The notes under the pieces: model-generated
The model's database searches: none
The model's input: only the letters and a program-made list of their open reading frames with translations
What the model was told of the DNA's origin: nothing
In this document: piece after piece, positions 1-32,000 of the stretch
Layout of the letters: every line of letters starts with the position of its first letter
How positions within the stretch are numbered: the stretch's first letter is position 1
DNA from: Acidobacteria bacterium Mor1
GTDB taxonomy: Bacteria; Acidobacteriota; Polarisedimenticolia; Polarisedimenticolales; Polarisedimenticolaceae
DNA length: 32,000 nt
Assembly: GCA_001664505.1 (NCBI GenBank)
Contig: CP011806.1
Span: forward strand, 2,285,661-2,317,660
Reading direction: 5' to 3'
Made by a program: the position numbers and the translations under genes

Positions 1-226
1 GCAGATAGGCGATCGCGGCCTGAATCAGCGTCACCACAGGGCCCGCCGCCGACACGAACTGTTGATGCCATTCGGCGCTGAAAGCGCCCCGGGCCAGTCC
101 GGCACTGTTGAGGCGGACCCACATGTCGTAGCCGAGCAACTCCCCGGCCGCCCAGTGCCCCCCTTCGTGAATCACGAAGGTGGCCACGACCACACTGAAG
201 AACAGCGGGATATGCCGCCAGGCCAC
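1..226 (-). CDS. integral membrane protein with HExxH zincin-like motif (partial; continues past the left window edge)
   Basis: Minus-strand frame is open to the window edge. It is absent from the ORF track because it has no in-window stop. GTG at 226..224 lies 5 nt after the TAG (234..232) of the upstream TPR gene. Translation: VAWRHIPLFFSVVVATFVIHEGGHWAAGELLGYDMWVRLNSAGLARGAFSAEWHQQFVSAAGPVVTLIQAAIAYL. This is a hydrophobic helix carrying HEGGH, as in membrane-embedded zinc metalloproteases (M50/DUF3267-like). Start codon and family are uncertain. Confidence 0.4.
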   Translation of the reverse strand, partial: MAWRHIPLFFSVVVATFVIHEGGHWAAGELLGYDMWVRLNSAGLARGAFSAEWHQQFVSAAGPVVTLIQAAIAYL

Positions 227-231
227 CGCCG

Positions 232-1212
232 CTACCTCAACTTCTTCAGAGCGGACTTCGCCTTGTCCACGTCGTTGATCGCGACCGCCTGTTCCAGGTG
301 CTTGCGCGCCTTCGACACATCTCCTTTGCGGGCGTGAATCTCCCCCAGCCGGTAGTGCGCGTAGGCCAGCAGCGGCTTGTCGTCGGAACCGGCGGCGATG
401 AAGCGCTCCAGCGAAGCGATCCCCTTCGGCACCTGCACCTTGCCGACGTGGGCCACCTTTCCGATCAGGTAGTGGCAGCCCATGTTCTCGGGATCCGTCT
501 CGACACAGCGTTCGAAGGTGGCGATGGCCGCGCCGTAGGCCCTGTCGGCAATCTGCATGTTGCCGCGCATGATCAACGCGTCCCCGTGCCCCGGTTCCAG
601 GCTCAGCGCCTTCTCCAACTTCGCCTTCGCCCCCTTCGGGTTCTTCTCCGCCTGATCGACCCGGGCCTCGTAGACCAGGACATCCGACAGACTGAGGCCG
701 GGGAACTCCCGAATCAGCCGTCGCGCCTCATCCTTGCTTCCTCCGCCCAGGGCCGGCGCGTTGAGATGGAAGCGGATCAACCGTTTGCGGGCCCCGGCGT
801 CTTGGGGCCGAAGCGCGACGGAATGCTCCATCGCCTGCTTCATCTTCTTGCCGACTCCGCGCTTGCGCAGCAGGCTGACCTTCGCCACATGCTGCTGGTA
901 GCACTCGACGAGCAGCTCGGAGACCTCGAAGGTGTCCTCGCCCTGCTTCTGTGCGGCGACCAGCAGATCGATGGCGGGCGCGTACTTCTCGGCATCCATC
1001 AGTTCCTGGGCTCTCCGCGCCGTGGCGGAGCGCACGGCAGGATCCCTTGACTCTTCGGCTGCGGCCTCCGATTCGGCGACTTCCCAGCCCGCTAACCTGC
1101 TCGCTCCGAGGGCTGCGCTGGGCAAGGGAACCTGGAGGACAAAAAGCACCAGGAGCCAACTGGCCACATGCGACTGCAATTCAGATCGTCCTGCTTTCGA
1201 TGTCGTGGTCAT
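232..1212 (-). CDS. secreted TPR-repeat protein
   Basis: 326-aa ORF with ATG at 1212..1210. It has an N-terminal signal-like hydrophobic segment (WLLVLFVLQVPLPSAALGA). TPR-like units are present, e.g. YGAAIATFERCVETDPEN and AYAHYRLGEIHARKGDVSKARKHLEQAVAIN. The overlapping alternative-frame ORFs are Arg/Gly/Pro-rich. Confidence 0.75.
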   Translation of the reverse strand: MTTTSKAGRSELQSHVASWLLVLFVLQVPLPSAALGASRLAGWEVAESEAAAEESRDPAVRSATARRAQELMDAEKYAPAIDLLVAAQKQGEDTFEVSELLVECYQQHVAKVSLLRKRGVGKKMKQAMEHSVALRPQDAGARKRLIRFHLNAPALGGGSKDEARRLIREFPGLSLSDVLVYEARVDQAEKNPKGAKAKLEKALSLEPGHGDALIMRGNMQIADRAYGAAIATFERCVETDPENMGCHYLIGKVAHVGKVQVPKGIASLERFIAAGSDDKPLLAYAHYRLGEIHARKGDVSKARKHLEQAVAINDVDKAKSALKKLR

Positions 1213-1496
1213 GTCAGAGAGAACGACACATCACGCCCATGGGTTCCCTAAATCAGAAACTCAAACCACGCTGCAAGGCTGAGCCAGGCTTTGCACAACT
1301 GCGCATTCAGCTAGCTCTGGACGCGCAACTCAGGTGCCCAAAACGCCATTCCCGGCTCGCGCACAAGGCCCACAAAGCGCACCGGCGACGTGCTTTGTAG
1401 GCCTCCCGTCTCCTGATAGCATAGACGGTAGAGTTTGCCCCTGAGTTCTCGAAGCTCGAACGCTCGAGTACCCTCTCTGCAAGCGCGAGGTTGAGA

Positions 1497-4400
1497 ATGA
1501 CTACCCCTGAGACTGGCCGAAGCGCCTCGAAACGGGACACTTGCCCGCACTGCGGCGTTCCCTTACCGCCACCTGGTACATGGTTTCCATTGTTGATTCT
1601 GGCGCCTTGGAACGTTGGCCAGATCCTCTCGCTGCTGTTGGGTGACACGCTGACCGCTCCGTGCGAGAACTGTGGAAAAAACCTTAAAACTCCAGCTGTT
1701 GCAGCCCTGCAACTCGAGAACCCATCTAGAGCCATCCTGGTTCCCACCGGCACGAGCACGGCGCTACCAACTGTGATGGAACAGGCGCTCCAGTCGCTTC
1801 GCAGCGAAGGTGAACAGGCGACTTCCCGTCCTGCCGTCGTGGTCGAAAACACCGAACACGCAACTCAGGAAATCCGCCAGCACGTCCTCTATTTCAAACC
1901 CGTCCTTCGGCAATTGTTCGAGGCCATTCGGGCAGATCGAACCGCGGAGTTCACGTCGCACCGATGGCGAGAACTCACGCCGTCTGCGTTCGCAGCAGCC
2001 CTCATTGCTTCCTCGGGCCTCGTGCGTGGAATCGGCGTGGACTCTTACTCACCAGACACCCACACCCGTGCTAGTTTCTGGGAAACCCACGAGGCAATTC
2101 GCCATCAGCTCGCACCAGTGCAACTCATGACGTGGGCCGCGCTTTCCTCCGAGCCCTGCACTCCTGACGAGACTTTGAGCGAGAGACTGTCAACCCACAT
2201 AAACCCCTTTCAGCTGCCAAGAGTCGTCGAACACATGGAATCTCTAGCCAAGAAATCCCTCGACTCGCCGGAGTTCTCATGGCTGCAGCGGTACGCGACC
2301 TTGGCGACAGCGGTCAGCTCCATTGCGAATGCAGGCAAAGAGACTGAACTCAGAGTGCCTTGGGCGCTTTACTTTCTGGAATTCGAGATCCTCCTACGTG
2401 ATCCGGATGCAGCTCCACTTCAACCTTTGCAACTATCGCCACACCAAGTCAACAGAACCATCGGAGACGTCGAACTCTGGAACGCGATTACGCACAAGAT
2501 CTCTACAGCGCTAGAGACGACCGACCGCGAATTGTCACCTAGCCCGGAAGAGCTCATCGCCTCGGTTCTCGAGGTCGGAACCCGCCTCTCGCGATCGCAG
2601 TTAGTTGAAGACACCCTCGCCAGTATCCGCGTTTCTTTCTCCGGAACGGCCACAGAGGACTTCGTGCTTGGATACACGACCAGACTCCTGAAGCCTCGGG
2701 TAGACCCAAGTGGTCTTGGCTCCATTCTCAAATGGCTATCTCATGCGGTGCTGGAACGTCGAGGCGCTGAACTGATTGAAAAGATCGCCGCCCGTGCCAT
2801 CGCACGGTACCCCGGGGACCGGCGATACGAAGCTACGGTTGATGCCTGGTACGGCGAGATGATGAAAGTCCTTAGACACCCGAGCGCATACCTCGAACGA
2901 GTCGGCTCGTTCCCCAGGCCATGGGAAGCCGCCTTGCCGTTCGCCTTACAGGTATCCCTGGAGAATGAACGCAGCAATTCGCTCCGGATTCTCGGAGAAA
3001 AAAAGGAGGCGCTCGAGCGCACGGAACAAATCATCGCTCGATTCGATAGCCAGGATAAATCACTTCTCGAGCAACTCGATGGAGATCGCCGTATCCTCGA
3101 ACGGAACCGCGCCATTCTGCTAAGGGAGACAGGAAGAGTCGACGCTGCCATCCCCCTGATGCTTGGACTTCTTGAGAGCGCACCGCTTCGCGAAAAACAC
3201 GACCTTCTCACGTCTCTCGGCGTCTCGTATGGAGAAGCAGGGCGTTTCGCAGAGGCTGCATCCTCTTTCAAGGAGGCGCTCGATGTCGCCCCGCAGGACC
3301 CGAGGCTCACACATAGGGCCAAACTCCATCTCGCCCAGGCCCTGATTGCAGACGGGCAGCATACCCTTGCAGCAACATTGATACTTGGCTCAGATCCAGG
3401 CGAGGTCCAAACTCCGGAAACCACCGTCATCGAGGCTGCGGTCTGGACAAACCTTCTGGTCACCAAGACCAGCCTGCCCGCTGAGGCGCAGGAACAAGCA
3501 AACCGGTCCCTTCGGGTGGCGCTGGACTTGGCGGAGTCACCTGAGATCAAGAAAGACTACGCGGCATATTTGGGGTTACTTGAGCTCGCGTTTACCATCA
3601 AGCTCTTGACGAAGGACCCGACTGCGGAAGAGAGCTTGCGGTTGCTACTGGCGCATTCTGGAGCGAAGCACCGCACCCCTGAACCAAAGTACCTAGCTGA
3701 CCTTGCTAGCATCCAGTACCGAAAAAAAGACCTTGAGCAAGCACGGGCAACGATGTCGCGAATACCGGGCGCCCTCGCATCGCATTTCGGCGAGATCCAG
3801 CGCACGGATATCGCCGCGGGCAGCACGACTCAACTCTCTTGGTCACTGGAGCATCTCGGAAGCGCAGTGACGGAAGACGAATGCAAGTGGCCGGATGTCC
3901 GCTGGGTAGCAGAGTTGTCGCGAGATGCCATAGGGCTTGCGAGAACACACCGTCAACCCAGAAAAGAAGCGACAGCTACGACAATCGAAGGCCCGATCCC
4001 CGACAGCGCTCTCGTGCCACTCGCTCCTGCTCACGGCACGCTTCTTGTCCTAGAGTGGATCCACACGTCTTCTGGCCTTCGTGCGATGTTGAGCAGTATT
4101 TCCCACGACGAGAACGTAGAGACCCAGCTACTCCCAGACCCAGGCGTAGACCTACTCAGCCTTCAACAGCGCATCCTATCCAGATTGAACTTCTGGTTCG
4201 GTAGTAGGCCTGGCGACCCGTTCGACATACCGGAGTGGCAGCGAATCCGCGATTGGCTATGCAAGGCAGCCTGTGCGTTCGAGCCCCCTATCCACTTGGT
4301 AGTCATCGAGCATCGAGTGGGCGTCGGTATTCCTTGGCACGTGGCGATCGCGGCTCACGGAACTTGCTCGTACGCTCCTAGCTGGAGGACTTTGCTGCAG

Positions 4401-5054
4401 ATACAGCAGAATGAGCGCACCGCCCCCGAATCACTGGGCACAATGAGCGTACCCCGTTTTGGAGAGTCTCGCCCTATCCGTGAGGCGCTCTCAAAATCCG
4501 CCACACGAACGAAGAAATGGGCTACCACGACTCGAATTGATCTAACTACGCACAACGATATCGAAGGCACCAAGGACTCATTCCGCGCGATAATGAGCGA
4601 AATGGACGTCGCAAAAGTTGCATGCCACGGGTACCTCGAGGAGGGAACTCTTGAGATCGCCCTCGCGCTTAGCAGCAAAGGAGCGCTACCGCCGCTTCGA
4701 GGCAGTATGACTTCATCTGATTTCAGATTAGATTGGAAGGACTGCCAAGGCCTGAGTCGCTCCTCGCCAGTGGTGTTCAGCTCCGCTTGCTCAAGCGGCA
4801 GGACTTGGAGGCGTGGCGCCGGAGAGCCGCTGGGTTTCTACGGAGCGCTTCGCCATAGCGGCACCGTTGCGCTTGTAGCACCGCGATGGGATACTGATGC
4901 CGAGGTAGTGATTCCTATCCTTGACGAGGCGTGCGAGCGATACTGCAGTGGGGAGCCTCTCGCCGACTCCGTTTGGCTCGCTTGCTCCGGAGCTGCTCAA
5001 GAACACGATGACTGGCGAGTCTGGCCGCTCGCGATACAAGGAGATTGGCGATGA
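1497..5054 (+). CDS. large CHAT-domain (caspase-fold) protease with N-terminal CxxC..CxxC zinc ribbon and central TPR-like helical repeats
   Basis: The track ORF starts at TTG 1491. I prefer ATG 1497, which is preceded by GAGG (1487..1490) with a 6-nt spacer. The C-terminal ~350 aa matches the CHAT pattern: VAKVACHGY (His codon 4626..4628), then SSPVVFSSACSSG (Cys codon 4788..4790), then GALRHSGTVALVAPRWDTDAEV. The N-terminus has CPHCG and CENCG (nt 1542..1673). The middle has TPR-like units, e.g. LGVSYGEAGRFAEAASSFKEALDVAP. No P-loop was seen. GC is visibly lower than in the flanks. Confidence 0.85.
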   Translation: MTTPETGRSASKRDTCPHCGVPLPPPGTWFPLLILAPWNVGQILSLLLGDTLTAPCENCGKNLKTPAVAALQLENPSRAILVPTGTSTALPTVMEQALQSLRSEGEQATSRPAVVVENTEHATQEIRQHVLYFKPVLRQLFEAIRADRTAEFTSHRWRELTPSAFAAALIASSGLVRGIGVDSYSPDTHTRASFWETHEAIRHQLAPVQLMTWAALSSEPCTPDETLSERLSTHINPFQLPRVVEHMESLAKKSLDSPEFSWLQRYATLATAVSSIANAGKETELRVPWALYFLEFEILLRDPDAAPLQPLQLSPHQVNRTIGDVELWNAITHKISTALETTDRELSPSPEELIASVLEVGTRLSRSQLVEDTLASIRVSFSGTATEDFVLGYTTRLLKPRVDPSGLGSILKWLSHAVLERRGAELIEKIAARAIARYPGDRRYEATVDAWYGEMMKVLRHPSAYLERVGSFPRPWEAALPFALQVSLENERSNSLRILGEKKEALERTEQIIARFDSQDKSLLEQLDGDRRILERNRAILLRETGRVDAAIPLMLGLLESAPLREKHDLLTSLGVSYGEAGRFAEAASSFKEALDVAPQDPRLTHRAKLHLAQALIADGQHTLAATLILGSDPGEVQTPETTVIEAAVWTNLLVTKTSLPAEAQEQANRSLRVALDLAESPEIKKDYAAYLGLLELAFTIKLLTKDPTAEESLRLLLAHSGAKHRTPEPKYLADLASIQYRKKDLEQARATMSRIPGALASHFGEIQRTDIAAGSTTQLSWSLEHLGSAVTEDECKWPDVRWVAELSRDAIGLARTHRQPRKEATATTIEGPIPDSALVPLAPAHGTLLVLEWIHTSSGLRAMLSSISHDENVETQLLPDPGVDLLSLQQRILSRLNFWFGSRPGDPFDIPEWQRIRDWLCKAACAFEPPIHLVVIEHRVGVGIPWHVAIAAHGTCSYAPSWRTLLQIQQNERTAPESLGTMSVPRFGESRPIREALSKSATRTKKWATTTRIDLTTHNDIEGTKDSFRAIMSEMDVAKVACHGYLEEGTLEIALALSSKGALPPLRGSMTSSDFRLDWKDCQGLSRSSPVVFSSACSSGRTWRRGAGEPLGFYGALRHSGTVALVAPRWDTDAEVVIPILDEACERYCSGEPLADSVWLACSGAAQEHDDWRVWPLAIQGDWR

Positions 5055-5539
5055 GCGACACTCTCTCTGACTTCCTTAACCACGTAGCACCCAACGACGA
5101 GGTGCTCGAGGGAGCGTTCGTCGCCTACGTCAGGTCACAAACTTCCGATCTCGACGCGGAACAGATGAAGCAGGTGCTCCTGAGGCGGATCGATGTCACA
5201 ACCTTCGAGAACGGGCAACGGGCACTGCAAGGCGCTTTGAGTAACCGACAAGACGCAATACTCCTTTACCTGAGCAGAGACTGGACCGACCCGGAGAAGC
5301 GCCCACTCATCCAAGGAGCCTTCGAGGATTCATCGAAGAAGCTCTTCGCCTTGGAGTCGGTTCTCGTCGCTACGGTATCGATGTACGCCATGTATCTGGT
5401 GGCAACTGGCGGACTTCGAAGCGAGACTGTTTCCACTACCCGCAACGCAGACGGAAGCTACACGACAACCGTATCCCGTGAGTGGGCCCCATCGAGCACT
5501 CTCGCACGGCTTTGGAAGGCCCTGACGACGGAGGAGTGA
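5051..5539 (+). CDS. small single-pass membrane protein of unknown function, translationally coupled to the CHAT protease gene
   Basis: The track starts at TTG 5045. ATG 5051 is preceded by AAGGAG (5038..5043) with a 7-nt spacer, and it overlaps the CHAT stop (TGA 5052..5054) as ATGA. The 162-aa protein has a ~100-aa polar N-terminal part, one hydrophobic helix (LFALESVLVATVSMYAMYLVATGGL) and a Ser/Thr-rich tail. I recognise no family. Confidence 0.65.
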   Translation: MSDTLSDFLNHVAPNDEVLEGAFVAYVRSQTSDLDAEQMKQVLLRRIDVTTFENGQRALQGALSNRQDAILLYLSRDWTDPEKRPLIQGAFEDSSKKLFALESVLVATVSMYAMYLVATGGLRSETVSTTRNADGSYTTTVSREWAPSSTLARLWKALTTEE

Positions 5540-5554
5540 CGACCAACCCGCTCC

Positions 5555-5578
5555 GTTCCTAGCTGCCGTCTAAGGAAC
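5555..5578. terminator. weak hairpin between convergent genes (possible terminator)
   Basis: GTTCCTAG (5555..5562) can pair with CTaAGGAAC (5570..5578), giving an 8-bp stem with one bulge and a 7-nt loop. There is no U-tract. It lies between the small-protein stop (5539) and the GH92 stop (5666). Confidence 0.25.
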
Positions 5579-5665
5579 AGACGCTTGCCAAGCGCTGGCT
5601 GGCCGGCCTCCGGATTGGCGTATCCTGCGAACCAACGACTTCAACCCCTCGTATGACGAGAGAAC

Positions 5666-8641
5666 CTATTCGATCAGCAACTCGTCCACGAAGATGAACG
5701 CGTTGTCGCCGTGGCCGGGGTGCCATCGCGGGATCGGTCCGTAGTTGAGGGCGGTGACCTTGACGTAGCGGGCCGAGACGCCGGAAACCCGTTGGGCGAT
5801 CTCGCGCAAAACCACGCCTTCTGCGTCGTCGGGGACATCGTGTCCCAGCCGCGCGACCTCCCGGTAGCTCTCTCCGTCGCTGGATACCGAGACCAGTACC
5901 TCCTTCGGCATCCAGATCCACGACTTCTGTTCCTGGAGAAAGGACGCACCCAGACGGCGCAGCGTCTGTTTGCGGCCGAGATCGACGATCGCCTCGAAAT
6001 CGCTGTACTGGTAGCCCTGCCAGCCGCCCATACGCCAGTTGGACGCCCCGGGAAGCCCATCGACCAGCGCCGCGTCCCCCCCGGCGGTGTACTGGGAGTT
6101 GGGTGTGTGGGTCGTAACGACCGACCACTCGTTGGGAATCTTGTGCAGATAGGCGGCCACCTCGGGGCTGCGACGACCGTCGGCGGTCTCGGCGTGGAAA
6201 CGCAGGCGCGCACTGTCTCGAACCTCGAAGGGGCCGCTGTAGTCTCGCGGTCTGCCGCCGTTGATCGCGTACCGAACGGAAGCCCCCGACTCGGCAGCCA
6301 GGGCTACCTGCATGGGATCGCGGAACCGGTCCGAGGGCGCCTCGACATAAGGCGCCGCGGGAACCGGAGCACCCGCGACCGAGGATGGCGGACGCTCGCC
6401 CCGCCCCCAATCGGGAGCGGGGCCCGTCGAACGCCGAACGGTCAGCGTGCCGCCACCGAGGATCTCACCATGCCGCACGAACGCGCGGACGAGGGGTGAT
6501 CCGTTCAGCTCCACGCTCGCAACGTACTGCCCGTCCCCTGGTGACTCGATGGTGAATTGCTCACCACTCTCCAACTTGAAGATCACCCGGTCGAACAGGG
6601 GTGCGCCCAGTGTGTAGATGTCCTCGCAGGGAGAGACCGGGTAAATCCCGATCGACGACAGCACGTACCAGCTCGACATCTGCCCGCAGTCTTCGTTGCC
6701 CGACAGACCATCGGGTTCGTTGGTGTAGAGCTCGTCGAGAATCTGCCGCACCCGCTCGGCGCTGCGGTCAGGCAACCCGGCGTAGTGATAGAGCCAGGCC
6801 ATGTGGTGGGAGGGCTCGTTCCCGTGTGCGTACTGGCCGATCAGGCCGGTGATGTCCACCTGATGGCGGCCGGTGGTTTCCGCCTCGGCGCTGAACAGGG
6901 CATCCAGCCGTTCGACGAAGGCGTCCTCGCCGCCGAGCGCGGCCATCAAACCCTCAACGTCGTGAGGCACGAACAGGCTGTACTGCCAGGAGTTGGCCTC
7001 GGTGTAGTTCAGGTCGACCCTGCGCGGGTCGAAGGGCTCGATCCAGCGCTGGTTGTGCCGCGCGCGCATGAAGCCGGTGGCGGGATCCAGCAGGTGCCGC
7101 CAGCCCTGGCTGCGGGCGTCGAACTCGGCGACGATGTCGTCCCGCCCCATCGCCTCGGCGAAGCGGGCGATGCAGAAGTCGTCGAAGGCGTACTCCAGGG
7201 TCTTCGATACCGACTCGGCGTCATCCTCGGCGGAGATGAATCCCTGGCGCTTGTAGGCCTCGAGGCCGCGCGCATCCCGCATGGCGCTCTGCAGCATGGC
7301 CTCGAGGGCCAGCTCCCGGTCGAAGCCGTCGATCCCCTTGCCCCAGGCGTCGACGATCACCGGCACCGCGTGGTACCCGATCATCGTGTCGGTCTCGTTA
7401 CCGGCCAGTTCCCAGACCGGCAGCCTTCCGCCCTCCCGATACATCGCCAGCATGGTGTGAATGAACTCCTCGGTACGTTCCCGCTCGATCAGGGTGAACA
7501 GCGGATGAGTCGCCCGAAAGGTGTCCCAAAGCGAAAAGACCGTGTAGTGCCTGCGTCCCTCGGCGACGTGGACCTCCCGGTCCATACCCCGGTAGCGACC
7601 GTCGACATCGGAGGCCAGGTTCGGCGCGATCAAGCTGTGGTAGACGCCGGTGTAGAAGTTGACCCGTTGCGCCCGGGTGCCCCCCTCGACGGTCAGGCGA
7701 TCGAGCGCGGCGGTCCACACTTCGCGCGCCGCCGCGCGCACCTGATCGAAGGACTTGCCGGCGGTCTCGGCTTCCAGGTTGCCTCTGGCGCCGGCGACAT
7801 CCACCGGCGACAACCCGACGTGAACCGTCAGCGGCCGGTCGAGTTTTCCGAAGCTCAGCACCGCGCGGACATCGTCGCCTGCCGCCTCGGTCGCGTCCGG
7901 CTCCAGCGGCAGCAGCGGGCCGGCAGGACCGTCCACCTTGGCGCCTCCCTCCCGCCGCTCGAAGCCGGCCGAGAGAATCGGCTCGCTGAAGGTCGCGTGG
8001 AACCAGAGCTGCTGATCCCGAGCCCAGCCGGTGGAATGGCGCCAGCCCTCGACGGCGCGGTCGCCGGCCATCCGCAGCAAGGAGTCGGTGACCTTGTCCC
8101 GATGGGCCAGGTCGACCACCACGTGGGCCTCGGCGCCTGCCGGGAAGGTGTAGCGATGCACCCCCGTGCGCTCGCTGGCGGTGAGTTCCACATCGACCGG
8201 ACCCTCGTCCAGCCGCACGGCGTAGAAGCCCGGCTCCGCCTGTTCGCTGGTCTTGGCGAAGGGAGAGGCGTAGCCGTTCTCCGGCCCGTCGACGGCGCCG
8301 TTCAACGTGGTCGCCTCACCGGCGACGGGCATGAACAGCACATCGCCGTAATCCGACACCCCGGTGCCCGAGAGGTGGGTGTGGGAGAAGCCGTAGACCA
8401 CCTCGTCGGTGTAGTGGTAGCCCGAGCATCCGTCCCAACCGGTCAGCCGGGTGTCCGGGCTGAGCTGCACCATCCCGAAGGGCAGCGTGGCTCCCGGGAA
8501 GGTGTGGCCATGCCCGCCGGTGCCGATGAACGGATCGACCAGATCGAAGGGGGCGTCGCTTCGGTCACCGGGCCCGGCGCAACCGGCGAGGATCAACAGC
8601 AGGGCCGCGCAGGACAGGACCGGGGCCGCCGGTCGCCTCAA
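5666..8641 (-). CDS. GH92 family alpha-mannosidase lipoprotein with C-terminal discoidin (F5/8 type C / CBM32-like) domain
   Basis: GH92 signature blocks are present: GGHGHTFPGATLPFGMVQLSPDT, FSLWDTFRATHPLF, GNEPSHHMAWLYHYAG and GNEDCGQMSSWYV. The C-terminus (...ARYVKVTALNYGPIPRWHPGHGDNAFIFVDELLIE) resembles a discoidin/CBM module. The start is revised from 8818 to TTG 8641, preceded by GGAGG. This yields (M)RRPAAPVLSCAALLLILAGC, a lipoprotein signal with an LAGC lipobox. The 8818 start would bury that signal 60 aa inside the protein. Confidence 0.9.
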   Translation of the reverse strand: MRRPAAPVLSCAALLLILAGCAGPGDRSDAPFDLVDPFIGTGGHGHTFPGATLPFGMVQLSPDTRLTGWDGCSGYHYTDEVVYGFSHTHLSGTGVSDYGDVLFMPVAGEATTLNGAVDGPENGYASPFAKTSEQAEPGFYAVRLDEGPVDVELTASERTGVHRYTFPAGAEAHVVVDLAHRDKVTDSLLRMAGDRAVEGWRHSTGWARDQQLWFHATFSEPILSAGFERREGGAKVDGPAGPLLPLEPDATEAAGDDVRAVLSFGKLDRPLTVHVGLSPVDVAGARGNLEAETAGKSFDQVRAAAREVWTAALDRLTVEGGTRAQRVNFYTGVYHSLIAPNLASDVDGRYRGMDREVHVAEGRRHYTVFSLWDTFRATHPLFTLIERERTEEFIHTMLAMYREGGRLPVWELAGNETDTMIGYHAVPVIVDAWGKGIDGFDRELALEAMLQSAMRDARGLEAYKRQGFISAEDDAESVSKTLEYAFDDFCIARFAEAMGRDDIVAEFDARSQGWRHLLDPATGFMRARHNQRWIEPFDPRRVDLNYTEANSWQYSLFVPHDVEGLMAALGGEDAFVERLDALFSAEAETTGRHQVDITGLIGQYAHGNEPSHHMAWLYHYAGLPDRSAERVRQILDELYTNEPDGLSGNEDCGQMSSWYVLSSIGIYPVSPCEDIYTLGAPLFDRVIFKLESGEQFTIESPGDGQYVASVELNGSPLVRAFVRHGEILGGGTLTVRRSTGPAPDWGRGERPPSSVAGAPVPAAPYVEAPSDRFRDPMQVALAAESGASVRYAINGGRPRDYSGPFEVRDSARLRFHAETADGRRSPEVAAYLHKIPNEWSVVTTHTPNSQYTAGGDAALVDGLPGASNWRMGGWQGYQYSDFEAIVDLGRKQTLRRLGASFLQEQKSWIWMPKEVLVSVSSDGESYREVARLGHDVPDDAEGVVLREIAQRVSGVSARYVKVTALNYGPIPRWHPGHGDNAFIFVDELLIE

Positions 8642-8754
8642 CGGGAGAACCTCCGGTAGAGCGCGACGGTGGCCCACAGCGATACCCCGAAGATCAGCGC
8701 AGGCAAGATCCAGGACCAGAAGAACCCGGTCAGCGGCGGTTCGGCGGGGATCAT
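8638..8754 (-). CDS. 38-aa single-TM micro-protein (MIPAEPPLTGFFWSWILPALIFGVSLWATVALYRRFSR)
   Basis: ATG 8754..8752 overlaps the stop of the upstream micro-ORF as ATGA and has AGGAGG 6 nt upstream. Its own stop (TGA 8640..8638) overlaps the GH92 TTG start (TTGA). The sequence is one clear TM helix with a positive C-terminal tail. Support comes from coupling geometry only. Confidence 0.5.
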   Translation of the reverse strand: MIPAEPPLTGFFWSWILPALIFGVSLWATVALYRRFSR

Positions 8755-8861
8755 TGCTTGCCTCCTCTCTTCTTGTACGACCACCAGGCCAGCCCCAGGC
8801 CGACGAAGGAGGCGACATAGGCGATGCTCATTCCGATCAGCGTCGCGAGTCCCTTGTCCAT
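8751..8861 (-). CDS. 36-aa single-TM micro-protein (MDKGLATLIGMSIAYVASFVGLGLAWWSYKKRGGKQ)
   Basis: ATG 8861..8859 shares its A with the SSF stop (TGATG) and has GGGAGGAGG just upstream. The sequence is one TM helix followed by a KKRGGK tail. It is too short to appear in the ORF track. Confidence 0.5.
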   Translation of the reverse strand: MDKGLATLIGMSIAYVASFVGLGLAWWSYKKRGGKQ

Positions 8862-10753
8862 CACGCCTCCTCCCAGCGGCTGCGGGCCTCGACCTCGTCG
8901 AGGAACCTGGCCTGCCCCGCCTCGAACTCCTCGGAGACCGCCTTGAGCTTCGGATCAATCACCCAGTAGATGATGAGCGTGCCGATCACCGCCGCGCCGA
9001 GCAGGGCGAAGCCCTCCATCTGCATCAGCAGCACCTGCACCAATCCGAACAGCAGTCCGGTGTAGACCAGCGGCGAGAGCAGGATCGCGATCCAGTCCTC
9101 CCGGGTCCACTCCTGAGCGGCCTCGGGGGTCCACGAACGGCGGATGCCCATGGATCGGGTCACCGGACCGCTCTCCTTCTTCGTCTCCTCGATCAACCCG
9201 CGCCGCACCGCCTCACGATGCACCGGCCCCCACCAGCCGAGCGGGCGGGTCATCACGTAGTACTGCACCAGCCGGTCCATCGGCTCCGGCTTTGTCAAGA
9301 AGGTCGCAGGCAGGAAGAAGCAGGCGCCCAGCGCCATCAACAACCAGAACTGGATGTGGTCGGGAAGTTCGGGCAACAGATTGAAACCGGGCAGGATCCA
9401 GACCACGAGCCACGACACCCCCAGGTTGGCCATCCAGGCGGCCAGGTAACCCCAGGCGTTGAAGCGCCACCAGACCACCTGCAGGATGTTGGGCAGCCAG
9501 ATGCCGGCGCTCATCAACCACAGGGCGAAGATCAGCCACTGGGTGATCTCCTCCATCATCATCCCGTAGAAGAACGAGCCGATCAAAAGCACCGCGGTGG
9601 TCCAACGTCCGACGACGACCAGCTTCTGCTCGCTGGCCTCGGGATTCAGGTAGCGTTGGTAGAGATCCCGGGTGAAATACAGCGCACCCAGGTTGAGGTG
9701 AGACGAGATCGTCGAGAGGTGGATCGCCAGGATCGCGCCGAAGAACACGCCGATCAATCCCATCGGCAGCAGCTCGAAGCCCAGCCGGAACCAACCGAGT
9801 TCCGAGACCGCCGTGTCCTTGATGTCCGGCAGCATGACGAAGAAGGCCAGGATCGAGACCGCCCAGAAGGCGTTGCGAATCAGGGTGATCGCGCCGCCGG
9901 CCCACAGGCCGTAGGTCGCGTCCCGCACGGTCTTGGCCGACTGGATCCGCTGGGCCTCGACGTACCAGTCGATGCTGGTACCCATACCGAACCCGCCGAC
10001 CACGGCGATGACCAGCATGGTCAACCACCACAGCATCGGAAAGTCGCCGTCGGATACGCCGGTAAAGGCGAAGGGATCGAGGCGCCACTCCTGGCCCAGC
10101 TCGACCAGCTTGCCGGTGATCTCGCCGGGCCCGCCCGCGGCGACCACGCCGACCAGCGAAACCAGCAGGATGGCGAAGACGGCGACGATCCCCTGGAGGA
10201 AGTCCCCCATCACCACGCCCCAGTAGCCGGCAGCCAGGGTGTAGATCGCGGTAATCAGGCTCGGCACGATCAGGCCGACCCAGACCGGCCAGCCGAAGAC
10301 CAGCTCGCCGACCTTGCCCATGGCGATGCCGACCCAGCCGAGGATGAACATGTTCATGAACACCTGCCAACCGGCCATCCAACCGCGCAGGAGTTCGGCC
10401 CCCAGCCCCGAGAATCGGAGCGACTGCCATTCGGCCTGGGTGTAGGCCAGCGAGCGGCGGAAGATCCGCGCGGCGACGAAGGCGCCGATAGCGGTCCAGG
10501 CGCTGAAGAAGGTGTACCAGAGCCCCCGCAGTCCGTCCTTGTAGATCACGCCGGTGATCCACATCGGGGTATCGGTCGCGGTGTGCGTGCTGAAAACCGA
10601 TGAGGCGGGCAGCCACCAGGGCAGTCCCCGGCCGGCCAGGAAGAAGTCGGATTCCGAACGCCGCGCCAACCGGTAGAACCAGAAGGCCCCGCCGACCATC
10701 AGCAGCAGGAACAGCGAGGTCCAGAAGATGTCGATGGAACCGAAACGGATCAA
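8861..10753 (-). CDS. sodium:solute symporter family (SSF) transporter
   Basis: 630 aa and polytopic. The N-terminus (...SDFFLAGRGLPWWLPASSVFSTHTATDTPMWITGVIY) is typical of SSF/SGLT-type transporters, and there are many hydrophobic helices. The start is TTG at 10753. Long overlapping alternative-frame ORFs are low-complexity. Confidence 0.9.
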   Translation of the reverse strand: MIRFGSIDIFWTSLFLLLMVGGAFWFYRLARRSESDFFLAGRGLPWWLPASSVFSTHTATDTPMWITGVIYKDGLRGLWYTFFSAWTAIGAFVAARIFRRSLAYTQAEWQSLRFSGLGAELLRGWMAGWQVFMNMFILGWVGIAMGKVGELVFGWPVWVGLIVPSLITAIYTLAAGYWGVVMGDFLQGIVAVFAILLVSLVGVVAAGGPGEITGKLVELGQEWRLDPFAFTGVSDGDFPMLWWLTMLVIAVVGGFGMGTSIDWYVEAQRIQSAKTVRDATYGLWAGGAITLIRNAFWAVSILAFFVMLPDIKDTAVSELGWFRLGFELLPMGLIGVFFGAILAIHLSTISSHLNLGALYFTRDLYQRYLNPEASEQKLVVVGRWTTAVLLIGSFFYGMMMEEITQWLIFALWLMSAGIWLPNILQVVWWRFNAWGYLAAWMANLGVSWLVVWILPGFNLLPELPDHIQFWLLMALGACFFLPATFLTKPEPMDRLVQYYVMTRPLGWWGPVHREAVRRGLIEETKKESGPVTRSMGIRRSWTPEAAQEWTREDWIAILLSPLVYTGLLFGLVQVLLMQMEGFALLGAAVIGTLIIYWVIDPKLKAVSEEFEAGQARFLDEVEARSRWEEA

Positions 10754-10919
10754 GAGGCCCCCCCCGCGGCGTGTACAGGCCGCAAGGGGCAGCTTACCCT
10801 GCGGGGCGGCCCGTACAAAAGCATCGATTCCCGCGGGTTCAGCAGGGCTGCGGGCCTATCCGGGGTTACTCTCGGGCTTCACTGCGGCGCTCCGGCGCAC
10901 GCCCGGCAGCGAGGCTCAG

Positions 10920-11636
10920 ATGAACGACAGCTCCAGCGGAAGACGCAATTCCTCAGGTCAGCCGATCGGCTTCGACGTCCCGGGCTGGGAGCCCTGCCCC
11001 GCCCCCGACGGCCGGGTGCTCGAGGGGCGCTTCTGCAGATTGGAACCGGTGGATGTCGAGGCCCACGCCGACACCCTGTTCGAGGAACTGCACCGCGGCC
11101 CCCAGGACGGCTGGACCTACCTGTTCGAGGGGCCCTACCCCGACATCGAGACCTACCGCGCGTGGATGCGATCTTTCTGCCTCGGCCGGGATCCGCTGTT
11201 CTACGCCATCGTCGTCGACGGCCGCCCCCTGGGGGTCGCCGCATACCTGCGCATCGCTCCCCAGCACGGCTCCATCGAGGTCGGCCACATTCACTACGCT
11301 CCGGCGCTGCGCCGCACGCCGGCGGCTACCGAGGCGATGTACCTGATGATGCGCCACGCCTTCGACGACCTGGGCTACCGGCGCTACGAGTGGAAGTGCG
11401 ACGCCCTCAACGCCGGCTCGCGCCGGGCCGCCGATCGCTTCGGCTTCCAGTACGAGGGCACCTTTCGCCAGGCGCTGATCTACCGCGGCCGCAACCGGGA
11501 CACCGCCTGGTTCTCGCTGCTCGACCGGGAATGGCCCGAGCGGCGGCGGGTCTTCGAGGCATGGCTGGCCCCGGAGAACTTCGACGCCGACGGGCGGCAG
11601 CGCCAGCGCCTGGGCGAGGCCGGCTCCAGCGACTGA
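10920..11636 (+). CDS. GNAT family N-acetyltransferase (RimJ/RimL-like)
   Basis: The track ORF starts at 10728 but would then overlap the SSF start. ATG 10920 gives MNDSSSGRR.... The core (GVAAYLRIAPQHGSIEVGHIHYAPALRRTPAATEAMYLMMRHAFDDLGYRRYEWKCDALNAGSRRAADRFGFQYEGTFRQ) matches the Acetyltransf_3-type GNAT fold. Confidence 0.85.
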   Translation: MNDSSSGRRNSSGQPIGFDVPGWEPCPAPDGRVLEGRFCRLEPVDVEAHADTLFEELHRGPQDGWTYLFEGPYPDIETYRAWMRSFCLGRDPLFYAIVVDGRPLGVAAYLRIAPQHGSIEVGHIHYAPALRRTPAATEAMYLMMRHAFDDLGYRRYEWKCDALNAGSRRAADRFGFQYEGTFRQALIYRGRNRDTAWFSLLDREWPERRRVFEAWLAPENFDADGRQRQRLGEAGSSD

Positions 11637-11652
11637 AGCCGAGCCTCGAAGA

Positions 11653-12252
11653 CTAGAAGCGCACCGAGGCTCCGACCAACACCTCGACCGGGTCGATTCC
11701 CAGCACGTTGGAGTTCGCCTCGGGGGATAGCTCCATCTGCAGGTAGCGCAGTTGGGCATTGAACGACCAGCCGGATTCGCCACCCGGCACGTTGACGCCG
11801 AAACCCGCCCCGAAGATCAACTCGTCGTCGACGGGGGCACCGGGAGACATGCCCACCGGCTGGATGTCATCCCAGAGCATGTAGCCCAGCACGGGACCGG
11901 CGAACAGATCGACCTTCTCATTGCCGAAGTGGAAGTTGACGGCGCCGAGAATCCGGATGCCCTCGACGTCCCCGTCGTCCATGTCCGGCTGCCCGGGTTC
12001 CATGAAGATCAGCTCCGATTCGAACAGGCCCAGGGCCGGCTCGACGCCGATCGAATCGGTGACCATGAACTCGAGCCCTGCCTCGAAACCGAGGCTCTCG
12101 TCCAGTTCGGTGGTCTCCCCGCCCCCCGGATCGAAATCCGAGGTGGGCATGCTGTAGACCAGGTTGAAACGGAACGCCCGGTCACCTTCGGCCCAGGCGG
12201 TTCCGCCAGCCAGCAGGACGAGAATCAGGGCCAGGGCCCATCGTGAACGCAT
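11653..12252 (-). CDS. small outer-membrane beta-barrel protein (OmpW/OmpA-barrel-like)
   Basis: AAGGAG lies 7 nt upstream of ATG 12252. It has a signal peptide (MRSRWALALILVLLAGGTAWA), alternating amphipathic beta-strand patterns and a C-terminal ...VGASVRF typical of OMPs. Confidence 0.8.
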   Translation of the reverse strand: MRSRWALALILVLLAGGTAWAEGDRAFRFNLVYSMPTSDFDPGGGETTELDESLGFEAGLEFMVTDSIGVEPALGLFESELIFMEPGQPDMDDGDVEGIRILGAVNFHFGNEKVDLFAGPVLGYMLWDDIQPVGMSPGAPVDDELIFGAGFGVNVPGGESGWSFNAQLRYLQMELSPEANSNVLGIDPVEVLVGASVRF

Positions 12253-12378
12253 CGGTTTTCTCCTTTCGATCCCGTATCTGGTCGCAGGATACCCGGGCCG
12301 GTTCAGACGGTGCGGTCGAAATCCCTGAAAAATCTCCCCCTCGTCTTTCGGGCTCCGGGAGCCTATAATCGGAGGGTT

Positions 12379-12588
12379 ATGTCAGACGCATCCAAATCAA
12401 GAGCCCTGCTGTTCGGACTTCTGACCGGGATCGGTGTCGGCGCCGCCGCGGCCTACTGGGCCGTCACCCGGCGCAAGACCGCGCCTCAGTCCCCCTACGC
12501 CCGTTTCGGCGCGCCCCGCCGGCCGACCAAGCGGGTCTACAAGGACATGAGCCGCCGTCTGGACCGCATGCGCGACGCCGGCCTCTAG
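12379..12588 (+). CDS. small membrane-anchored protein of unknown function
   Basis: ATG 12379 is preceded by GGAGGG (12371..12376). The 69-aa product has one TM (ALLFGLLTGIGVGAAAAYWAV) and a basic tail. The track start at 12310 is less likely. Confidence 0.5.
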   Translation: MSDASKSRALLFGLLTGIGVGAAAAYWAVTRRKTAPQSPYARFGAPRRPTKRVYKDMSRRLDRMRDAGL

Positions 12589-12615
12589 GGCCGCAGCGAG
12601 CAGCAAACGGATACT

Positions 12616-12637
12616 CCCTGCTCCCGCCAGGAGCGGG
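12616..12637. terminator. hairpin between convergent genes (possible terminator)
   Basis: CCTGCTCC (12617..12624) pairs with GGAGCGGG (12630..12637). The stem is 8 bp including one G-U pair, with a 5-nt loop. There is no clear U-tract. Confidence 0.3.
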
Positions 12638-12682
12638 CCCCGTGCTACAGGCCTGCGTCCGACCCTCCCGACCGGGCCGCGC

Positions 12683-13255
12683 CTAGAGTTCCAACTCCCC
12701 CGCAATACCCCGCAGCGCCTCGAGGCAGAACTCGATGTGAGCGTCGAGTTCCAGCTCCAGGTCCGCGGCTCCCTCGCGGATGTCCTCCCGGTTGACGCTG
12801 GCGGCGAAGGCCTTGGCCTTCATCTTCTTCTTCACCGACTTGACCTTGACCTCGGCCAGGGACTTACCCGGTGTGACCAGCGCGCAGGCGGTCAGGAACC
12901 CACACAACTCGTCGCAGGCAAAGAGCGCCTTCTCCAGATCGCTGTCCCGGGTGACCCCGGTGTAGGGAGCGTGAGACATGATCGCCCGGCGGAACCACTC
13001 GGGGTATCCCTTCTGCTCCAGGATCTCCGAACCGCGGTAGGGATGATCTTCGAGGGACGGCCAACGCTCGTAGTCGAAGTCGTGAAGCAATCCGACGAGA
13101 CCCCATGAGTCGGGGTCACCCCCGTAGCGGGGCGCGTAGGCCCGCATGGCTGCCTCGACGGCGTAGGCGTGCTTGAGCAGCCCCGGTTTCTCGGTGTACT
13201 CGCGAAGCAGGGAGAGGGCGTCGGCGCGAGACGGCAGGCCGGCGGAATCGGTCAT
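12683..13255 (-). CDS. HD-superfamily metal-dependent phosphohydrolase
   Basis: It has the H...HD motif context (LLKHAYAVEAAMRAY...WGLVGLLHDFDYERW...) and a later SHAPYTG. The start is set at ATG 13255, preceded by GAGGTG, rather than the track start at 13297. Confidence 0.8.
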   Translation of the reverse strand: MTDSAGLPSRADALSLLREYTEKPGLLKHAYAVEAAMRAYAPRYGGDPDSWGLVGLLHDFDYERWPSLEDHPYRGSEILEQKGYPEWFRRAIMSHAPYTGVTRDSDLEKALFACDELCGFLTACALVTPGKSLAEVKVKSVKKKMKAKAFAASVNREDIREGAADLELELDAHIEFCLEALRGIAGELEL

Positions 13256-13331
13256 GGTCACCTCTGAGTGGTTGGCCCGTCCATTGTAACGGGGCAAACA
13301 CGTGACCGGTGTGACCAGCCGGGGCGCTACG

Positions 13332-14213
13332 CTAGGGCTTGCGGGCGACGATGCCGGCCACGGCGCGATCGGGACCGCCGTGGCGCGAGGGCCCGACCAG
13401 TTCGCGGTAGCGCAGGACTTCCCAGTCGGCGAACAGCTTCTTCAACTCACCCGGCTCGAGCAGGTATTCCGGACGCTTCGGCCGGCCCAGCCGCGCCTGT
13501 TCACTGGTGAAGGTCTGGTAGACCACCACGCCGCCGGGGCGCACCCCGTCGCGGATGTCGTTGAACAGCGGCCGGTAGAGGAAGTTGAACACCATGATCA
13601 CGTCGTAGGCGTCGATCGGCACGATGTAGGTGCCATCCTCGACGTTGCCGACCACCGCGCGAATCGGAGCACCCAAGCGGCGCGCCGCGGTCCGGGCGGT
13701 AGCGACCGCCTGGGGATCGGCATCCACCCCGTCGACGTCGAAGCCACGGGTCGCCAGGTAGATCGCGTTGCGCCCCTCGCCCATGGCGATGTCGAGGGCG
13801 GTCCCGCGAGGCAACAGGTCGAAGTTGTCGATCAGGAAACTGGAGGGAGCGATGCCGTGGCGGTGAGGACCGATCTCGGCCGACGGCGGCCCCGCAGACA
13901 ACGGGCCCGGCCAGATCGACAGACCGCCGTTGACGTTGAACAGGGTCGCGAAGCCGTGCTCGGCCAGCAGCTGGCAGGCGGACACGCTGCGAATGCCGTG
14001 CTCGCAGATCACCGCCACCGGGATGCCGCTGTTGGGCACCTCGGGGATGCGCTGCTCAAGTTCGTGGAGCGGAATCAGGTGAGCCCCGGGCACGTGGGCG
14101 TTGACGAACTCCGGTTCGGTCCGCACATCGAGCACGACGATGGGATCTCCCATCGCCAGCTTCCGGTACAGTTCTCCGCCGTCGATGGACGCGAAGCGCT
14201 TTTCTCGCACCAA
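13332..14213 (-). CDS. rhodanese domain fused to class I SAM-dependent methyltransferase (TehB-like)
   Basis: The N-terminal rhodanese has an intact active-site loop: VVLDVRTEPEFVNAHVPGAHLIP...VAVICEHGIRS (CxxxxR[ST]). The C-terminal half has SAM motif I (ALDIAMGEGRNAIYLATRG) and post-I/II motifs (FDVDGVDADP..., YDVIMVFNFLYRP, GGVVVYQTF). Confidence 0.85.
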   Translation of the reverse strand: MVREKRFASIDGGELYRKLAMGDPIVVLDVRTEPEFVNAHVPGAHLIPLHELEQRIPEVPNSGIPVAVICEHGIRSVSACQLLAEHGFATLFNVNGGLSIWPGPLSAGPPSAEIGPHRHGIAPSSFLIDNFDLLPRGTALDIAMGEGRNAIYLATRGFDVDGVDADPQAVATARTAARRLGAPIRAVVGNVEDGTYIVPIDAYDVIMVFNFLYRPLFNDIRDGVRPGGVVVYQTFTSEQARLGRPKRPEYLLEPGELKKLFADWEVLRYRELVGPSRHGGPDRAVAGIVARKP

Positions 14214-14349
14214 GGGGCTCGAGCCTCGAATTTCCTGGATTTCCGGGGGGCGCGGGGACCGTGGGGGGAACCGCGCGGGACCGGGTGAATATAGCGAATG
14301 GCCGGGCCCGGCGCACGTCGCCCGCCCCGGCCGCCGGGAAGCCCCGAAA

Positions 14350-15030
14350 CTAGCGCAAAACCCGGTATCTCAGGTAGATCTCATCCCCTTCCCGGGTCAG
14401 ATCGGCAAGCTCCAGCCGGGTCTGGTCGGCCATGGCGAAGCCCGGCCCCTCCAGCAGGGTCGGAGCCTCCCGGCCGCCCAGGAGCGAGGGCGCCACGGTG
14501 ATGAACAGCTCGTCGAGCAGATCCGCCTGGGCCAGCGCCCAGTTGAGCTCTCCACCACCCTCGGCCAGCAATTGCTCGACGCCCCGCTCGTGGAGCCGCT
14601 CCAGCAGTGCCGCCATATCTACCCGGCCCGACCCGACTCTCCAGACTTCCGCCTTGCCCTCGAGAGCAGCGACCCGCTCGGCCGGCGCCTCGTCGACAGT
14701 GGCGACGATCAGGCTGTCCGCCCGCTCCGGGTTGAAGAATCCGGAGTCGGGATCCACCGACAAGCTGCCACTGACCAGCACGTGCACCAGTTCGCGCTGC
14801 TTGCCCAGGGACTCCCGGTAGGCCTGCATCTCGGCGTCCCGCACGTGGAGTGGCGGATCGTCTGCCCGCAGGGTTCCGGCACCGATCAGCACCGCGTCCG
14901 CCCGGGCCCGCAGCCGGTCCATGTTCTTCTTGTCGAAGGCGGAGGTGAACTTCGGGTACTCGCGGGCCGCCGAGGTGATCTTCCCGTCGGCGGTCATCGC
15001 CATGTTGAGGTAGACGTGGGGGCGCTTCAT
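14350..15030 (-). CDS. RibD C-terminal domain / dihydrofolate-reductase-like reductase
   Basis: Start set at ATG 15030 (MKRPHVYLNMAMTADGKITS...). The motifs RADAVLIGAGTLRADDP and VEQLLAEGGGELNWAL are typical of the RibD_C/DHFR-like family. The track start at 15159 adds an Arg-rich extension. Confidence 0.8.
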   Translation of the reverse strand: MKRPHVYLNMAMTADGKITSAAREYPKFTSAFDKKNMDRLRARADAVLIGAGTLRADDPPLHVRDAEMQAYRESLGKQRELVHVLVSGSLSVDPDSGFFNPERADSLIVATVDEAPAERVAALEGKAEVWRVGSGRVDMAALLERLHERGVEQLLAEGGGELNWALAQADLLDELFITVAPSLLGGREAPTLLEGPGFAMADQTRLELADLTREGDEIYLRYRVLR

Positions 15031-15268
15031 TGGATCTGGGCTCCTGCCGCCCTTTCCGGCGGGTCGGCATAGGGGAAGCATAGCGGCGCTCAGGGAGATG
15101 TCGAGCCGCGCGGGCCGGACTCCCCTGCTGCGTCCCCCCCGCGGCAGAGTCCGGACCATCGAAACTCCCGGGGCCTTCCTCGCGTTAGGCCCAACGAGAC
15201 CCGGCGCTCACACCGGCGAGGTGCGCGCGCTCGAGGGGGCGGGCCGACCCGCCGGAGGGGGGATCGCG

Positions 15269-17488
15269 ATGAGCAGTTCGAATCGCAGCGGACGCAACCG
15301 GCCGGAATCTGGACTGCGGGCCGTGCCTGACCGCCCGGCCGCCACCCTGCGGGAGCAGGGCTTCAGCCTCGGGGATTGGACGGTCGAGCCACGGCGCAAC
15401 CGGCTGGTCGGACCCGGCGGAGAAGAGCGCAAGCTGGATCCGCGGCTGATCGACGTGCTGATCGAACTGGCCTGCCGGCCCGGCGAGGTGTTCTCCCGGG
15501 ACCAACTGCTGGAGAGTGTCTGGAAGGACGTGTTCGTCAGCGAGAACACCCTGTCCCAGGCGATCTCCCGGCTGCGGCGCGCCCTCGGAGACGACCGCAA
15601 CGCTCCCCGCTACATCGAGACGATCAGCAAATCCGGGTACCGTCTGGTCGCCGAGGTCGCCTGGCCGGATCCCGCGGGACCGCTGCACGCGGTCCCCGCC
15701 GAAACCGCCGGCACCCACCGAGCGGATCATCCAGCGGCGACGGCAACCCCGGCGCGGCGTTTCCCGGTAGCGGCCTACACCATCGCCGGAGCGGCGCTGA
15801 TCGCGGTTGCCTTCGCCACCTGGTTCATGTTGCCCCGGGAGATCGCGACATCTCCGCTTCCGGTTCATCCCGAGTCGACGCTGGTCGGCACCCAGTTCGA
15901 ACCCTACCTCTCCCCCGACGGCAGCACCCTGGCCTTTGCCTGGCAGGGGCCGGCCCAGGACAACTGGGATATCTGGGTCCACCCCATCGAGGGAGATGCC
16001 CCGGTGCGCCTGACCGACGATCCGGCAACCGAACGGCTGCCGGCCTGGTCTCCCGACGGAAAGTCGGTAGCGTTCGTTCGCTTCGACCCCGCCGGCGGCC
16101 AGTGCGGCATCTTTCGCCGGGCGATCCTCGGCGGCGCGACCGAACGGCTGGCCGACTGCGTTCGCGGAATGCGCTCGCTGACCTGGTCCCCCGACGGCTC
16201 GACCCTGTGCCTTACCGGCGCCGACGCCCCCGACGAGCCCCGGGGTCTGCGCCTGCTTCAGCTCGACAGCGGCGAGGTCACCCTGCTGACCACGCCACCA
16301 GAGGGGTCACGGGGAGATGACGACCCTGCTTTCTCTCCGGACGGCCGCTGGATCGCCTTCGAACGCCACCAGAGCCGCCATCGCCACGACCTGATGGTCG
16401 TGCCGGTTTCCGGCGGAGAACCCCGGCCCCTGACCGACGACGCCTGGGGACAGCTCCGCGGGCTCGACTGGACCGCCGACGGCAAGGCGGTGGTCATCGC
16501 CTCCAACCGCAGCGGAAGGTTCCTGCTGTGGCGTGTGCCCCTGGCCGGCGGAGAGCTCGAGCGGCTGCCGATCGAGGATGACTGGGTGACCCAACCGAGC
16601 CTGTCTCGCAGCGGTGGCCTGCTGACCTATCGCACCTTCCGCGACGAGGTCGATGTCTGGGCCTATCCGGTGTCGGGTACGGCGGGTGCGCCGACCCGGC
16701 GAGTTCCCTCGACCCGCTCCGAACGGGAAGCGGCCTGGTCCCCCGACGGCCGCTCCATCGCGTTCATCTCCGACCGCTCGGGCACGGTGGAACTGTGGTC
16801 CTCGGCACCGGACGGCGGCGGCGCACGGCGTCACACCGATCTGGCAGGCCCACTCCCCGCCTCACCGGCCTGGTCAGCCGACGGCGAGCGAATCGTCTAC
16901 GACGCGGCGGTCTTCGGGCACTCGGACCTGTGGGAAGTTCCCCGGGACGGAAGGAGGCCGGTACGTCTGACCGACCACCCGGCCGAGGACCGCAACGCGA
17001 GTTTCTCCCGGGACGGACGCCGGCTCTACTTCGCCTCGGACCGCAGCGGCAGCTGGCAGATCTGGCGCCGAAGCGTAGATGGTGGCGAAGCGGAGGTGCT
17101 GACCCGGGACGGCGGCTTCCTGGCCCAGGAATCCCCCGACGGGCGGGAACTGTTCTTCGTCAAACTGGACGAGCCGGGTATCTGGCGCATGCCGAGCAGC
17201 GGCGGCGACGCCGAGCGGCTCCCGCTGGACCTCGACCTGGGAGACTGGGGTGGCTGGACCGCCACCGACGAGGGCATCTACTTCGTGATGCGCCGCCCCA
17301 AGAGCGTCGGCTACTTCGCCTTCGCCGACGGCCAGGTCCAGACGGTCTTCGAGACCGAGAAGACCGTGCCCTATCTCTCACGCACCCTGTCCCTTTCCGC
17401 CGACGGGGACACCCTGCTGGTGTCGATCATCGACCGCAGCGACGACGAGGTGATGCGGGTCCACGATCCCGAGGGCGTCCGCTTCTGA
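15269..17488 (+). CDS. membrane-anchored one-component regulator: CadC/OmpR-type winged-helix DNA-binding domain + TM + TolB-like (PD40) beta-propeller
   Basis: ATG 15269 is preceded by GGAGGGGGG. The wHTH block is WTVEPRRNRLVG...KLDPRLIDVLIELACRPGEVFSRDQLLESVWKDVFVSENTLSQAISRLRRALGDD...YIETISKSGYRL. The TM segment is FPVAAYTIAGAALIAVAFATWFML. At least 8 PD40-like repeats follow (PAWSPDGKSVAF, LTWSPDGSTLCL, PAFSPDGRWIAF, AAWSPDGRSIAF, ...). Confidence 0.85.
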   Translation: MSSSNRSGRNRPESGLRAVPDRPAATLREQGFSLGDWTVEPRRNRLVGPGGEERKLDPRLIDVLIELACRPGEVFSRDQLLESVWKDVFVSENTLSQAISRLRRALGDDRNAPRYIETISKSGYRLVAEVAWPDPAGPLHAVPAETAGTHRADHPAATATPARRFPVAAYTIAGAALIAVAFATWFMLPREIATSPLPVHPESTLVGTQFEPYLSPDGSTLAFAWQGPAQDNWDIWVHPIEGDAPVRLTDDPATERLPAWSPDGKSVAFVRFDPAGGQCGIFRRAILGGATERLADCVRGMRSLTWSPDGSTLCLTGADAPDEPRGLRLLQLDSGEVTLLTTPPEGSRGDDDPAFSPDGRWIAFERHQSRHRHDLMVVPVSGGEPRPLTDDAWGQLRGLDWTADGKAVVIASNRSGRFLLWRVPLAGGELERLPIEDDWVTQPSLSRSGGLLTYRTFRDEVDVWAYPVSGTAGAPTRRVPSTRSEREAAWSPDGRSIAFISDRSGTVELWSSAPDGGGARRHTDLAGPLPASPAWSADGERIVYDAAVFGHSDLWEVPRDGRRPVRLTDHPAEDRNASFSRDGRRLYFASDRSGSWQIWRRSVDGGEAEVLTRDGGFLAQESPDGRELFFVKLDEPGIWRMPSSGGDAERLPLDLDLGDWGGWTATDEGIYFVMRRPKSVGYFAFADGQVQTVFETEKTVPYLSRTLSLSADGDTLLVSIIDRSDDEVMRVHDPEGVRF

Positions 17489-17500
17489 CCGGCGGCGAAC

Positions 17501-17533
17501 CCGGCGGCGCGAACAGAACGAACGCGCCGCCGG
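17501..17533. terminator. bidirectional GC-rich hairpin terminator between convergent genes
   Basis: This is a perfect 11-bp inverted repeat: CCGGCGGCGCG (17501..17511) and CGCGCCGCCGG (17523..17533), with an 11-nt loop. It sits in the 56-nt gap between stop 17488 (+) and stop 17545 (-). Confidence 0.55.
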
Positions 17534-17544
17534 GAACCAATCGA

Positions 17545-20500
17545 TCAGGGACAGACCGCGCCGTTATCCACTCGCGGCAGACCGCCGGAACTGAGTCCGT
17601 AGTCTCCGGCCCCGCTCTCACGAACCAGGATGTAGTCCACCTGCCCGGGGTCGGGTCGTAGCGAGTCGAACTGGATCGCGGCGGCGTTGCCCGCACACTG
17701 AACCGGAGTGGCCGCTCCCAGGTCGATCCGGGAGCCGGTCGATGCGACGTCGGCCAGATCTCCCCAGATCGCGTCGACCGGTCGAGCCAGGGTGGTGCCC
17801 GTGGGACAGGCGCTCGCCGGCTCGAAGTCGATGGAGGGATCGAGGCCGACCCCGGCGAGGGCCACCGTCACACAGACATCGGCGGCGCAAAACGCCTCCT
17901 GTCCGTCGGTGCGGCCGTCGCAGTCATCGTCAGCGCCGTTACGACAACGTTCGACGGCGCCGGGGAACACCAGCGGGTCTTCGTCGTCGCAGTCTCCCGC
18001 GCAGACCGCGACCAGGTCACCGTCCACGTCGAGTTCGTCGGCGGGAAGCTGGCTGTCACAGTCGTCGTCGAGTCCATTGCAGAGTTCGGCGGCGCCCGGG
18101 TTGCGGTTGCCGTCGTTGTCGTCGCAGTCGTTCTGGCACAGCGCGTAGCCGTCCCGGTCGACATCCGCCTCGGCGATCAGCAGCGATCCGTCGCAGTCCG
18201 AGTCGACACCGTCGCAGGTCTCCGGCGCACCGGGGAACGCCGTGGCCAAGAGCGGCGCGCAGTCGCAGGCGTCGCCGAAGCCATCGCCGTCGCTGTCCGC
18301 CCAACCCTGGCGCACGTCCCAGCTGCCGTCGCAAGCGGCGGTCGGTGGGCCGGCGATCTGCGGATCGCAAACGTCCCCGATACCGTCACCGTCCAGGTCG
18401 AGCTGATCGGCGTTGGCCTGGGCCGGGCAGTTGTCGCAGGCGTCTCCCCGGCCGTCTCCATCGGAGTCGTCGTCGCCACCGAAGGCGGGATCGACATCCG
18501 AGGCGACGAAGGGGCAGAGATCGAAGGGGTCGGCGAACCCGTCCCCGTCTCGATCGCCGGGCTGCATCAGGAACACGTGGACCGCACCGGCACCGCCGGC
18601 ATCTCCGGGAGCGGACGTCAACAAGTCGGCGACGCCGTTCCCGTCGACGTCGCCGCCGGCAAGGGCGGCTCCGACGCGATCTCCGGAAGCACCGAGCACC
18701 CGGGCCCGAGCCGCCGGTTCGAGCAGTTGGAGATCCAGCAGGGATCCACGGCCGACGACGTTCAGCCCGACCACCCGGCCGGCCTGGGAGGCAGGACCGC
18801 TGGCCGCGTCCGCAGCACCGGCGACCAGCTCGGCGAAGCCCTCGCCGTCGAAGTCGGCCAGCAGCAACGCCTGGCCGTAGCCTCCGGCAAAGCTGCCGAG
18901 CACCGTGTGATCGAGACTTCCGTCGGTCACGTCGGTGGTCGTTCCCGGCAGCAGCATGGCGGCGCCCCGATGCAGGTAGAGCTTGCCCTGCCCGCCTAGT
19001 GCACCGGGCGCCGATAGCGCCAGGTCCGCCTTGCCGTCATCGTCGGCGTCGGCCATCACAACCTGAGCCGCGAGCCCGTCGCCGGCGGCAGCACCGTAGA
19101 GGGCGGCCACCCGGGAGAGCCCCAGCGCCAGGTCGAGCGGATCGCCGCTGTCGACGGCTGAATCCGGCTGCAGGTAGAGGACACCCGCTCCCGCCCGGGA
19201 TACCGGACTGGCGTCGGGACCGCCGTAGGCCAGTTCGTCGAGGCCGTTGCCGTCGACATCCCCCATGGCGACCTGGGCCCCGAGGGCTCCCCCGGCGTCG
19301 GCGCCGAGGATGCGGGTGGTCACCGCCGCCGCCTCGAGCTGCAGCGGGAAGCTGTCGGTGAGCGGGACGAGATAGACCGCGCCCCGTCCGCTGGGCGGCA
19401 GCGCGCCGAAGCCGGGGGCACCGACCAGGACTTCGCCGAGATCGTCACCGTCCCAGCGCCCGAAGGCGATGGAACTTCCGAGATGATCTCCGGGGTTCTC
19501 TCCGTAGATCGTGACGTCGGCGTTCTGGGGGTCGATCGCCACCGCCCCCTCGCGCAGCGGTCCGAGGAAACCGAACACCGCGCCCTCCTCGGCACCGGCG
19601 GCCCGGGACCAGCGAGGACAACCGACGAACAGATCGGTCTGCCCGTCCTCGTCGATGTCCCCGACGGCCAACGCCTCGCCACACCCGGCCGCCGACAGGT
19701 CCGAGAGGATCGACTCCGCCGGCTCGGCGGACAGATCCCGCTGGGCGGGGGCGCTGAGTGACGACAGATCTACCACGTGGACCCCGGCGTCCGGCGATGG
19801 AGCAGGCACCGTCAGCACCAGATCGATCCGGCTGTCGCCGATCAGGTCCCCGGCGGCCAACGCCGGAGCGATGGCCGCGGAGCTGCCGGGGCCCAGGATC
19901 GTCAGGTCGGCGCTCTCGCTTGCGAGATCGCTGTGGCGTTGCCGGGTACAGGCACTGGAGCAACCGTCGCCGTCGACGGCGTTGCCGTCGTCGCAGGGTT
20001 CGCCCGGCTCGGGAACGCCGTTGCCGCAGAGCGCTGGGTCGCACAGGTCGCCGGCACCGTCGCCGTCGGCATCGAGCTGGCCCGCATTGGCCACGTAGAG
20101 ACAGTTGTCGCTCACGTCGGCGATACCGTCCCCGTCCCGGTCGAGGGAGTAGATCTCGGTCTTGGCCGTTTCGGTATTGCCGTCGCTGTCGACGGCGTAG
20201 AAGCGAAGGGTGGTGTCTCCGTTGAGCACCAGGTCGGCGACCCCCGTGGGGAAGTACAGCACACCCGGCTCACCGGGCACCGGATCGAGGGCGCCGAAGC
20301 GCACGTAGAGATCCGCCGGTTCGTCGCTGCGCAGCTGCACGGCGATGCCGTCCTGCTGATACAGCCCGCCGGGAGGTGTCGCCTGGGTCGTGGGAGCGTC
20401 ACCGTCGGCTACCAGGTAGTCCCCCACCTGTCCGGAGATCGCCGCCAGCGCCGCCGGATCGCACGCGGCGGTGACGATGTCATCGACCAGGTCATCCATG

Positions 20501-22914
20501 CGGGCGGTCAGGTTCTGGATCTCACCGGGCAGCGAGGCAGCGGCGATCAGGGCATCGCCGATCACCGATGCGCCGCAGGTCACCTGGGAGGCCCGGGTGT
20601 TCTTGGAAGCGACCGGCACCAGTGGATCGATCTGCCCGCCCTCGAGTTCGAAGGCCTGAAGCACCGCCTCGGCCAGTGCCGTACCGGCGGTCTCGATGTG
20701 CCCCAGGTCGACACTGTTGCCCTGGGCGGCGTCGACCACCGCGGCGACCACGTCGGGCCGCATGCTGAGAGCCTCGGCGTACTTGCCGAACACTCCCGCC
20801 TCGGCGTCCTCTTCGCTCTGGCTGTCGTCGAGTTGTTGCGCGCCACGCACCGCACCGGCCACCGCGCCGGATTGATCGAGAACGAGAGCGGACACCTCCG
20901 CCACCGCCAACGCGTCGTAGCCCTGTTCGTCCATGCCGGTCTGCACCGCCGGAGGCAGCGCTCCGCTGCGCAGGTGCTCGGTCAGCACCGCCTCGCTGCG
21001 CAGACCCGGATCGGCGAGAGCCTCGAGCACGGTAAACAGCGCGTCGGCGAACGGTGCGTAGCCGTCAAAAGCGGTCAGCCCGCTATCTCCGGCGGCGTGT
21101 TCCACCAGATAGGCGTGGAGGCCCAGGTCCATCTGAGGCAACCCGTCTTCCAGTTCGCTGGAGCTACATCCCTGGCCGATGCGGCCCAGCTCGCCGGCGC
21201 ACTGCCCGGCGAGGAACCCCAGTTCCACCAGGCGCTGCTCCAGCTCGTGGCCGCTGAGGGCGGCCCGGGCGCTGGCACCCGGATCGAGAGGGAGATCGAC
21301 GATGGCGGTATCGGCAGCGAAGGCCGCCTGAGCCGCGGCGAGCCACGCCGCGCCGTCCTGCCAACCGGCCGCCGGCTCGGCGGACGCGATCTGGAACCGG
21401 GGCACCAGACGCTGAAACACGTTGGAACCGGCAATGGCGCCGACCGTCTGCTCCTCACCGCGGGTGGAGAACAGGTTGAAGAACGACCCGCCTCCGTCGG
21501 TGAACACCTGGGGCCCACGGCGGAGTTCGGCACCCCGCAGATCGATGGCCGTGACCTCGACACCCACCTGGGGCAGCCCGCCGAGCACCGTGCGGCCGGA
21601 CAGGCGCAGCGCACCCGCCGGGTTCGTCGGCGAGGCATTGCCGCATCCGGCGCCGCCGCAGTCGGCATCGGTGGTGCAGGCACCGCCGAACGCCGTGCCG
21701 CCGCAGGTCAGGCTGCAGCCGGAGCCACCGCAATCATCCTCGCTCTGACAGACGAACCCGGCGCTGCCGCCGCCGATGCAGTAGCGATTGGTGAACAGAT
21801 CGGTCCCCTGAAGCAACTCCCGCAGATCGTCAATGCCGTCACCGTCGGAATCGTTGGCCGGCAGCAGCGGATCGAACCCGGGGCGGGCCCGCAGAGACTC
21901 GTCGACCTCGTAGAGGTCGGGAATCCCGTCGAAATCGGTGTCGACCCCGAGCGGCTGGTTCACCGCGAAGGCCGCGATGCGCGTCGGCCCCTGCTCCAGG
22001 GTGTCGGTGCGTTGGGCGAAGAAGCGGATCTCGGTGTTCTTGTAGACGTAGAGCGGGCGCATGTACGGATGCGCCTGGACGTAGGTCCCCGCCTGCCCCG
22101 GCACCGGGTCGGTGCCGTCGACGGTGTAGTAGATCGAGAGACAGCGGGGCTGCCCGGCCTCGACGCAGGGATCGGGACGGGTCGGGAGCAGCATCACCGG
22201 GAAGGTGTTGCCCACGTTGCCGCTCGGCGGCGAGGCGTAGGCGTCGATGGCGTTGACGTCGCCGGGGTCAGCCTGGTCTCCCACCGGCAGCAGCGACCAT
22301 GAGTCGCGCATGCGATTGACCACGATCCGGTCGGCCCCGTGAATGCCGTCGAGGTCGGCGAACAGCTCGTCGTCGATCAACGGCGTGATCCCCCCTCCCA
22401 GCGGCGGTGCCGCCACGAAGGTGCCGTTGCCGACCCCCTCGAAGAAGTACTCCGTCGCGCCGGCGAGCCCGGCTCCGGGATCCAGGGCCAGGTGCAGCAC
22501 CACGTCGATGCCGCTGCCCAGGTTGGAGGCGAACTCCCCGCTGCGCAGGCCGATCACCAGCTCCCCCGGGTTGCCCACCGGCGTGCTGAAGCCTGCATTG
22601 AAGTTCCCGCTGCCGTCTCCGAGCAGAATGCCCAGGGTCGGCTGGGAAACACCGAAACGATCGAGTTCGTCGTAGGCCAGGATCAGATCGAGATCGCCAT
22701 CCCCCTCGACGTCACCGACGGTGACGCCGTGGGCCAGATCGCCCACGGCCCAGCGGACCGGGGTGCGAAGACTGCCGTCGAGATTCCGCAGTTCGATCTC
22801 GACGGTGCCGTGGAAGGACTGGGCGCACAGGGGCGCGGCGGCGGCGCACAGGCCGATTGCCAGCGCCATGCAGATGAGTATTCGGATACAGCGGTTCATT
22901 CCAGGCGTCCTCAT
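17545..22914 (-). CDS. giant secreted mosaic protein: FG-GAP/VCBS repeats, thrombospondin type-3-like Ca-binding repeats, Myxococcus-type Cys-rich repeat, MopE-like 'putative metal-binding' repeats
   Basis: The start is revised to ATG 22914 (ATGA overlap with the upstream stop). ATG 22899 is an alternative. The signal peptide is MRTPGMNRCIRILICMALAIGLCAAAAPLCAQS. FG-GAP/VCBS units include GDVEGDGDLDLI, GDIDEDGQTDLFVGCP, GDVDGNGLDELAYGGP, ADADDDGKADLALSAPG and GDVDGNGVADLLTSAPG. TSP3-like units are DRDGDGIADVSDNCLYVANAGQLDADGDGAGDLCDP and DSDGDGRGDACDNCPAQANADQLDLDGDGIGDVCDP. The Cys-rich repeat is CGNGVPEPGEPCDDGNAVDGDGCSSAC. MopE-like units are DSDGDGFGDACDC..., DVDRDGYALCQNDCDDND... and DVDGDLVAVCAGDCDDEDP.... 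Confidence 0.85.
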   Translation of the reverse strand: MRTPGMNRCIRILICMALAIGLCAAAAPLCAQSFHGTVEIELRNLDGSLRTPVRWAVGDLAHGVTVGDVEGDGDLDLILAYDELDRFGVSQPTLGILLGDGSGNFNAGFSTPVGNPGELVIGLRSGEFASNLGSGIDVVLHLALDPGAGLAGATEYFFEGVGNGTFVAAPPLGGGITPLIDDELFADLDGIHGADRIVVNRMRDSWSLLPVGDQADPGDVNAIDAYASPPSGNVGNTFPVMLLPTRPDPCVEAGQPRCLSIYYTVDGTDPVPGQAGTYVQAHPYMRPLYVYKNTEIRFFAQRTDTLEQGPTRIAAFAVNQPLGVDTDFDGIPDLYEVDESLRARPGFDPLLPANDSDGDGIDDLRELLQGTDLFTNRYCIGGGSAGFVCQSEDDCGGSGCSLTCGGTAFGGACTTDADCGGAGCGNASPTNPAGALRLSGRTVLGGLPQVGVEVTAIDLRGAELRRGPQVFTDGGGSFFNLFSTRGEEQTVGAIAGSNVFQRLVPRFQIASAEPAAGWQDGAAWLAAAQAAFAADTAIVDLPLDPGASARAALSGHELEQRLVELGFLAGQCAGELGRIGQGCSSSELEDGLPQMDLGLHAYLVEHAAGDSGLTAFDGYAPFADALFTVLEALADPGLRSEAVLTEHLRSGALPPAVQTGMDEQGYDALAVAEVSALVLDQSGAVAGAVRGAQQLDDSQSEEDAEAGVFGKYAEALSMRPDVVAAVVDAAQGNSVDLGHIETAGTALAEAVLQAFELEGGQIDPLVPVASKNTRASQVTCGASVIGDALIAAASLPGEIQNLTARMDDLVDDIVTAACDPAALAAISGQVGDYLVADGDAPTTQATPPGGLYQQDGIAVQLRSDEPADLYVRFGALDPVPGEPGVLYFPTGVADLVLNGDTTLRFYAVDSDGNTETAKTEIYSLDRDGDGIADVSDNCLYVANAGQLDADGDGAGDLCDPALCGNGVPEPGEPCDDGNAVDGDGCSSACTRQRHSDLASESADLTILGPGSSAAIAPALAAGDLIGDSRIDLVLTVPAPSPDAGVHVVDLSSLSAPAQRDLSAEPAESILSDLSAAGCGEALAVGDIDEDGQTDLFVGCPRWSRAAGAEEGAVFGFLGPLREGAVAIDPQNADVTIYGENPGDHLGSSIAFGRWDGDDLGEVLVGAPGFGALPPSGRGAVYLVPLTDSFPLQLEAAAVTTRILGADAGGALGAQVAMGDVDGNGLDELAYGGPDASPVSRAGAGVLYLQPDSAVDSGDPLDLALGLSRVAALYGAAAGDGLAAQVVMADADDDGKADLALSAPGALGGQGKLYLHRGAAMLLPGTTTDVTDGSLDHTVLGSFAGGYGQALLLADFDGEGFAELVAGAADAASGPASQAGRVVGLNVVGRGSLLDLQLLEPAARARVLGASGDRVGAALAGGDVDGNGVADLLTSAPGDAGGAGAVHVFLMQPGDRDGDGFADPFDLCPFVASDVDPAFGGDDDSDGDGRGDACDNCPAQANADQLDLDGDGIGDVCDPQIAGPPTAACDGSWDVRQGWADSDGDGFGDACDCAPLLATAFPGAPETCDGVDSDCDGSLLIAEADVDRDGYALCQNDCDDNDGNRNPGAAELCNGLDDDCDSQLPADELDVDGDLVAVCAGDCDDEDPLVFPGAVERCRNGADDDCDGRTDGQEAFCAADVCVTVALAGVGLDPSIDFEPASACPTGTTLARPVDAIWGDLADVASTGSRIDLGAATPVQCAGNAAAIQFDSLRPDPGQVDYILVRESGAGDYGLSSGGLPRVDNGAVCP

Positions 22915-25667
22915 GGCTGGGGTCCGGAGCAGGTGGGACCCGCAGGGAGGTGGCAAGTCGTGTCGGGGCCGTACTGGAAGCTGAACTCGCCGTTCAGGTC
23001 GTAGCGAACGACGGTGTACGTGTACCAGGTGTCCGGCTCCGTATCGAGGTCGGTCCAGGTGACCGAGGTATCGAAGGTGGTCTGGCAGGTGATCATCGGC
23101 GAGACCTGTTGCCAGAATCGGGATCCTTCGCGGCGGCGGAAGACGATGAATGGCGCGTCGTTGCCTGCGCTGCATCCGGCGGGGTCGGCGGACCAGAACA
23201 CCTCGATGCCGCCGGCGGGGGCCGGGGTCAACAGCAGGCTCGCGTTGACCACGTCGAACTGCCGCGGGTTCTGCCGCTGCCAGTAGGGCCAACTCAGCTC
23301 CAGATCGCCGATTCCGAAACCGTCCCAGGCGTAGGGCTTGACCTTGCCGGGCACCCCACCCCAACCGATGGCGTGCAGATGCAGCACCACGTTGTTCGAT
23401 TCCCCGACCTTGACCTTCATCGTGTAGAGCGAGGTCGCCGGGTCGTAGGTCAGGAAACGGCCGCTGGCCGGCTCGACGTTGGTGATCGTATTCTCGAGCG
23501 CCTGGGCACCCGGCTTGACCACCCAGGAATCGGTATTGGTTCCGGGCTGGCTTCCGAAGTTCTGCTGGCCGAAGTGATCGACGTAGCCCGGCGGGATGTT
23601 CGGATCCGGATCTTCGCCGTCGACCAGATAGCTGGTCCAGAGCGAGAAGCCCAACAGCGCCTTCGGGCTCAGCGAATAGAACTGGATGCGGATCCAGTCC
23701 TCGCCGTCGCCGTCGTCCTGCAGGTCGAGTAGCACCTTCTTGATCGTCGGCGCCGGCAGCGGCACGTTCAGCTTGAACAGGAACGACGCGGGATCCGAGA
23801 AGGCGCCGAAGTTCCCGCTGGGGTCGATGGTGCGCACCTTGTACCAGATCTTCGAATCGATCATCGGCTCGAAATCCGGCGACCAGGGTGAGGTCGTGAC
23901 CTCGGGCCCGGGCACGTACTTGACTCCGTCGAAGGAGCGGTAGACCCGAACGCCCCAGGCGTCATTCGGCTTCTGGATCTCGATCTGGGGCGGACAGTCG
24001 GGCCCCGTCAGGATCGTCAGGTCCCCCTCTTCCTGCTGCCAGCGCTCGTCGAAGGTCGTGTCCCGGCAAACGTCTCCCGGGTTCTCCTCGCAGCAGCGAA
24101 GAGTCAGGGTTGCCCGCCCCGGCGCCACCAGGTCCCGGGGCACGCACGGCACGAATCCGCTCAGAGGGCTCGGATTGCCTGCCGCGTCCAGGGCCCGGGC
24201 CGCGTAGAAGAAGGTGGTGCCGGCGTCGCCGGCCTGGACCGAGGTATCGACGAAGGTGGCTCGACTGCCCGGTGCCACGCTGGACTGGAGCAACGTGCCG
24301 GCCCGCCAGGAGGGAGGCAAACGGTCGAGGTTCAGATCCCTGGGCACTCCGAGCACACGGTAGATCTCGTAGCTCTCGGTGCCGTCGACCGATTCGTCGT
24401 TGCGCTCCCAGGAGATCTCGCAGACCTCGTGGCCCTGGTCGAGGACCCGCGTACTCTGAATCAGCGCCGGTTGCTCCGGCGCGTCCCGGTCCAGCACCTC
24501 GCAGGGCACCGGCGTCGTCGGCGTGCCCAGGTCGCCGAACAGATTGCGCGGCAACATCTGGTAGCAGTAGCTCTGACGCAGCTGCACCGGATCGAGGGGG
24601 GTGTCGCTGCCGTCGTCCCGGAAGTTGAACGCCTGGACGTACTCGAACACGGCGTCGAGTTCATCGGGGGTCATGCTGTTGAGCGCCGGGATGTCGTGGG
24701 GGGTCGCCGGGTCGGCGGCGTCGCCGATCTGCCGCCGGTAGAAATCACGCAGGGTGCTACCGGCGACCTGGGCGTCATCTCTCCCGCCGGGATGGCAGGA
24801 CTGGCACTGGGCCGCAAACAGGCTGGCGCCCTGCTTCTGCCGTCCCGGCTTGGGAGGCAACACCGTCACCGAGCTTGCCCGCACCACGTCGGGCGCGCCG
24901 GGCGCCATCGGCGGGCAGCTCCCGTCGGGATTGGCCTGGGTGCGCAGCACCTCGTAGCCGAACCCGCGCCACTCGTCAGGCGAGGAATCCCAGCGCAGGA
25001 AGGCCGCCTGGTGCCCCCGGGCGTCGCCGGGGTCGATGCAGGTCGGGTTCTGTGCGCCGGCGTGGGGTTCGTAGGTTCCCGCCGTCGCCGAGGCGCGGCC
25101 CAGCCGTTCCGCCGGCGCTCCGACGCCGTCGAGGCCCCACAGTTCGTACACGTAGGTCGTGCCGGGGGTCACGTTCTCGTCGAGATAGCCGAGGCCCAGG
25201 GCTACTGCCGCCATGTAGTTCTGCTCGGGCAGGTAGCGCAGCTGGGCGCGGCTGATCTCGGGAGCGTTGGGGTCCTGGATCAGCAGGAGCTCGACGGCAT
25301 ATTCGCTACCGAAGCTCTCCTGGATCCACTGCAGGGCATCTTCGTTTCCGACGGTGGTGAACAGGTCCTGGATTTCCTGGACTTCGGTCATCGGCTCGAT
25401 CGGATCGAGGTTCTGCAGGGTGAAGTCGGCGGTTCCCGCCTCGCGACGCATCACGTCGAAGGCGGAGTAGCGCTGGATGCCCTCGACGGCGCGCCAGCGC
25501 AGCAGGATTCGGGGAGCACTGTCGTCGGCCACGGCGACGACCTCGAGGCGTTCGGCCGGGGGTGCGGCCTGGAGCGGCCCGGTGAGGAGGGCGGCCAGGA
25601 CGCAGAGCGCGAGTGCGAACACCCGGGCACACGCGTGTCCTTGGGTCACGTCTATTCCTTGTCTCAT
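22911..25667 (-). CDS. secreted multi-Fn3-like protein with embedded mono-haem c-type cytochrome module
   Basis: Start revised to ATG 25667, with GAGG 9 nt upstream, 11 nt after the upstream stop. The signal peptide is MRQGIDVTQGHACARVFALALCVLAALLTGPLQA. Fn3-like signatures include ILLRWRAVEGIQRYSAFDVMRRE, AFLRWDSSPDEWRGFGYEVLR, CEISWERNDESVDGTESYEIYRV, FFYAARALDAAGNPSPLS and WYKVRTIDPSGNFGAFSDP. The cytochrome c block is GASLFAAQCQSCHPGG...NSMTPDELDAVFEYVQAF, with CQSCH at 24806..24792. Confidence 0.8.
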   Translation of the reverse strand: MRQGIDVTQGHACARVFALALCVLAALLTGPLQAAPPAERLEVVAVADDSAPRILLRWRAVEGIQRYSAFDVMRREAGTADFTLQNLDPIEPMTEVQEIQDLFTTVGNEDALQWIQESFGSEYAVELLLIQDPNAPEISRAQLRYLPEQNYMAAVALGLGYLDENVTPGTTYVYELWGLDGVGAPAERLGRASATAGTYEPHAGAQNPTCIDPGDARGHQAAFLRWDSSPDEWRGFGYEVLRTQANPDGSCPPMAPGAPDVVRASSVTVLPPKPGRQKQGASLFAAQCQSCHPGGRDDAQVAGSTLRDFYRRQIGDAADPATPHDIPALNSMTPDELDAVFEYVQAFNFRDDGSDTPLDPVQLRQSYCYQMLPRNLFGDLGTPTTPVPCEVLDRDAPEQPALIQSTRVLDQGHEVCEISWERNDESVDGTESYEIYRVLGVPRDLNLDRLPPSWRAGTLLQSSVAPGSRATFVDTSVQAGDAGTTFFYAARALDAAGNPSPLSGFVPCVPRDLVAPGRATLTLRCCEENPGDVCRDTTFDERWQQEEGDLTILTGPDCPPQIEIQKPNDAWGVRVYRSFDGVKYVPGPEVTTSPWSPDFEPMIDSKIWYKVRTIDPSGNFGAFSDPASFLFKLNVPLPAPTIKKVLLDLQDDGDGEDWIRIQFYSLSPKALLGFSLWTSYLVDGEDPDPNIPPGYVDHFGQQNFGSQPGTNTDSWVVKPGAQALENTITNVEPASGRFLTYDPATSLYTMKVKVGESNNVVLHLHAIGWGGVPGKVKPYAWDGFGIGDLELSWPYWQRQNPRQFDVVNASLLLTPAPAGGIEVFWSADPAGCSAGNDAPFIVFRRREGSRFWQQVSPMITCQTTFDTSVTWTDLDTEPDTWYTYTVVRYDLNGEFSFQYGPDTTCHLPAGPTCSGPQP

Positions 25668-25678
25668 GGATCGATTCC

Positions 25679-28600
25679 TCAGAGAGAGCATTTGACCTTG
25701 GGGCCGGACATCTTGATCTTGAACTTGGGCGGGGTCTTGCCGGTGACGTTGCCGCGCACCACGCAGGACGCGCACCAACCGTCGTTGAGCACGTCCGAGG
25801 GCGAATCCCATTCGTCCTCTTCGCAGAAGCCGAAGCCTCCGCCGACCCACATGTCGCCGGCGAGCTTGAACACGTCGCCGTCGGTGTTGCCCAGCAGGGT
25901 CAGATCGCCGCGAACCGAGACGAGACAGGCGCCCTTGCCGGATACCCAGCCGCGCACCTTGCCGCCGAAGTTGTCGGAGATGTACCAACCGCCGACTTCC
26001 ATCCCGGCGCTGACGCGCAGCAGGCAGCCGAAGTCGAAGATGTTGCCCTGGACTCCCAGACGGGCGTAGCCCCCCTGGAAGGAGTTGAGGTTGTTGAGGA
26101 ACTTGCCGACGGTGGGATCCAGCGACTTGAGCGGCTCCATCGTCTTGCAGTTGCCCAGCAGGATGTCCCCGTGGGCGCCGTAGCCGTTGAACTTGAGCTT
26201 CAGGCCGGCATCGAAGTACCAGTCCCCGTCGGACCAGTACTTGAGGGTCATTCCGGCCTTGTCGAAGCCGATGCCCGACAGGCCTCCCTTGGTCAGGTCC
26301 AGCGAGCCGGTGAGGCTGTTGAAGGTGAAGCTCGGCGGGCTGCCGCTGACGTCGAAGTCGAAGTCCCACTGCATCCCGGGCACGCTGGGGAAGTCGATGC
26401 TCTGCTCGGCCGGCATGGACATCGCGCCTGCGATCTGACGCCGGCTGAACTCCTGGATCGGCTGCAGCGCACCGTTGCTGGTTTCCTTGACGTGCCGGTC
26501 GATCGAGAGTGTCGAGCGGTCCAGCCCGAAGAACTGACCGCCGGTGTCGATGGTCGCGTCGAGGAACGCCAGATCCGCTCCGTCGGCAGACAGATCCAGG
26601 TGCCCGGTCATCTTCGACGCGTTCATCCCCGGAGCGGCCACGGCAAAGGAGGTCTGCAGGTCGGGATGATTGGCCAGGTCGGCCAGAGCCCCGCTGTCGT
26701 GAAGCGCCGTGGTCAGCGCCTGGGGTTCGGGCAACGCCCCTCCCAGCTTCGCCAGCGCGCCGTCATAGGCCCCGGCAAAGGGGTTGAGCAGTGAGGCCGG
26801 CACGATGGTGTCCAGGTCGCCCCGGGCGGCAGGCAGGATCGCGTCCCACAGACGCAGCACGCTGCCGGCACCCAGATCGGAGCGGGTCAGGCCGTGACGG
26901 GTCTGGATCCCCGAGGCGACCGGAACCGAGCCGAGCTGCACCGAGCGCTGGCCACCCCCCTGGTCGGCGTAGCCGAGGAACACGCCGACGCCGTTCTCGT
27001 TGTCGCCGTCACCCGGATCCTTGGTGCCTTCGGGGCGGAAGTAGTCCAGCCGGTACTGCAGGTCGATGGTGCCGCTGGCCATGGTCCGCGAGGCCAGGAT
27101 CGACGACTTGCTCGGAACGTCGGGGAAGCCCGGCTCGTGGACGTCGACCTGATAGGTCGCGGCAACCACGTCGGTGCGGCGAATGACGGTGTCCCCTTCG
27201 GTGGAGCCGAACCAGGGCACGTCGATCTCGCCGATGGCGTCGTAGCGGCCCAGCGGCTGAGTCGGCGGCGGAAAACCGTCGCAGTCGTAGACCTGGCACT
27301 CCGAGGGGAAGCCGGCCCAGGGTTGCAGCTCGAACTCGGAAACGTCGTAGGTGTAGGGCTGCAATCCCAGACTGTTGGGCTCGAACTCGAACTGGGTGAA
27401 ATCGATCGGTTTGATGGCGCCGGGGACCCCGTTGGGATCCAGCGAGAAGTCCGACGTCGGCGTCGGCTGGAAGTGCGGCACCGGCGTCGATGCGGTGACT
27501 TCGACGCTGGTCGCCTTGTCCCCGTTGCACTGGACGTCGGTGTCCCCCGGGACCGACGTGAAGGCCAGACCGTAAGGCAGATACTCGGCGTCCCAGTACT
27601 TGAGCTTGCCCGGCGCGATGCCGCTGGGTACGTCGGCGTCCTTGGGTTCGCCGCAGTTGCAGAGGCGCATGTCGCCGAAGGGGATCATCGTCGACGAGGG
27701 CCAGGGGAAGTTGATCGCGCCCCGCATGACCGTGTCGGCGTATTCGGAGCGATTGCCCTTGAACGCGTGGCCCCAGGAGTTGAAGTCCATCTTGAAGCCG
27801 TTGGGATCGTTCAGCGGAGTCGGGTCGATGCCGCCGTCGAACACCCCGGTCACCCCGGAGCCGCGCACGAAGAACACCAGCTCCTTCTCCAAATCGTCGG
27901 CGGGAATGCTCTTGATCACCGGCGGCAGTTCGTTGACCGATGCGGCCCAGTCGGGTGGCGTCGCCGCTCCCGGACAGACCGGAGACCAGATTCCCGCGTC
28001 GCAGGTGCCGCCCGGGCAGTCGCTGTCGTTGCTGCAGCGGTTGTTGGCGTTGGTTCCGCCGACGCACATCAGATTGCGGTTGTAGTTCAGCCCGGCATAG
28101 AGGCCGCGCCCCTCGGGAGCGAACCCACGGGCCAGCACCTGGACGTCCTGGGGGTTGCCCAGGCCACCCGGCAGGAAGGTGTCCGCCTGGAGCGGCGGAA
28201 TCCAGAGCGTGCCGCAACCGAGGTCGGTCAGGCTGTTGAAGGTAAAGGTGAACGGTTCCGGCCCGGTATCTCCGGGCTGCTGCTCGTTGAGATCTGCGAC
28301 CCCGGCGAGGATGCCGCCGTGCTGGGTGATCTGTGGGCCGAGCCGGTCATCGTTGAGGGTGAAGCGCCGGCTCTGGATCGCGTCGTCACAGATCTCCCGG
28401 GGCCCGTATTCGAGCCACATGGTGCCGCCGTCGAACCCGCCGTCGACGAAGGTGCCGTCGACCATCGTCGCGGCGGCCGGGCCGTCGAGCCGCACCCACA
28501 CCCCGTCGGGGAAGGCCGGTTCGAAGTCGACCTCGGCGGTCGAGGGAAGATCCAGCTCCAACTGGAATCCCAGGTGGGTGAACGAGACGTTGCGTGGCGC

Positions 28601-29470
28601 CCAGGAGGCGTGGTCCAGCCACCCGGCATTCCAGCGGGCGTTGCAGTTCCAGGTCAACCCGGGCTCGGGAATGCGGCAGCCGACCTCTCCGGCGGTCGCG
28701 CCGGATGCGGGGACGACCACCTCGTAGGCTGGCCCGATGCCGCCGATGGTGTCGAGACTCACCCGGTCCTGTTCGAAAGTCACGTCCCCCGGAGTCATGC
28801 GGAACGGCATGCCGTCGGGCCAGAAGCGGAACGACCCGTTGGTGTTGGTCTCCTGGAAGCGGAAGGTCAGATCCTGCTTCAGCCGCACCTCGTTGAAGTT
28901 GATCGTCTTGCCGCCGGTGGAACGCACGCTGTTCGGATAGACCAACGTGGCCTGGTTGCCGGTGGTGGCATCGGTGCGGGCGCCGTCGCTGCCCCGGAAC
29001 AGCACCTGGGGAATCACGTAGTTGAGGTTCCCCTCGGCGACGCACTCGGTGCGCAAATCGTGATTCTGGTTGGGGACGTAGGTCGTGGTGTCGTCGGCCG
29101 GCACGTAGGCCGGCTCGGGGCCGATGTTCGGGTCCTTCACCACATCGCCCAGGAAGAAGATGTTCATCCAGTCTTCCTGGGGAGCGCAGAGACCCAGATC
29201 CTCGTAGGGACCGAACTCGACGCTGATCTCACCGTCGAAGCTGAAGGTCCCGTCCCCGTTGTCGGTGCACAGATGGCACTCCTCCACCGTGGCCCGGATC
29301 TCGAACTCCGGGTCGCCGGCGGCAAACAGGAACACGTCGGATCTGAAGTCGCAGCGACTGACCGAACCCTCGACACAGGTCGAGGGCGCCGGCCCGGCCA
29401 GAGTCGCCGATGTGGCGGCCAGGGCCAGGACAATCGGAAGCCATCGCGATTTTCCGGTTCGCCTAAACAT
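25679..29470 (-). CDS. large secreted protein of unknown function (orphan, 1263 aa)
   Basis: Start revised to ATG 29470, with GAGG 6 nt upstream. The signal peptide is MFRRTGKSRWLPIVLALAATSATLAGP. The protein is Gly/Asp/Pro/Thr-rich with apparently beta-rich composition and scattered Cys pairs (e.g. NRCSNDSDCPGGTCDAG). I recognise no domain. The frame is coherent over 3.8 kb while the alternative frames are Arg/Gly-rich junk. Confidence 0.75.
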   Translation of the reverse strand: MFRRTGKSRWLPIVLALAATSATLAGPAPSTCVEGSVSRCDFRSDVFLFAAGDPEFEIRATVEECHLCTDNGDGTFSFDGEISVEFGPYEDLGLCAPQEDWMNIFFLGDVVKDPNIGPEPAYVPADDTTTYVPNQNHDLRTECVAEGNLNYVIPQVLFRGSDGARTDATTGNQATLVYPNSVRSTGGKTINFNEVRLKQDLTFRFQETNTNGSFRFWPDGMPFRMTPGDVTFEQDRVSLDTIGGIGPAYEVVVPASGATAGEVGCRIPEPGLTWNCNARWNAGWLDHASWAPRNVSFTHLGFQLELDLPSTAEVDFEPAFPDGVWVRLDGPAAATMVDGTFVDGGFDGGTMWLEYGPREICDDAIQSRRFTLNDDRLGPQITQHGGILAGVADLNEQQPGDTGPEPFTFTFNSLTDLGCGTLWIPPLQADTFLPGGLGNPQDVQVLARGFAPEGRGLYAGLNYNRNLMCVGGTNANNRCSNDSDCPGGTCDAGIWSPVCPGAATPPDWAASVNELPPVIKSIPADDLEKELVFFVRGSGVTGVFDGGIDPTPLNDPNGFKMDFNSWGHAFKGNRSEYADTVMRGAINFPWPSSTMIPFGDMRLCNCGEPKDADVPSGIAPGKLKYWDAEYLPYGLAFTSVPGDTDVQCNGDKATSVEVTASTPVPHFQPTPTSDFSLDPNGVPGAIKPIDFTQFEFEPNSLGLQPYTYDVSEFELQPWAGFPSECQVYDCDGFPPPTQPLGRYDAIGEIDVPWFGSTEGDTVIRRTDVVAATYQVDVHEPGFPDVPSKSSILASRTMASGTIDLQYRLDYFRPEGTKDPGDGDNENGVGVFLGYADQGGGQRSVQLGSVPVASGIQTRHGLTRSDLGAGSVLRLWDAILPAARGDLDTIVPASLLNPFAGAYDGALAKLGGALPEPQALTTALHDSGALADLANHPDLQTSFAVAAPGMNASKMTGHLDLSADGADLAFLDATIDTGGQFFGLDRSTLSIDRHVKETSNGALQPIQEFSRRQIAGAMSMPAEQSIDFPSVPGMQWDFDFDVSGSPPSFTFNSLTGSLDLTKGGLSGIGFDKAGMTLKYWSDGDWYFDAGLKLKFNGYGAHGDILLGNCKTMEPLKSLDPTVGKFLNNLNSFQGGYARLGVQGNIFDFGCLLRVSAGMEVGGWYISDNFGGKVRGWVSGKGACLVSVRGDLTLLGNTDGDVFKLAGDMWVGGGFGFCEEDEWDSPSDVLNDGWCASCVVRGNVTGKTPPKFKIKMSGPKVKCSL

Positions 29471-29505
29471 GCAGTACCTCGCTGATCGTTGTGCTGCCCT
29501 CCGGG

Positions 29506-29592
29506 CCGGTTGCGGGGTACATACCGGTTGCGCCCATCCGGTAACAGCGGTCCTGCAGAAACCGGGAAACGCCCCGGACACGCCGTTACCGG
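29506..29592. promoter_or_regulatory. array of CCGGT(T/A) motifs in the divergent intergenic region (candidate operator sites or RNA stem)
   Basis: CCGGTTGCG occurs at 29506..29514 and again at 29524..29532, a direct repeat with 18-bp periodicity. CCGGTAAC (29538..29545) is inverted against GTTACCGG (29585..29592), extendable to 8+3 bp with one mismatch. A further AACCGG lies at 29560..29565. All sit in the 193-bp gap between the giant operon (start 29470, -) and the kinase gene (start 29664, +). Confidence 0.3.
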
Positions 29593-29663
29593 CGGCTTGA
29601 AAGCGGTATGAAGCCCGTTGCCGGGGTAGACTGCGCCCGCGACCATGCCCTCGAGGAGGCACC

Positions 29664-32000
29664 TTGAGCGAATCAAATCGTTGTCCATCCTGCGGCGCGG
29701 CCCTGGGTCCCCAGGATGTCGCCGAGGGGGGTTGTCCCAACTGTCTGCTGGAACTTGCCCTGGGAGAGGACGAGACCGTTGTCTCGCGCCCTGCCGCCGG
29801 CTCGGAAGAAGCCGGCGCGGACCTCGTGGCCGGGACCGAGGTCGGCCCCTATCGGATCGAGCGGACCCTGGGCGAAGGGGGTATGGGGCGGGTGTACCTG
29901 GCTACCCAGGAGCAACCGGTCCGGCGCCGGGTGGCGCTCAAACTGATCAAACGGGGGATGGACAGCCGGCAGGTGGTGACCCGCTTCGAGGCCGAACGCC
30001 AGGCCCTTGCGCGCATGGATCACCCGTCGATCGCCCGGGTCTTCGATGCAGGCGAAGCCCCCGACGGGCGGCCGTTCTTCGCCATGGAGTACATCGAGGG
30101 GGTCGCGATCACCGAATACTGCGACCGACAGCAGCTCTCGACCCGAGACCGCCTCGCCCTGTTCAACAAGGTCTGCTTCGGCCTGCAGCACGCCCACCAG
30201 AAGGGTGTCCTGCACCGGGACATCAAACCGAGCAACGTGCTGGTCGGGACGGTCGATGGCCAGGCGGTACCGAAGATCATCGACTTCGGCGTGGCCAAGG
30301 CCATCGAACAGCCGCTGACCGAGCGTTCGCTGTTCACCGAGATGGGGGTTTTGATCGGAACCCCCGAGTACATGAGCCCCGAGCAGGCGGCGGTCAACCC
30401 GCTGGACGTCGACACCCGCAGCGACGTCTACTCCCTGGGGGTGCTGCTCTACGAGATGCTGACCGGGGCGCTCCCCTTCGACTCCGGGGAACTCCGCTCC
30501 GCCGCCTATGACGAGATCCTGCGCCGCATCCGCGAGGAGACCCCCTCCAAGCCGAGCGCCCGGCTCAGCGAACTGGGAGCCCGGGCCGCGACCCTGGCCG
30601 GCAGCCGGCGCTCGGACCCGGCCGGCCTGCGCCGCAGCCTGGCCGGCGACCTGGACGTGATCGTCATGAAATCGCTGGAGAAGGAGCGCGAGCGGCGCTA
30701 CGGCTCGGCGGCGGAGATGGCCGCCGACATCCAGCGGCACCTGGACAACGAGCCGATCGCCGCGCGGCCGCCCAGTGCGAGCTATCAACTCGGCAAGCTG
30801 GTGCGGCGCAACCAACTGGCGTCCGCCTTCGTCGCCACCGTGGCCCTGCTGCTGATCGTCGCCACGGTCTGGCTCAGCCTGCTCTATCGCAGTTCACAGA
30901 AGAACCTGGAACGGGCGCTGGCCGCAGAACAGGACGCGGAGCGCAAAGCGGCCACGGCCAGCGCGGTCTCCGACTTTCTGATCGACGTTTTCGAAGTCTC
31001 CGATCCCAATTCGGGCATGGGCCGAACGGTCACCGCGCGAGAGTTGCTGGAGAAGGCGGCGGCGCGAATCGACGGCGAGCTGCAGGAACAGCCCGAGGTC
31101 AAGGGCACGCTGCAAAATGCCATGGGCAACGTCTACCAGAGCCTGGGCCTCTACGAACAGGCGGAAGGGTTGCACCGTGACGCCGTCGGGCTGCGCGAGC
31201 AGCTGGGGCTGACCGAGACCTACGAAGGTGCCCGGGGCCTGACCGATCTGGCCCTGAGCCTCAACCAACTCGGGCAGTTCGAGGAAGCCGAGGCCCAGGC
31301 GCTGCAGGCGTTGGCCTTTCAGGAGCAGACCTTCGGCCCGGACTCCCTCGAGGTCTCGACCACCGTCGAGGCGCTGGGGGCGATCGCCGCCGACGCCGGC
31401 CGGGAAACCGAGGCCCGCGACTACTTTCAACGAAGTCTCGATATCCGTCAGGCCTCACCGGACACCGAGCCGCTGCAGCTGGCGTACGCGCTGAACAACC
31501 TGGGGCAGTCCCACATGCGGCTAGGCGACAACGACAAGGCGGCCGAGCTGTTCGAGAGCTCCCTGGAGCTCCGCGAGGAGACTCTCGGCAGCGATCACCC
31601 CAGTGTGGGCCACGCCTCCGCCGGGCTGGCGGAGCTCTATCGGCGGATGGGGCGACCCGACGAGTCGCGGGCGCTGTTCGAGAAGGCGCTGGCAAACCGG
31701 GAGAAATCGCTGGACGCCGATCATCCCCAGTTCGCCTACACCCTGAACAACTACGGCCTGTTGCTGCGCAACGAAGGGGACCCCGCTGCCGCCGTGGTGG
31801 TCCACGAACGCAGCCTGGCGATCCGCGAGAAGGCGTTCGGCCCCGACCATCCGCTGATGCCGGTGACCCTGGACAACCTGGGCCGCTCCTACCACATGGC
31901 CAAGATGTACGAGAAGGCGGACGCGACCTTCCAGCGGGCCAAGCAGACGGCGGACCGCATCCTCGAGCCGGACCACTCGACCCATGGCTTCATCGGCAAC
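29664..32000 (+). CDS. Ser/Thr protein kinase with N-terminal zinc ribbon, TM helix and C-terminal TPR repeats (partial; runs past the right window edge)
   Basis: It is not in the ORF track because it has no in-window stop. TTG 29664 is preceded by GAGGAGG (29653..29659). An in-frame TGA lies at 29598, and the only other in-frame start codon before the kinase G-loop is a CTG at 29631 with no SD. The N-terminus has CPSCG...CPNC. The Hanks kinase motifs are GEGGMGRVY (G-loop), VALKLIK, HRDIKPSNVL, DFG and GTPEYMSPE. The TM helix is LASAFVATVALLLIVATVWLSLLY (30816..30887). Repeated TPR_12-like units follow (LNNLGQSHMRLGDNDKAAELFESSLELREETLGSDHP...). The frame stays open to nt 32000. Confidence 0.9.
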   Translation, partial: MSESNRCPSCGAALGPQDVAEGGCPNCLLELALGEDETVVSRPAAGSEEAGADLVAGTEVGPYRIERTLGEGGMGRVYLATQEQPVRRRVALKLIKRGMDSRQVVTRFEAERQALARMDHPSIARVFDAGEAPDGRPFFAMEYIEGVAITEYCDRQQLSTRDRLALFNKVCFGLQHAHQKGVLHRDIKPSNVLVGTVDGQAVPKIIDFGVAKAIEQPLTERSLFTEMGVLIGTPEYMSPEQAAVNPLDVDTRSDVYSLGVLLYEMLTGALPFDSGELRSAAYDEILRRIREETPSKPSARLSELGARAATLAGSRRSDPAGLRRSLAGDLDVIVMKSLEKERERRYGSAAEMAADIQRHLDNEPIAARPPSASYQLGKLVRRNQLASAFVATVALLLIVATVWLSLLYRSSQKNLERALAAEQDAERKAATASAVSDFLIDVFEVSDPNSGMGRTVTARELLEKAAARIDGELQEQPEVKGTLQNAMGNVYQSLGLYEQAEGLHRDAVGLREQLGLTETYEGARGLTDLALSLNQLGQFEEAEAQALQALAFQEQTFGPDSLEVSTTVEALGAIAADAGRETEARDYFQRSLDIRQASPDTEPLQLAYALNNLGQSHMRLGDNDKAAELFESSLELREETLGSDHPSVGHASAGLAELYRRMGRPDESRALFEKALANREKSLDADHPQFAYTLNNYGLLLRNEGDPAAAVVVHERSLAIREKAFGPDHPLMPVTLDNLGRSYHMAKMYEKADATFQRAKQTADRILEPDHSTHGFIGN

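Follow-up and report, generated by a model that had tools for sequence, protein, structure and literature searches.

In type III-E CRISPR systems (Craspase), the TPR-CHAT protein Csx29 cleaves one dedicated, co-encoded partner, Csx30. Separase, a eukaryotic protease, is regulated via a small partner, and securin acts as a disordered pseudosubstrate. DdvA of Myxococcus xanthus is a TPR-CHAT transmembrane anti-sigma factor (PDB 8ROT/8RW5; PMC11506125), and it has been proposed to cut a linker beside a TM helix and thereby free a zinc-binding anti-sigma domain at the N terminus (PMC11506125). The small proteins EACC1 and Pepco are partnered with proteases, caspase-like or other, and site-specific cleavage strips their autoinhibitory part to yield pore-forming toxins (Evans et al., bioRxiv 10.1101/2025.11.14.688446). 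CATRA has been described as ternary, with effectors that vary and include GT4 (PMC8195603). Here we compare these systems with a two-gene island of Acidobacteria bacterium Mor1, located at positions 1213-5665 of the window (the whole 32,000-nt stretch of DNA analysed).

A low-GC island of two overlapping genes

232-1212, - strand: TPR gene, left neighbour of the island
1213-1496, + strand: upstream intergenic region, 57.7% GC, presumed promoter and 5' UTR
1497-5054, + strand: gene 1 (ABI59_09470), 1185 aa, predicted cytoplasmic TPR-CHAT cysteine protease (domains, homologue alignment, AF2, Foldseek)
1539-1841, + strand: N-terminal four-Cys zinc ribbon, CpXC-like, aa ~15-115; Cys16, Cys19 and Cys56 invariant, Cys59 mostly conserved
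1851-3956, + strand: all-alpha solenoid of ~700 aa, aa 119-820 (AF2 model and TPR matches)
4002-5051, + strand: CHAT (caspase-fold) protease domain, aa 836-1185, dyad intact (Pfam and alignment)
5051-5054, + strand: ATGA stop/start overlap, shared by the end of gene 1 and the start of gene 2
5051-5539, + strand: gene 2 (ABI59_09475), 162 aa, partner protein of an unannotated family (HMMER, AF2)
5051-5338, + strand: N-domain of the partner (aa 1-96), an acidic bundle of six helices (AF2 model), proposed pro-domain or inhibitory domain
5339-5356, + strand: partner linker, aa 97-102, conserved and non-helical, candidate cleavage site
5357-5413, + strand: moderately hydrophobic helix, aa 103-121, most conserved partner block, consensus xxILAxVAMYGMYLxxTGG
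5420-5527, + strand: beta-hairpin whose turn, D134-G135, is conserved, then a short C-terminal helix; aa 124-159 in all (AF2 model)
5540-5665, no strand: right-hand intergenic region, 61% GC
5666-8818, - strand: GH92 gene, right neighbour
8861-10753, - strand: SSF symporter gene, beyond GH92

The island holds only two genes, both on the + strand (ABI59_09470, 1497-5054, and ABI59_09475, 5051-5539), and lies between the TPR gene and the GH92 and SSF symporter genes, with all flanking genes on the - strand. A first-pass annotation of this DNA had described this position and two co-directional genes sharing an ATGA, and the overlap was found at 5051-5054, which indicates translational coupling of gene 1 and gene 2. 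A GAGG lies 6 nt 5' of the gene 1 ATG (1497); no match to the sigma-70 consensus was found in the upstream region (1213-1496), and an Rfam search of the whole window returned zero matches. To the right, the - strand carries a hairpin that resembles a terminator (5595-5581) and was assigned to the convergent GH92 gene. The neighbours of this pair are ordinary metabolic or housekeeping genes, and, as the annotation had stated, no cas genes, CRISPR array, NTPase or gasdermin were found (no Walker A motif; Rfam empty for the window).

The island has a GC content of 57.9% versus 67.7% for the remaining window and is the minimum among all segments of 4453 nt, those outside it ranging from 65.9 to 70.7%. 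Segments of 60 nt had a mean GC of 0.578 across the island, compared with 0.675 across the GH92 gene (Mann-Whitney p = 6e-12). The low GC reported earlier is therefore borne out in direction and significance, whereas its size was overstated: hand-counted samples of 48-67% against ~73% were too wide, and the true gap is close to 10 points, not the 20 that they imply. GC3 is 0.616 in gene 1 and 0.687 in gene 2, versus 0.78-0.91 in 12 neighbouring genes, and the tetranucleotide L1 distance between the island and the remaining window is 0.457, compared with 0.10-0.19 for native chunks of the same size. Codons ending in A or T are commoner in the island, as had been noted by eye, with raised fractions of AAA/(AAA+AAG) (0.48 vs 0.13), ACT/(ACT+ACC) (0.47 vs 0.05) and TTA/(TTA+CTG) (0.14 vs 0.01). 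Horizontal acquisition of the gene pair, an idea of the first-pass annotation, is thus supported by these compositional statistics and is also consistent with a patchy spread across phyla, often next to IS elements.

A TPR-CHAT protease and its conserved partner

The TPR/CHAT identity previously given to the large gene holds, with a Pfam CHAT match at aa 954-1159 (E = 1.3e-9) and Pfam-detectable TPRs at aa 534-628 (nt 3096-3380); in a PDB profile search with gene 1, TPR proteins were the sole matches over profile positions 548-757. The catalytic dyad, His1044 (4626-4628) and Cys1098 (4788-4790), is invariant in 12/12 sequences, and the codon that had been singled out as the catalytic cysteine is indeed TGC, encoding Cys1098 within the motif SACSSG. 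The GenBank annotation of ABI59_09470 covers the last 1092 aa only and its start removes the zinc ribbon, while the alignment of gene 1 homologues spans about residue 12 to 1185. Pfam CpXC matches the ribbon weakly in 3/12 homologues (E = 0.009), and this region of the AF2 model is of low confidence (pLDDT about 60). The model as a whole, built on a 12-sequence alignment, is of moderate quality (pLDDT 78), and Foldseek ranks DdvA first (E = 3e-13), separases second and Csx29 third. By predicted fold, the gene 1 product is a TPR-CHAT protein of the separase/DdvA/Csx29 type, in which the zinc ribbon and alpha-solenoid are likely to be the sensor or scaffold of the protease. The protein has no conserved TM segment, signal peptide or Walker A motif; Peptidase_C50 matched one homologue weakly.

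Gene 2 is not an orphan and belongs to an unannotated protein family: HMMER gave 135 family matches including its product (134 other clusters), almost all of them some 160-175 aa long, with alignments that cover most of each sequence. The family is rare, its clusters having 1-3 members, and found no match in Pfam (125 members searched), NCBIfam, PADLOC, PHROGs or PDB; a fold search of the gene 2 model against PDB and BFVD also gave zero matches. The AF2 model is confident (pLDDT 90.2, pTM 0.80). Mean net charge across the family is about -9 before the hydrophobic helix and +0.5 for the remainder, and conservation peaks in the linker and this helix. The linker reads KLFALE in Mor1, a divergent form of the family consensus KLPV(I/V)E, and Glu102 is present in 92% of members. 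The first-pass annotation had called the product a small membrane protein, of which one moderately hydrophobic helix stands. Its 19-residue Kyte-Doolittle mean is 1.67 in Mor1 (family median 1.92), and the summed Hessa insertion free energy has a median of about +2 kcal/mol, with no family member at or below 0; the helix is thus only marginally hydrophobic, and these values do not establish that it inserts constitutively into the membrane. A K/R-rich stretch directly follows the helix family-wide, so a simple N-in/C-out anchor fits poorly.

Joint occurrence of the two genes elsewhere, which the annotation had itself put forward as a test, was observed: wherever the DNA 5' of the small gene can be read in a related locus, a full-length gene 1 homologue lies directly before it, except in one case disrupted by IS21. 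The 4-nt overlap recurs in most related loci, the others having gaps of 16-59 nt, and distances between CHAT domains and between partners are correlated (r = 0.72, Mantel p = 2e-4). A third gene conserved beside the pair was sought in the related loci and none was found. The two genes almost certainly form a real co-functional pair. Hosts fall into four phyla and include Acidobacteria, Actinomycetota (Streptomyces), Gammaproteobacteria (Marinobacter, Photobacterium) and Deltaproteobacteria (a MAG); one copy of the pair in Streptomyces lies on a plasmid, and one in Photobacterium on a megaplasmid. Related loci are often flanked by IS elements and integrases (IS21, IS110, IS91, IS66), and several lie near conflict genes (Mrr, HNH, PIN, Shedu SduA, an IetA-like ATPase, pyocin), while some, Mor1 included, have ordinary housekeeping neighbours.

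Comparison with described systems

Like the gene 1 product, DdvA has a zinc-binding module at the N terminus, then a helical scaffold and TPRs, and at the C terminus a CHAT domain that carries a His-Cys dyad; identity over the Foldseek alignment is about 12%. However, DdvA unites a TM helix, a TPR-CHAT part in the periplasm and a CHCC anti-sigma domain in one polypeptide and has a cognate ECF sigma factor, whereas the Mor1 protease has neither TM helix nor signal peptide, its ribbon is four-Cys and CpXC-like, no sigma factor is linked, and the hydrophobic helix resides on a separate protein. Csx29 is also a TPR-CHAT protein and matches gene 1 by fold (Foldseek E = 1e-9 to 5e-7), but its chains were not matched at the sequence level in the PDB profile search; the gene 1 product is about 450 aa longer, with the extra zinc ribbon and solenoid, and no gRAMP/Cas7-11, CRISPR array, Csx30, Csx31 or RpoE was found at the Mor1 locus. 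Separase resembles the gene 1 product in its alpha-solenoid, C-terminal caspase fold and similar size, yet the Mor1 partner is folded and carries a hydrophobic helix, whereas securin is disordered. CATRA is a conflict system that was defined by computation, is limited in its phyletic range and combines a caspase-fold protease and TPRs with a small associated protein, and the Mor1 pair is a candidate system of the same description; within this incomplete comparison, its ternary make-up with variable effectors sets it apart from the strict two-gene Mor1 unit. In Pfam, NCBIfam and RefSeq, no model or name belonging to CATRA or CATASP was matched by the two Mor1 proteins or their homologues.

In the EACC1-caspase, Pepco-protease and bacterial gasdermin-protease pairs, as in Mor1, the gene for a protease, caspase-fold or other, adjoins the gene for a small non-enzymatic protein. 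In the published pairs the cut takes off an autoinhibitory part, and what is left permeabilises membranes. The Mor1 partner is likewise two-part, its N-domain being acidic and its C-part hydrophobic with beta-strands, and its pairing with the protease is conserved. It differs in matching none of the EACC1, Pepco/Trypco or gasdermin Pfam models, with no fold match, and at 162 aa is larger than EACC1 (two fragments, about 13 kDa in total). In contrast to these modules, the partner gene is downstream of the protease gene, and the protease, separase-like and ~1200 aa long, is a TPR-CHAT protein in which no STAND NTPase, DGR or other sensor is recognised. Cleavage followed by pore formation has been shown for EACC1 and Pepco and is putative for the Mor1 partner. 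The first-pass annotation recognised no described system in the pair. This stands for named defence systems, as PADLOC (which has no model for either protein), NCBIfam and Pfam gave no match, but not for the general logic, already demonstrated experimentally with EACC1 and Pepco (bioRxiv 10.1101/2025.11.14.688446).

A possible mechanism and its rivals

By analogy with these modules, we tentatively favour, at somewhat less than an even chance, the reading that the island arrived by horizontal transfer and forms a self-contained protease-effector cassette of two genes, for conflict or defence, whose partner yields a membrane-damaging fragment on cleavage. A trigger, probably infection-derived, would switch the protease on, and the His1044/Cys1098 dyad would cut the partner at or near the KLPV(I/V)E linker, so that the acidic N-domain is separated from a C-terminal module that is hydrophobic and slightly basic. 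Once released, this module may insert and oligomerise in the membrane, which would cause growth arrest or cell death. Synteny and the published protease-effector modules leave it evenly balanced whether the partner is a substrate of the protease; that it is a membrane-damaging effector is more doubtful, if still quite possible. A conflict or defence role for the pair is probable, and it may act against phage.

Alternatively, rather than being its substrate, the small protein could regulate or inhibit the protease, serve as its co-sensor or tether it to the membrane (securin-like or antitoxin-like), and the freed or activated protease would attack host or phage proteins. This is unlikely but carries real weight, as the gene 1 fold resembles separase, which is restrained by a small bound partner, and tight coupling and co-divergence are equally consistent with any obligate complex; effector-less caspase-like proteases, moreover, can defend alone (bioRxiv 10.1101/2025.11.14.688446). 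However, the partner is compact and confidently folded (pLDDT 90), unlike the disordered pseudosubstrate securin, and a hydrophobic helix as the most conserved element would be unusual in a soluble inhibitor. We regard as improbable a signalling device of the DdvA or Csx30/CalpT kind, in which a membrane-tethered partner is cut at a juxtamembrane linker and its N-terminal helical domain, once free in the cytoplasm, regulates a target such as a transcription factor. Neither a sigma factor nor another third gene is conserved beside the pair, the partner lacks a zinc-binding anti-sigma motif and any Pfam match, and the helix and following hairpin are more conserved than the N-domain, all of which tell against such a device despite DdvA being the top structural match of gene 1 and the order of helical domain, linker and hydrophobic helix recalling a single-pass anti-sigma factor. 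The module also crosses phyla, so a host-specific target would need conservation.

The protease-effector reading must also be set against a non-immune one, a selfish addiction (toxin-antitoxin-like) cassette or a mobile pair for niche housekeeping proteolysis, to which we give little credence. It would suit the ordinary metabolic neighbours in Mor1, the rarity of the family (clusters of 1-3 members) and the frequent travel of the pair with IS elements. On the other hand, a sensor-like solenoid and caspase-fold protease with a small latent partner is a build typical of conflict systems, and several loci adjoin restriction, Shedu, Iet-like or toxin genes.

A two-gene island of foreign origin

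In Acidobacteria bacterium Mor1, the island (window 1213-5665) lies between a TPR gene and a mannosidase gene and carries two genes of its own, laid out as follows.

232-1212, minus strand: TPR gene, left neighbour of the island
1497-5054, plus strand: gene 1 (ABI59_09470), 1185-aa TPR-CHAT protein
5051-5539, plus strand: gene 2 (ABI59_09475), 162-aa small protein, the partner
5051-5054, plus strand: ATGA overlap of gene 1 and gene 2
5666-8818, minus strand: GH92 mannosidase gene, right neighbour of the island
8861-10753, minus strand: SSF symporter gene, after the GH92 gene

The arrangement of two co-directional, ATGA-overlapping genes between the TPR gene and GH92, described in the first-pass annotation, is confirmed, as is its claim of anomalous composition. 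GC content is 57.9% in the island compared with 67.7% in the rest of the window, GC3 is 0.62 and 0.69 in genes 1 and 2 compared with 0.78-0.91 in 12 neighbouring genes, the tetranucleotide distance of the island is 0.457 compared with 0.10-0.19 for native chunks of equal size, and codons ending in A or T are enriched in the island genes, so that the anomaly is a strong one. Hand-counted samples had correctly indicated the lower GC but overstated the contrast, the true gap being about 10 points. The edges of the island showed no integrase among the window genes, no tRNA-like or other Rfam feature and no convincing flanking repeat, and a promoter scan was empty. A 17-nt direct repeat (1062/5604, 82%), considered as an island boundary, was judged to be due to chance because it is weak and one copy falls inside the TPR gene.

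Several other genes of the window deserve mention. At 25679-29848 (minus strand), a 1389-aa ORF whose GC3 of 0.86 is native-like gave no Pfam match at E <= 1e-5; it adjoins a gene for a 2138-aa protein (17545-23961) with MopE-type metal-binding motifs and FG-GAP repeats, and both are large, uncharacterised and probably surface proteins. The gene at 29601-32000 (plus strand), which runs off the window end, encodes a Ser/Thr protein kinase joined to a long array of TPRs (TPR_12/TPR_10), and the gene at 15014-17488 encodes a protein that combines a PD40 beta-propeller with a Trans_reg_C DNA-binding domain; the latter two genes are native in composition and unrelated to the island.

The TPR-CHAT protein and its partner

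By profile and catalytic dyad, gene 1 is predicted to encode a proteolytically active CHAT/caspase-fold (clan CD) cysteine protease. Pfam places PF12770 (CHAT) at aa 954-1159 (E = 1.3e-9; score 38.3 bits, cutoff 24) and TPRs at aa 534-628, and the CHAT profile is matched by 11 of 12 gene 1 family members. The dyad of this fold consists of a His that follows a beta-strand in an xHG motif and a Cys in xACxxG; in gene 1 these are His1044 (ACHG) and Cys1098 (SACSSG), both invariant in two alignments of the family (A3 and A5). The codon at 4788-4790, proposed at first pass as that of the catalytic Cys, indeed encodes Cys1098.

Seven full-length homologues align with gene 1 from about residue 12 through the C-terminus. 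All full-length homologues keep the zinc-ribbon N-terminus with its C-x2-C...C-x2-C motif (Cys16, Cys19, Cys56 and Cys59, of which Cys16, Cys19 and Cys56 are invariant), and three homologues give weak Pfam CpXC matches to this module. The GenBank version of ABI59_09470 (1092 aa) begins at ORF residue 94 and leaves out 93 codons (window 1497-1775). Since the conserved four-Cys module lies 5' of that start, the deposited start is almost certainly too far downstream and the annotation truncated; a GAGG lies 6 nt 5' of the ATG at 1497. An AF2 model of the full protein, of medium quality (pLDDT 78, pTM 0.61), was divided into three parts.

aa 1-115: small alpha/beta zinc domain (low confidence)
aa 119-820: all-alpha solenoid
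aa 836-1185: CHAT domain, alpha/beta

In Foldseek searches of the PDB, this model matched DdvA first (8RW5/8ROT, E = 3e-13), followed by human, yeast and worm separases and then Csx29 chains; these top matches span E = 3e-13 to 5e-7 at modest TM-scores (0.23-0.45). The model thus shows a separase/Csx29/DdvA-type architecture, with an N-terminal alpha-solenoid/TPR region and a C-terminal CHAT domain in one chain. A sequence-profile search of the PDB with gene 1 returned TPR proteins only, and neither island protein had a meaningful match in PADLOC, NCBIfam or PHROGs. A transmembrane (TM) helix in the protease was ruled out, the hydrophobic maxima falling at non-homologous positions among homologues. 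As gene 1 contains no Walker A motif, no conserved TM segment and no signal peptide, we regard its product as a cytoplasmic, NTPase-free, separase-type TPR-CHAT protease.

Both proteins at first appeared to be orphans in k-mer-prefiltered full-length searches, which matched self only, a picture overturned by a HMMER scan and by searching with the CHAT domain only. Scanning 1.84 billion representatives with the partner gave 135 matches at E <= 1e-3, itself included, nearly all of about 160-175 aa and aligned across most of their length. The ten clusters looked up each have one or two members, and any name in the source is "hypothetical protein". The partner has no match in Pfam, NCBIfam, PHROGs or PADLOC, and 125 family members yielded no consistent family match in Pfam. 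The AF2 model built from the family alignment is confident (pLDDT 90.2, pTM 0.80) and comprises the following elements.

aa 5-96: six helices
aa 97-102: non-helical linker
aa 103-119: 17-residue helix
aa 124-144: beta-hairpin
aa 149-159: short helix

No resemblance to this protein was found in the PDB (sequence profile and Foldseek) or in BFVD (Foldseek). Conservation peaks at the linker, with the consensus KLPV(I/V)E and Glu102 in 92% of members, and in the helix that follows (xxILAxVAMYGMYLxxTGG, Tyr112 in 98%), with further peaks at Trp78 and Asp134-Gly135. The region before the helix is strongly acidic (mean net charge about -9, compared with about +0.5 for the remainder), and K/R residues are enriched just C-terminal of the helix. 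The description of the partner as a membrane protein is plausible but unproven, because the helix exceeds the usual Kyte-Doolittle threshold of 1.6 (19-residue maximum 1.67 in the window protein, family median 1.92) yet is marginal on the Hessa scale (19-residue sum, family median +2.05 kcal/mol, with all members above 0); the data agree equally well with a soluble latent form in which the hydrophobic helix is sheltered.

Conserved pairing in a mobile cassette

Locus scans with a small-protein profile, built from a 14-sequence subset, returned 2 genome loci and 12 metagenome loci, and further loci came from contig look-ups (four places) and from tblastn (two, one on a linear plasmid of Streptomyces and one on a 1.69-Mb replicon of Photobacterium). 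Conserved synteny of the two genes, set beforehand as a refutation test of the first-pass annotation, holds: the partner gene lies directly 3' of a gene 1 homologue in every locus with upstream DNA except one (L017), and the gene 1 homologues in paired loci are full-length (about 1135-1231 aa) wherever the contig permits. In the exception (L017 2421-5345), an IS21 element (IstA 545 aa, IstB 274 aa) with an excisionase-like gene occupies the place of the CHAT gene, directly followed by an intact partner gene, which looks like an IS-disrupted copy with its orphan partner left behind. Most loci share the identical 4-nt overlap at the gene junction, whereas in the others 16-59 nt separate the two genes, and pairwise distances of CHAT domains and partners are correlated across 12 loci (r = 0.72, Mantel p = 2e-4). 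When all flanks were compared with one another, no third conserved gene emerged; apparent candidates were only antisense shadows of the two genes and near-duplicate contig pairs.

The two closest CHAT homologues (35-39% identity; L001 and L003) are each directly followed by a partner homologue. They were called as stand-alone CHAT proteins of about 360 aa, a reading we set aside because the contigs end a few bases 5' of the CHAT region. In L001 an in-frame stop occupies nt 6-8, and the contig ends (L001 1-50, L003 1-3) are compatible with a full-length as well as with a split or short protease.

Hosts of the pair include Acidobacteria, a deltaproteobacterial MAG, Marinobacter, Photobacterium and Streptomyces. 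This patchy spread, together with the composition of the island, indicates horizontal transfer, as had been suggested, and the cassette is a rare, uncharacterised, widely transferred two-gene unit. By inspection, flanks vary among loci and often hold mobile or conflict genes, as listed below; other loci, including the window, have ordinary neighbours.

L005: IS3-type integrase, IS21 IstB fragment, HNH nuclease, ankyrin
L007: PIN-domain protein
L010: Mrr-like nuclease matching the PADLOC candidate PDC-M36A
L018: IS110, IS91 and phage-type integrase 3' of the pair; two group-II-intron-like reverse transcriptases
P0007 contig: IS66
L020 (Streptomyces sp. NBC_00467 plasmid NZ_CP107895.1): Shedu SduA fragment just downstream; IetA-like AAA ATPase (PADLOC E = 2e-37)
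L021 (Photobacterium sp. GJ3 pGJ3-1, 10586-14355), 3' of the pair: S-type pyocin/GH-E HNH nuclease toxin gene, IS4-type transposase, patatin-like phospholipase
L021, 5' of the pair: RHS-repeat fragment, two IS4-type transposases, integrase

In L021, conflict and mobile genes form a mosaic; its PLSDB record carries no annotation. In L018, two tandem RVT_1 reverse transcriptases of about 491 aa and a 110-aa ORF (2414-6088) are oriented divergently to the CHAT gene; in PADLOC they score best against generic RT and group-II-intron-like models, not against a specific type of DRT.

Named systems and a candidate protease-effector mechanism

The absence of cas genes, an array, an NTPase and a gasdermin partner, noted in the first-pass annotation, is upheld by the neighbouring genes, Rfam, PADLOC, the Walker A check, and the size and fold of the partner. 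The structural matches group the protease with separase, Csx29 and DdvA by fold. Craspase (type III-E, Csx29-Csx30) does not include the pair, which lacks gRAMP, an array and Csx30: neither the window nor any of 12 related loci contains gRAMP/Cas7-11, an array or Csx30/Csx31/RpoE, and the window has no Rfam CRISPR or PADLOC match. Nor is gene 1 a DdvA-like anti-sigma factor: such a protein carries an N-terminal anti-sigma domain that binds zinc, has its own TM helix and is accompanied by a cognate ECF sigma gene, whereas gene 1 has no conserved TM segment and no anti-sigma zinc domain, its C-x2-C...C-x2-C motif is CpXC-like, and no conserved sigma gene lies nearby. Gasdermin partners are about 240-280 aa with a gasdermin fold, in contrast to the mostly helical 162-aa partner, for which no gasdermin appeared in Pfam, PADLOC or among the Foldseek matches. 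For EACC1 and Pepco (Trypco), the 125 members gave no consistent match in a Pfam copy assumed to hold these models, which contains VMAP-M7 and TPR-S from the same authors. By sequence and fold, the partner is not gasdermin, EACC1 or Pepco. [quoted passage not shown] Compared with CATRA as described there, only two genes are conserved here, and neither protein nor its homologues had a CATRA/CATASP match in Pfam or NCBIfam or such a name in RefSeq.

The closest experimentally grounded logic, by analogy, is that of protease-effector modules. EACC1 and Pepco, each a small protein partnered with a caspase-like or other protease, turn into pore-forming toxins once they are cleaved site-specifically; a caspase-like protease splits EACC1 into a non-toxic N-terminal fragment, suggested by modelling to be autoinhibitory, and a toxic, liposome-permeabilising fragment (Evans et al., bioRxiv 10.1101/2025.11.14.688446). 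The partner is comparably two-part, with an acidic pro-domain and a hydrophobic plus beta-strand module separated by an exposed, highly conserved linker. On the circumstantial grounds of this organisation, the charge asymmetry and the conserved pairing, and with EACC1/Pepco as precedent, we tentatively propose that the activated CHAT domain would cut the partner at or near the KLPV(I/V)E linker, and that the freed C-terminal module would then damage the membrane; the cleavage, its site, the trigger and the resulting phenotype are what we infer here, and the proposal as a whole falls somewhat short of probable. In general terms, the cassette most likely works in the way of known protease-effector death modules, but its partner family is new and its separase-like protease stands alone. 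What the analysis establishes is that the caspase-fold protease is intact and has a large, sensor-like solenoid, that the small partner is obligate and co-evolves with it, that the unit consists strictly of two genes, and that it is mobile and occurs in conflict-type neighbourhoods. A bolder version, possible though rather doubtful, is that the partner represents a latent effector of membrane damage with a family and fold of its own, both new. It would be licensed by a stand-alone, separase-like TPR-CHAT protease whose zinc ribbon and solenoid sense the trigger directly, without an NTPase, CRISPR complex or second messenger, so that a minimal "bacterial separase plus executioner" immune module would be spreading horizontally across phyla.

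The pairing could also be read in other ways. The partner might act on the protease itself, as its inhibitor, anchor or co-sensor, which we consider unlikely. Release of the partner N-domain as a regulator, in the manner of DdvA or Csx30, would agree with the fold of the protease but is weakened by the lack of a linked sigma factor, and appears improbable. A non-immune or addiction role of the pair seems quite improbable. The proposal that the island is a conflict or defence module of a protease and a small membrane protein is only partly supported: the foreign origin and the conserved pairing are shown, whereas processing, membrane localisation and a defence role are putative.

Should the protease-effector mechanism be true, a new effector family, probably with a new fold, would join gasdermin, EACC1, Pepco and MBL in the growing set of bacterial death modules that are gated by proteolysis, and a separase/Csx29-type TPR-CHAT protease would prove able to act as a self-sufficient sensor-executioner without CRISPR or a STAND NTPase. 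Such a two-gene protease-gated switch with one dedicated substrate would also lend itself to engineering, like Craspase-Csx30 before it. A name and a context are provided for about 134 clusters of "hypothetical protein", and the gene start of ABI59_09470 is corrected.

The Streptomyces plasmid locus (L020) shows an arrangement of upstream genes and ATPase that is found in no other related locus. At 3947-5847, two small hypothetical genes (171 and 164 aa), followed by the IetA-like AAA ATPase gene, precede the pair on the same strand; the stops and starts of these upstream genes touch or overlap, and the ATPase stop overlaps the CHAT gene start. This locus may be a variant with five genes, where the CHAT protease stands in for the IetS subtilase as the component coupled to an Iet-like ATPase.

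What the first reader, a model, noticed from the sequence alone, without database searches (positions are those of the whole stretch)
5038..5539. Translationally coupled 162-aa single-pass membrane protein is the likely partner, substrate or effector of the CHAT protease
SEEN: A consensus AAGGAG SD lies inside the 3' end of the CHAT gene, followed by a 7-nt spacer and an ATG that overlaps the CHAT TGA (ATGA). The product has a polar ~100-aa N-domain, one TM helix and a Ser/Thr-rich ~40-aa tail. INFERENCE: tight coupling implies stoichiometric co-expression. The architecture fits a membrane effector released or activated by proteolysis, or an anti-sigma-like tether analogous to the Csx30 logic. 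It is too short and too dissimilar in layout to be a gasdermin. I recognise no family.
Basis: inference. Interest (0 to 1): 0.6.

Follow-up and report, generated by a model that had tools for sequence, protein, structure and literature searches.

The report
CHAT protease with obligate small partner
The 162-residue ORF is a real gene from an unnamed protein family that always lies directly behind one subfamily of large separase-like (CHAT) proteases, and the pair forms a mobile two-gene cassette that is probably an uncharacterised protease-plus-membrane-effector conflict module.

Summary
AAGGAG lies at 5038-5043, a 7-nt spacer follows, and ATG 5051 overlaps the CHAT stop as ATGA. The ORF 5051-5539 encodes 162 aa.

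A word-based search found no relatives. A full HMMER scan found 135 cluster representatives, nearly all 155-190 aa and aligned over most of their length. None matches Pfam, NCBIfam, PADLOC or a PDB sequence, and the window protein's predicted fold matches nothing in PDB or BFVD.

In all 15 distinct loci examined, the homologue lies directly 3' of a full-length homologue of this protease. That protease has a CxxC zinc ribbon, a helical/TPR region and a CHAT domain with an invariant His and Cys. Nine loci show the ATGA overlap.

The predicted protease fold is closest to DdvA, separase and Csx29. The cassette is a 4.4-kb low-GC insertion that is missing at the same site in a same-genus genome.

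The best-conserved part of the partner is a hydrophobic helix, but its membrane topology is unresolved.

Partnership is well supported. Substrate or effector status is inferred, not shown. This scan noted what appears to be the same type of cassette before, in another genome (e1-4225357).

The parts
1255..5665 (.). A roughly 4.4-kb low-GC insertion that carries only the two-gene cassette.
   Evidence: GC is 58.1% against 66.8% for the genome. In same-genus genome G001 (contig C58, locus L030) the GH92 gene is followed about 95 nt later by the TPR gene. That is an empty site. Homology to G001 resumes at window 1234-1254 and at the GH92 stop, 5666. No terminal repeats of 8 nt or more were found.
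1497..5054 (+). Gene for a protein with a CxxC...CxxC (CpXC-like) zinc ribbon, a helical region, TPR repeats and a CHAT protease domain. It is 1185 aa from ATG 1497. The ORF lister starts it at TTG 1491.
   Evidence: Pfam CHAT scores 38.3 bits against a cut-off of 24, and TPR models also match. Full-length homologues are 24-35% identical. His1046, Cys1100 and the C-terminal Gly and Trp of the GDWR motif are invariant, and the N-terminal CxxC pairs are conserved. The AF2 model has pLDDT 77.5. Its best PDB fold matches are DdvA, separase and Csx29.
5038..5043 (+). Shine-Dalgarno AAGGAG inside the last codons of the CHAT gene.
   Evidence: The element GAAGGnGAyTGG(C/A)G before ATGA is conserved at the overlapping junctions in relatives, where it encodes E-G-D-W-R.
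5051..5054 (+). ATGA, where the start of the small gene overlaps the stop of the CHAT gene.
   Evidence: The same 4-nt overlap is seen in nine loci read as DNA. One locus has an 8-nt overlap and four have a gap of about 10-22 nt with their own SD.
5051..5539 (+). Gene for the 162-aa partner protein (P0001), a member of an unnamed family.
   Evidence: The AF2 model has pLDDT 83.
5051..5341 (+). Residues 1-97: an acidic helical N-terminal domain. Five helices are predicted, plus the first part of a long helix.
   Evidence: Net charge is -6 here and the family median is -9. Trp78 is near-invariant.
5342..5413 (+). Residues 98-121: a hydrophobic helix ending in T-G-G. This is the best-conserved part of the family and a candidate transmembrane segment.
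   Evidence: Information content is 2.9 bits per column against about 2.0 elsewhere. Glu102, Tyr112 and Leu116 are near-invariant.
5414..5539 (+). Residues 122-162: a predicted beta-hairpin (122-145) with a conserved Asp134-Gly135 turn, then a short C-terminal helix (148-159) and the stop codon.

Best explanation
Genes 1497-5054 and 5051-5539 form a self-contained, horizontally mobile two-gene cassette.

Shown: the small protein belongs to a conserved family that is found only directly behind this subfamily of separase/DdvA-like TPR-CHAT proteases, usually with overlapping stop and start codons. The protease keeps its catalytic His and Cys. The partner's most conserved element is a hydrophobic helix.

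Inferred: the two proteins are made in fixed proportion and form a complex. The zinc-ribbon, helical and TPR part of the protease senses a trigger, most likely an invading phage or other mobile element. The activated CHAT domain then cuts the small protein. This frees its hydrophobic helix plus hairpin to insert or oligomerise in the cytoplasmic membrane, which damages the membrane and stops the infected cell.

In logic it works like protease-gasdermin, trypsin-Trypco or Craspase-Csx30 pairs, but it is not a member of any of those families.
For: Partnership:
- Seven look-ups from the small-protein side and eight loci from the protease side gave 15 distinct loci. All carry the pair in the same order and on the same strand.
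- The junction is conserved.
- Pairwise identities of the two proteins correlate, r=0.92.

Active protease:
- His1046 and Cys1100 are invariant.
- The predicted fold matches DdvA at E 2.5e-13, separase at about 1e-12 and Csx29 at 2e-7.

Membrane element:
- The hydrophobic helix is the best-conserved region.
- The family Kyte-Doolittle median is 1.86.
- One homologue carries a C-terminal peptidoglycan-binding domain, E 7e-16.

Mobility and sporadic distribution:
- There is an empty site in same-genus genome G001.
- GC is 58% against 67%.
- The family was found in 0 of 60 related genomes and in 2 of 401 genomes of the phylum, the window's own included.
- Neighbours elsewhere include ArdC/M78, methyltransferase, transposase, NACHT, HNH and a BovA-like gene.
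Against: - No cleavage, binding, toxicity or phage-defence data exist.
- No conserved flexible linker or recognisable cleavage motif was found. The AF2 model shows one continuous helix, 84-119, running from the N-domain into the hydrophobic segment.
- Topology signals conflict. The N-domain is large, acidic and has no signal peptide, so it should stay inside the cell. Yet the flank after the helix is the more basic one in 78 of 111 members, and one fusion places a periplasmic-type domain at the C-terminus.
- Neighbourhoods are heterogeneous, and only one locus adjoins a known defence gene.
- The window copy has lost three residues that are conserved in 80-92% of members. Pro99 is Phe, Arg24 is Val and Glu29 is Ser.
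- Its hydropathy is marginal.
Confidence: 0.45

Rival explanations
1. Securin-like regulator or anchor. The small protein is not the killing effector. It is a stoichiometric inhibitor, chaperone or membrane tether of the protease. It binds the TPR superhelix or the active site as the protease is made, and the real substrates are other cell or phage proteins.
For: The protease fold is closest to separase and DdvA. Separase is held by a small co-expressed partner, securin, which is established knowledge and is described in PMC11506125. Tight translational coupling fits 1:1 complex formation. Toxin-first type II modules are known. A profile search of PDB sequences gave only a weak, non-significant match to the antitoxin EndoAI, E 0.049.
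Against: Securin is disordered and acts as a pseudosubstrate. This protein is predicted to be folded, with pLDDT 83. Its most conserved feature is a hydrophobic membrane-like helix, not an extended peptide. No pseudosubstrate motif was found.
Confidence: 0.3
2. Signalling tether. The small protein is a membrane-anchored regulator in the anti-sigma/Csx30 style. Cleavage releases its N-terminal helical domain, or a bound factor, to change transcription rather than to kill.
For: In the same genome, six other CHAT genes are coupled to a downstream gene for a 260-281-aa single-pass protein. Five overlap by 4 nt and one has a 5-nt gap. Two of these proteins match the anti-sigma zinc finger zf-HC2 at E 3e-8 and 1.5e-12. 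At least nine of the 21 CHAT genes lie within about 5 kb of an ECF sigma gene. DdvA is an anti-sigma factor fused to TPR-CHAT (PMC11506125).
Against: The nearest sigma genes are about 35-40 kb from the island, and relatives carry no conserved third gene. No Pfam zf-HC2 hit appeared in 50 members at E<=0.05. hhalign against the anti-sigma-like partners gives 0.35% probability. None of the 50 best PDB fold matches listed is an anti-sigma domain.
Confidence: 0.1
3. A decaying or non-conflict copy. The family is real, but this divergent copy is no longer functional, or the cassette serves an ordinary envelope or housekeeping role.
For: The window copy is the most divergent member, at most 38% identical to any relative. 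It lacks three conserved residues. Its CHAT domain scores lowest of the 21 in the genome.
Against: Both reading frames are intact. The catalytic dyad, Trp78, Glu102, Tyr112, Asp134-Gly135, the SD and the ATGA overlap are all kept. Sporadic, horizontally transferred distribution is atypical of housekeeping genes.
Confidence: 0.12
4. A chance ORF in GC-rich DNA that is not a gene.
For: Long spurious ORFs are common in GC-rich genomes, and the word-based homology search found only the protein itself.
Against: There are 135 homologous clusters, mostly aligned over their full length. Synteny is conserved in 15 of 15 loci. The codon-position GC pattern is coding-like and this is the only open frame.
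Confidence: 0.01

Closest known systems
DdvA of Myxococcus xanthus (PDB 8rw5/8rot; PMC11506125) and eukaryotic separase with securin
   Same: They are the best structural matches of the protease, with DdvA at E 2.5e-13 and separase at about 1e-12. They share the helical/TPR scaffold, the C-terminal caspase-fold CHAT domain and the His-Cys dyad. Separase also works with a small dedicated partner.
   Different: [quoted passage not shown] Here the protease has an N-terminal zinc ribbon and no conserved hydrophobic segment, so it is presumably cytoplasmic, and no sigma gene is present. Securin is disordered and soluble, whereas this partner is predicted to be folded with a hydrophobic helix. Sequence identity is only about 12%.
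Type III-E Craspase (Cas7-11 with Csx29 TPR-CHAT) and its substrate Csx30
   Same: A TPR-CHAT protease, with a Csx29 fold match at E 1.9e-7, cuts a dedicated co-encoded protein on activation.
   Different: The cassette has no Cas7-11, CRISPR array, Csx31 or RpoE. The partner is much smaller and unrelated in sequence and fold.
Bacterial gasdermin with adjacent caspase-like or CHAT protease
   Same: It is a two-part unit of a protease and a membrane-acting protein, found sporadically on mobile DNA. This is the proposed logic here.
   Different: The partner is 162 aa, mostly helical, has no gasdermin domain, and gasdermins are absent from its top fold matches. The gene order is protease first.
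Trypco1/Trypco2 small proteins next to trypsin-like peptidases (Kaur et al. 2020, PMC7159879)
   Same: A small protein of unknown fold is strictly co-encoded with a conflict-system peptidase.
   Different: None of the 50 family members hit a Trypco Pfam model. The peptidase here has a CHAT/caspase fold, not a trypsin fold. There is no vWA-MoxR or STAND core.
Borvo (BovA), a single-gene CHAT-domain anti-phage system
   Same: It is a CHAT protease implicated in abortive defence, as cited in bioRxiv 10.1101/2024.10.26.620412.
   Different: The PADLOC BovA model does not match this protease or five of its relatives. Borvo has no small partner. A BovA-like gene lies next to the cassette in one metagenome locus.

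Membership tests
TPR-CHAT protease (the upstream partner gene) | A CHAT (caspase-fold) domain that scores above the Pfam gathering threshold. | tested here: met
   PF12770 scores 38.3 bits against a cut-off of 24, over residues 956-1161.
TPR-CHAT protease (the upstream partner gene) | A conserved catalytic His-Cys dyad. | tested here: met
   His1046 (in C-H-G) and Cys1100 (in A-C-S-S-G) are invariant across 11 homologues.
TPR-CHAT protease (the upstream partner gene) | Overall separase/craspase-type architecture. | tested here: met
   The AF2 model has pLDDT 77.5. Foldseek finds DdvA, separase and Csx29 at E 2.5e-13 to 2e-7.
Bacterial gasdermin | A gasdermin pore-forming domain of about 240-270 aa, rich in beta-sheet. 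| tested here: not met
   There is no Pfam hit for the window protein or for 49 relatives. The predicted structure is helical with a single hairpin. No gasdermin appears among the listed PDB matches.
Bacterial gasdermin | An adjacent activating protease. | tested here: met
   A CHAT gene is directly adjacent in 15 of 15 loci.
Trypco1/Trypco2 (peptidase co-occurring small proteins) | A match to the Trypco Pfam models and a trypsin-like neighbour. | tested here: not met
   No Trypco model is among the Pfam hits of 50 members at E<=0.05. The neighbour is a CHAT protease, not a trypsin-like one.
Class I anti-sigma factor (ASD / zf-HC2) | An N-terminal anti-sigma domain and a cognate ECF sigma gene in the locus. 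| tested here: not met
   There is no zf-HC2 hit. hhalign against the anti-sigma-like partners of paralogous CHAT genes gives 0.35% probability. The nearest Sigma70_r2 hits are about 35-40 kb away.
Csx30 (Craspase substrate) | Association with Cas7-11/Csx29, Csx31 and RpoE. | tested here: not met
   The island holds only two genes. No conserved third gene appears in relatives.
Securin-type separase inhibitor | An intrinsically disordered pseudosubstrate that occupies the protease active site. | tested here: inconclusive
   The protein is predicted to be folded, with pLDDT 83, which argues against this. Binding could not be modelled because no complex prediction was available.
Borvo (BovA) | A match to the PADLOC BovA model. 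| tested here: not met
   There is no PADLOC hit for P0002 or five homologous proteases.
Integral single-pass membrane protein | A hydrophobic helix of about 20 residues with a consistent predicted topology. | tested here: inconclusive
   The Kyte-Doolittle peak is 1.67 here and the family median is 1.86. A simple Hessa-scale sum gives a median of +1.9 kcal/mol. Charge bias and the acidic N-domain give opposite topologies. One PG_binding_1 fusion supports a C-terminus outside the cell. No dedicated TM predictor was available.

The most novel reading that the evidence does not exclude
Protease-gated membrane insertion. In the full-length protein, the large acidic N-domain has no signal peptide and cannot cross the membrane. 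It therefore keeps the hydrophobic helix out of the bilayer, perhaps shielded by the TPR superhelix of the co-translated protease. Cleavage just upstream of the helix would let it insert with the N-terminus outside and the basic hairpin inside, as the charge bias predicts. It could then oligomerise into a lesion. This would be a pore-former with a fold unrelated to gasdermins, switched on by a separase-like protease.
Probability: 0.2. Interest if true: 0.75.

Novelty: new variant of a known kind. Interest (0 to 1): 0.55.

Why it matters
CHAT/caspase-fold proteases drive cell-fate decisions from bacteria to animals, for example separase, Craspase and gasdermin activation. Very few bacterial TPR-CHAT proteases have a known substrate.

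This cassette offers a minimal two-gene system. The likely substrate or regulator is identified by strict co-inheritance. It belongs to a family with no name and no structural relative.

If the partner is a protease-activated membrane effector, this would add a new effector type to bacterial abortive-infection biology. It would also give a tractable model of how separase-like proteases are kept in check.

The same genome shows that coupling a CHAT gene to a small single-pass membrane protein is a recurring design, with anti-sigma-like partners elsewhere. That hints at a broader rule.

Tried and rejected
- Word-indexed homology searches found only the proteins themselves: the small protein and the protease (apart from one weak TPR hit). 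The exhaustive HMMER scan was needed.
- The genome-contig scans with the protease alignment A3 and with a tight small-protein alignment A4 found nothing. The cassette therefore seems to be missing from, or too divergent to be found in, the 185,579 species representatives by pattern search.
- Searches of 60 relatives and 400 phylum genomes found one other carrier, G418.
- Pfam, NCBIfam and PADLOC gave nothing for the small family.
- A PDB sequence search and Foldseek against PDB and BFVD gave nothing significant. The weak MADS-box-like and EndoAI hits were rejected as chance.
- Homology to the anti-sigma-like partners of paralogous CHAT genes was tested and rejected.
- A separase-type ExxR site or any conserved linker was looked for in the alignment and not found.
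- No terminal repeats mark the island ends.
- The C-terminal extensions of P0133 and P0127 gave no family or PDB match.
- The literature searches found no description of this pair.
Full report
**1. Observation**

The sequence shows AAGGAG at 5038-5043, the spacer ATTGGCG, then ATG at 5051. This ATG overlaps the TGA (5052-5054) that ends the long upstream ORF.

ORF 5051-5539 gives a 162-aa product, P0001. It is the only open frame of six across this stretch. Its codon-position GC is 0.58/0.45/0.69, which is the coding pattern.

A hydrophobic segment lies at about residues 98-122, with a Kyte-Doolittle peak of 1.67. The last 40 residues contain 15 Ser/Thr.

**2. The upstream gene**

The upstream product, P0002, matches Pfam CHAT (38 bits, cut-off 24, residues 956-1161) and several TPR models.

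The database gene call starts 95 codons later (P0003, 1092 aa). Alignment with homologues shows that the N-terminal CxxC...CxxC zinc ribbon is conserved. In a distant relative this region matches Pfam CpXC. The true start is therefore most likely ATG 1497, which has GAGG upstream.

His1046, Cys1100 and the C-terminal Gly and Trp of the ...G-D-W-R motif are invariant.

An AF2 model (pLDDT 77.5) finds three kinds of structural neighbour in the PDB:
- the DdvA anti-sigma TPR-CHAT, at E 2.5e-13;
- separases, at about 1e-12;
- Csx29 of Craspase, at 1.9e-7.

By sequence alone, the family profile reaches only TPR proteins in the PDB. The genome has 21 CHAT genes, and this one is the most divergent.

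**3. The small protein is a member of a real family**

The word-indexed search found only the protein itself. The exhaustive HMMER scan of 1.84 billion representatives found 135 proteins at E<=1e-3 and 29 at E<=1e-10. Nearly all are 155-190 aa and aligned over most of their length.

A 50-sequence alignment, A1, shows near-invariant Leu9, Trp78, Pro99, Glu102, Tyr112, Leu116 and Gly135. The consensus core is K-L-P-V-I-E, then a hydrophobic run containing M-Y-G-M-Y-L, then T-G-G, and later D-G.

The hydrophobic helix is the most conserved region, at 2.9 bits per column against about 2.0 elsewhere.

None of the 50 members hits any Pfam family convincingly. None of those tested hits NCBIfam or PADLOC, and the family profile finds no PDB sequence.

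The AF2 model built with 13 sequences has pLDDT 83. It shows:
- five N-terminal helices;
- one long helix, 84-119, that runs into the hydrophobic segment;
- a beta-hairpin, 122-145, with the conserved Asp-Gly at its turn;
- a short C-terminal helix.

Foldseek finds nothing in PDB (best E 0.39) or in BFVD (best E 0.07).

**4. Co-occurrence**

Starting from the small protein, seven look-ups returned contigs with upstream sequence. In every one the gene directly 5' is a 907-1176-aa protein that either carries Pfam CHAT/TPR or aligns over its full length with P0002.

Starting from the protease, a metagenome scan returned eight loci, six of them new. An HMM of the small family hits the ORF directly downstream in all of them.

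The only other carrier among 401 genomes of the phylum, the window's own genome included, is G418, and it has the same pair.

That gives 15 distinct loci, all with the pair in the same order.

| Junction type | Loci |
|---|---|
| ATGA overlap, preceded by GAAGGnGAyTGG(C/A)G | nine read as DNA |
| 8-nt overlap | one |
| gap of about 10-22 nt with own SD | four |

The protease C-terminus E-G-D-W-R/Q persists in three of the four gapped loci (L049, L050, L053). It is therefore a protein feature, and the SD rides on it.

Pairwise identities of the two proteins correlate at r=0.92. This is driven mostly by the two closest pairs.

No third gene is conserved. Neighbours are heterogeneous. They include transposase fragments and a NACHT NTPase, an ArdC-N/M78 protein, a methyltransferase and an HTH protein, and an HNH nuclease and a BovA-like CHAT gene.

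**5. Mobility**

The stretch from about 1255 to 5665 has 58.1% GC against 66.8% for the genome.

In the same-genus genome G001, the GH92 gene is followed about 95 nt later by the TPR gene. In this window those two genes sit 4.4 kb apart, on either side of the cassette. G001 therefore shows the empty site.

The small protein was not found in 60 related genomes. Apart from TPR hits, neither was the protease.

**6. Membrane question**

Family-wide, the Kyte-Doolittle peak has a median of 1.86, and 85% of members exceed 1.6. A simple Hessa-scale sum is marginal, with a median of +1.9.

The N-domain is strongly acidic, with a median net charge of -9, and has no signal peptide. That argues it stays in the cytoplasm.

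However, the flank after the helix is the more basic one in 78 of 111 members. That argues the C-terminus stays inside.

One homologue, P0128, carries a C-terminal PG_binding_1 domain at E 7e-16, which argues for a C-terminus outside.

I therefore treat 'membrane protein' as likely and the topology as unresolved. The conflict is itself a reason to consider conditional, cleavage-dependent insertion.

**7. Mechanism**

Shown:
- an obligate, co-inherited and mostly translationally coupled pair;
- a protease with an intact dyad and a separase-like fold;
- a partner whose key conserved element is a hydrophobic helix;
- a sporadic, horizontally transferred distribution.

Inferred: a sensor-protease plus membrane-effector conflict module, with the small protein as the substrate (0.45).

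The main rival is a securin-like inhibitor, chaperone or tether (0.30). A signalling, anti-sigma-like tether is less likely (0.10). The cassette has no sigma gene, there is no zf-HC2 match, and hhalign against the anti-sigma-like partners of paralogous CHAT genes gives 0.35% probability.

The window copy is divergent. Phe replaces Pro99, Val replaces Arg24 and Ser replaces Glu29. Its tail is Ser/Thr-rich rather than basic. A decaying or repurposed copy cannot be excluded (0.12).

**8. Comparison and novelty**

The protease is a member of the TPR-CHAT family (tests met).

The partner fails the membership tests for gasdermin, Trypco, anti-sigma, Csx30 and Borvo. The securin comparison is inconclusive.

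I found no paper that describes the pair.

It is an unchecked AI note. My co-occurrence evidence was gathered independently of it, and the two readings agree.

I rate the finding as a new variant of a known kind, namely protease plus dedicated small partner conflict modules.

**9. Limits**

No complex prediction, dedicated TM predictor or biochemistry was available.

Noticed in passing
Own genome outside the window: L057:1871-2689(-), L058:5275-6102(+), L059:4888-5670(+), L060:2098-2883(-), L061:1930-2727(-), L062:5487-6332(+): Six of the other 20 CHAT genes in this genome are also tightly coupled to a downstream gene for a 260-281-aa single-pass membrane protein. Five have a 4-nt stop/start overlap and one has a 5-nt gap. 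Two of the downstream proteins match the anti-sigma zinc finger zf-HC2 (E 3e-8 and 1.5e-12). Four form their own family (A5), one of them with a weak zf-HC2 hit.
   Followed up: partly
Own genome (coordinates, e.g. G000:C1:3144294-3144485 next to the CHAT gene at 3139723-3144006): At least nine of the 21 CHAT genes lie within about 5 kb of an ECF sigma (Sigma70_r2) gene. This suggests many DdvS/DdvA-like sigma/CHAT modules in this organism. The window cassette has no sigma gene within about 35 kb.
   Followed up: partly
window 1491-1775: The database gene call for the CHAT protein (P0003, 1092 aa) starts 95 codons too late. The conserved CxxC...CxxC zinc ribbon upstream indicates a start at ATG 1497. 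The hydrophobic stretch between the two CxxC pairs is peculiar to this copy and is not conserved in homologues.
   Followed up: yes
P0128 (242 aa), P0133 (352 aa), P0127 (291 aa): Longer family members exist. P0128 adds a C-terminal peptidoglycan-binding domain. P0133 and P0127 each carry a C-terminal extension of about 100-190 aa, apparently related to each other, with no Pfam or PDB match. Their gene contexts could not be looked up.
   Followed up: partly
L039:281-3877: In this metagenome contig the CHAT gene is split by an in-frame stop at 1049-1051 into ORFs 281-1051 and 1052-3877. Both match the protease profile. This is either a pseudogene or an assembly error, and the small gene is intact.
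   Followed up: no
L053:914-3132: On a 480-kb metagenome contig, the cassette is preceded by a 401-aa CHAT protein that matches the PADLOC Borvo model BovA (E 2.8e-18, partial) and by an HNH endonuclease gene. This is the only clear defence-gene neighbour seen.
   Followed up: partly
L048 (G418:C22:105500-114500): The distant cassette in the only other carrier genome of the phylum sits beside an ArdC-N/IrrE-M78 protein, a methyltransferase and an HTH regulator, which is a mobile-element-like setting. Its protease N-terminus matches Pfam CpXC (E 6e-8).
   Followed up: partly
window 5581-5595: A GC-rich palindrome lies 42 nt after the small gene's stop. A T-run follows it only on the minus strand, so it looks like the terminator of the convergent GH92 gene. 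It lies inside the inserted DNA and replaces the different hairpin-plus-T-run terminator seen in G001.
   Followed up: partly

Follow-up and report, generated by a model that had tools for sequence, protein, structure and literature searches.

Several described systems resemble, in one respect or another, the locus reported here. Type V (autotransporter and inverse autotransporter) adhesins are recognized by a C-terminal outer-membrane barrel, and bacterial surface adhesins such as the cell-cell cohesion protein MtsC of Myxococcus (NF047638) combine FG-GAP/VCBS with thrombospondin-3 repeats; eukaryotic integrin-alpha and thrombospondin belong to the same comparison. Tc toxin complexes (TcA/TcB/TcC) are made of giant proteins, and their subunits are not known to carry Sec signal peptides. 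The giant proteins of Omnitrophota adjoin type II-like secretion loci and have been proposed to serve in adhesion and in the digestion of cell walls (bioRxiv 10.1101/2023.11.21.568195).

We have analyzed a stretch of 32,000 nucleotides from Acidobacteria bacterium Mor1 (CP011806.1:2285661-2317660), called the window below, in which three long ORFs on the minus strand (A, B, and C) lie back to back and code for products of 1263 + 918 + 1789 = 3970 aa. The original prediction held that no system of this composition had been described, and indeed neither family libraries nor literature searches returned a name for it. Our best reading is that of an uncharacterized tripartite assembly of the envelope or surface, probably adhesive. 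We give a probability of about one half to the proposal that A, B, and C constitute a single operon and a single functional module whose products, large Sec-exported structural proteins, would form an extracytoplasmic envelope or surface complex stabilized by calcium and disulfides, most likely adhesive or matrix binding.

The A-B-C locus and its products

25679..29470, minus strand: gene A, 1263 aa (ORF and translation), the family-defining giant exported protein
22911..25667, minus strand: gene B, 918 aa, a rod of about seven Fn3-like beta-sandwiches
17545..22914, minus strand: gene C, 1789 aa, an FG-GAP, thrombospondin-3 (TSP3), and Cys-rich repeat protein

The A stop codon (TGA, 25681-25679) is separated from the B start codon (ATG at 25667) by the 11-nt spacer GGAATCGATCC, and stop codon and spacer together read TGAGGAA, which resembles a Shine-Dalgarno sequence, while the B stop and the C start overlap in the ATGA at 22914-22911. 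The three genes are translationally coupled, and no terminator-like site was found on the coding strand inside the operon. GC (0.66-0.70) and GC3 (0.84-0.88) of A, B, and C are similar to those of the adjoining genes. All three have full-length homologs (34-89% identity) and are real genes, not chance ORFs. Long plus-strand ORFs over the same region (e.g., 19777-22302 and 26894-29485) were rejected as high-GC shadow ORFs.

Each product begins with a signal peptide that can be read from the sequence as a basic n-region, a hydrophobic core, and a small-residue cleavage site, with predicted cleavage after residue 25 in A (between ATLA and GP), 34 in B (LQA and AP), and 31 in C (LCA and QS), and the orthologs retain these features. 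No further convincing membrane helix was found in the three proteins; the sole other hydrophobic window, residues 1673-1692 of C, is borderline and contains an Asp. Models for PEP-CTERM, MYXO-CTERM, LPXTG, and the T9SS C-terminal domain (NCBIfam/TIGRFAM/Pfam) did not match A, B, or C, the LPxTG motif was not found in their sequences, and no secretion system, secretion gene, or lipobox is present at the locus. The products, exported by these predicted signal peptides, are acidic (pI 4.0-4.5), rich in cysteine (27, 18, and 48 residues, respectively), and composed of extracellular-type domains, and PADLOC models of antiphage defense matched 0 families among them. Tight packing, signal peptides, lack of a sorting tag or adjacent secretion gene, and host-like GC and codon style had all been predicted originally, and these points hold.

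29396..29470, minus strand: signal peptide of A, aa 1-25
27521..27883, minus strand: mid module of A, aa ~530-650, first constant module of the superfamily
25682..26290, minus strand: C-terminal domain of A, aa 1061-1263, second constant module

Gene A has no match in Pfam, NCBIfam, or PDB, and it had been taken for an orphan; an exhaustive profile search overturned this by recovering 611 relatives, 463 of them at E<1e-10. Full-length orthologs share 34-48% identity with A (82-89% in an Acidobacteriota MAG), and all have a hydrophobic N terminus, with A25 of the signal peptide invariant in the first six and ~90% conserved among 13. The relatives are giant proteins in which two unannotated constant modules follow variable, adhesin-like N termini containing FG-GAP, CBM96, He_PIG, Big_2/9, PKD, CARDB, or dockerin domains. 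Both modules are present in 101 of the 104 long relatives, and the C-terminal domain, being found together with the mid module in this way, is no portable tag. Within the mid module, R536, G539, G542, P589, P591, F598, G607, and W626 are conserved; they look structural, and no catalytic motif was seen among them. The C-terminal domain, always at the extreme C terminus of the relatives, is rich in Gly and aromatic residues and predicted to be all-beta; C1182, C1216, and C1233 are invariant and C1149 is ~90% conserved, and its profile found no relative in PDB or Pfam.

24630..24860, minus strand: putative mono-heme insert of B, class I cytochrome c type, aa ~270-346
24792-24806, minus strand: CQSCH motif of the insert, aa 288-292

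Gene B, with 27 homologs, gave an AlphaFold2 model of pLDDT 84.4 that shows the rod of Fn3-like domains, and Foldseek matched it to tandem-Fn3 arrays (titin/MyBP-C, gp130, and contactin) at E values of 3.5e-19 to 1e-7. Model and matches agree on a fibronectin type III tandem with its repeated seven-strand beta-sandwich; by sequence, the Pfam fn3 model matched a sole B ortholog, P0016. For A, the AlphaFold2 model reached a pLDDT of only 36, and Foldseek gave nothing below E = 0.27. The insert scores 26.0 bits against PF13442 (E 1.2e-5), below the cutoff of 27, and the ortholog P0025 scores 30.3 bits. In the B model, helices span residues 277-287, 306-314, and 334-344. An alignment of 26 sequences shows no change at C288, C291, H292, or H324; CxxCH is invariant within the clade, and Met333 is not conserved. 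Attachment of c-type heme requires export to the periplasm, where cytochrome c maturation takes place. Three of the four distant triads described below have B-like proteins without the heme insert (L025, L026, and L028; it is present in L027), so that redox chemistry is not the core function of the system and the insert is a clade-specific extra. The original description of B as a redox-capable Fn3 protein thus stands for the rod and for the CxxCH of this clade, and fails for most distant triads.

21799..22320, minus strand: conserved core of C, aa ~199-372, a CHB_HEX_C/Fn3_assoc domain and two DxDxDG motifs
18565..19917, minus strand: predicted FG-GAP beta-propeller region of C, aa ~1000-1450, approximate boundaries
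17875..18327, minus strand: three MopE-type Cys-rich repeats of C, aa ~1530-1680 (PF11617, E 4.7e-22)

Gene C has the integrin- and thrombospondin-like composition that had been proposed for it. In Pfam it matches FG-GAP (PF01839; 43.2 bits against a cutoff of 22.1, four stretches), Cu-binding_MopE (78.3 bits, three repeats), and CHB_HEX_C_1 (33.2 bits), and in NCBIfam myxo_disulf_rpt. FG-GAP and FG-GAP_3 stretches lie at aa 1289-1364 and 1415-1448, and repeat motifs of the putative propeller are visible in the sequence. The protein also has thrombospondin-3-like repeats, 13 DxDxDG motifs, and a pI of 4.05. The PF11617 match places C with MopE-type copper-binding proteins at the level of the repeat only, and distant C-like proteins lack these repeats; the core at aa ~199-372 is the only part that aligns to all four of them.

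Conservation of the triad and its neighbors

The order A, B, C is retained wherever a related contig is of sufficient length to reveal it, in ~12 orthologous loci (informative were L001, L002, L007, L009, L012, L013, L015, L016, L019, L023, and the P0002 contig, with partial views in L004, L005, L010, L011, and L017) and in all four distant triads (L025, from an Omnitrophota MAG, and L026, L027, and L028). In the latter, each member is homologous to its A, B, or C counterpart and the B-like genes follow the A-like ones. Clustering of all flanking ORFs revealed no other gene common to the loci. M4 or S8 peptidase genes adjoin the triad in L027 and L015, and one distant triad lies beside the F and E genes of a type II secretion/type IV pilus system. 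Carriers with an assigned phylum belong to two lineages only, Acidobacteriota and Omnitrophota, and A-B-C is a real unit that recurs in uncultured bacteria of at least two phyla. Loss of co-conservation, which would have spoken against a common system, was therefore not observed.

29471..29663, between the divergent genes: control region, 193 bp, with a CCGGT/ACCGG cluster
29664..32000, plus strand: Ser/Thr kinase-TM-TPR gene, divergent from A, running off the window
15098..17488, plus strand: CadC/ToxR-type membrane regulator, convergent, with Trans_reg_C, a TM segment, and a PD40 propeller

Both flanking regulators and the CCGGT-rich region are present as predicted. With 6 copies of CCGGT/ACCGG per 100 nt, where the background is 0.5 per 100 nt, the control region has the densest cluster of the window, and ~80 nt upstream of the A start codon are identical in the closest relative. 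In this region we found no Rfam match, no unusual RNA fold (z = 0.6), and no sigma-70 consensus. The kinase is of the Hanks type (Pkinase, PF00069, 148.2 bits), with a transmembrane segment at aa ~382-411 followed by TPR_12 (174 bits) and TPR_10 repeats. A kinase in the same divergent position was found in L006 (78% identity) and in L013/L014, and the gene is likely to be a regulator of A-B-C, not an obligatory one. The convergent gene, classed as a CadC/ToxR-type one-component regulator by architecture alone, has PF00486 at aa 108-183 (70.7 bits), a transmembrane segment at aa 221-247, and five PD40 repeats; neighbors bearing PD40 were seen in only four distinct loci, with differing architectures, so its association with the triad is weak.

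Sensor or regulator genes lie upstream of the triad in ~8 of ~15 distinct loci, and their types include STK-TPR, STK-PD40, STK-WD40, an ECF sigma/anti-sigma pair, a sigma-54 response regulator, and a Y_Y_Y histidine kinase with a GerE regulator. Regulators of some kind are thus found repeatedly, but the kind changes from locus to locus, so that the kinase and the CadC-like gene do not form the fixed bracket around the triad that had been supposed; and since these kinase families are also very abundant in the phyla concerned, part of the adjacency may be due to chance. Hence, of the expected synteny of the three genes with the kinase, the part concerning A, B, and C was found in all informative loci and the part concerning the kinase was not constant.

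Proposed assembly and rival readings

In the complex that we propose, A would be the defining subunit, with the mid module and C-terminal domain serving in assembly or anchoring and the N-terminal part exposed and giving specificity, being swapped in relatives for Ig-like, FG-GAP, CBM96, or dockerin modules. B would act as an elongated spacer or stalk whose heme domain was probably acquired in this clade, and C as a binding head combining an integrin-alpha-like propeller with calcium-binding thrombospondin-3 repeats and Cys-rich repeats. These assignments of base, stalk, and head are guesses from the domain types, and the adhesion or contact-sensing role suggested originally is likewise an inference. 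The 193-bp divergent region would contain the transcription start, with expression set by whichever envelope sensor adjoins the triad, here the transmembrane kinase with its TPR repeats. As for location, the neighborhood contains no gene for an outer-membrane export route or anchor, and a purely periplasmic site is therefore equally compatible; thrombospondin-3 repeats also occur in the periplasmic parts of OmpA-like proteins.

In a first rival reading, the triad would be a self-anchoring surface-display system: the C-terminal domain of A would itself be an autotransporter-like outer-membrane beta-barrel, inserted by Bam and carrying the rest of A outside, where B and C would dock on it. Its fixed position behind variable, passenger-like N termini, its Gly and aromatic content, and the ~11-12 long strands predicted for it are consistent with this, as is the W-x-V/Y-D/E-Y/L/F ending of the largest A subfamilies, which we take to resemble the signal found at the C terminus of outer-membrane proteins. 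Invasin beta-domain, BamA, OmpG, and VDAC even appear in the nonsignificant Foldseek list, a lead only, as all matches have E > 0.27 and come from the poor model. We nevertheless consider a barrel unlikely: A matches no autotransporter, intimin, beta-barrel family, or solved structure; its three invariant cysteines and one nearly invariant cysteine suggest a disulfide-bonded soluble domain and are unusual for membrane barrels; and several clades, including that of the window, have C-S/A-L, C-E, C-N, or CCY at the C terminus instead of an aromatic ending. Somewhat less probable again is a large scaffold that never crosses the outer membrane, for which speak the Sec signal peptides unaccompanied by any secretion system, sorting tag, or lipobox, the periplasmic attachment of heme, and the periplasmic TPR, PD40, WD40, or Y_Y_Y domains of neighboring sensors, which could monitor such a structure. 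However, A relatives contain CBM96, dockerin, PKD, and CARDB domains, as extracellular proteins typically do, the periplasm would seem too narrow for some seven Fn3 domains in a rod and a 1789-aa partner, and there are the secretion/pilus genes beside one distant triad.

Two further readings assign the triad an activity of its own. An apparatus that binds polysaccharide or foreign cell envelopes and helps to digest them, as proposed for the giant proteins of predatory Omnitrophota, would fit the CBM96, disaggregatase-repeat, or beta-helix modules of some A relatives and the peptidase genes of L027 and L015. It is improbable in our view, as neither Pfam nor NCBIfam detected a catalytic domain in the three proteins, conservation within the constant modules appears structural, the peptidase neighbors are not conserved across loci, and those giant proteins are a different class (>30,000 aa, other domains; bioRxiv 10.1101/2023.11.21.568195). 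An extracellular system for electron transfer or copper handling, based on the heme of B and the "Cu-binding" MopE repeats of C, has in its favor the invariant CxxCH and His324 of 26 B orthologs and the three PF11617 matches, but we hold it to be very improbable: most distant triads lack the heme insert and distant C-like proteins the MopE repeats, a single heme per 918 residues would make no conduit, and PF11617 is a generic Cys-rich repeat whose match alone does not imply copper binding.

Comparison with known systems

Like type V adhesins, the A family joins a variable N-terminal "passenger" to a constant domain of ~200 aa at the extreme C terminus, and many subfamilies end in an aromatic residue. 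Unlike them, A has no sequence or profile similarity to autotransporter or intimin barrels (searches of Pfam, NCBIfam, and PDB profiles recognized no C-terminal outer-membrane barrel), cysteines are conserved in its C-terminal domain, another constant module precedes that domain by ~700 aa, and A comes with two obligatory partner genes. Tc toxin complexes are also encoded by three adjacent giant-protein genes, one with a beta-propeller, but A, B, and C contain no SpvB, TcdB-mid, RHS/YD, or toxin domain and all have Sec signal peptides. The insert of B resembles class I c-type cytochromes (PF13442/PF00034) in that CxxCH stands right behind the N-terminal helix and three further helices follow; it differs in lying inside an Fn3-like domain of a 918-aa rod, in the lack of conservation of the usual distal Met, His324 being conserved instead, and in being dispensable as a whole in related triads.

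C shares with MtsC and related adhesins the FG-GAP, DxDxDG, and Cys-rich acidic repeats and is likewise exported and acidic. With 74.6 bits against the MtsC cutoff of 350, and a partial match limited to aa 1453-1698, it is not an MtsC ortholog, nor does any model find a MYXO-CTERM tag in it. MtsC-type proteins are not known to occur in a fixed triad with A- and B-type partners. Finally, the Omnitrophota giant proteins are, like A, B, and C, large and exported, with thrombospondin-3, dockerin, and Ig-like modules, and the two are brought closer by the triad found in Omnitrophota and by the one adjoining T2SS-type F/E genes. Those proteins, however, are each encoded by one gene, run to tens of thousands of residues, and have a conserved secretion locus (bioRxiv 10.1101/2023.11.21.568195), whereas the triad, with no conserved secretion genes, consists of three genes of 0.9-2.2 kaa each.

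A coupled operon of three exported proteins

The three genes under study (the triad) follow one another on the minus strand in the order A, B, C and together span 11.9 kb of the window. Open reading frames and their translations delimit them as follows:

29470-25679, minus strand: gene A, 1263 aa
25667-22911, minus strand: gene B, 918 aa
22914-17545, minus strand: gene C, 1789 aa

The TGA stop of A is followed after 11 nt by the ATG of B, with the stop and spacer reading TGAGGAA, which is SD-like, while the stop of B overlaps the start of C as ATGA. In all three N termini, a basic stretch precedes a hydrophobic core, which is followed by a cleavage site with small residues (predicted cleavage between ATLA and GP in A, LQA and AP in B, and LCA and QS in C), so the tight packing and the export signals described in the original prediction are confirmed. 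Their GC3 of 0.84 to 0.88 is the same as that of the flanking genes, in agreement with the host-like composition proposed there, and both family models and a motif check were negative for any known C-terminal sorting tag, as had been judged by eye. The proteins are acidic (pI of 4.40, 4.46, and 4.05 for A, B, and C) and contain 27, 18, and 48 cysteines, respectively. No other convincing membrane helix was detected in them by a Kyte-Doolittle scan; the sole borderline stretch, C aa 1673-1692 (window 17840-17899, CAADVCVTVALAGVGLD), contains an Asp, lies ~100 aa before the C terminus, and is probably not a membrane helix. A promoter scan found no sigma-70-type promoter, and no terminator-like site on the coding strand was found inside the operon, the only two such sites being antisense. 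The long plus-strand ORFs within window 17545-29740 (19777-22302, 841 aa; 26894-29485, 863 aa; 24429-26069, 546 aa) were rejected as genes and are shadow ORFs of high-GC coding DNA; in related loci they recur, in each case antisense to A, B, or C.

Related loci were obtained by tracing the five word-index homologues of A and the 27 homologues of B to their contigs, with 15 further loci added by a metagenome scan, and all of them were searched by tblastn with A, B, and C of the window. Every contig that reaches far enough carries the three genes on one strand in the same order (L001, L002, L007, L009, L012, L013, L015, L016, L019, L023, and the contig of the homologue P0002), and the shorter contigs (L004, L005, L010, L011, and L017) show the first two genes of the triad. 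In the closest relative, an uncultured Acidobacteriota MAG (locus L006), identity is 82-89% for the A protein and 78% for the kinase, which is likewise divergent. Four distant relatives of A were also looked up, and behind all four come a B-like and a C-like gene, in that order, with A-A, B-B, and C-C homology confirmed by BLAST among these loci and to the window, and with signal peptides in every protein.

Distant triads and the lengths of their A-, B-, and C-like proteins.
Locus; source; A-like; B-like; C-like
L025; Omnitrophota MAG; 1592 aa; 1006 aa; 1538 aa, FG-GAP
L026; -; 2011 aa; 1085 aa; 1148 aa, TSP_3/beta-helix
L027; -; 1482 aa; 926 aa; 1237 aa
L028; GCA_030425385.1; 2238 aa; 1092 aa; 1178 aa

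Co-conservation of the three genes, a point on which the original prediction proposed to be judged, therefore holds in all informative contigs and in the four distant triads, and this synteny excludes a chance juxtaposition of unrelated adhesins. The carriers for which a phylum was named belong to two lineages, Acidobacteriota and Omnitrophota. All-against-all clustering of every flanking ORF revealed no gene other than A, B, and C common across loci. The locus is thus a single coupled operon of three exported proteins with extracellular-type domains, strictly co-conserved across distant lineages.

In L007 (18424-21412), two co-directional genes coding for 895 and 97 aa, without Pfam match, come straight after C, and no counterparts of them were seen in the other loci. 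Genes of the type II secretion/type IV pilus kind, T2SSF and a T2SSE that has an MshEN domain, adjoin the triad in one locus only, L026 (15019-17972), and may hint at an export route.

Domain content of A, B, and C

Neither Pfam nor NCBIfam nor the PDB sequence set contains a match to protein A, and word-indexed protein searches with the single sequence and with a 13-sequence profile returned only 5 matches. When 1.84 billion representative proteins were searched exhaustively by profile, 611 relatives were recovered, 463 of them at E<1e-10 and 108 at E<1e-30, so the scarcity of word-indexed matches reflects a limit of the index rather than rarity, and A can no longer be regarded as the orphan it was first taken for. 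About 15 of the 611 are full-length orthologues, and the remainder, of 1300-2500 aa, have two parts in common with A:

A aa ~530-650, minus strand: mid module, constant in the relatives
A aa ~1061-1263, minus strand: C-terminal domain, constant, at the extreme C terminus of the relatives

Both parts are present in 101 of 104 long matches, and neither matches Pfam or a solved structure. The conserved positions of the mid module are only Gly, Pro, aromatic residues, and one Arg, so there is no sign of catalysis or of a catalytic motif. The C-terminal domain is rich in Gly and aromatic residues, with three cysteines absolutely conserved and a fourth in ~90% of the sequences, and the largest subfamilies end in W-x-V/Y-D/E-Y/L/F. 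The N termini of the relatives vary, with FG-GAP in 5 and CBM96 in 3 of the 25 sampled, besides He_PIG, Big_2/9, PKD, CARDB, and dockerin domains. The overall pattern of the family is a variable extracellular-type N-terminal part joined to a constant C-terminal part. An AlphaFold2 model of A aa 130-1263, built on a shallow 6-sequence alignment, reached a pLDDT of 36, and Foldseek returned nothing below E = 0.27 with it. Searches of the whole-A profile against PDB and of the C-terminal-domain profile against PDB and Pfam gave only noise (ribosomal protein L30e, E 0.26; DUF6923, E 0.1).

The only library match of B is a cytochrome c domain (PF13442, aa 277-344) at 26.0 bits versus a cut-off of 27. 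Across 26 aligned orthologues, C288, C291, and H292 (CxxCH) and H324 are invariant, while the usual distal Met is not conserved. With this alignment AlphaFold2 gave a confident model (pLDDT 84.4) of about seven beta-sandwich domains, with a helical insert in the first (aa 96-156) and a four-helix cytochrome domain inserted into the second, Fn3-like one. Foldseek matched the model in PDB only to tandem-Fn3 proteins (MyBP-C/titin, gp130, contactins; E down to 3.5e-19). Because of the CxxCH alignment, the predicted structure, and these matches, we describe B as an Fn3-type rod with a predicted mono-heme insert; a thioester (alpha-2-macroglobulin-like) identity was rejected, as there is no CxEQ motif. 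The Acidobacteriota clade and the B-like protein of L027 have the insert and the B-like proteins of L025, L026, and L028 lack it, which makes heme chemistry an accessory of some clades and not the purpose of the module. The redox-capable Fn3 protein of the original prediction thus stands for the rod and, within the clade of the window, for the CxxCH motif, but not for the family as a whole.

Protein C matches FG-GAP repeats at 43.2 bits and the MopE-type Cys-rich repeat three times (78.3 bits). It also has a CHB_HEX_C/Fn3_assoc domain, 13 DxDxDG calcium-type motifs, a cysteine-rich acidic repeat of myxobacterial type, and a sub-threshold thrombospondin-3 match (20.2 bits versus a cut-off of 25). 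It was rejected as an MtsC orthologue (74.6 bits versus a cut-off of 350). The segment common to the window and all four distant C-like proteins is aa ~199-372, and the MopE repeats are absent from the distant proteins.

Divergent region, neighboring regulators, and the rest of the window

The gene that begins at 29664, divergent from A across 193 bp, codes for a Pkinase domain, a transmembrane segment (aa 382-411), and TPR repeats. The intervening region contains six CCGGT/ACCGG motifs per 100 nt, versus 0.5 per 100 nt over the remainder of the window. From -80 to +21 around the A start (~100 nt), window 29450-29550 and L006 9150-9275 are 100% identical, and over the first 270 nt of the A coding sequence the identity is 92%. 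Probably an operator or promoter, this stretch holds three AACCGG repeats, two of which lie in a GCAACCGG unit with 18-nt spacing. The CCGGT motif was rejected as a general operator, being kept only in L006 and not found upstream of more distant orthologues. The leader of A matches nothing in Rfam and has no unusual fold (z-score of 0.6), and a riboswitch or other leader RNA was likewise rejected there.

A sensor or regulator gene often adjoins the triad across loci, and its type changes.

Sensor and regulator genes beside the triad.
STK-TPR; window, L006, L013
TPR protein cut by the contig end; L002
STK-PD40; L001, P0002 contig
STK-WD40; L028, directly upstream of the triad
ECF sigma, anti-sigma, and TPR protein; L009
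Sigma-54 response regulator; P0002 contig
Y_Y_Y/Reg_prop histidine kinase (periplasmic propeller); L003 31-2192, L015 6151-9132, P0002 contig (downstream of C)

The histidine kinase has an adjacent response regulator in L003 (GerE-type) and in the P0002 contig. The CadC-like gene at 15098-17488, which converges on C in the window, codes for Trans_reg_C, a transmembrane segment, and PD40 repeats, and has loose counterparts in only three other loci. The two sensor genes said to bracket the operon are indeed beside it, but since the type of neighbor varies between loci, this pair is not part of the conserved unit. Regulation of the triad by envelope sensors is plausible and recurrent, and the adjacency may in part be due to chance, as these sensor families are abundant in these phyla.

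Elsewhere in the window, GC is low throughout the first ~6 kb, suggesting that this segment was acquired more recently; it includes a gene at 1491-5054 (plus strand) for a 1187-aa protein with TPR and CHAT domains (GC of 0.578, GC3 of 0.615 versus 0.84-0.91 elsewhere). At 5666-10753 (minus strand), a GH92 alpha-mannosidase-family gene (1050 aa, with CHB_HEX_C and F5/8-type-C domains) beside a sodium:solute symporter gene looks like a mannoside-use pair unrelated to the triad. A small outer-membrane beta-barrel protein gene (OMP_b-brl, 199 aa) at 11653-12252 (minus strand), 5 kb from the end of C, was not conserved beside other triads in the flanking-ORF clustering.

Possible function and relation to known systems

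We infer, with a probability of about 0.5, that A, B, and C act together as a calcium- and disulfide-stabilized assembly of the envelope or surface, which is probably adhesive. In such an assembly, the constant modules of A would serve for assembly or anchoring and its variable part would be exposed, B would be a rod-like spacer, and C could form an integrin-like, calcium-dependent binding head. A self-anchoring system, in which the C-terminal domain of A is itself an outer-membrane barrel, seems unlikely: the terminal aromatic pattern of the domain is suggestive, but its conserved cysteines and its lack of similarity to any barrel argue against it. That the assembly is purely periplasmic we consider rather improbable, and that it attacks polymers or prey, more improbable still. 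A redox or copper system, as the heme insert and MopE repeats might suggest, is very improbable, because both are patchily distributed.

Beyond the adhesive assembly that we favor, the triad might be an unrecognized cross-phylum machine that displays or assembles giant surface proteins in diderms, with the C-terminal domain of A as a new outer-membrane anchor or translocator and B and C as obligatory stalk and calcium-dependent head. We regard this as speculative and rather unlikely; if true, it would amount to a new branch among the systems for surface display or secretion, in which the N-terminal "warheads" of A could be exchanged. An anchor or translocator function of the C-terminal domain would in itself be a new means for bacteria to expose giant proteins at their surface.

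Acidobacteriota rank with the most abundant bacteria of soil, and to our knowledge, their attachment to particles, roots, or other cells is little understood. The A family comprises hundreds of sequence clusters, and at every inspected locus, Acidobacteriota and Omnitrophota included, the A-type gene is found in the fixed A-B-C unit. Surface proteomics, genetics, and cryo-electron tomography thereby gain a concrete target in this defined conserved module.

Several known identities were rejected: autotransporter by family-model and profile searches, Tc toxin by family-model searches of A, B, and C, and defense system by PADLOC, which gave nothing. The triad has no name, family model, or solved structure, and no description of it was found in literature searches or in a paper on giant Omnitrophota proteins (bioRxiv 10.1101/2023.11.21.568195). 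Its building blocks (Fn3, FG-GAP, thrombospondin-3, Cys-rich repeats, and class I cytochrome c) are ordinary in bacterial surface proteins, and the cytochrome c domain of B illustrates how a structural protein can gain or lose a heme domain. In kind, the locus belongs with those of large adhesins; its novelty lies in the fixed triad, its two unannotated families (A, and B outside the heme insert), and its spread across phyla.

Follow-up and report, generated by a model that had tools for sequence, protein, structure and literature searches.

A class I-type cytochrome c module nested within an Fn3-like domain of a giant exported protein of Acidobacteria bacterium Mor1

The window analyzed here, a stretch of 32,000 nucleotides from Acidobacteria bacterium Mor1, contains three neighboring genes for giant exported proteins on its minus strand, which we refer to as A, B and C:

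25679..29470, minus strand: gene A, encoding an exported protein of ~1263 aa with no recognisable domain (domain and PDB searches, conservation of the neighborhood)
22911..25667, minus strand: gene B, encoding a 918-aa exported protein, a chain of Fn3-like beta-sandwiches with a cytochrome c insert (translation, AlphaFold2, Foldseek, homologues)
17545..22914, minus strand: gene C, encoding a 1789-aa exported protein with FG-GAP, TSP3 and CHB_HEX_C domains and three MopE-like (PF11617) repeats (Pfam, NCBIfam)

Genes A, B and C, with B in the middle, form a conserved three-gene cassette, which is found mainly in Acidobacteriota and also occurs in a haem-free form. Gene A is always located directly upstream of B, in haem-containing and haem-free cassettes alike, and gene C is always located directly downstream. 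Searches of Pfam, NCBIfam, PHROGs and the PDB returned no match for protein A, whose best-conserved stretch is formed by the last ~200 aa. Sensors and regulators of many kinds are encoded next to the cassettes. A literature search yielded no paper on the cassette or on a bis-His cytochrome c domain combined with Fn3.

We determined the overall build of protein B from its translation, an AlphaFold2 model (mean pLDDT 84.4) and 26 full-length homologues with identities of 36–63%. The following features were assigned:

25566..25667, minus strand: predicted Sec signal peptide (aa 1–34), cleavage probably after LQA (read from the sequence)
25080..25556, minus strand: Fn3-like domain 1 (aa 38–196; secondary structure of the model)
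25200-25382, minus strand: conserved five-helix insert of Fn3-like domain 1 (aa 96–156; model)
24858..25058, minus strand: N-terminal half of Fn3-like domain 2 (aa 204–270), with the strand motifs FLRW and GYEVLR (model strands)
24624..24857, minus strand: nested class I-type cytochrome c module (aa 271–348, core ~275–347; PF13442, PF00034, PDB profile, model)
24483..24623, minus strand: C-terminal half of Fn3-like domain 2 (aa 349–395), with the FNFRDD strand and the YCY tyrosine-corner strand (model strands)
22914..24482, minus strand: further Fn3-like sandwich domains with conserved Cys pairs (aa 396–918; model, Foldseek)

The N-terminus shows a basic n-region, a hydrophobic stretch at aa 16–30 and small residues ahead of AP. 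This signal-peptide pattern is common to the homologues (consensus), and the N-terminal helix 15–27 is modeled at low pLDDT. The remainder of the model consists of repeated seven-stranded sandwiches of Fn3 topology, about seven Fn3-like domains in total. Top Foldseek matches of the whole model were tandem Fn3 arrays with E-values of 3.5e-19 to 1e-7, in agreement with the Fn3-like beta-sandwiches that had been proposed in a first-pass annotation made from the sequence. A Pfam scan of the window protein gave no fn3 match; in the homologue P0013 the last domain scored above the fn3 cut-off (28.9 vs 25). NCBIfam, PHROGs and PDB sequence searches returned nothing useful for the non-haem parts of B. 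PF25833 is listed as a precomputed annotation for two homologues; it did not come up again in a rescan with a Pfam library that lacks this family. Five Cys residues are invariant in the C-terminal part of the protein (416, 508, 525, 558 and 861), and the conserved Cys pairs suggest an oxidising compartment.

Domain 1 is the best-conserved region of B with a mean pairwise identity of 53–71%, and it had no match in a Pfam search. Its five-helix insert sits in the loop that corresponds to the one holding the cytochrome c insert in domain 2. We considered whether this helical insert could be a degenerate cytochrome and rejected the idea, as it has no Cys, no His and no profile match. The strands of domain 2 were modeled at 206–211, 222–227, 235–244 and 262–268 in the N-terminal half and at 349–351, 366–375 and 387–390 in the C-terminal half. 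W226, G237 and Y238 are conserved, and D351, C368, Y369 and C389 are invariant. The cytochrome module therefore is nested within a single Fn3 domain, between the fourth and fifth strands of domain 2 in the strand order of the model. Haem-free paralogues carry a loop of 10–20 aa at this site between the same flanking motifs. The first-pass annotation was correct in describing Fn3-like sequence on both sides of the module; its placement between separate sandwiches did not hold.

The haem-attachment motif and two further residues of the module were mapped as follows:

24792..24806, minus strand: CQSCH haem-attachment motif (aa 288–292), with C288, C291 and the proximal ligand H292 (conservation)
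24696..24698, minus strand: His324, the probable distal (sixth) haem ligand (conservation, alignment)
24672..24674, minus strand: Met332 within NSM, probably not a ligand (conservation, alignment)

The segment comprising aa ~275–347 is a genuine class I-type cytochrome c domain. CQSCH directly follows the helix 277–287, the position in which the motif is found in class I cytochromes. The location at nt 24806..24792 and the flanking sequence quoted in the first-pass annotation proved exact, and so did the statement that no other CxxCH exists in the three giant proteins. In fact, translation of the 32-kb window in all six frames yields no other CxxCH, and CQSCH is also the single CxxCH, CX3CH or CX4CH among the three proteins. 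For the 918 residues of protein B, 18 of them Cys and 10 His, ~0.004 CxxCH motifs are expected by chance. The excised segment matched PF13442 with 32 bits (cut-off 27) over model positions 3–68 of 68, so that the suggested comparison with cytochrome c profiles aligned it to the whole model; in the context of the whole protein the score was 26 bits and hence just below the cut-off. PF00034 scored 25.1 bits (cut-off 21.3). Among the homologues 16/26 matched PF13442 at E<=0.01, and a family profile searched against the PDB identified QcrC (2e-8) and cytochrome c6 (1.7e-6). A mono-haem module of class I type, as originally proposed, is supported. The domain model, which was calculated without haem, shows four helices at a pLDDT of 82.5. 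Its top 38 Foldseek matches in the PDB are all class I cytochromes with TM scores of 0.45–0.63 and probabilities up to 0.99, yet their E-values are not significant (best 0.24).

We also assessed the conservation of the motif. C, C and H of CQSCH are invariant in 26/26 aligned homologues. The 38 haem-type members comprise 32 with CxxCH, one with CX3CH, three with CX4CH, one with CX5CH and one with a single-Cys xxxCH. Both Cys and the His are accordingly kept in 37/38 members, and the remaining one, P0034, lacks the first Cys and keeps the second Cys and the His. The Ccm system is known to attach haem to CX3CH and CX4CH as well. For the orthologue G038 an in-frame TGA had been reported, which we do not regard as meaningful, since the tblastn alignment is uninterrupted and CxxCH and the His are kept. 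Three PF01578 (CcmF/CcmC-type) genes are present in the genome, which also encodes six other PF13442 domains; ResB was looked for and none was found. The PF01578 genes indicate a Ccm-type maturation system, and the signal-peptide-like N-terminus fits the export that, as stated in the first-pass annotation, haem attachment requires.

The nature of the sixth ligand differs from the original proposal, which had assumed the canonical His/Met layout with Met332 as candidate distal ligand. All 38 members carry H324. Apart from H292 it is the only invariant His in the whole of protein B, and no Met is conserved across the family. The canonical Met-Pro of QcrC and of the genome's own PF13442 cytochromes aligns to I326-P327, which places H324 two residues before the canonical Met position. 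This position is occupied by I, V, L or T across the family; the distal Met-Pro of class I cytochromes is thus absent from the module. M332 follows the canonical Met position at a distance of six residues. In canonical cytochromes it corresponds to a hydrophobic structural site immediately ahead of the C-terminal helix. Only the window protein (P0001) and its closest relative P0004 carry Met here (2/38), and 24/26 aligned homologues show L, I or V. Checking the homologues for both CxxCH and Met therefore confirmed the motif, including its spacing variants, and not the Met. With two invariant His residues, H292 and H324, and no conserved Met, bis-His ligation by this pair is the best reading of the conservation and alignment data.

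We analyzed the distribution of the insert in a tree of the B family calculated from an alignment stripped of the insert columns. The 38 haem-type proteins all fall into one clade (support 97), which also includes five haem-free proteins, and at least two changes are needed to explain this pattern. From the tree, the insert appears to have been gained once and lost once within the family, so that the haem would be an accessory. The module is a lineage-specific add-on within a wider haem-free family. P0042 represents a short-insert branch of this family, for which the contigs stop ahead of the C-terminal region of protein C.

Protein C shows a corresponding pattern: PF11617 repeats were detected in 10/10 haem-type and 0/7 haem-free cassettes, counts that are not phylogenetically independent. 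The co-occurrence is confounded, as essentially one clade is compared with the others and the haem-free cassettes have a much shorter C. 'Cu-binding_MopE', the name of PF11617 in Pfam, is no proof of copper binding by the repeats.

Taken together, the best overall explanation, which we hold to be probable, is that B carries a genuine bis-His cytochrome c domain as a nested accessory insert of the A-B-C cassette. Protein B would be exported by Sec and then receive one covalent haem at C288/C291 from the Ccm system. H292 would be the proximal and the invariant His324 most likely the sixth ligand, resulting in a low-spin bis-His haem. On this view the insert would be a redox accessory to a structural scaffold and not the core of the cassette system. 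It may act as a single-electron relay or as a reporter of the redox state within an assembly of A, B and C that would be located in the periplasm or on the cell surface. A single haem cannot serve as a wire across a 900-aa protein. Because of their co-occurrence with the insert, the Cys-rich MopE-like repeats of C, presumed to bind metal, would be its most plausible partner. The first-pass annotation had inferred a redox-active or haem-based sensor unit on a large surface scaffold; a localization beyond the periplasm and any redox role would be putative.

A haem-based sensor or switch would require a labile His324 that is displaced by a redox change or by O2, NO, CO or H2S. In a next step the conformation of the Fn3 loops would shift and alter A-B-C assembly or adhesion. 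Exchangeable distal ligands have precedents among bis-His c-type haems, e.g. in the c domain of cytochrome cd1 nitrite reductase, and this domain is found among the Foldseek matches. The location of the module in the loop of a structural domain, the lack of an obvious second redox centre in B and the variety of sensors and regulators flanking the cassettes also fit a sensor. However, the Pfam scan detected no signalling output domain in B, the flanking regulators differ between loci with none of them haem-linked, and ligand lability itself would be hypothetical. We consider a sensor unlikely.

Somewhat further down the scale, and in our view improbable, is a structural or vestigial haem, which would stabilise the helical module or a protein-protein interface without any redox role. 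A structural, non-redox role of the haem has been discussed for PsbV (cytochrome c550), and bis-His cytochromes of the PsbV type are among the structural matches. The probable single loss of the insert with retention of the cassette and the missing first Cys of P0034 point in the same direction. The Cys/Cys/His/His set is strictly kept at identities of 36–63%, which speaks against this view but fits a structural role as well.

In a canonical His/Met electron carrier, Met332 would ligate the iron in the window protein. A switch from His to Met occurs in some class I domains, with cd1 nitrite reductase as precedent, and a Met is indeed available in the window protein and in P0004. Nevertheless, with Met restricted to these two members, a hydrophobic L/I/V site elsewhere, an offset of six residues from the canonical position and an invariant His324, we regard His/Met ligation as very unlikely.

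Hardly better placed is a catalytic haem that modifies partners in a peroxidase- or oxidase-like manner, comparable to SACCP or CorB acting on MopE or CorA, for example by oxidative cross-linking or by oxidation of Trp, Tyr or Cys in the MopE-like repeats of C. The genes for MopE and CorA are transcribed together with those for c-type haem proteins that presumably turn Trp into kynurenine (PMC3912023), and the insert co-occurs with the PF11617 repeats. SACCP and CorB, however, are di-haem enzymes of the BCCP/MauG-like type instead of single class I domains, a bis-His haem with six-fold coordination catalyses poorly as long as no ligand departs, and the PF11617 repeats would be a putative copper site. 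We rate this function as highly improbable. Finally, a segment that no longer binds haem and reuses the cytochrome-like fold as a plain helical insert could account for the borderline Pfam score in whole-protein context and for the variable Cys spacing, but it is the least credible option given the invariant C, C and H, the acceptance of CX3CH and CX4CH as haem-attachment substrates and the maturation genes in the genome.

Returning to the bis-His accessory module, a broader proposal can be made, to which we attach little confidence: A-B-C could constitute an undescribed envelope or surface assembly that gained the bis-His haem in one acidobacterial lineage. The haem would work jointly with the MopE-like repeats, likewise gained in C and presumed to bind metal, as a redox-gated or metal-handling device. 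If true, copper or iron capture or redox-controlled adhesion would be examples of its function, and such a device would have no characterised counterpart. Irrespective of this, the module provides an example of a whole cytochrome c fold inserted into an Fn3 loop, and apparently of a class I domain in which the Met ligand has been swapped for a His two residues away. The natural CX3CH, CX4CH, CX5CH and single-Cys variants offer material for studies of haem attachment and ligand evolution. The haem also gives an experimental handle (color, redox state, spectroscopy) on an otherwise featureless cassette of giant proteins from Acidobacteriota, a phylum in which few surface systems have been characterised.

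The module resembles class I cytochromes (cytochrome c6, the second domain of actinobacterial QcrC, CcoP) in its N-terminal helix ending in CxxCH, its modeled all-helical build of ~70 aa, its C-terminal amphipathic helix and its profile match over the whole domain. It differs from them by the invariant His two residues upstream of the missing canonical Met-Pro, by its location in the loop of a beta-sandwich instead of as a free-standing domain, and by the CX3–5CH spacing of some members. The single His/His c-type haem in a small helical domain that is proposed here is found in PsbV and domain III of PgcA, and the Foldseek matches of the domain model include PsbV and the PgcA domains I and II. 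PF14495, the c550 profile, reached 15.6 bits over 20 residues around CxxCH, below its cut-off of 27. PgcA is an extracellular protein with separate monohaem domains (PMC11520253). Its three haem domains are carried on flexible linkers and pass on electrons, and the matched domains I and II are His/Met, whereas the module in B has one haem and no linker.

The context of the module had initially been called unusual. This was overstated, because PgcA (PMC11520253) and the X183 domains of Cellvibrio Cbp2D and Teredinibacter TERTU_2913 (PMC8981238, PMC10916295) provide documented cases of single cytochrome c modules within large multidomain proteins outside the cell, and the arrangement in B introduces no new principle in this respect. 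X183 domains belong to large secreted multidomain proteins and have been proposed to hand electrons to an extracellular partner (PMC8981238, PMC10916295). The likeness is one of architecture only, a small c-type module in a large secreted protein with non-redox beta domains: X183 domains are His/Met (PMC10916295), joined by linkers and not nested, accompanied by carbohydrate-binding modules and found in Gammaproteobacteria. The top 60 matches of the family profile in the PDB include none of them.

In MopE/CorA of methanotrophs a c-type haem protein is likewise genetically linked to a secreted or surface protein with the MopE motif. In contrast, the motif here consists of three short Cys/Asp-rich repeats in an 1800-aa FG-GAP protein, the methanotroph partners SACCP and CorB are di-haem peroxidase/MauG-like proteins, and both copper binding and kynurenine would be putative in protein C. 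As a string of Fn3-like sandwiches, protein B finally resembles the tandem Fn3 arrays of bacterial surface proteins, titin and cytokine receptors, from which it is set apart by two domains that carry large helical inserts in the same loop, one of them a cytochrome.

Protein B, a predicted exported chain of Fn3-like domains encoded by a minus-strand ORF at 22911-25667 (918 aa on translation), contains a cytochrome c-type domain that is conserved among its relatives, with the haem-attachment motif kept and a second His that is invariant. The block quoted in the first-pass annotation was found again, with its motif CQSCH at aa 288-292 (nt 24806-24792). Its claim that this motif stands alone also held: the three giant proteins, B, the exported protein A encoded upstream and the exported protein C encoded downstream, contain no other CxxCH, CX3CH or CX4CH, and CQSCH is the single CxxCH across all six frames of the window. 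Given the 18 Cys and 10 His among 918 residues, about 0.004 CxxCH motifs are expected by chance. G280, C288, C291, H292 and R296 are invariant in 26 full-length homologues (36-63% identity). Each of the 38 family members that cover the site has exactly one haem motif, the pattern expected under selection for haem attachment.

Haem motif in the 38 B-family members covering the site
CxxCH: 32 of 38
CX3CH: 1 of 38
CX4CH: 3 of 38
CX5CH: 1 of 38
second Cys and His only: 1 of 38

The variants belong to P0009, P0020, P0026, P0028, P0042 and P0034 (aligned to 24792-24806), and the single-Cys form reads GLACH. The distal His is retained in every CX3CH, CX4CH, CX5CH and single-Cys variant of this one orthologous family.

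Cytochrome profiles recognized the domain. Pfam aligned aa 277-344 to positions 3-68 of 68 of PF13442 (Cytochrome_CBB3), scoring, against a cut-off of 27, 26 bits within whole protein B and 32 bits once the segment was excised, and PF00034 reached 25.1 bits (cut-off 21.3). Matches in phmmer were yeast iso-cytochromes c and cytochromes c6 at E about 1e-3, and a profile of 14 domains of the B family matched the second domain of actinobacterial QcrC (2e-8) and cytochrome c6 (1.7e-6) in the PDB. The AlphaFold2 model of the domain alone has four helices (pLDDT 82.5). Its top 38 Foldseek matches in the PDB are all class I cytochromes, and c6, PgcA domains I and II, PsbV, the c domain of cd1 nitrite reductase and c546/556 (TM 0.63) are among the matches; since the best E-value is only 0.24, the predicted fold is supportive of a class I cytochrome rather than decisive. 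The source genome holds three PF01578 (CcmF/CcmC-type) genes, no ResB and six other PF13442 domains, and c-type cytochrome maturation is therefore in place. Protein B would be exported by Sec and its haem attached in a Ccm-dependent manner.

The whole-protein model is a chain of beta-sandwich domains (pLDDT 84.4) whose Foldseek matches are tandem Fn3 arrays (E down to 3.5e-19), in agreement with the Fn3-like flanks proposed initially; the last domain of one homologue exceeds the Pfam fn3 cut-off. In the model the cytochrome helices (aa 277-287, 306-314, 327-330 and 334-344) are enclosed by a single sandwich, with strands 206-268 before and 349-390 after them. Because they lie between strands of one sandwich with conserved W226 (the B-strand Trp), a GY motif in strand C and Y-C-Y in strand F, the model places the module within Fn3 domain 2, after its fourth strand and before its fifth. 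Fn3 strands do flank it on both sides as first described, but it is nested in one domain and not set between two. Domain 1 carries an insert at the same loop position:

25200-25382, minus strand: five-helix insert of Fn3 domain 1 (aa 96-156), from the model

This region is among the best conserved of protein B (55% mean pairwise identity, many invariant residues) and has no Cys, no His and no Pfam or family match.

Met332 (NSM), originally suggested as distal ligand, did not withstand comparison: Met occurs there solely in protein B and its nearest relative and is L, I or V in other members. All 38 members have His324. Together with H292 it makes up the full set of invariant His in the whole protein, and the homologue alignment shows no conserved Met anywhere along it. 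In two alignments, one with QcrC and one with the six canonical PF13442 domains of the same genome, the canonical Met-Pro ligand motif is matched by I326-P327, which lies two residues past H324, and M332 takes the hydrophobic position immediately before the C-terminal helix. Based on the conservation of H324 and its alignment to the canonical Met-Pro position, we read the ligation as bis-His; such a haem would be low-spin. His/Met ligation in the window protein alone is a rival reading, for which M332 would be the available Met; it would leave aside the H324 shared by all 38 members.

B belongs to a conserved three-gene cassette. It is single-copy in the complete 5.99-Mb source genome and flanked by A and C at every locus with enough flank. 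At haem-type loci, where B carries the insert, A is about 1300-1370 aa and unannotated, and C is about 1790-1860 aa with FG-GAP/TSP3/CHB_HEX_C. Haem-free B paralogues likewise have an A homologue before them and shorter FG-GAP/TSP3 proteins after them. A is best conserved in its last ~200 aa:

25679-26300, minus strand: C-terminal ~200 aa of A, from alignment with distant A proteins

Only this part still aligns with A of distant haem-free cassettes (35-44% identity), and it has no family or PDB match. The conservation suggests that this part is the core under functional constraint, and it may be an anchor or a module for interaction.

C (17545-22914, minus strand) has three PF11617 (MopE-like) repeats near its C-terminus. 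In a comparison including loci L001, L002, L007, L011, L015-L017 and L028 versus L022-L033, such repeats occur in 10 of 10 haem-type versus 0 of 7 haem-free cassettes, groups that are largely separate clades; because of this, and because C is 400-900 aa shorter in haem-free cassettes, the co-occurrence with the insert is a lead rather than a test. A weak PF12256 (TcdB_toxin_midN) match of 25.7 bits, barely over the cut-off, lies in the FG-GAP region of C at L007 and likewise at L011:

L007 12660-18035, C protein aa 1055-1092: PF12256 match

It most likely reflects shared propeller-type repeats, not a toxin relationship.

Neighbouring regulators vary by locus (ECF sigma/anti-sigma pairs, Ser/Thr kinases, sigma-54 activators, Y_Y_Y histidine kinases, TPR-CHAT proteins). 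TPR-CHAT or TPR_12 proteins adjoin the cassette on both sides in L015 (2852-5902, 18371-21127) and directly in L001 (1016-4267), and a TPR/CHAT gene lies in the window at 1491-5054, about 12 kb from the cassette. This proximity may be coincidental in these genomes or may mark an association that recurs.

Within the wider B family the cytochrome insert is an accessory. A profile search of 1.84 billion representatives returned 78 proteins at E<=1e-30, with a second tier of about 950-1070 aa that has the domain order of protein B and shares the flanking motifs …N..P[VI]L… and …F.F.DD…, with a 10-20-aa loop at the insertion site. In a quick FastTree tree (insert columns removed, midpoint rooting) one clade (support 97) contains all 38 haem-type and 5 haem-free proteins; the main haem-type clade comprises 36 proteins (support 100), P0042 and P0044, a pair with a short insert, branch together with the 5 haem-free proteins, and the other 28 haem-free proteins fall outside. 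At least two changes of insert state are required, most simply one gain and one loss, with the direction of change depending on the midpoint rooting. Named relatives are mostly Acidobacteriota MAGs. Among 300 other genomes sampled from the phylum the gene was found in 3, all in the class of the source genome, whereas its own order and family yielded none. This rare and patchy occurrence of the cassette may reflect horizontal spread or frequent loss.

We propose that the module would relay single electrons or report redox state within a putative A-B-C assembly, where it may be turned towards the Cys/Asp-rich MopE-like repeats of C. A single haem cannot be a wire along a 900-aa protein, so any electron transfer would be local, to a bound partner or small molecule. 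The evidence on localisation is the predicted signal peptide; four secretin genes in the source genome make secretion across the outer membrane possible. As rivals, the domain could be a ligand-switch sensor, its haem could be purely structural, as discussed for PsbV, or it could act catalytically on C, the proposed parallel being SACCP/CorB with MopE/CorA (PMC3912023). Loss of haem binding is a further, unlikely rival, set against a motif or spacing variant kept in 37 of 38 members.

Large extracellular proteins that contain small c-type cytochrome modules have been described before: the His/Met X183 domains of Cbp2D and TERTU_2913 are joined by linkers (PMC8981238, PMC10916295), and PgcA strings together three monohaem domains, of which two are His/Met and one is bis-His (PMC11520253). 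In general terms, then, the idea has precedents. What is new here is a cytochrome c module nested in an Fn3 loop, a PF13442-type domain in which the Met has apparently given way to a His at position -2, with natural CX3-5CH variants, and the uncharacterised three-gene cassette that carries the module.
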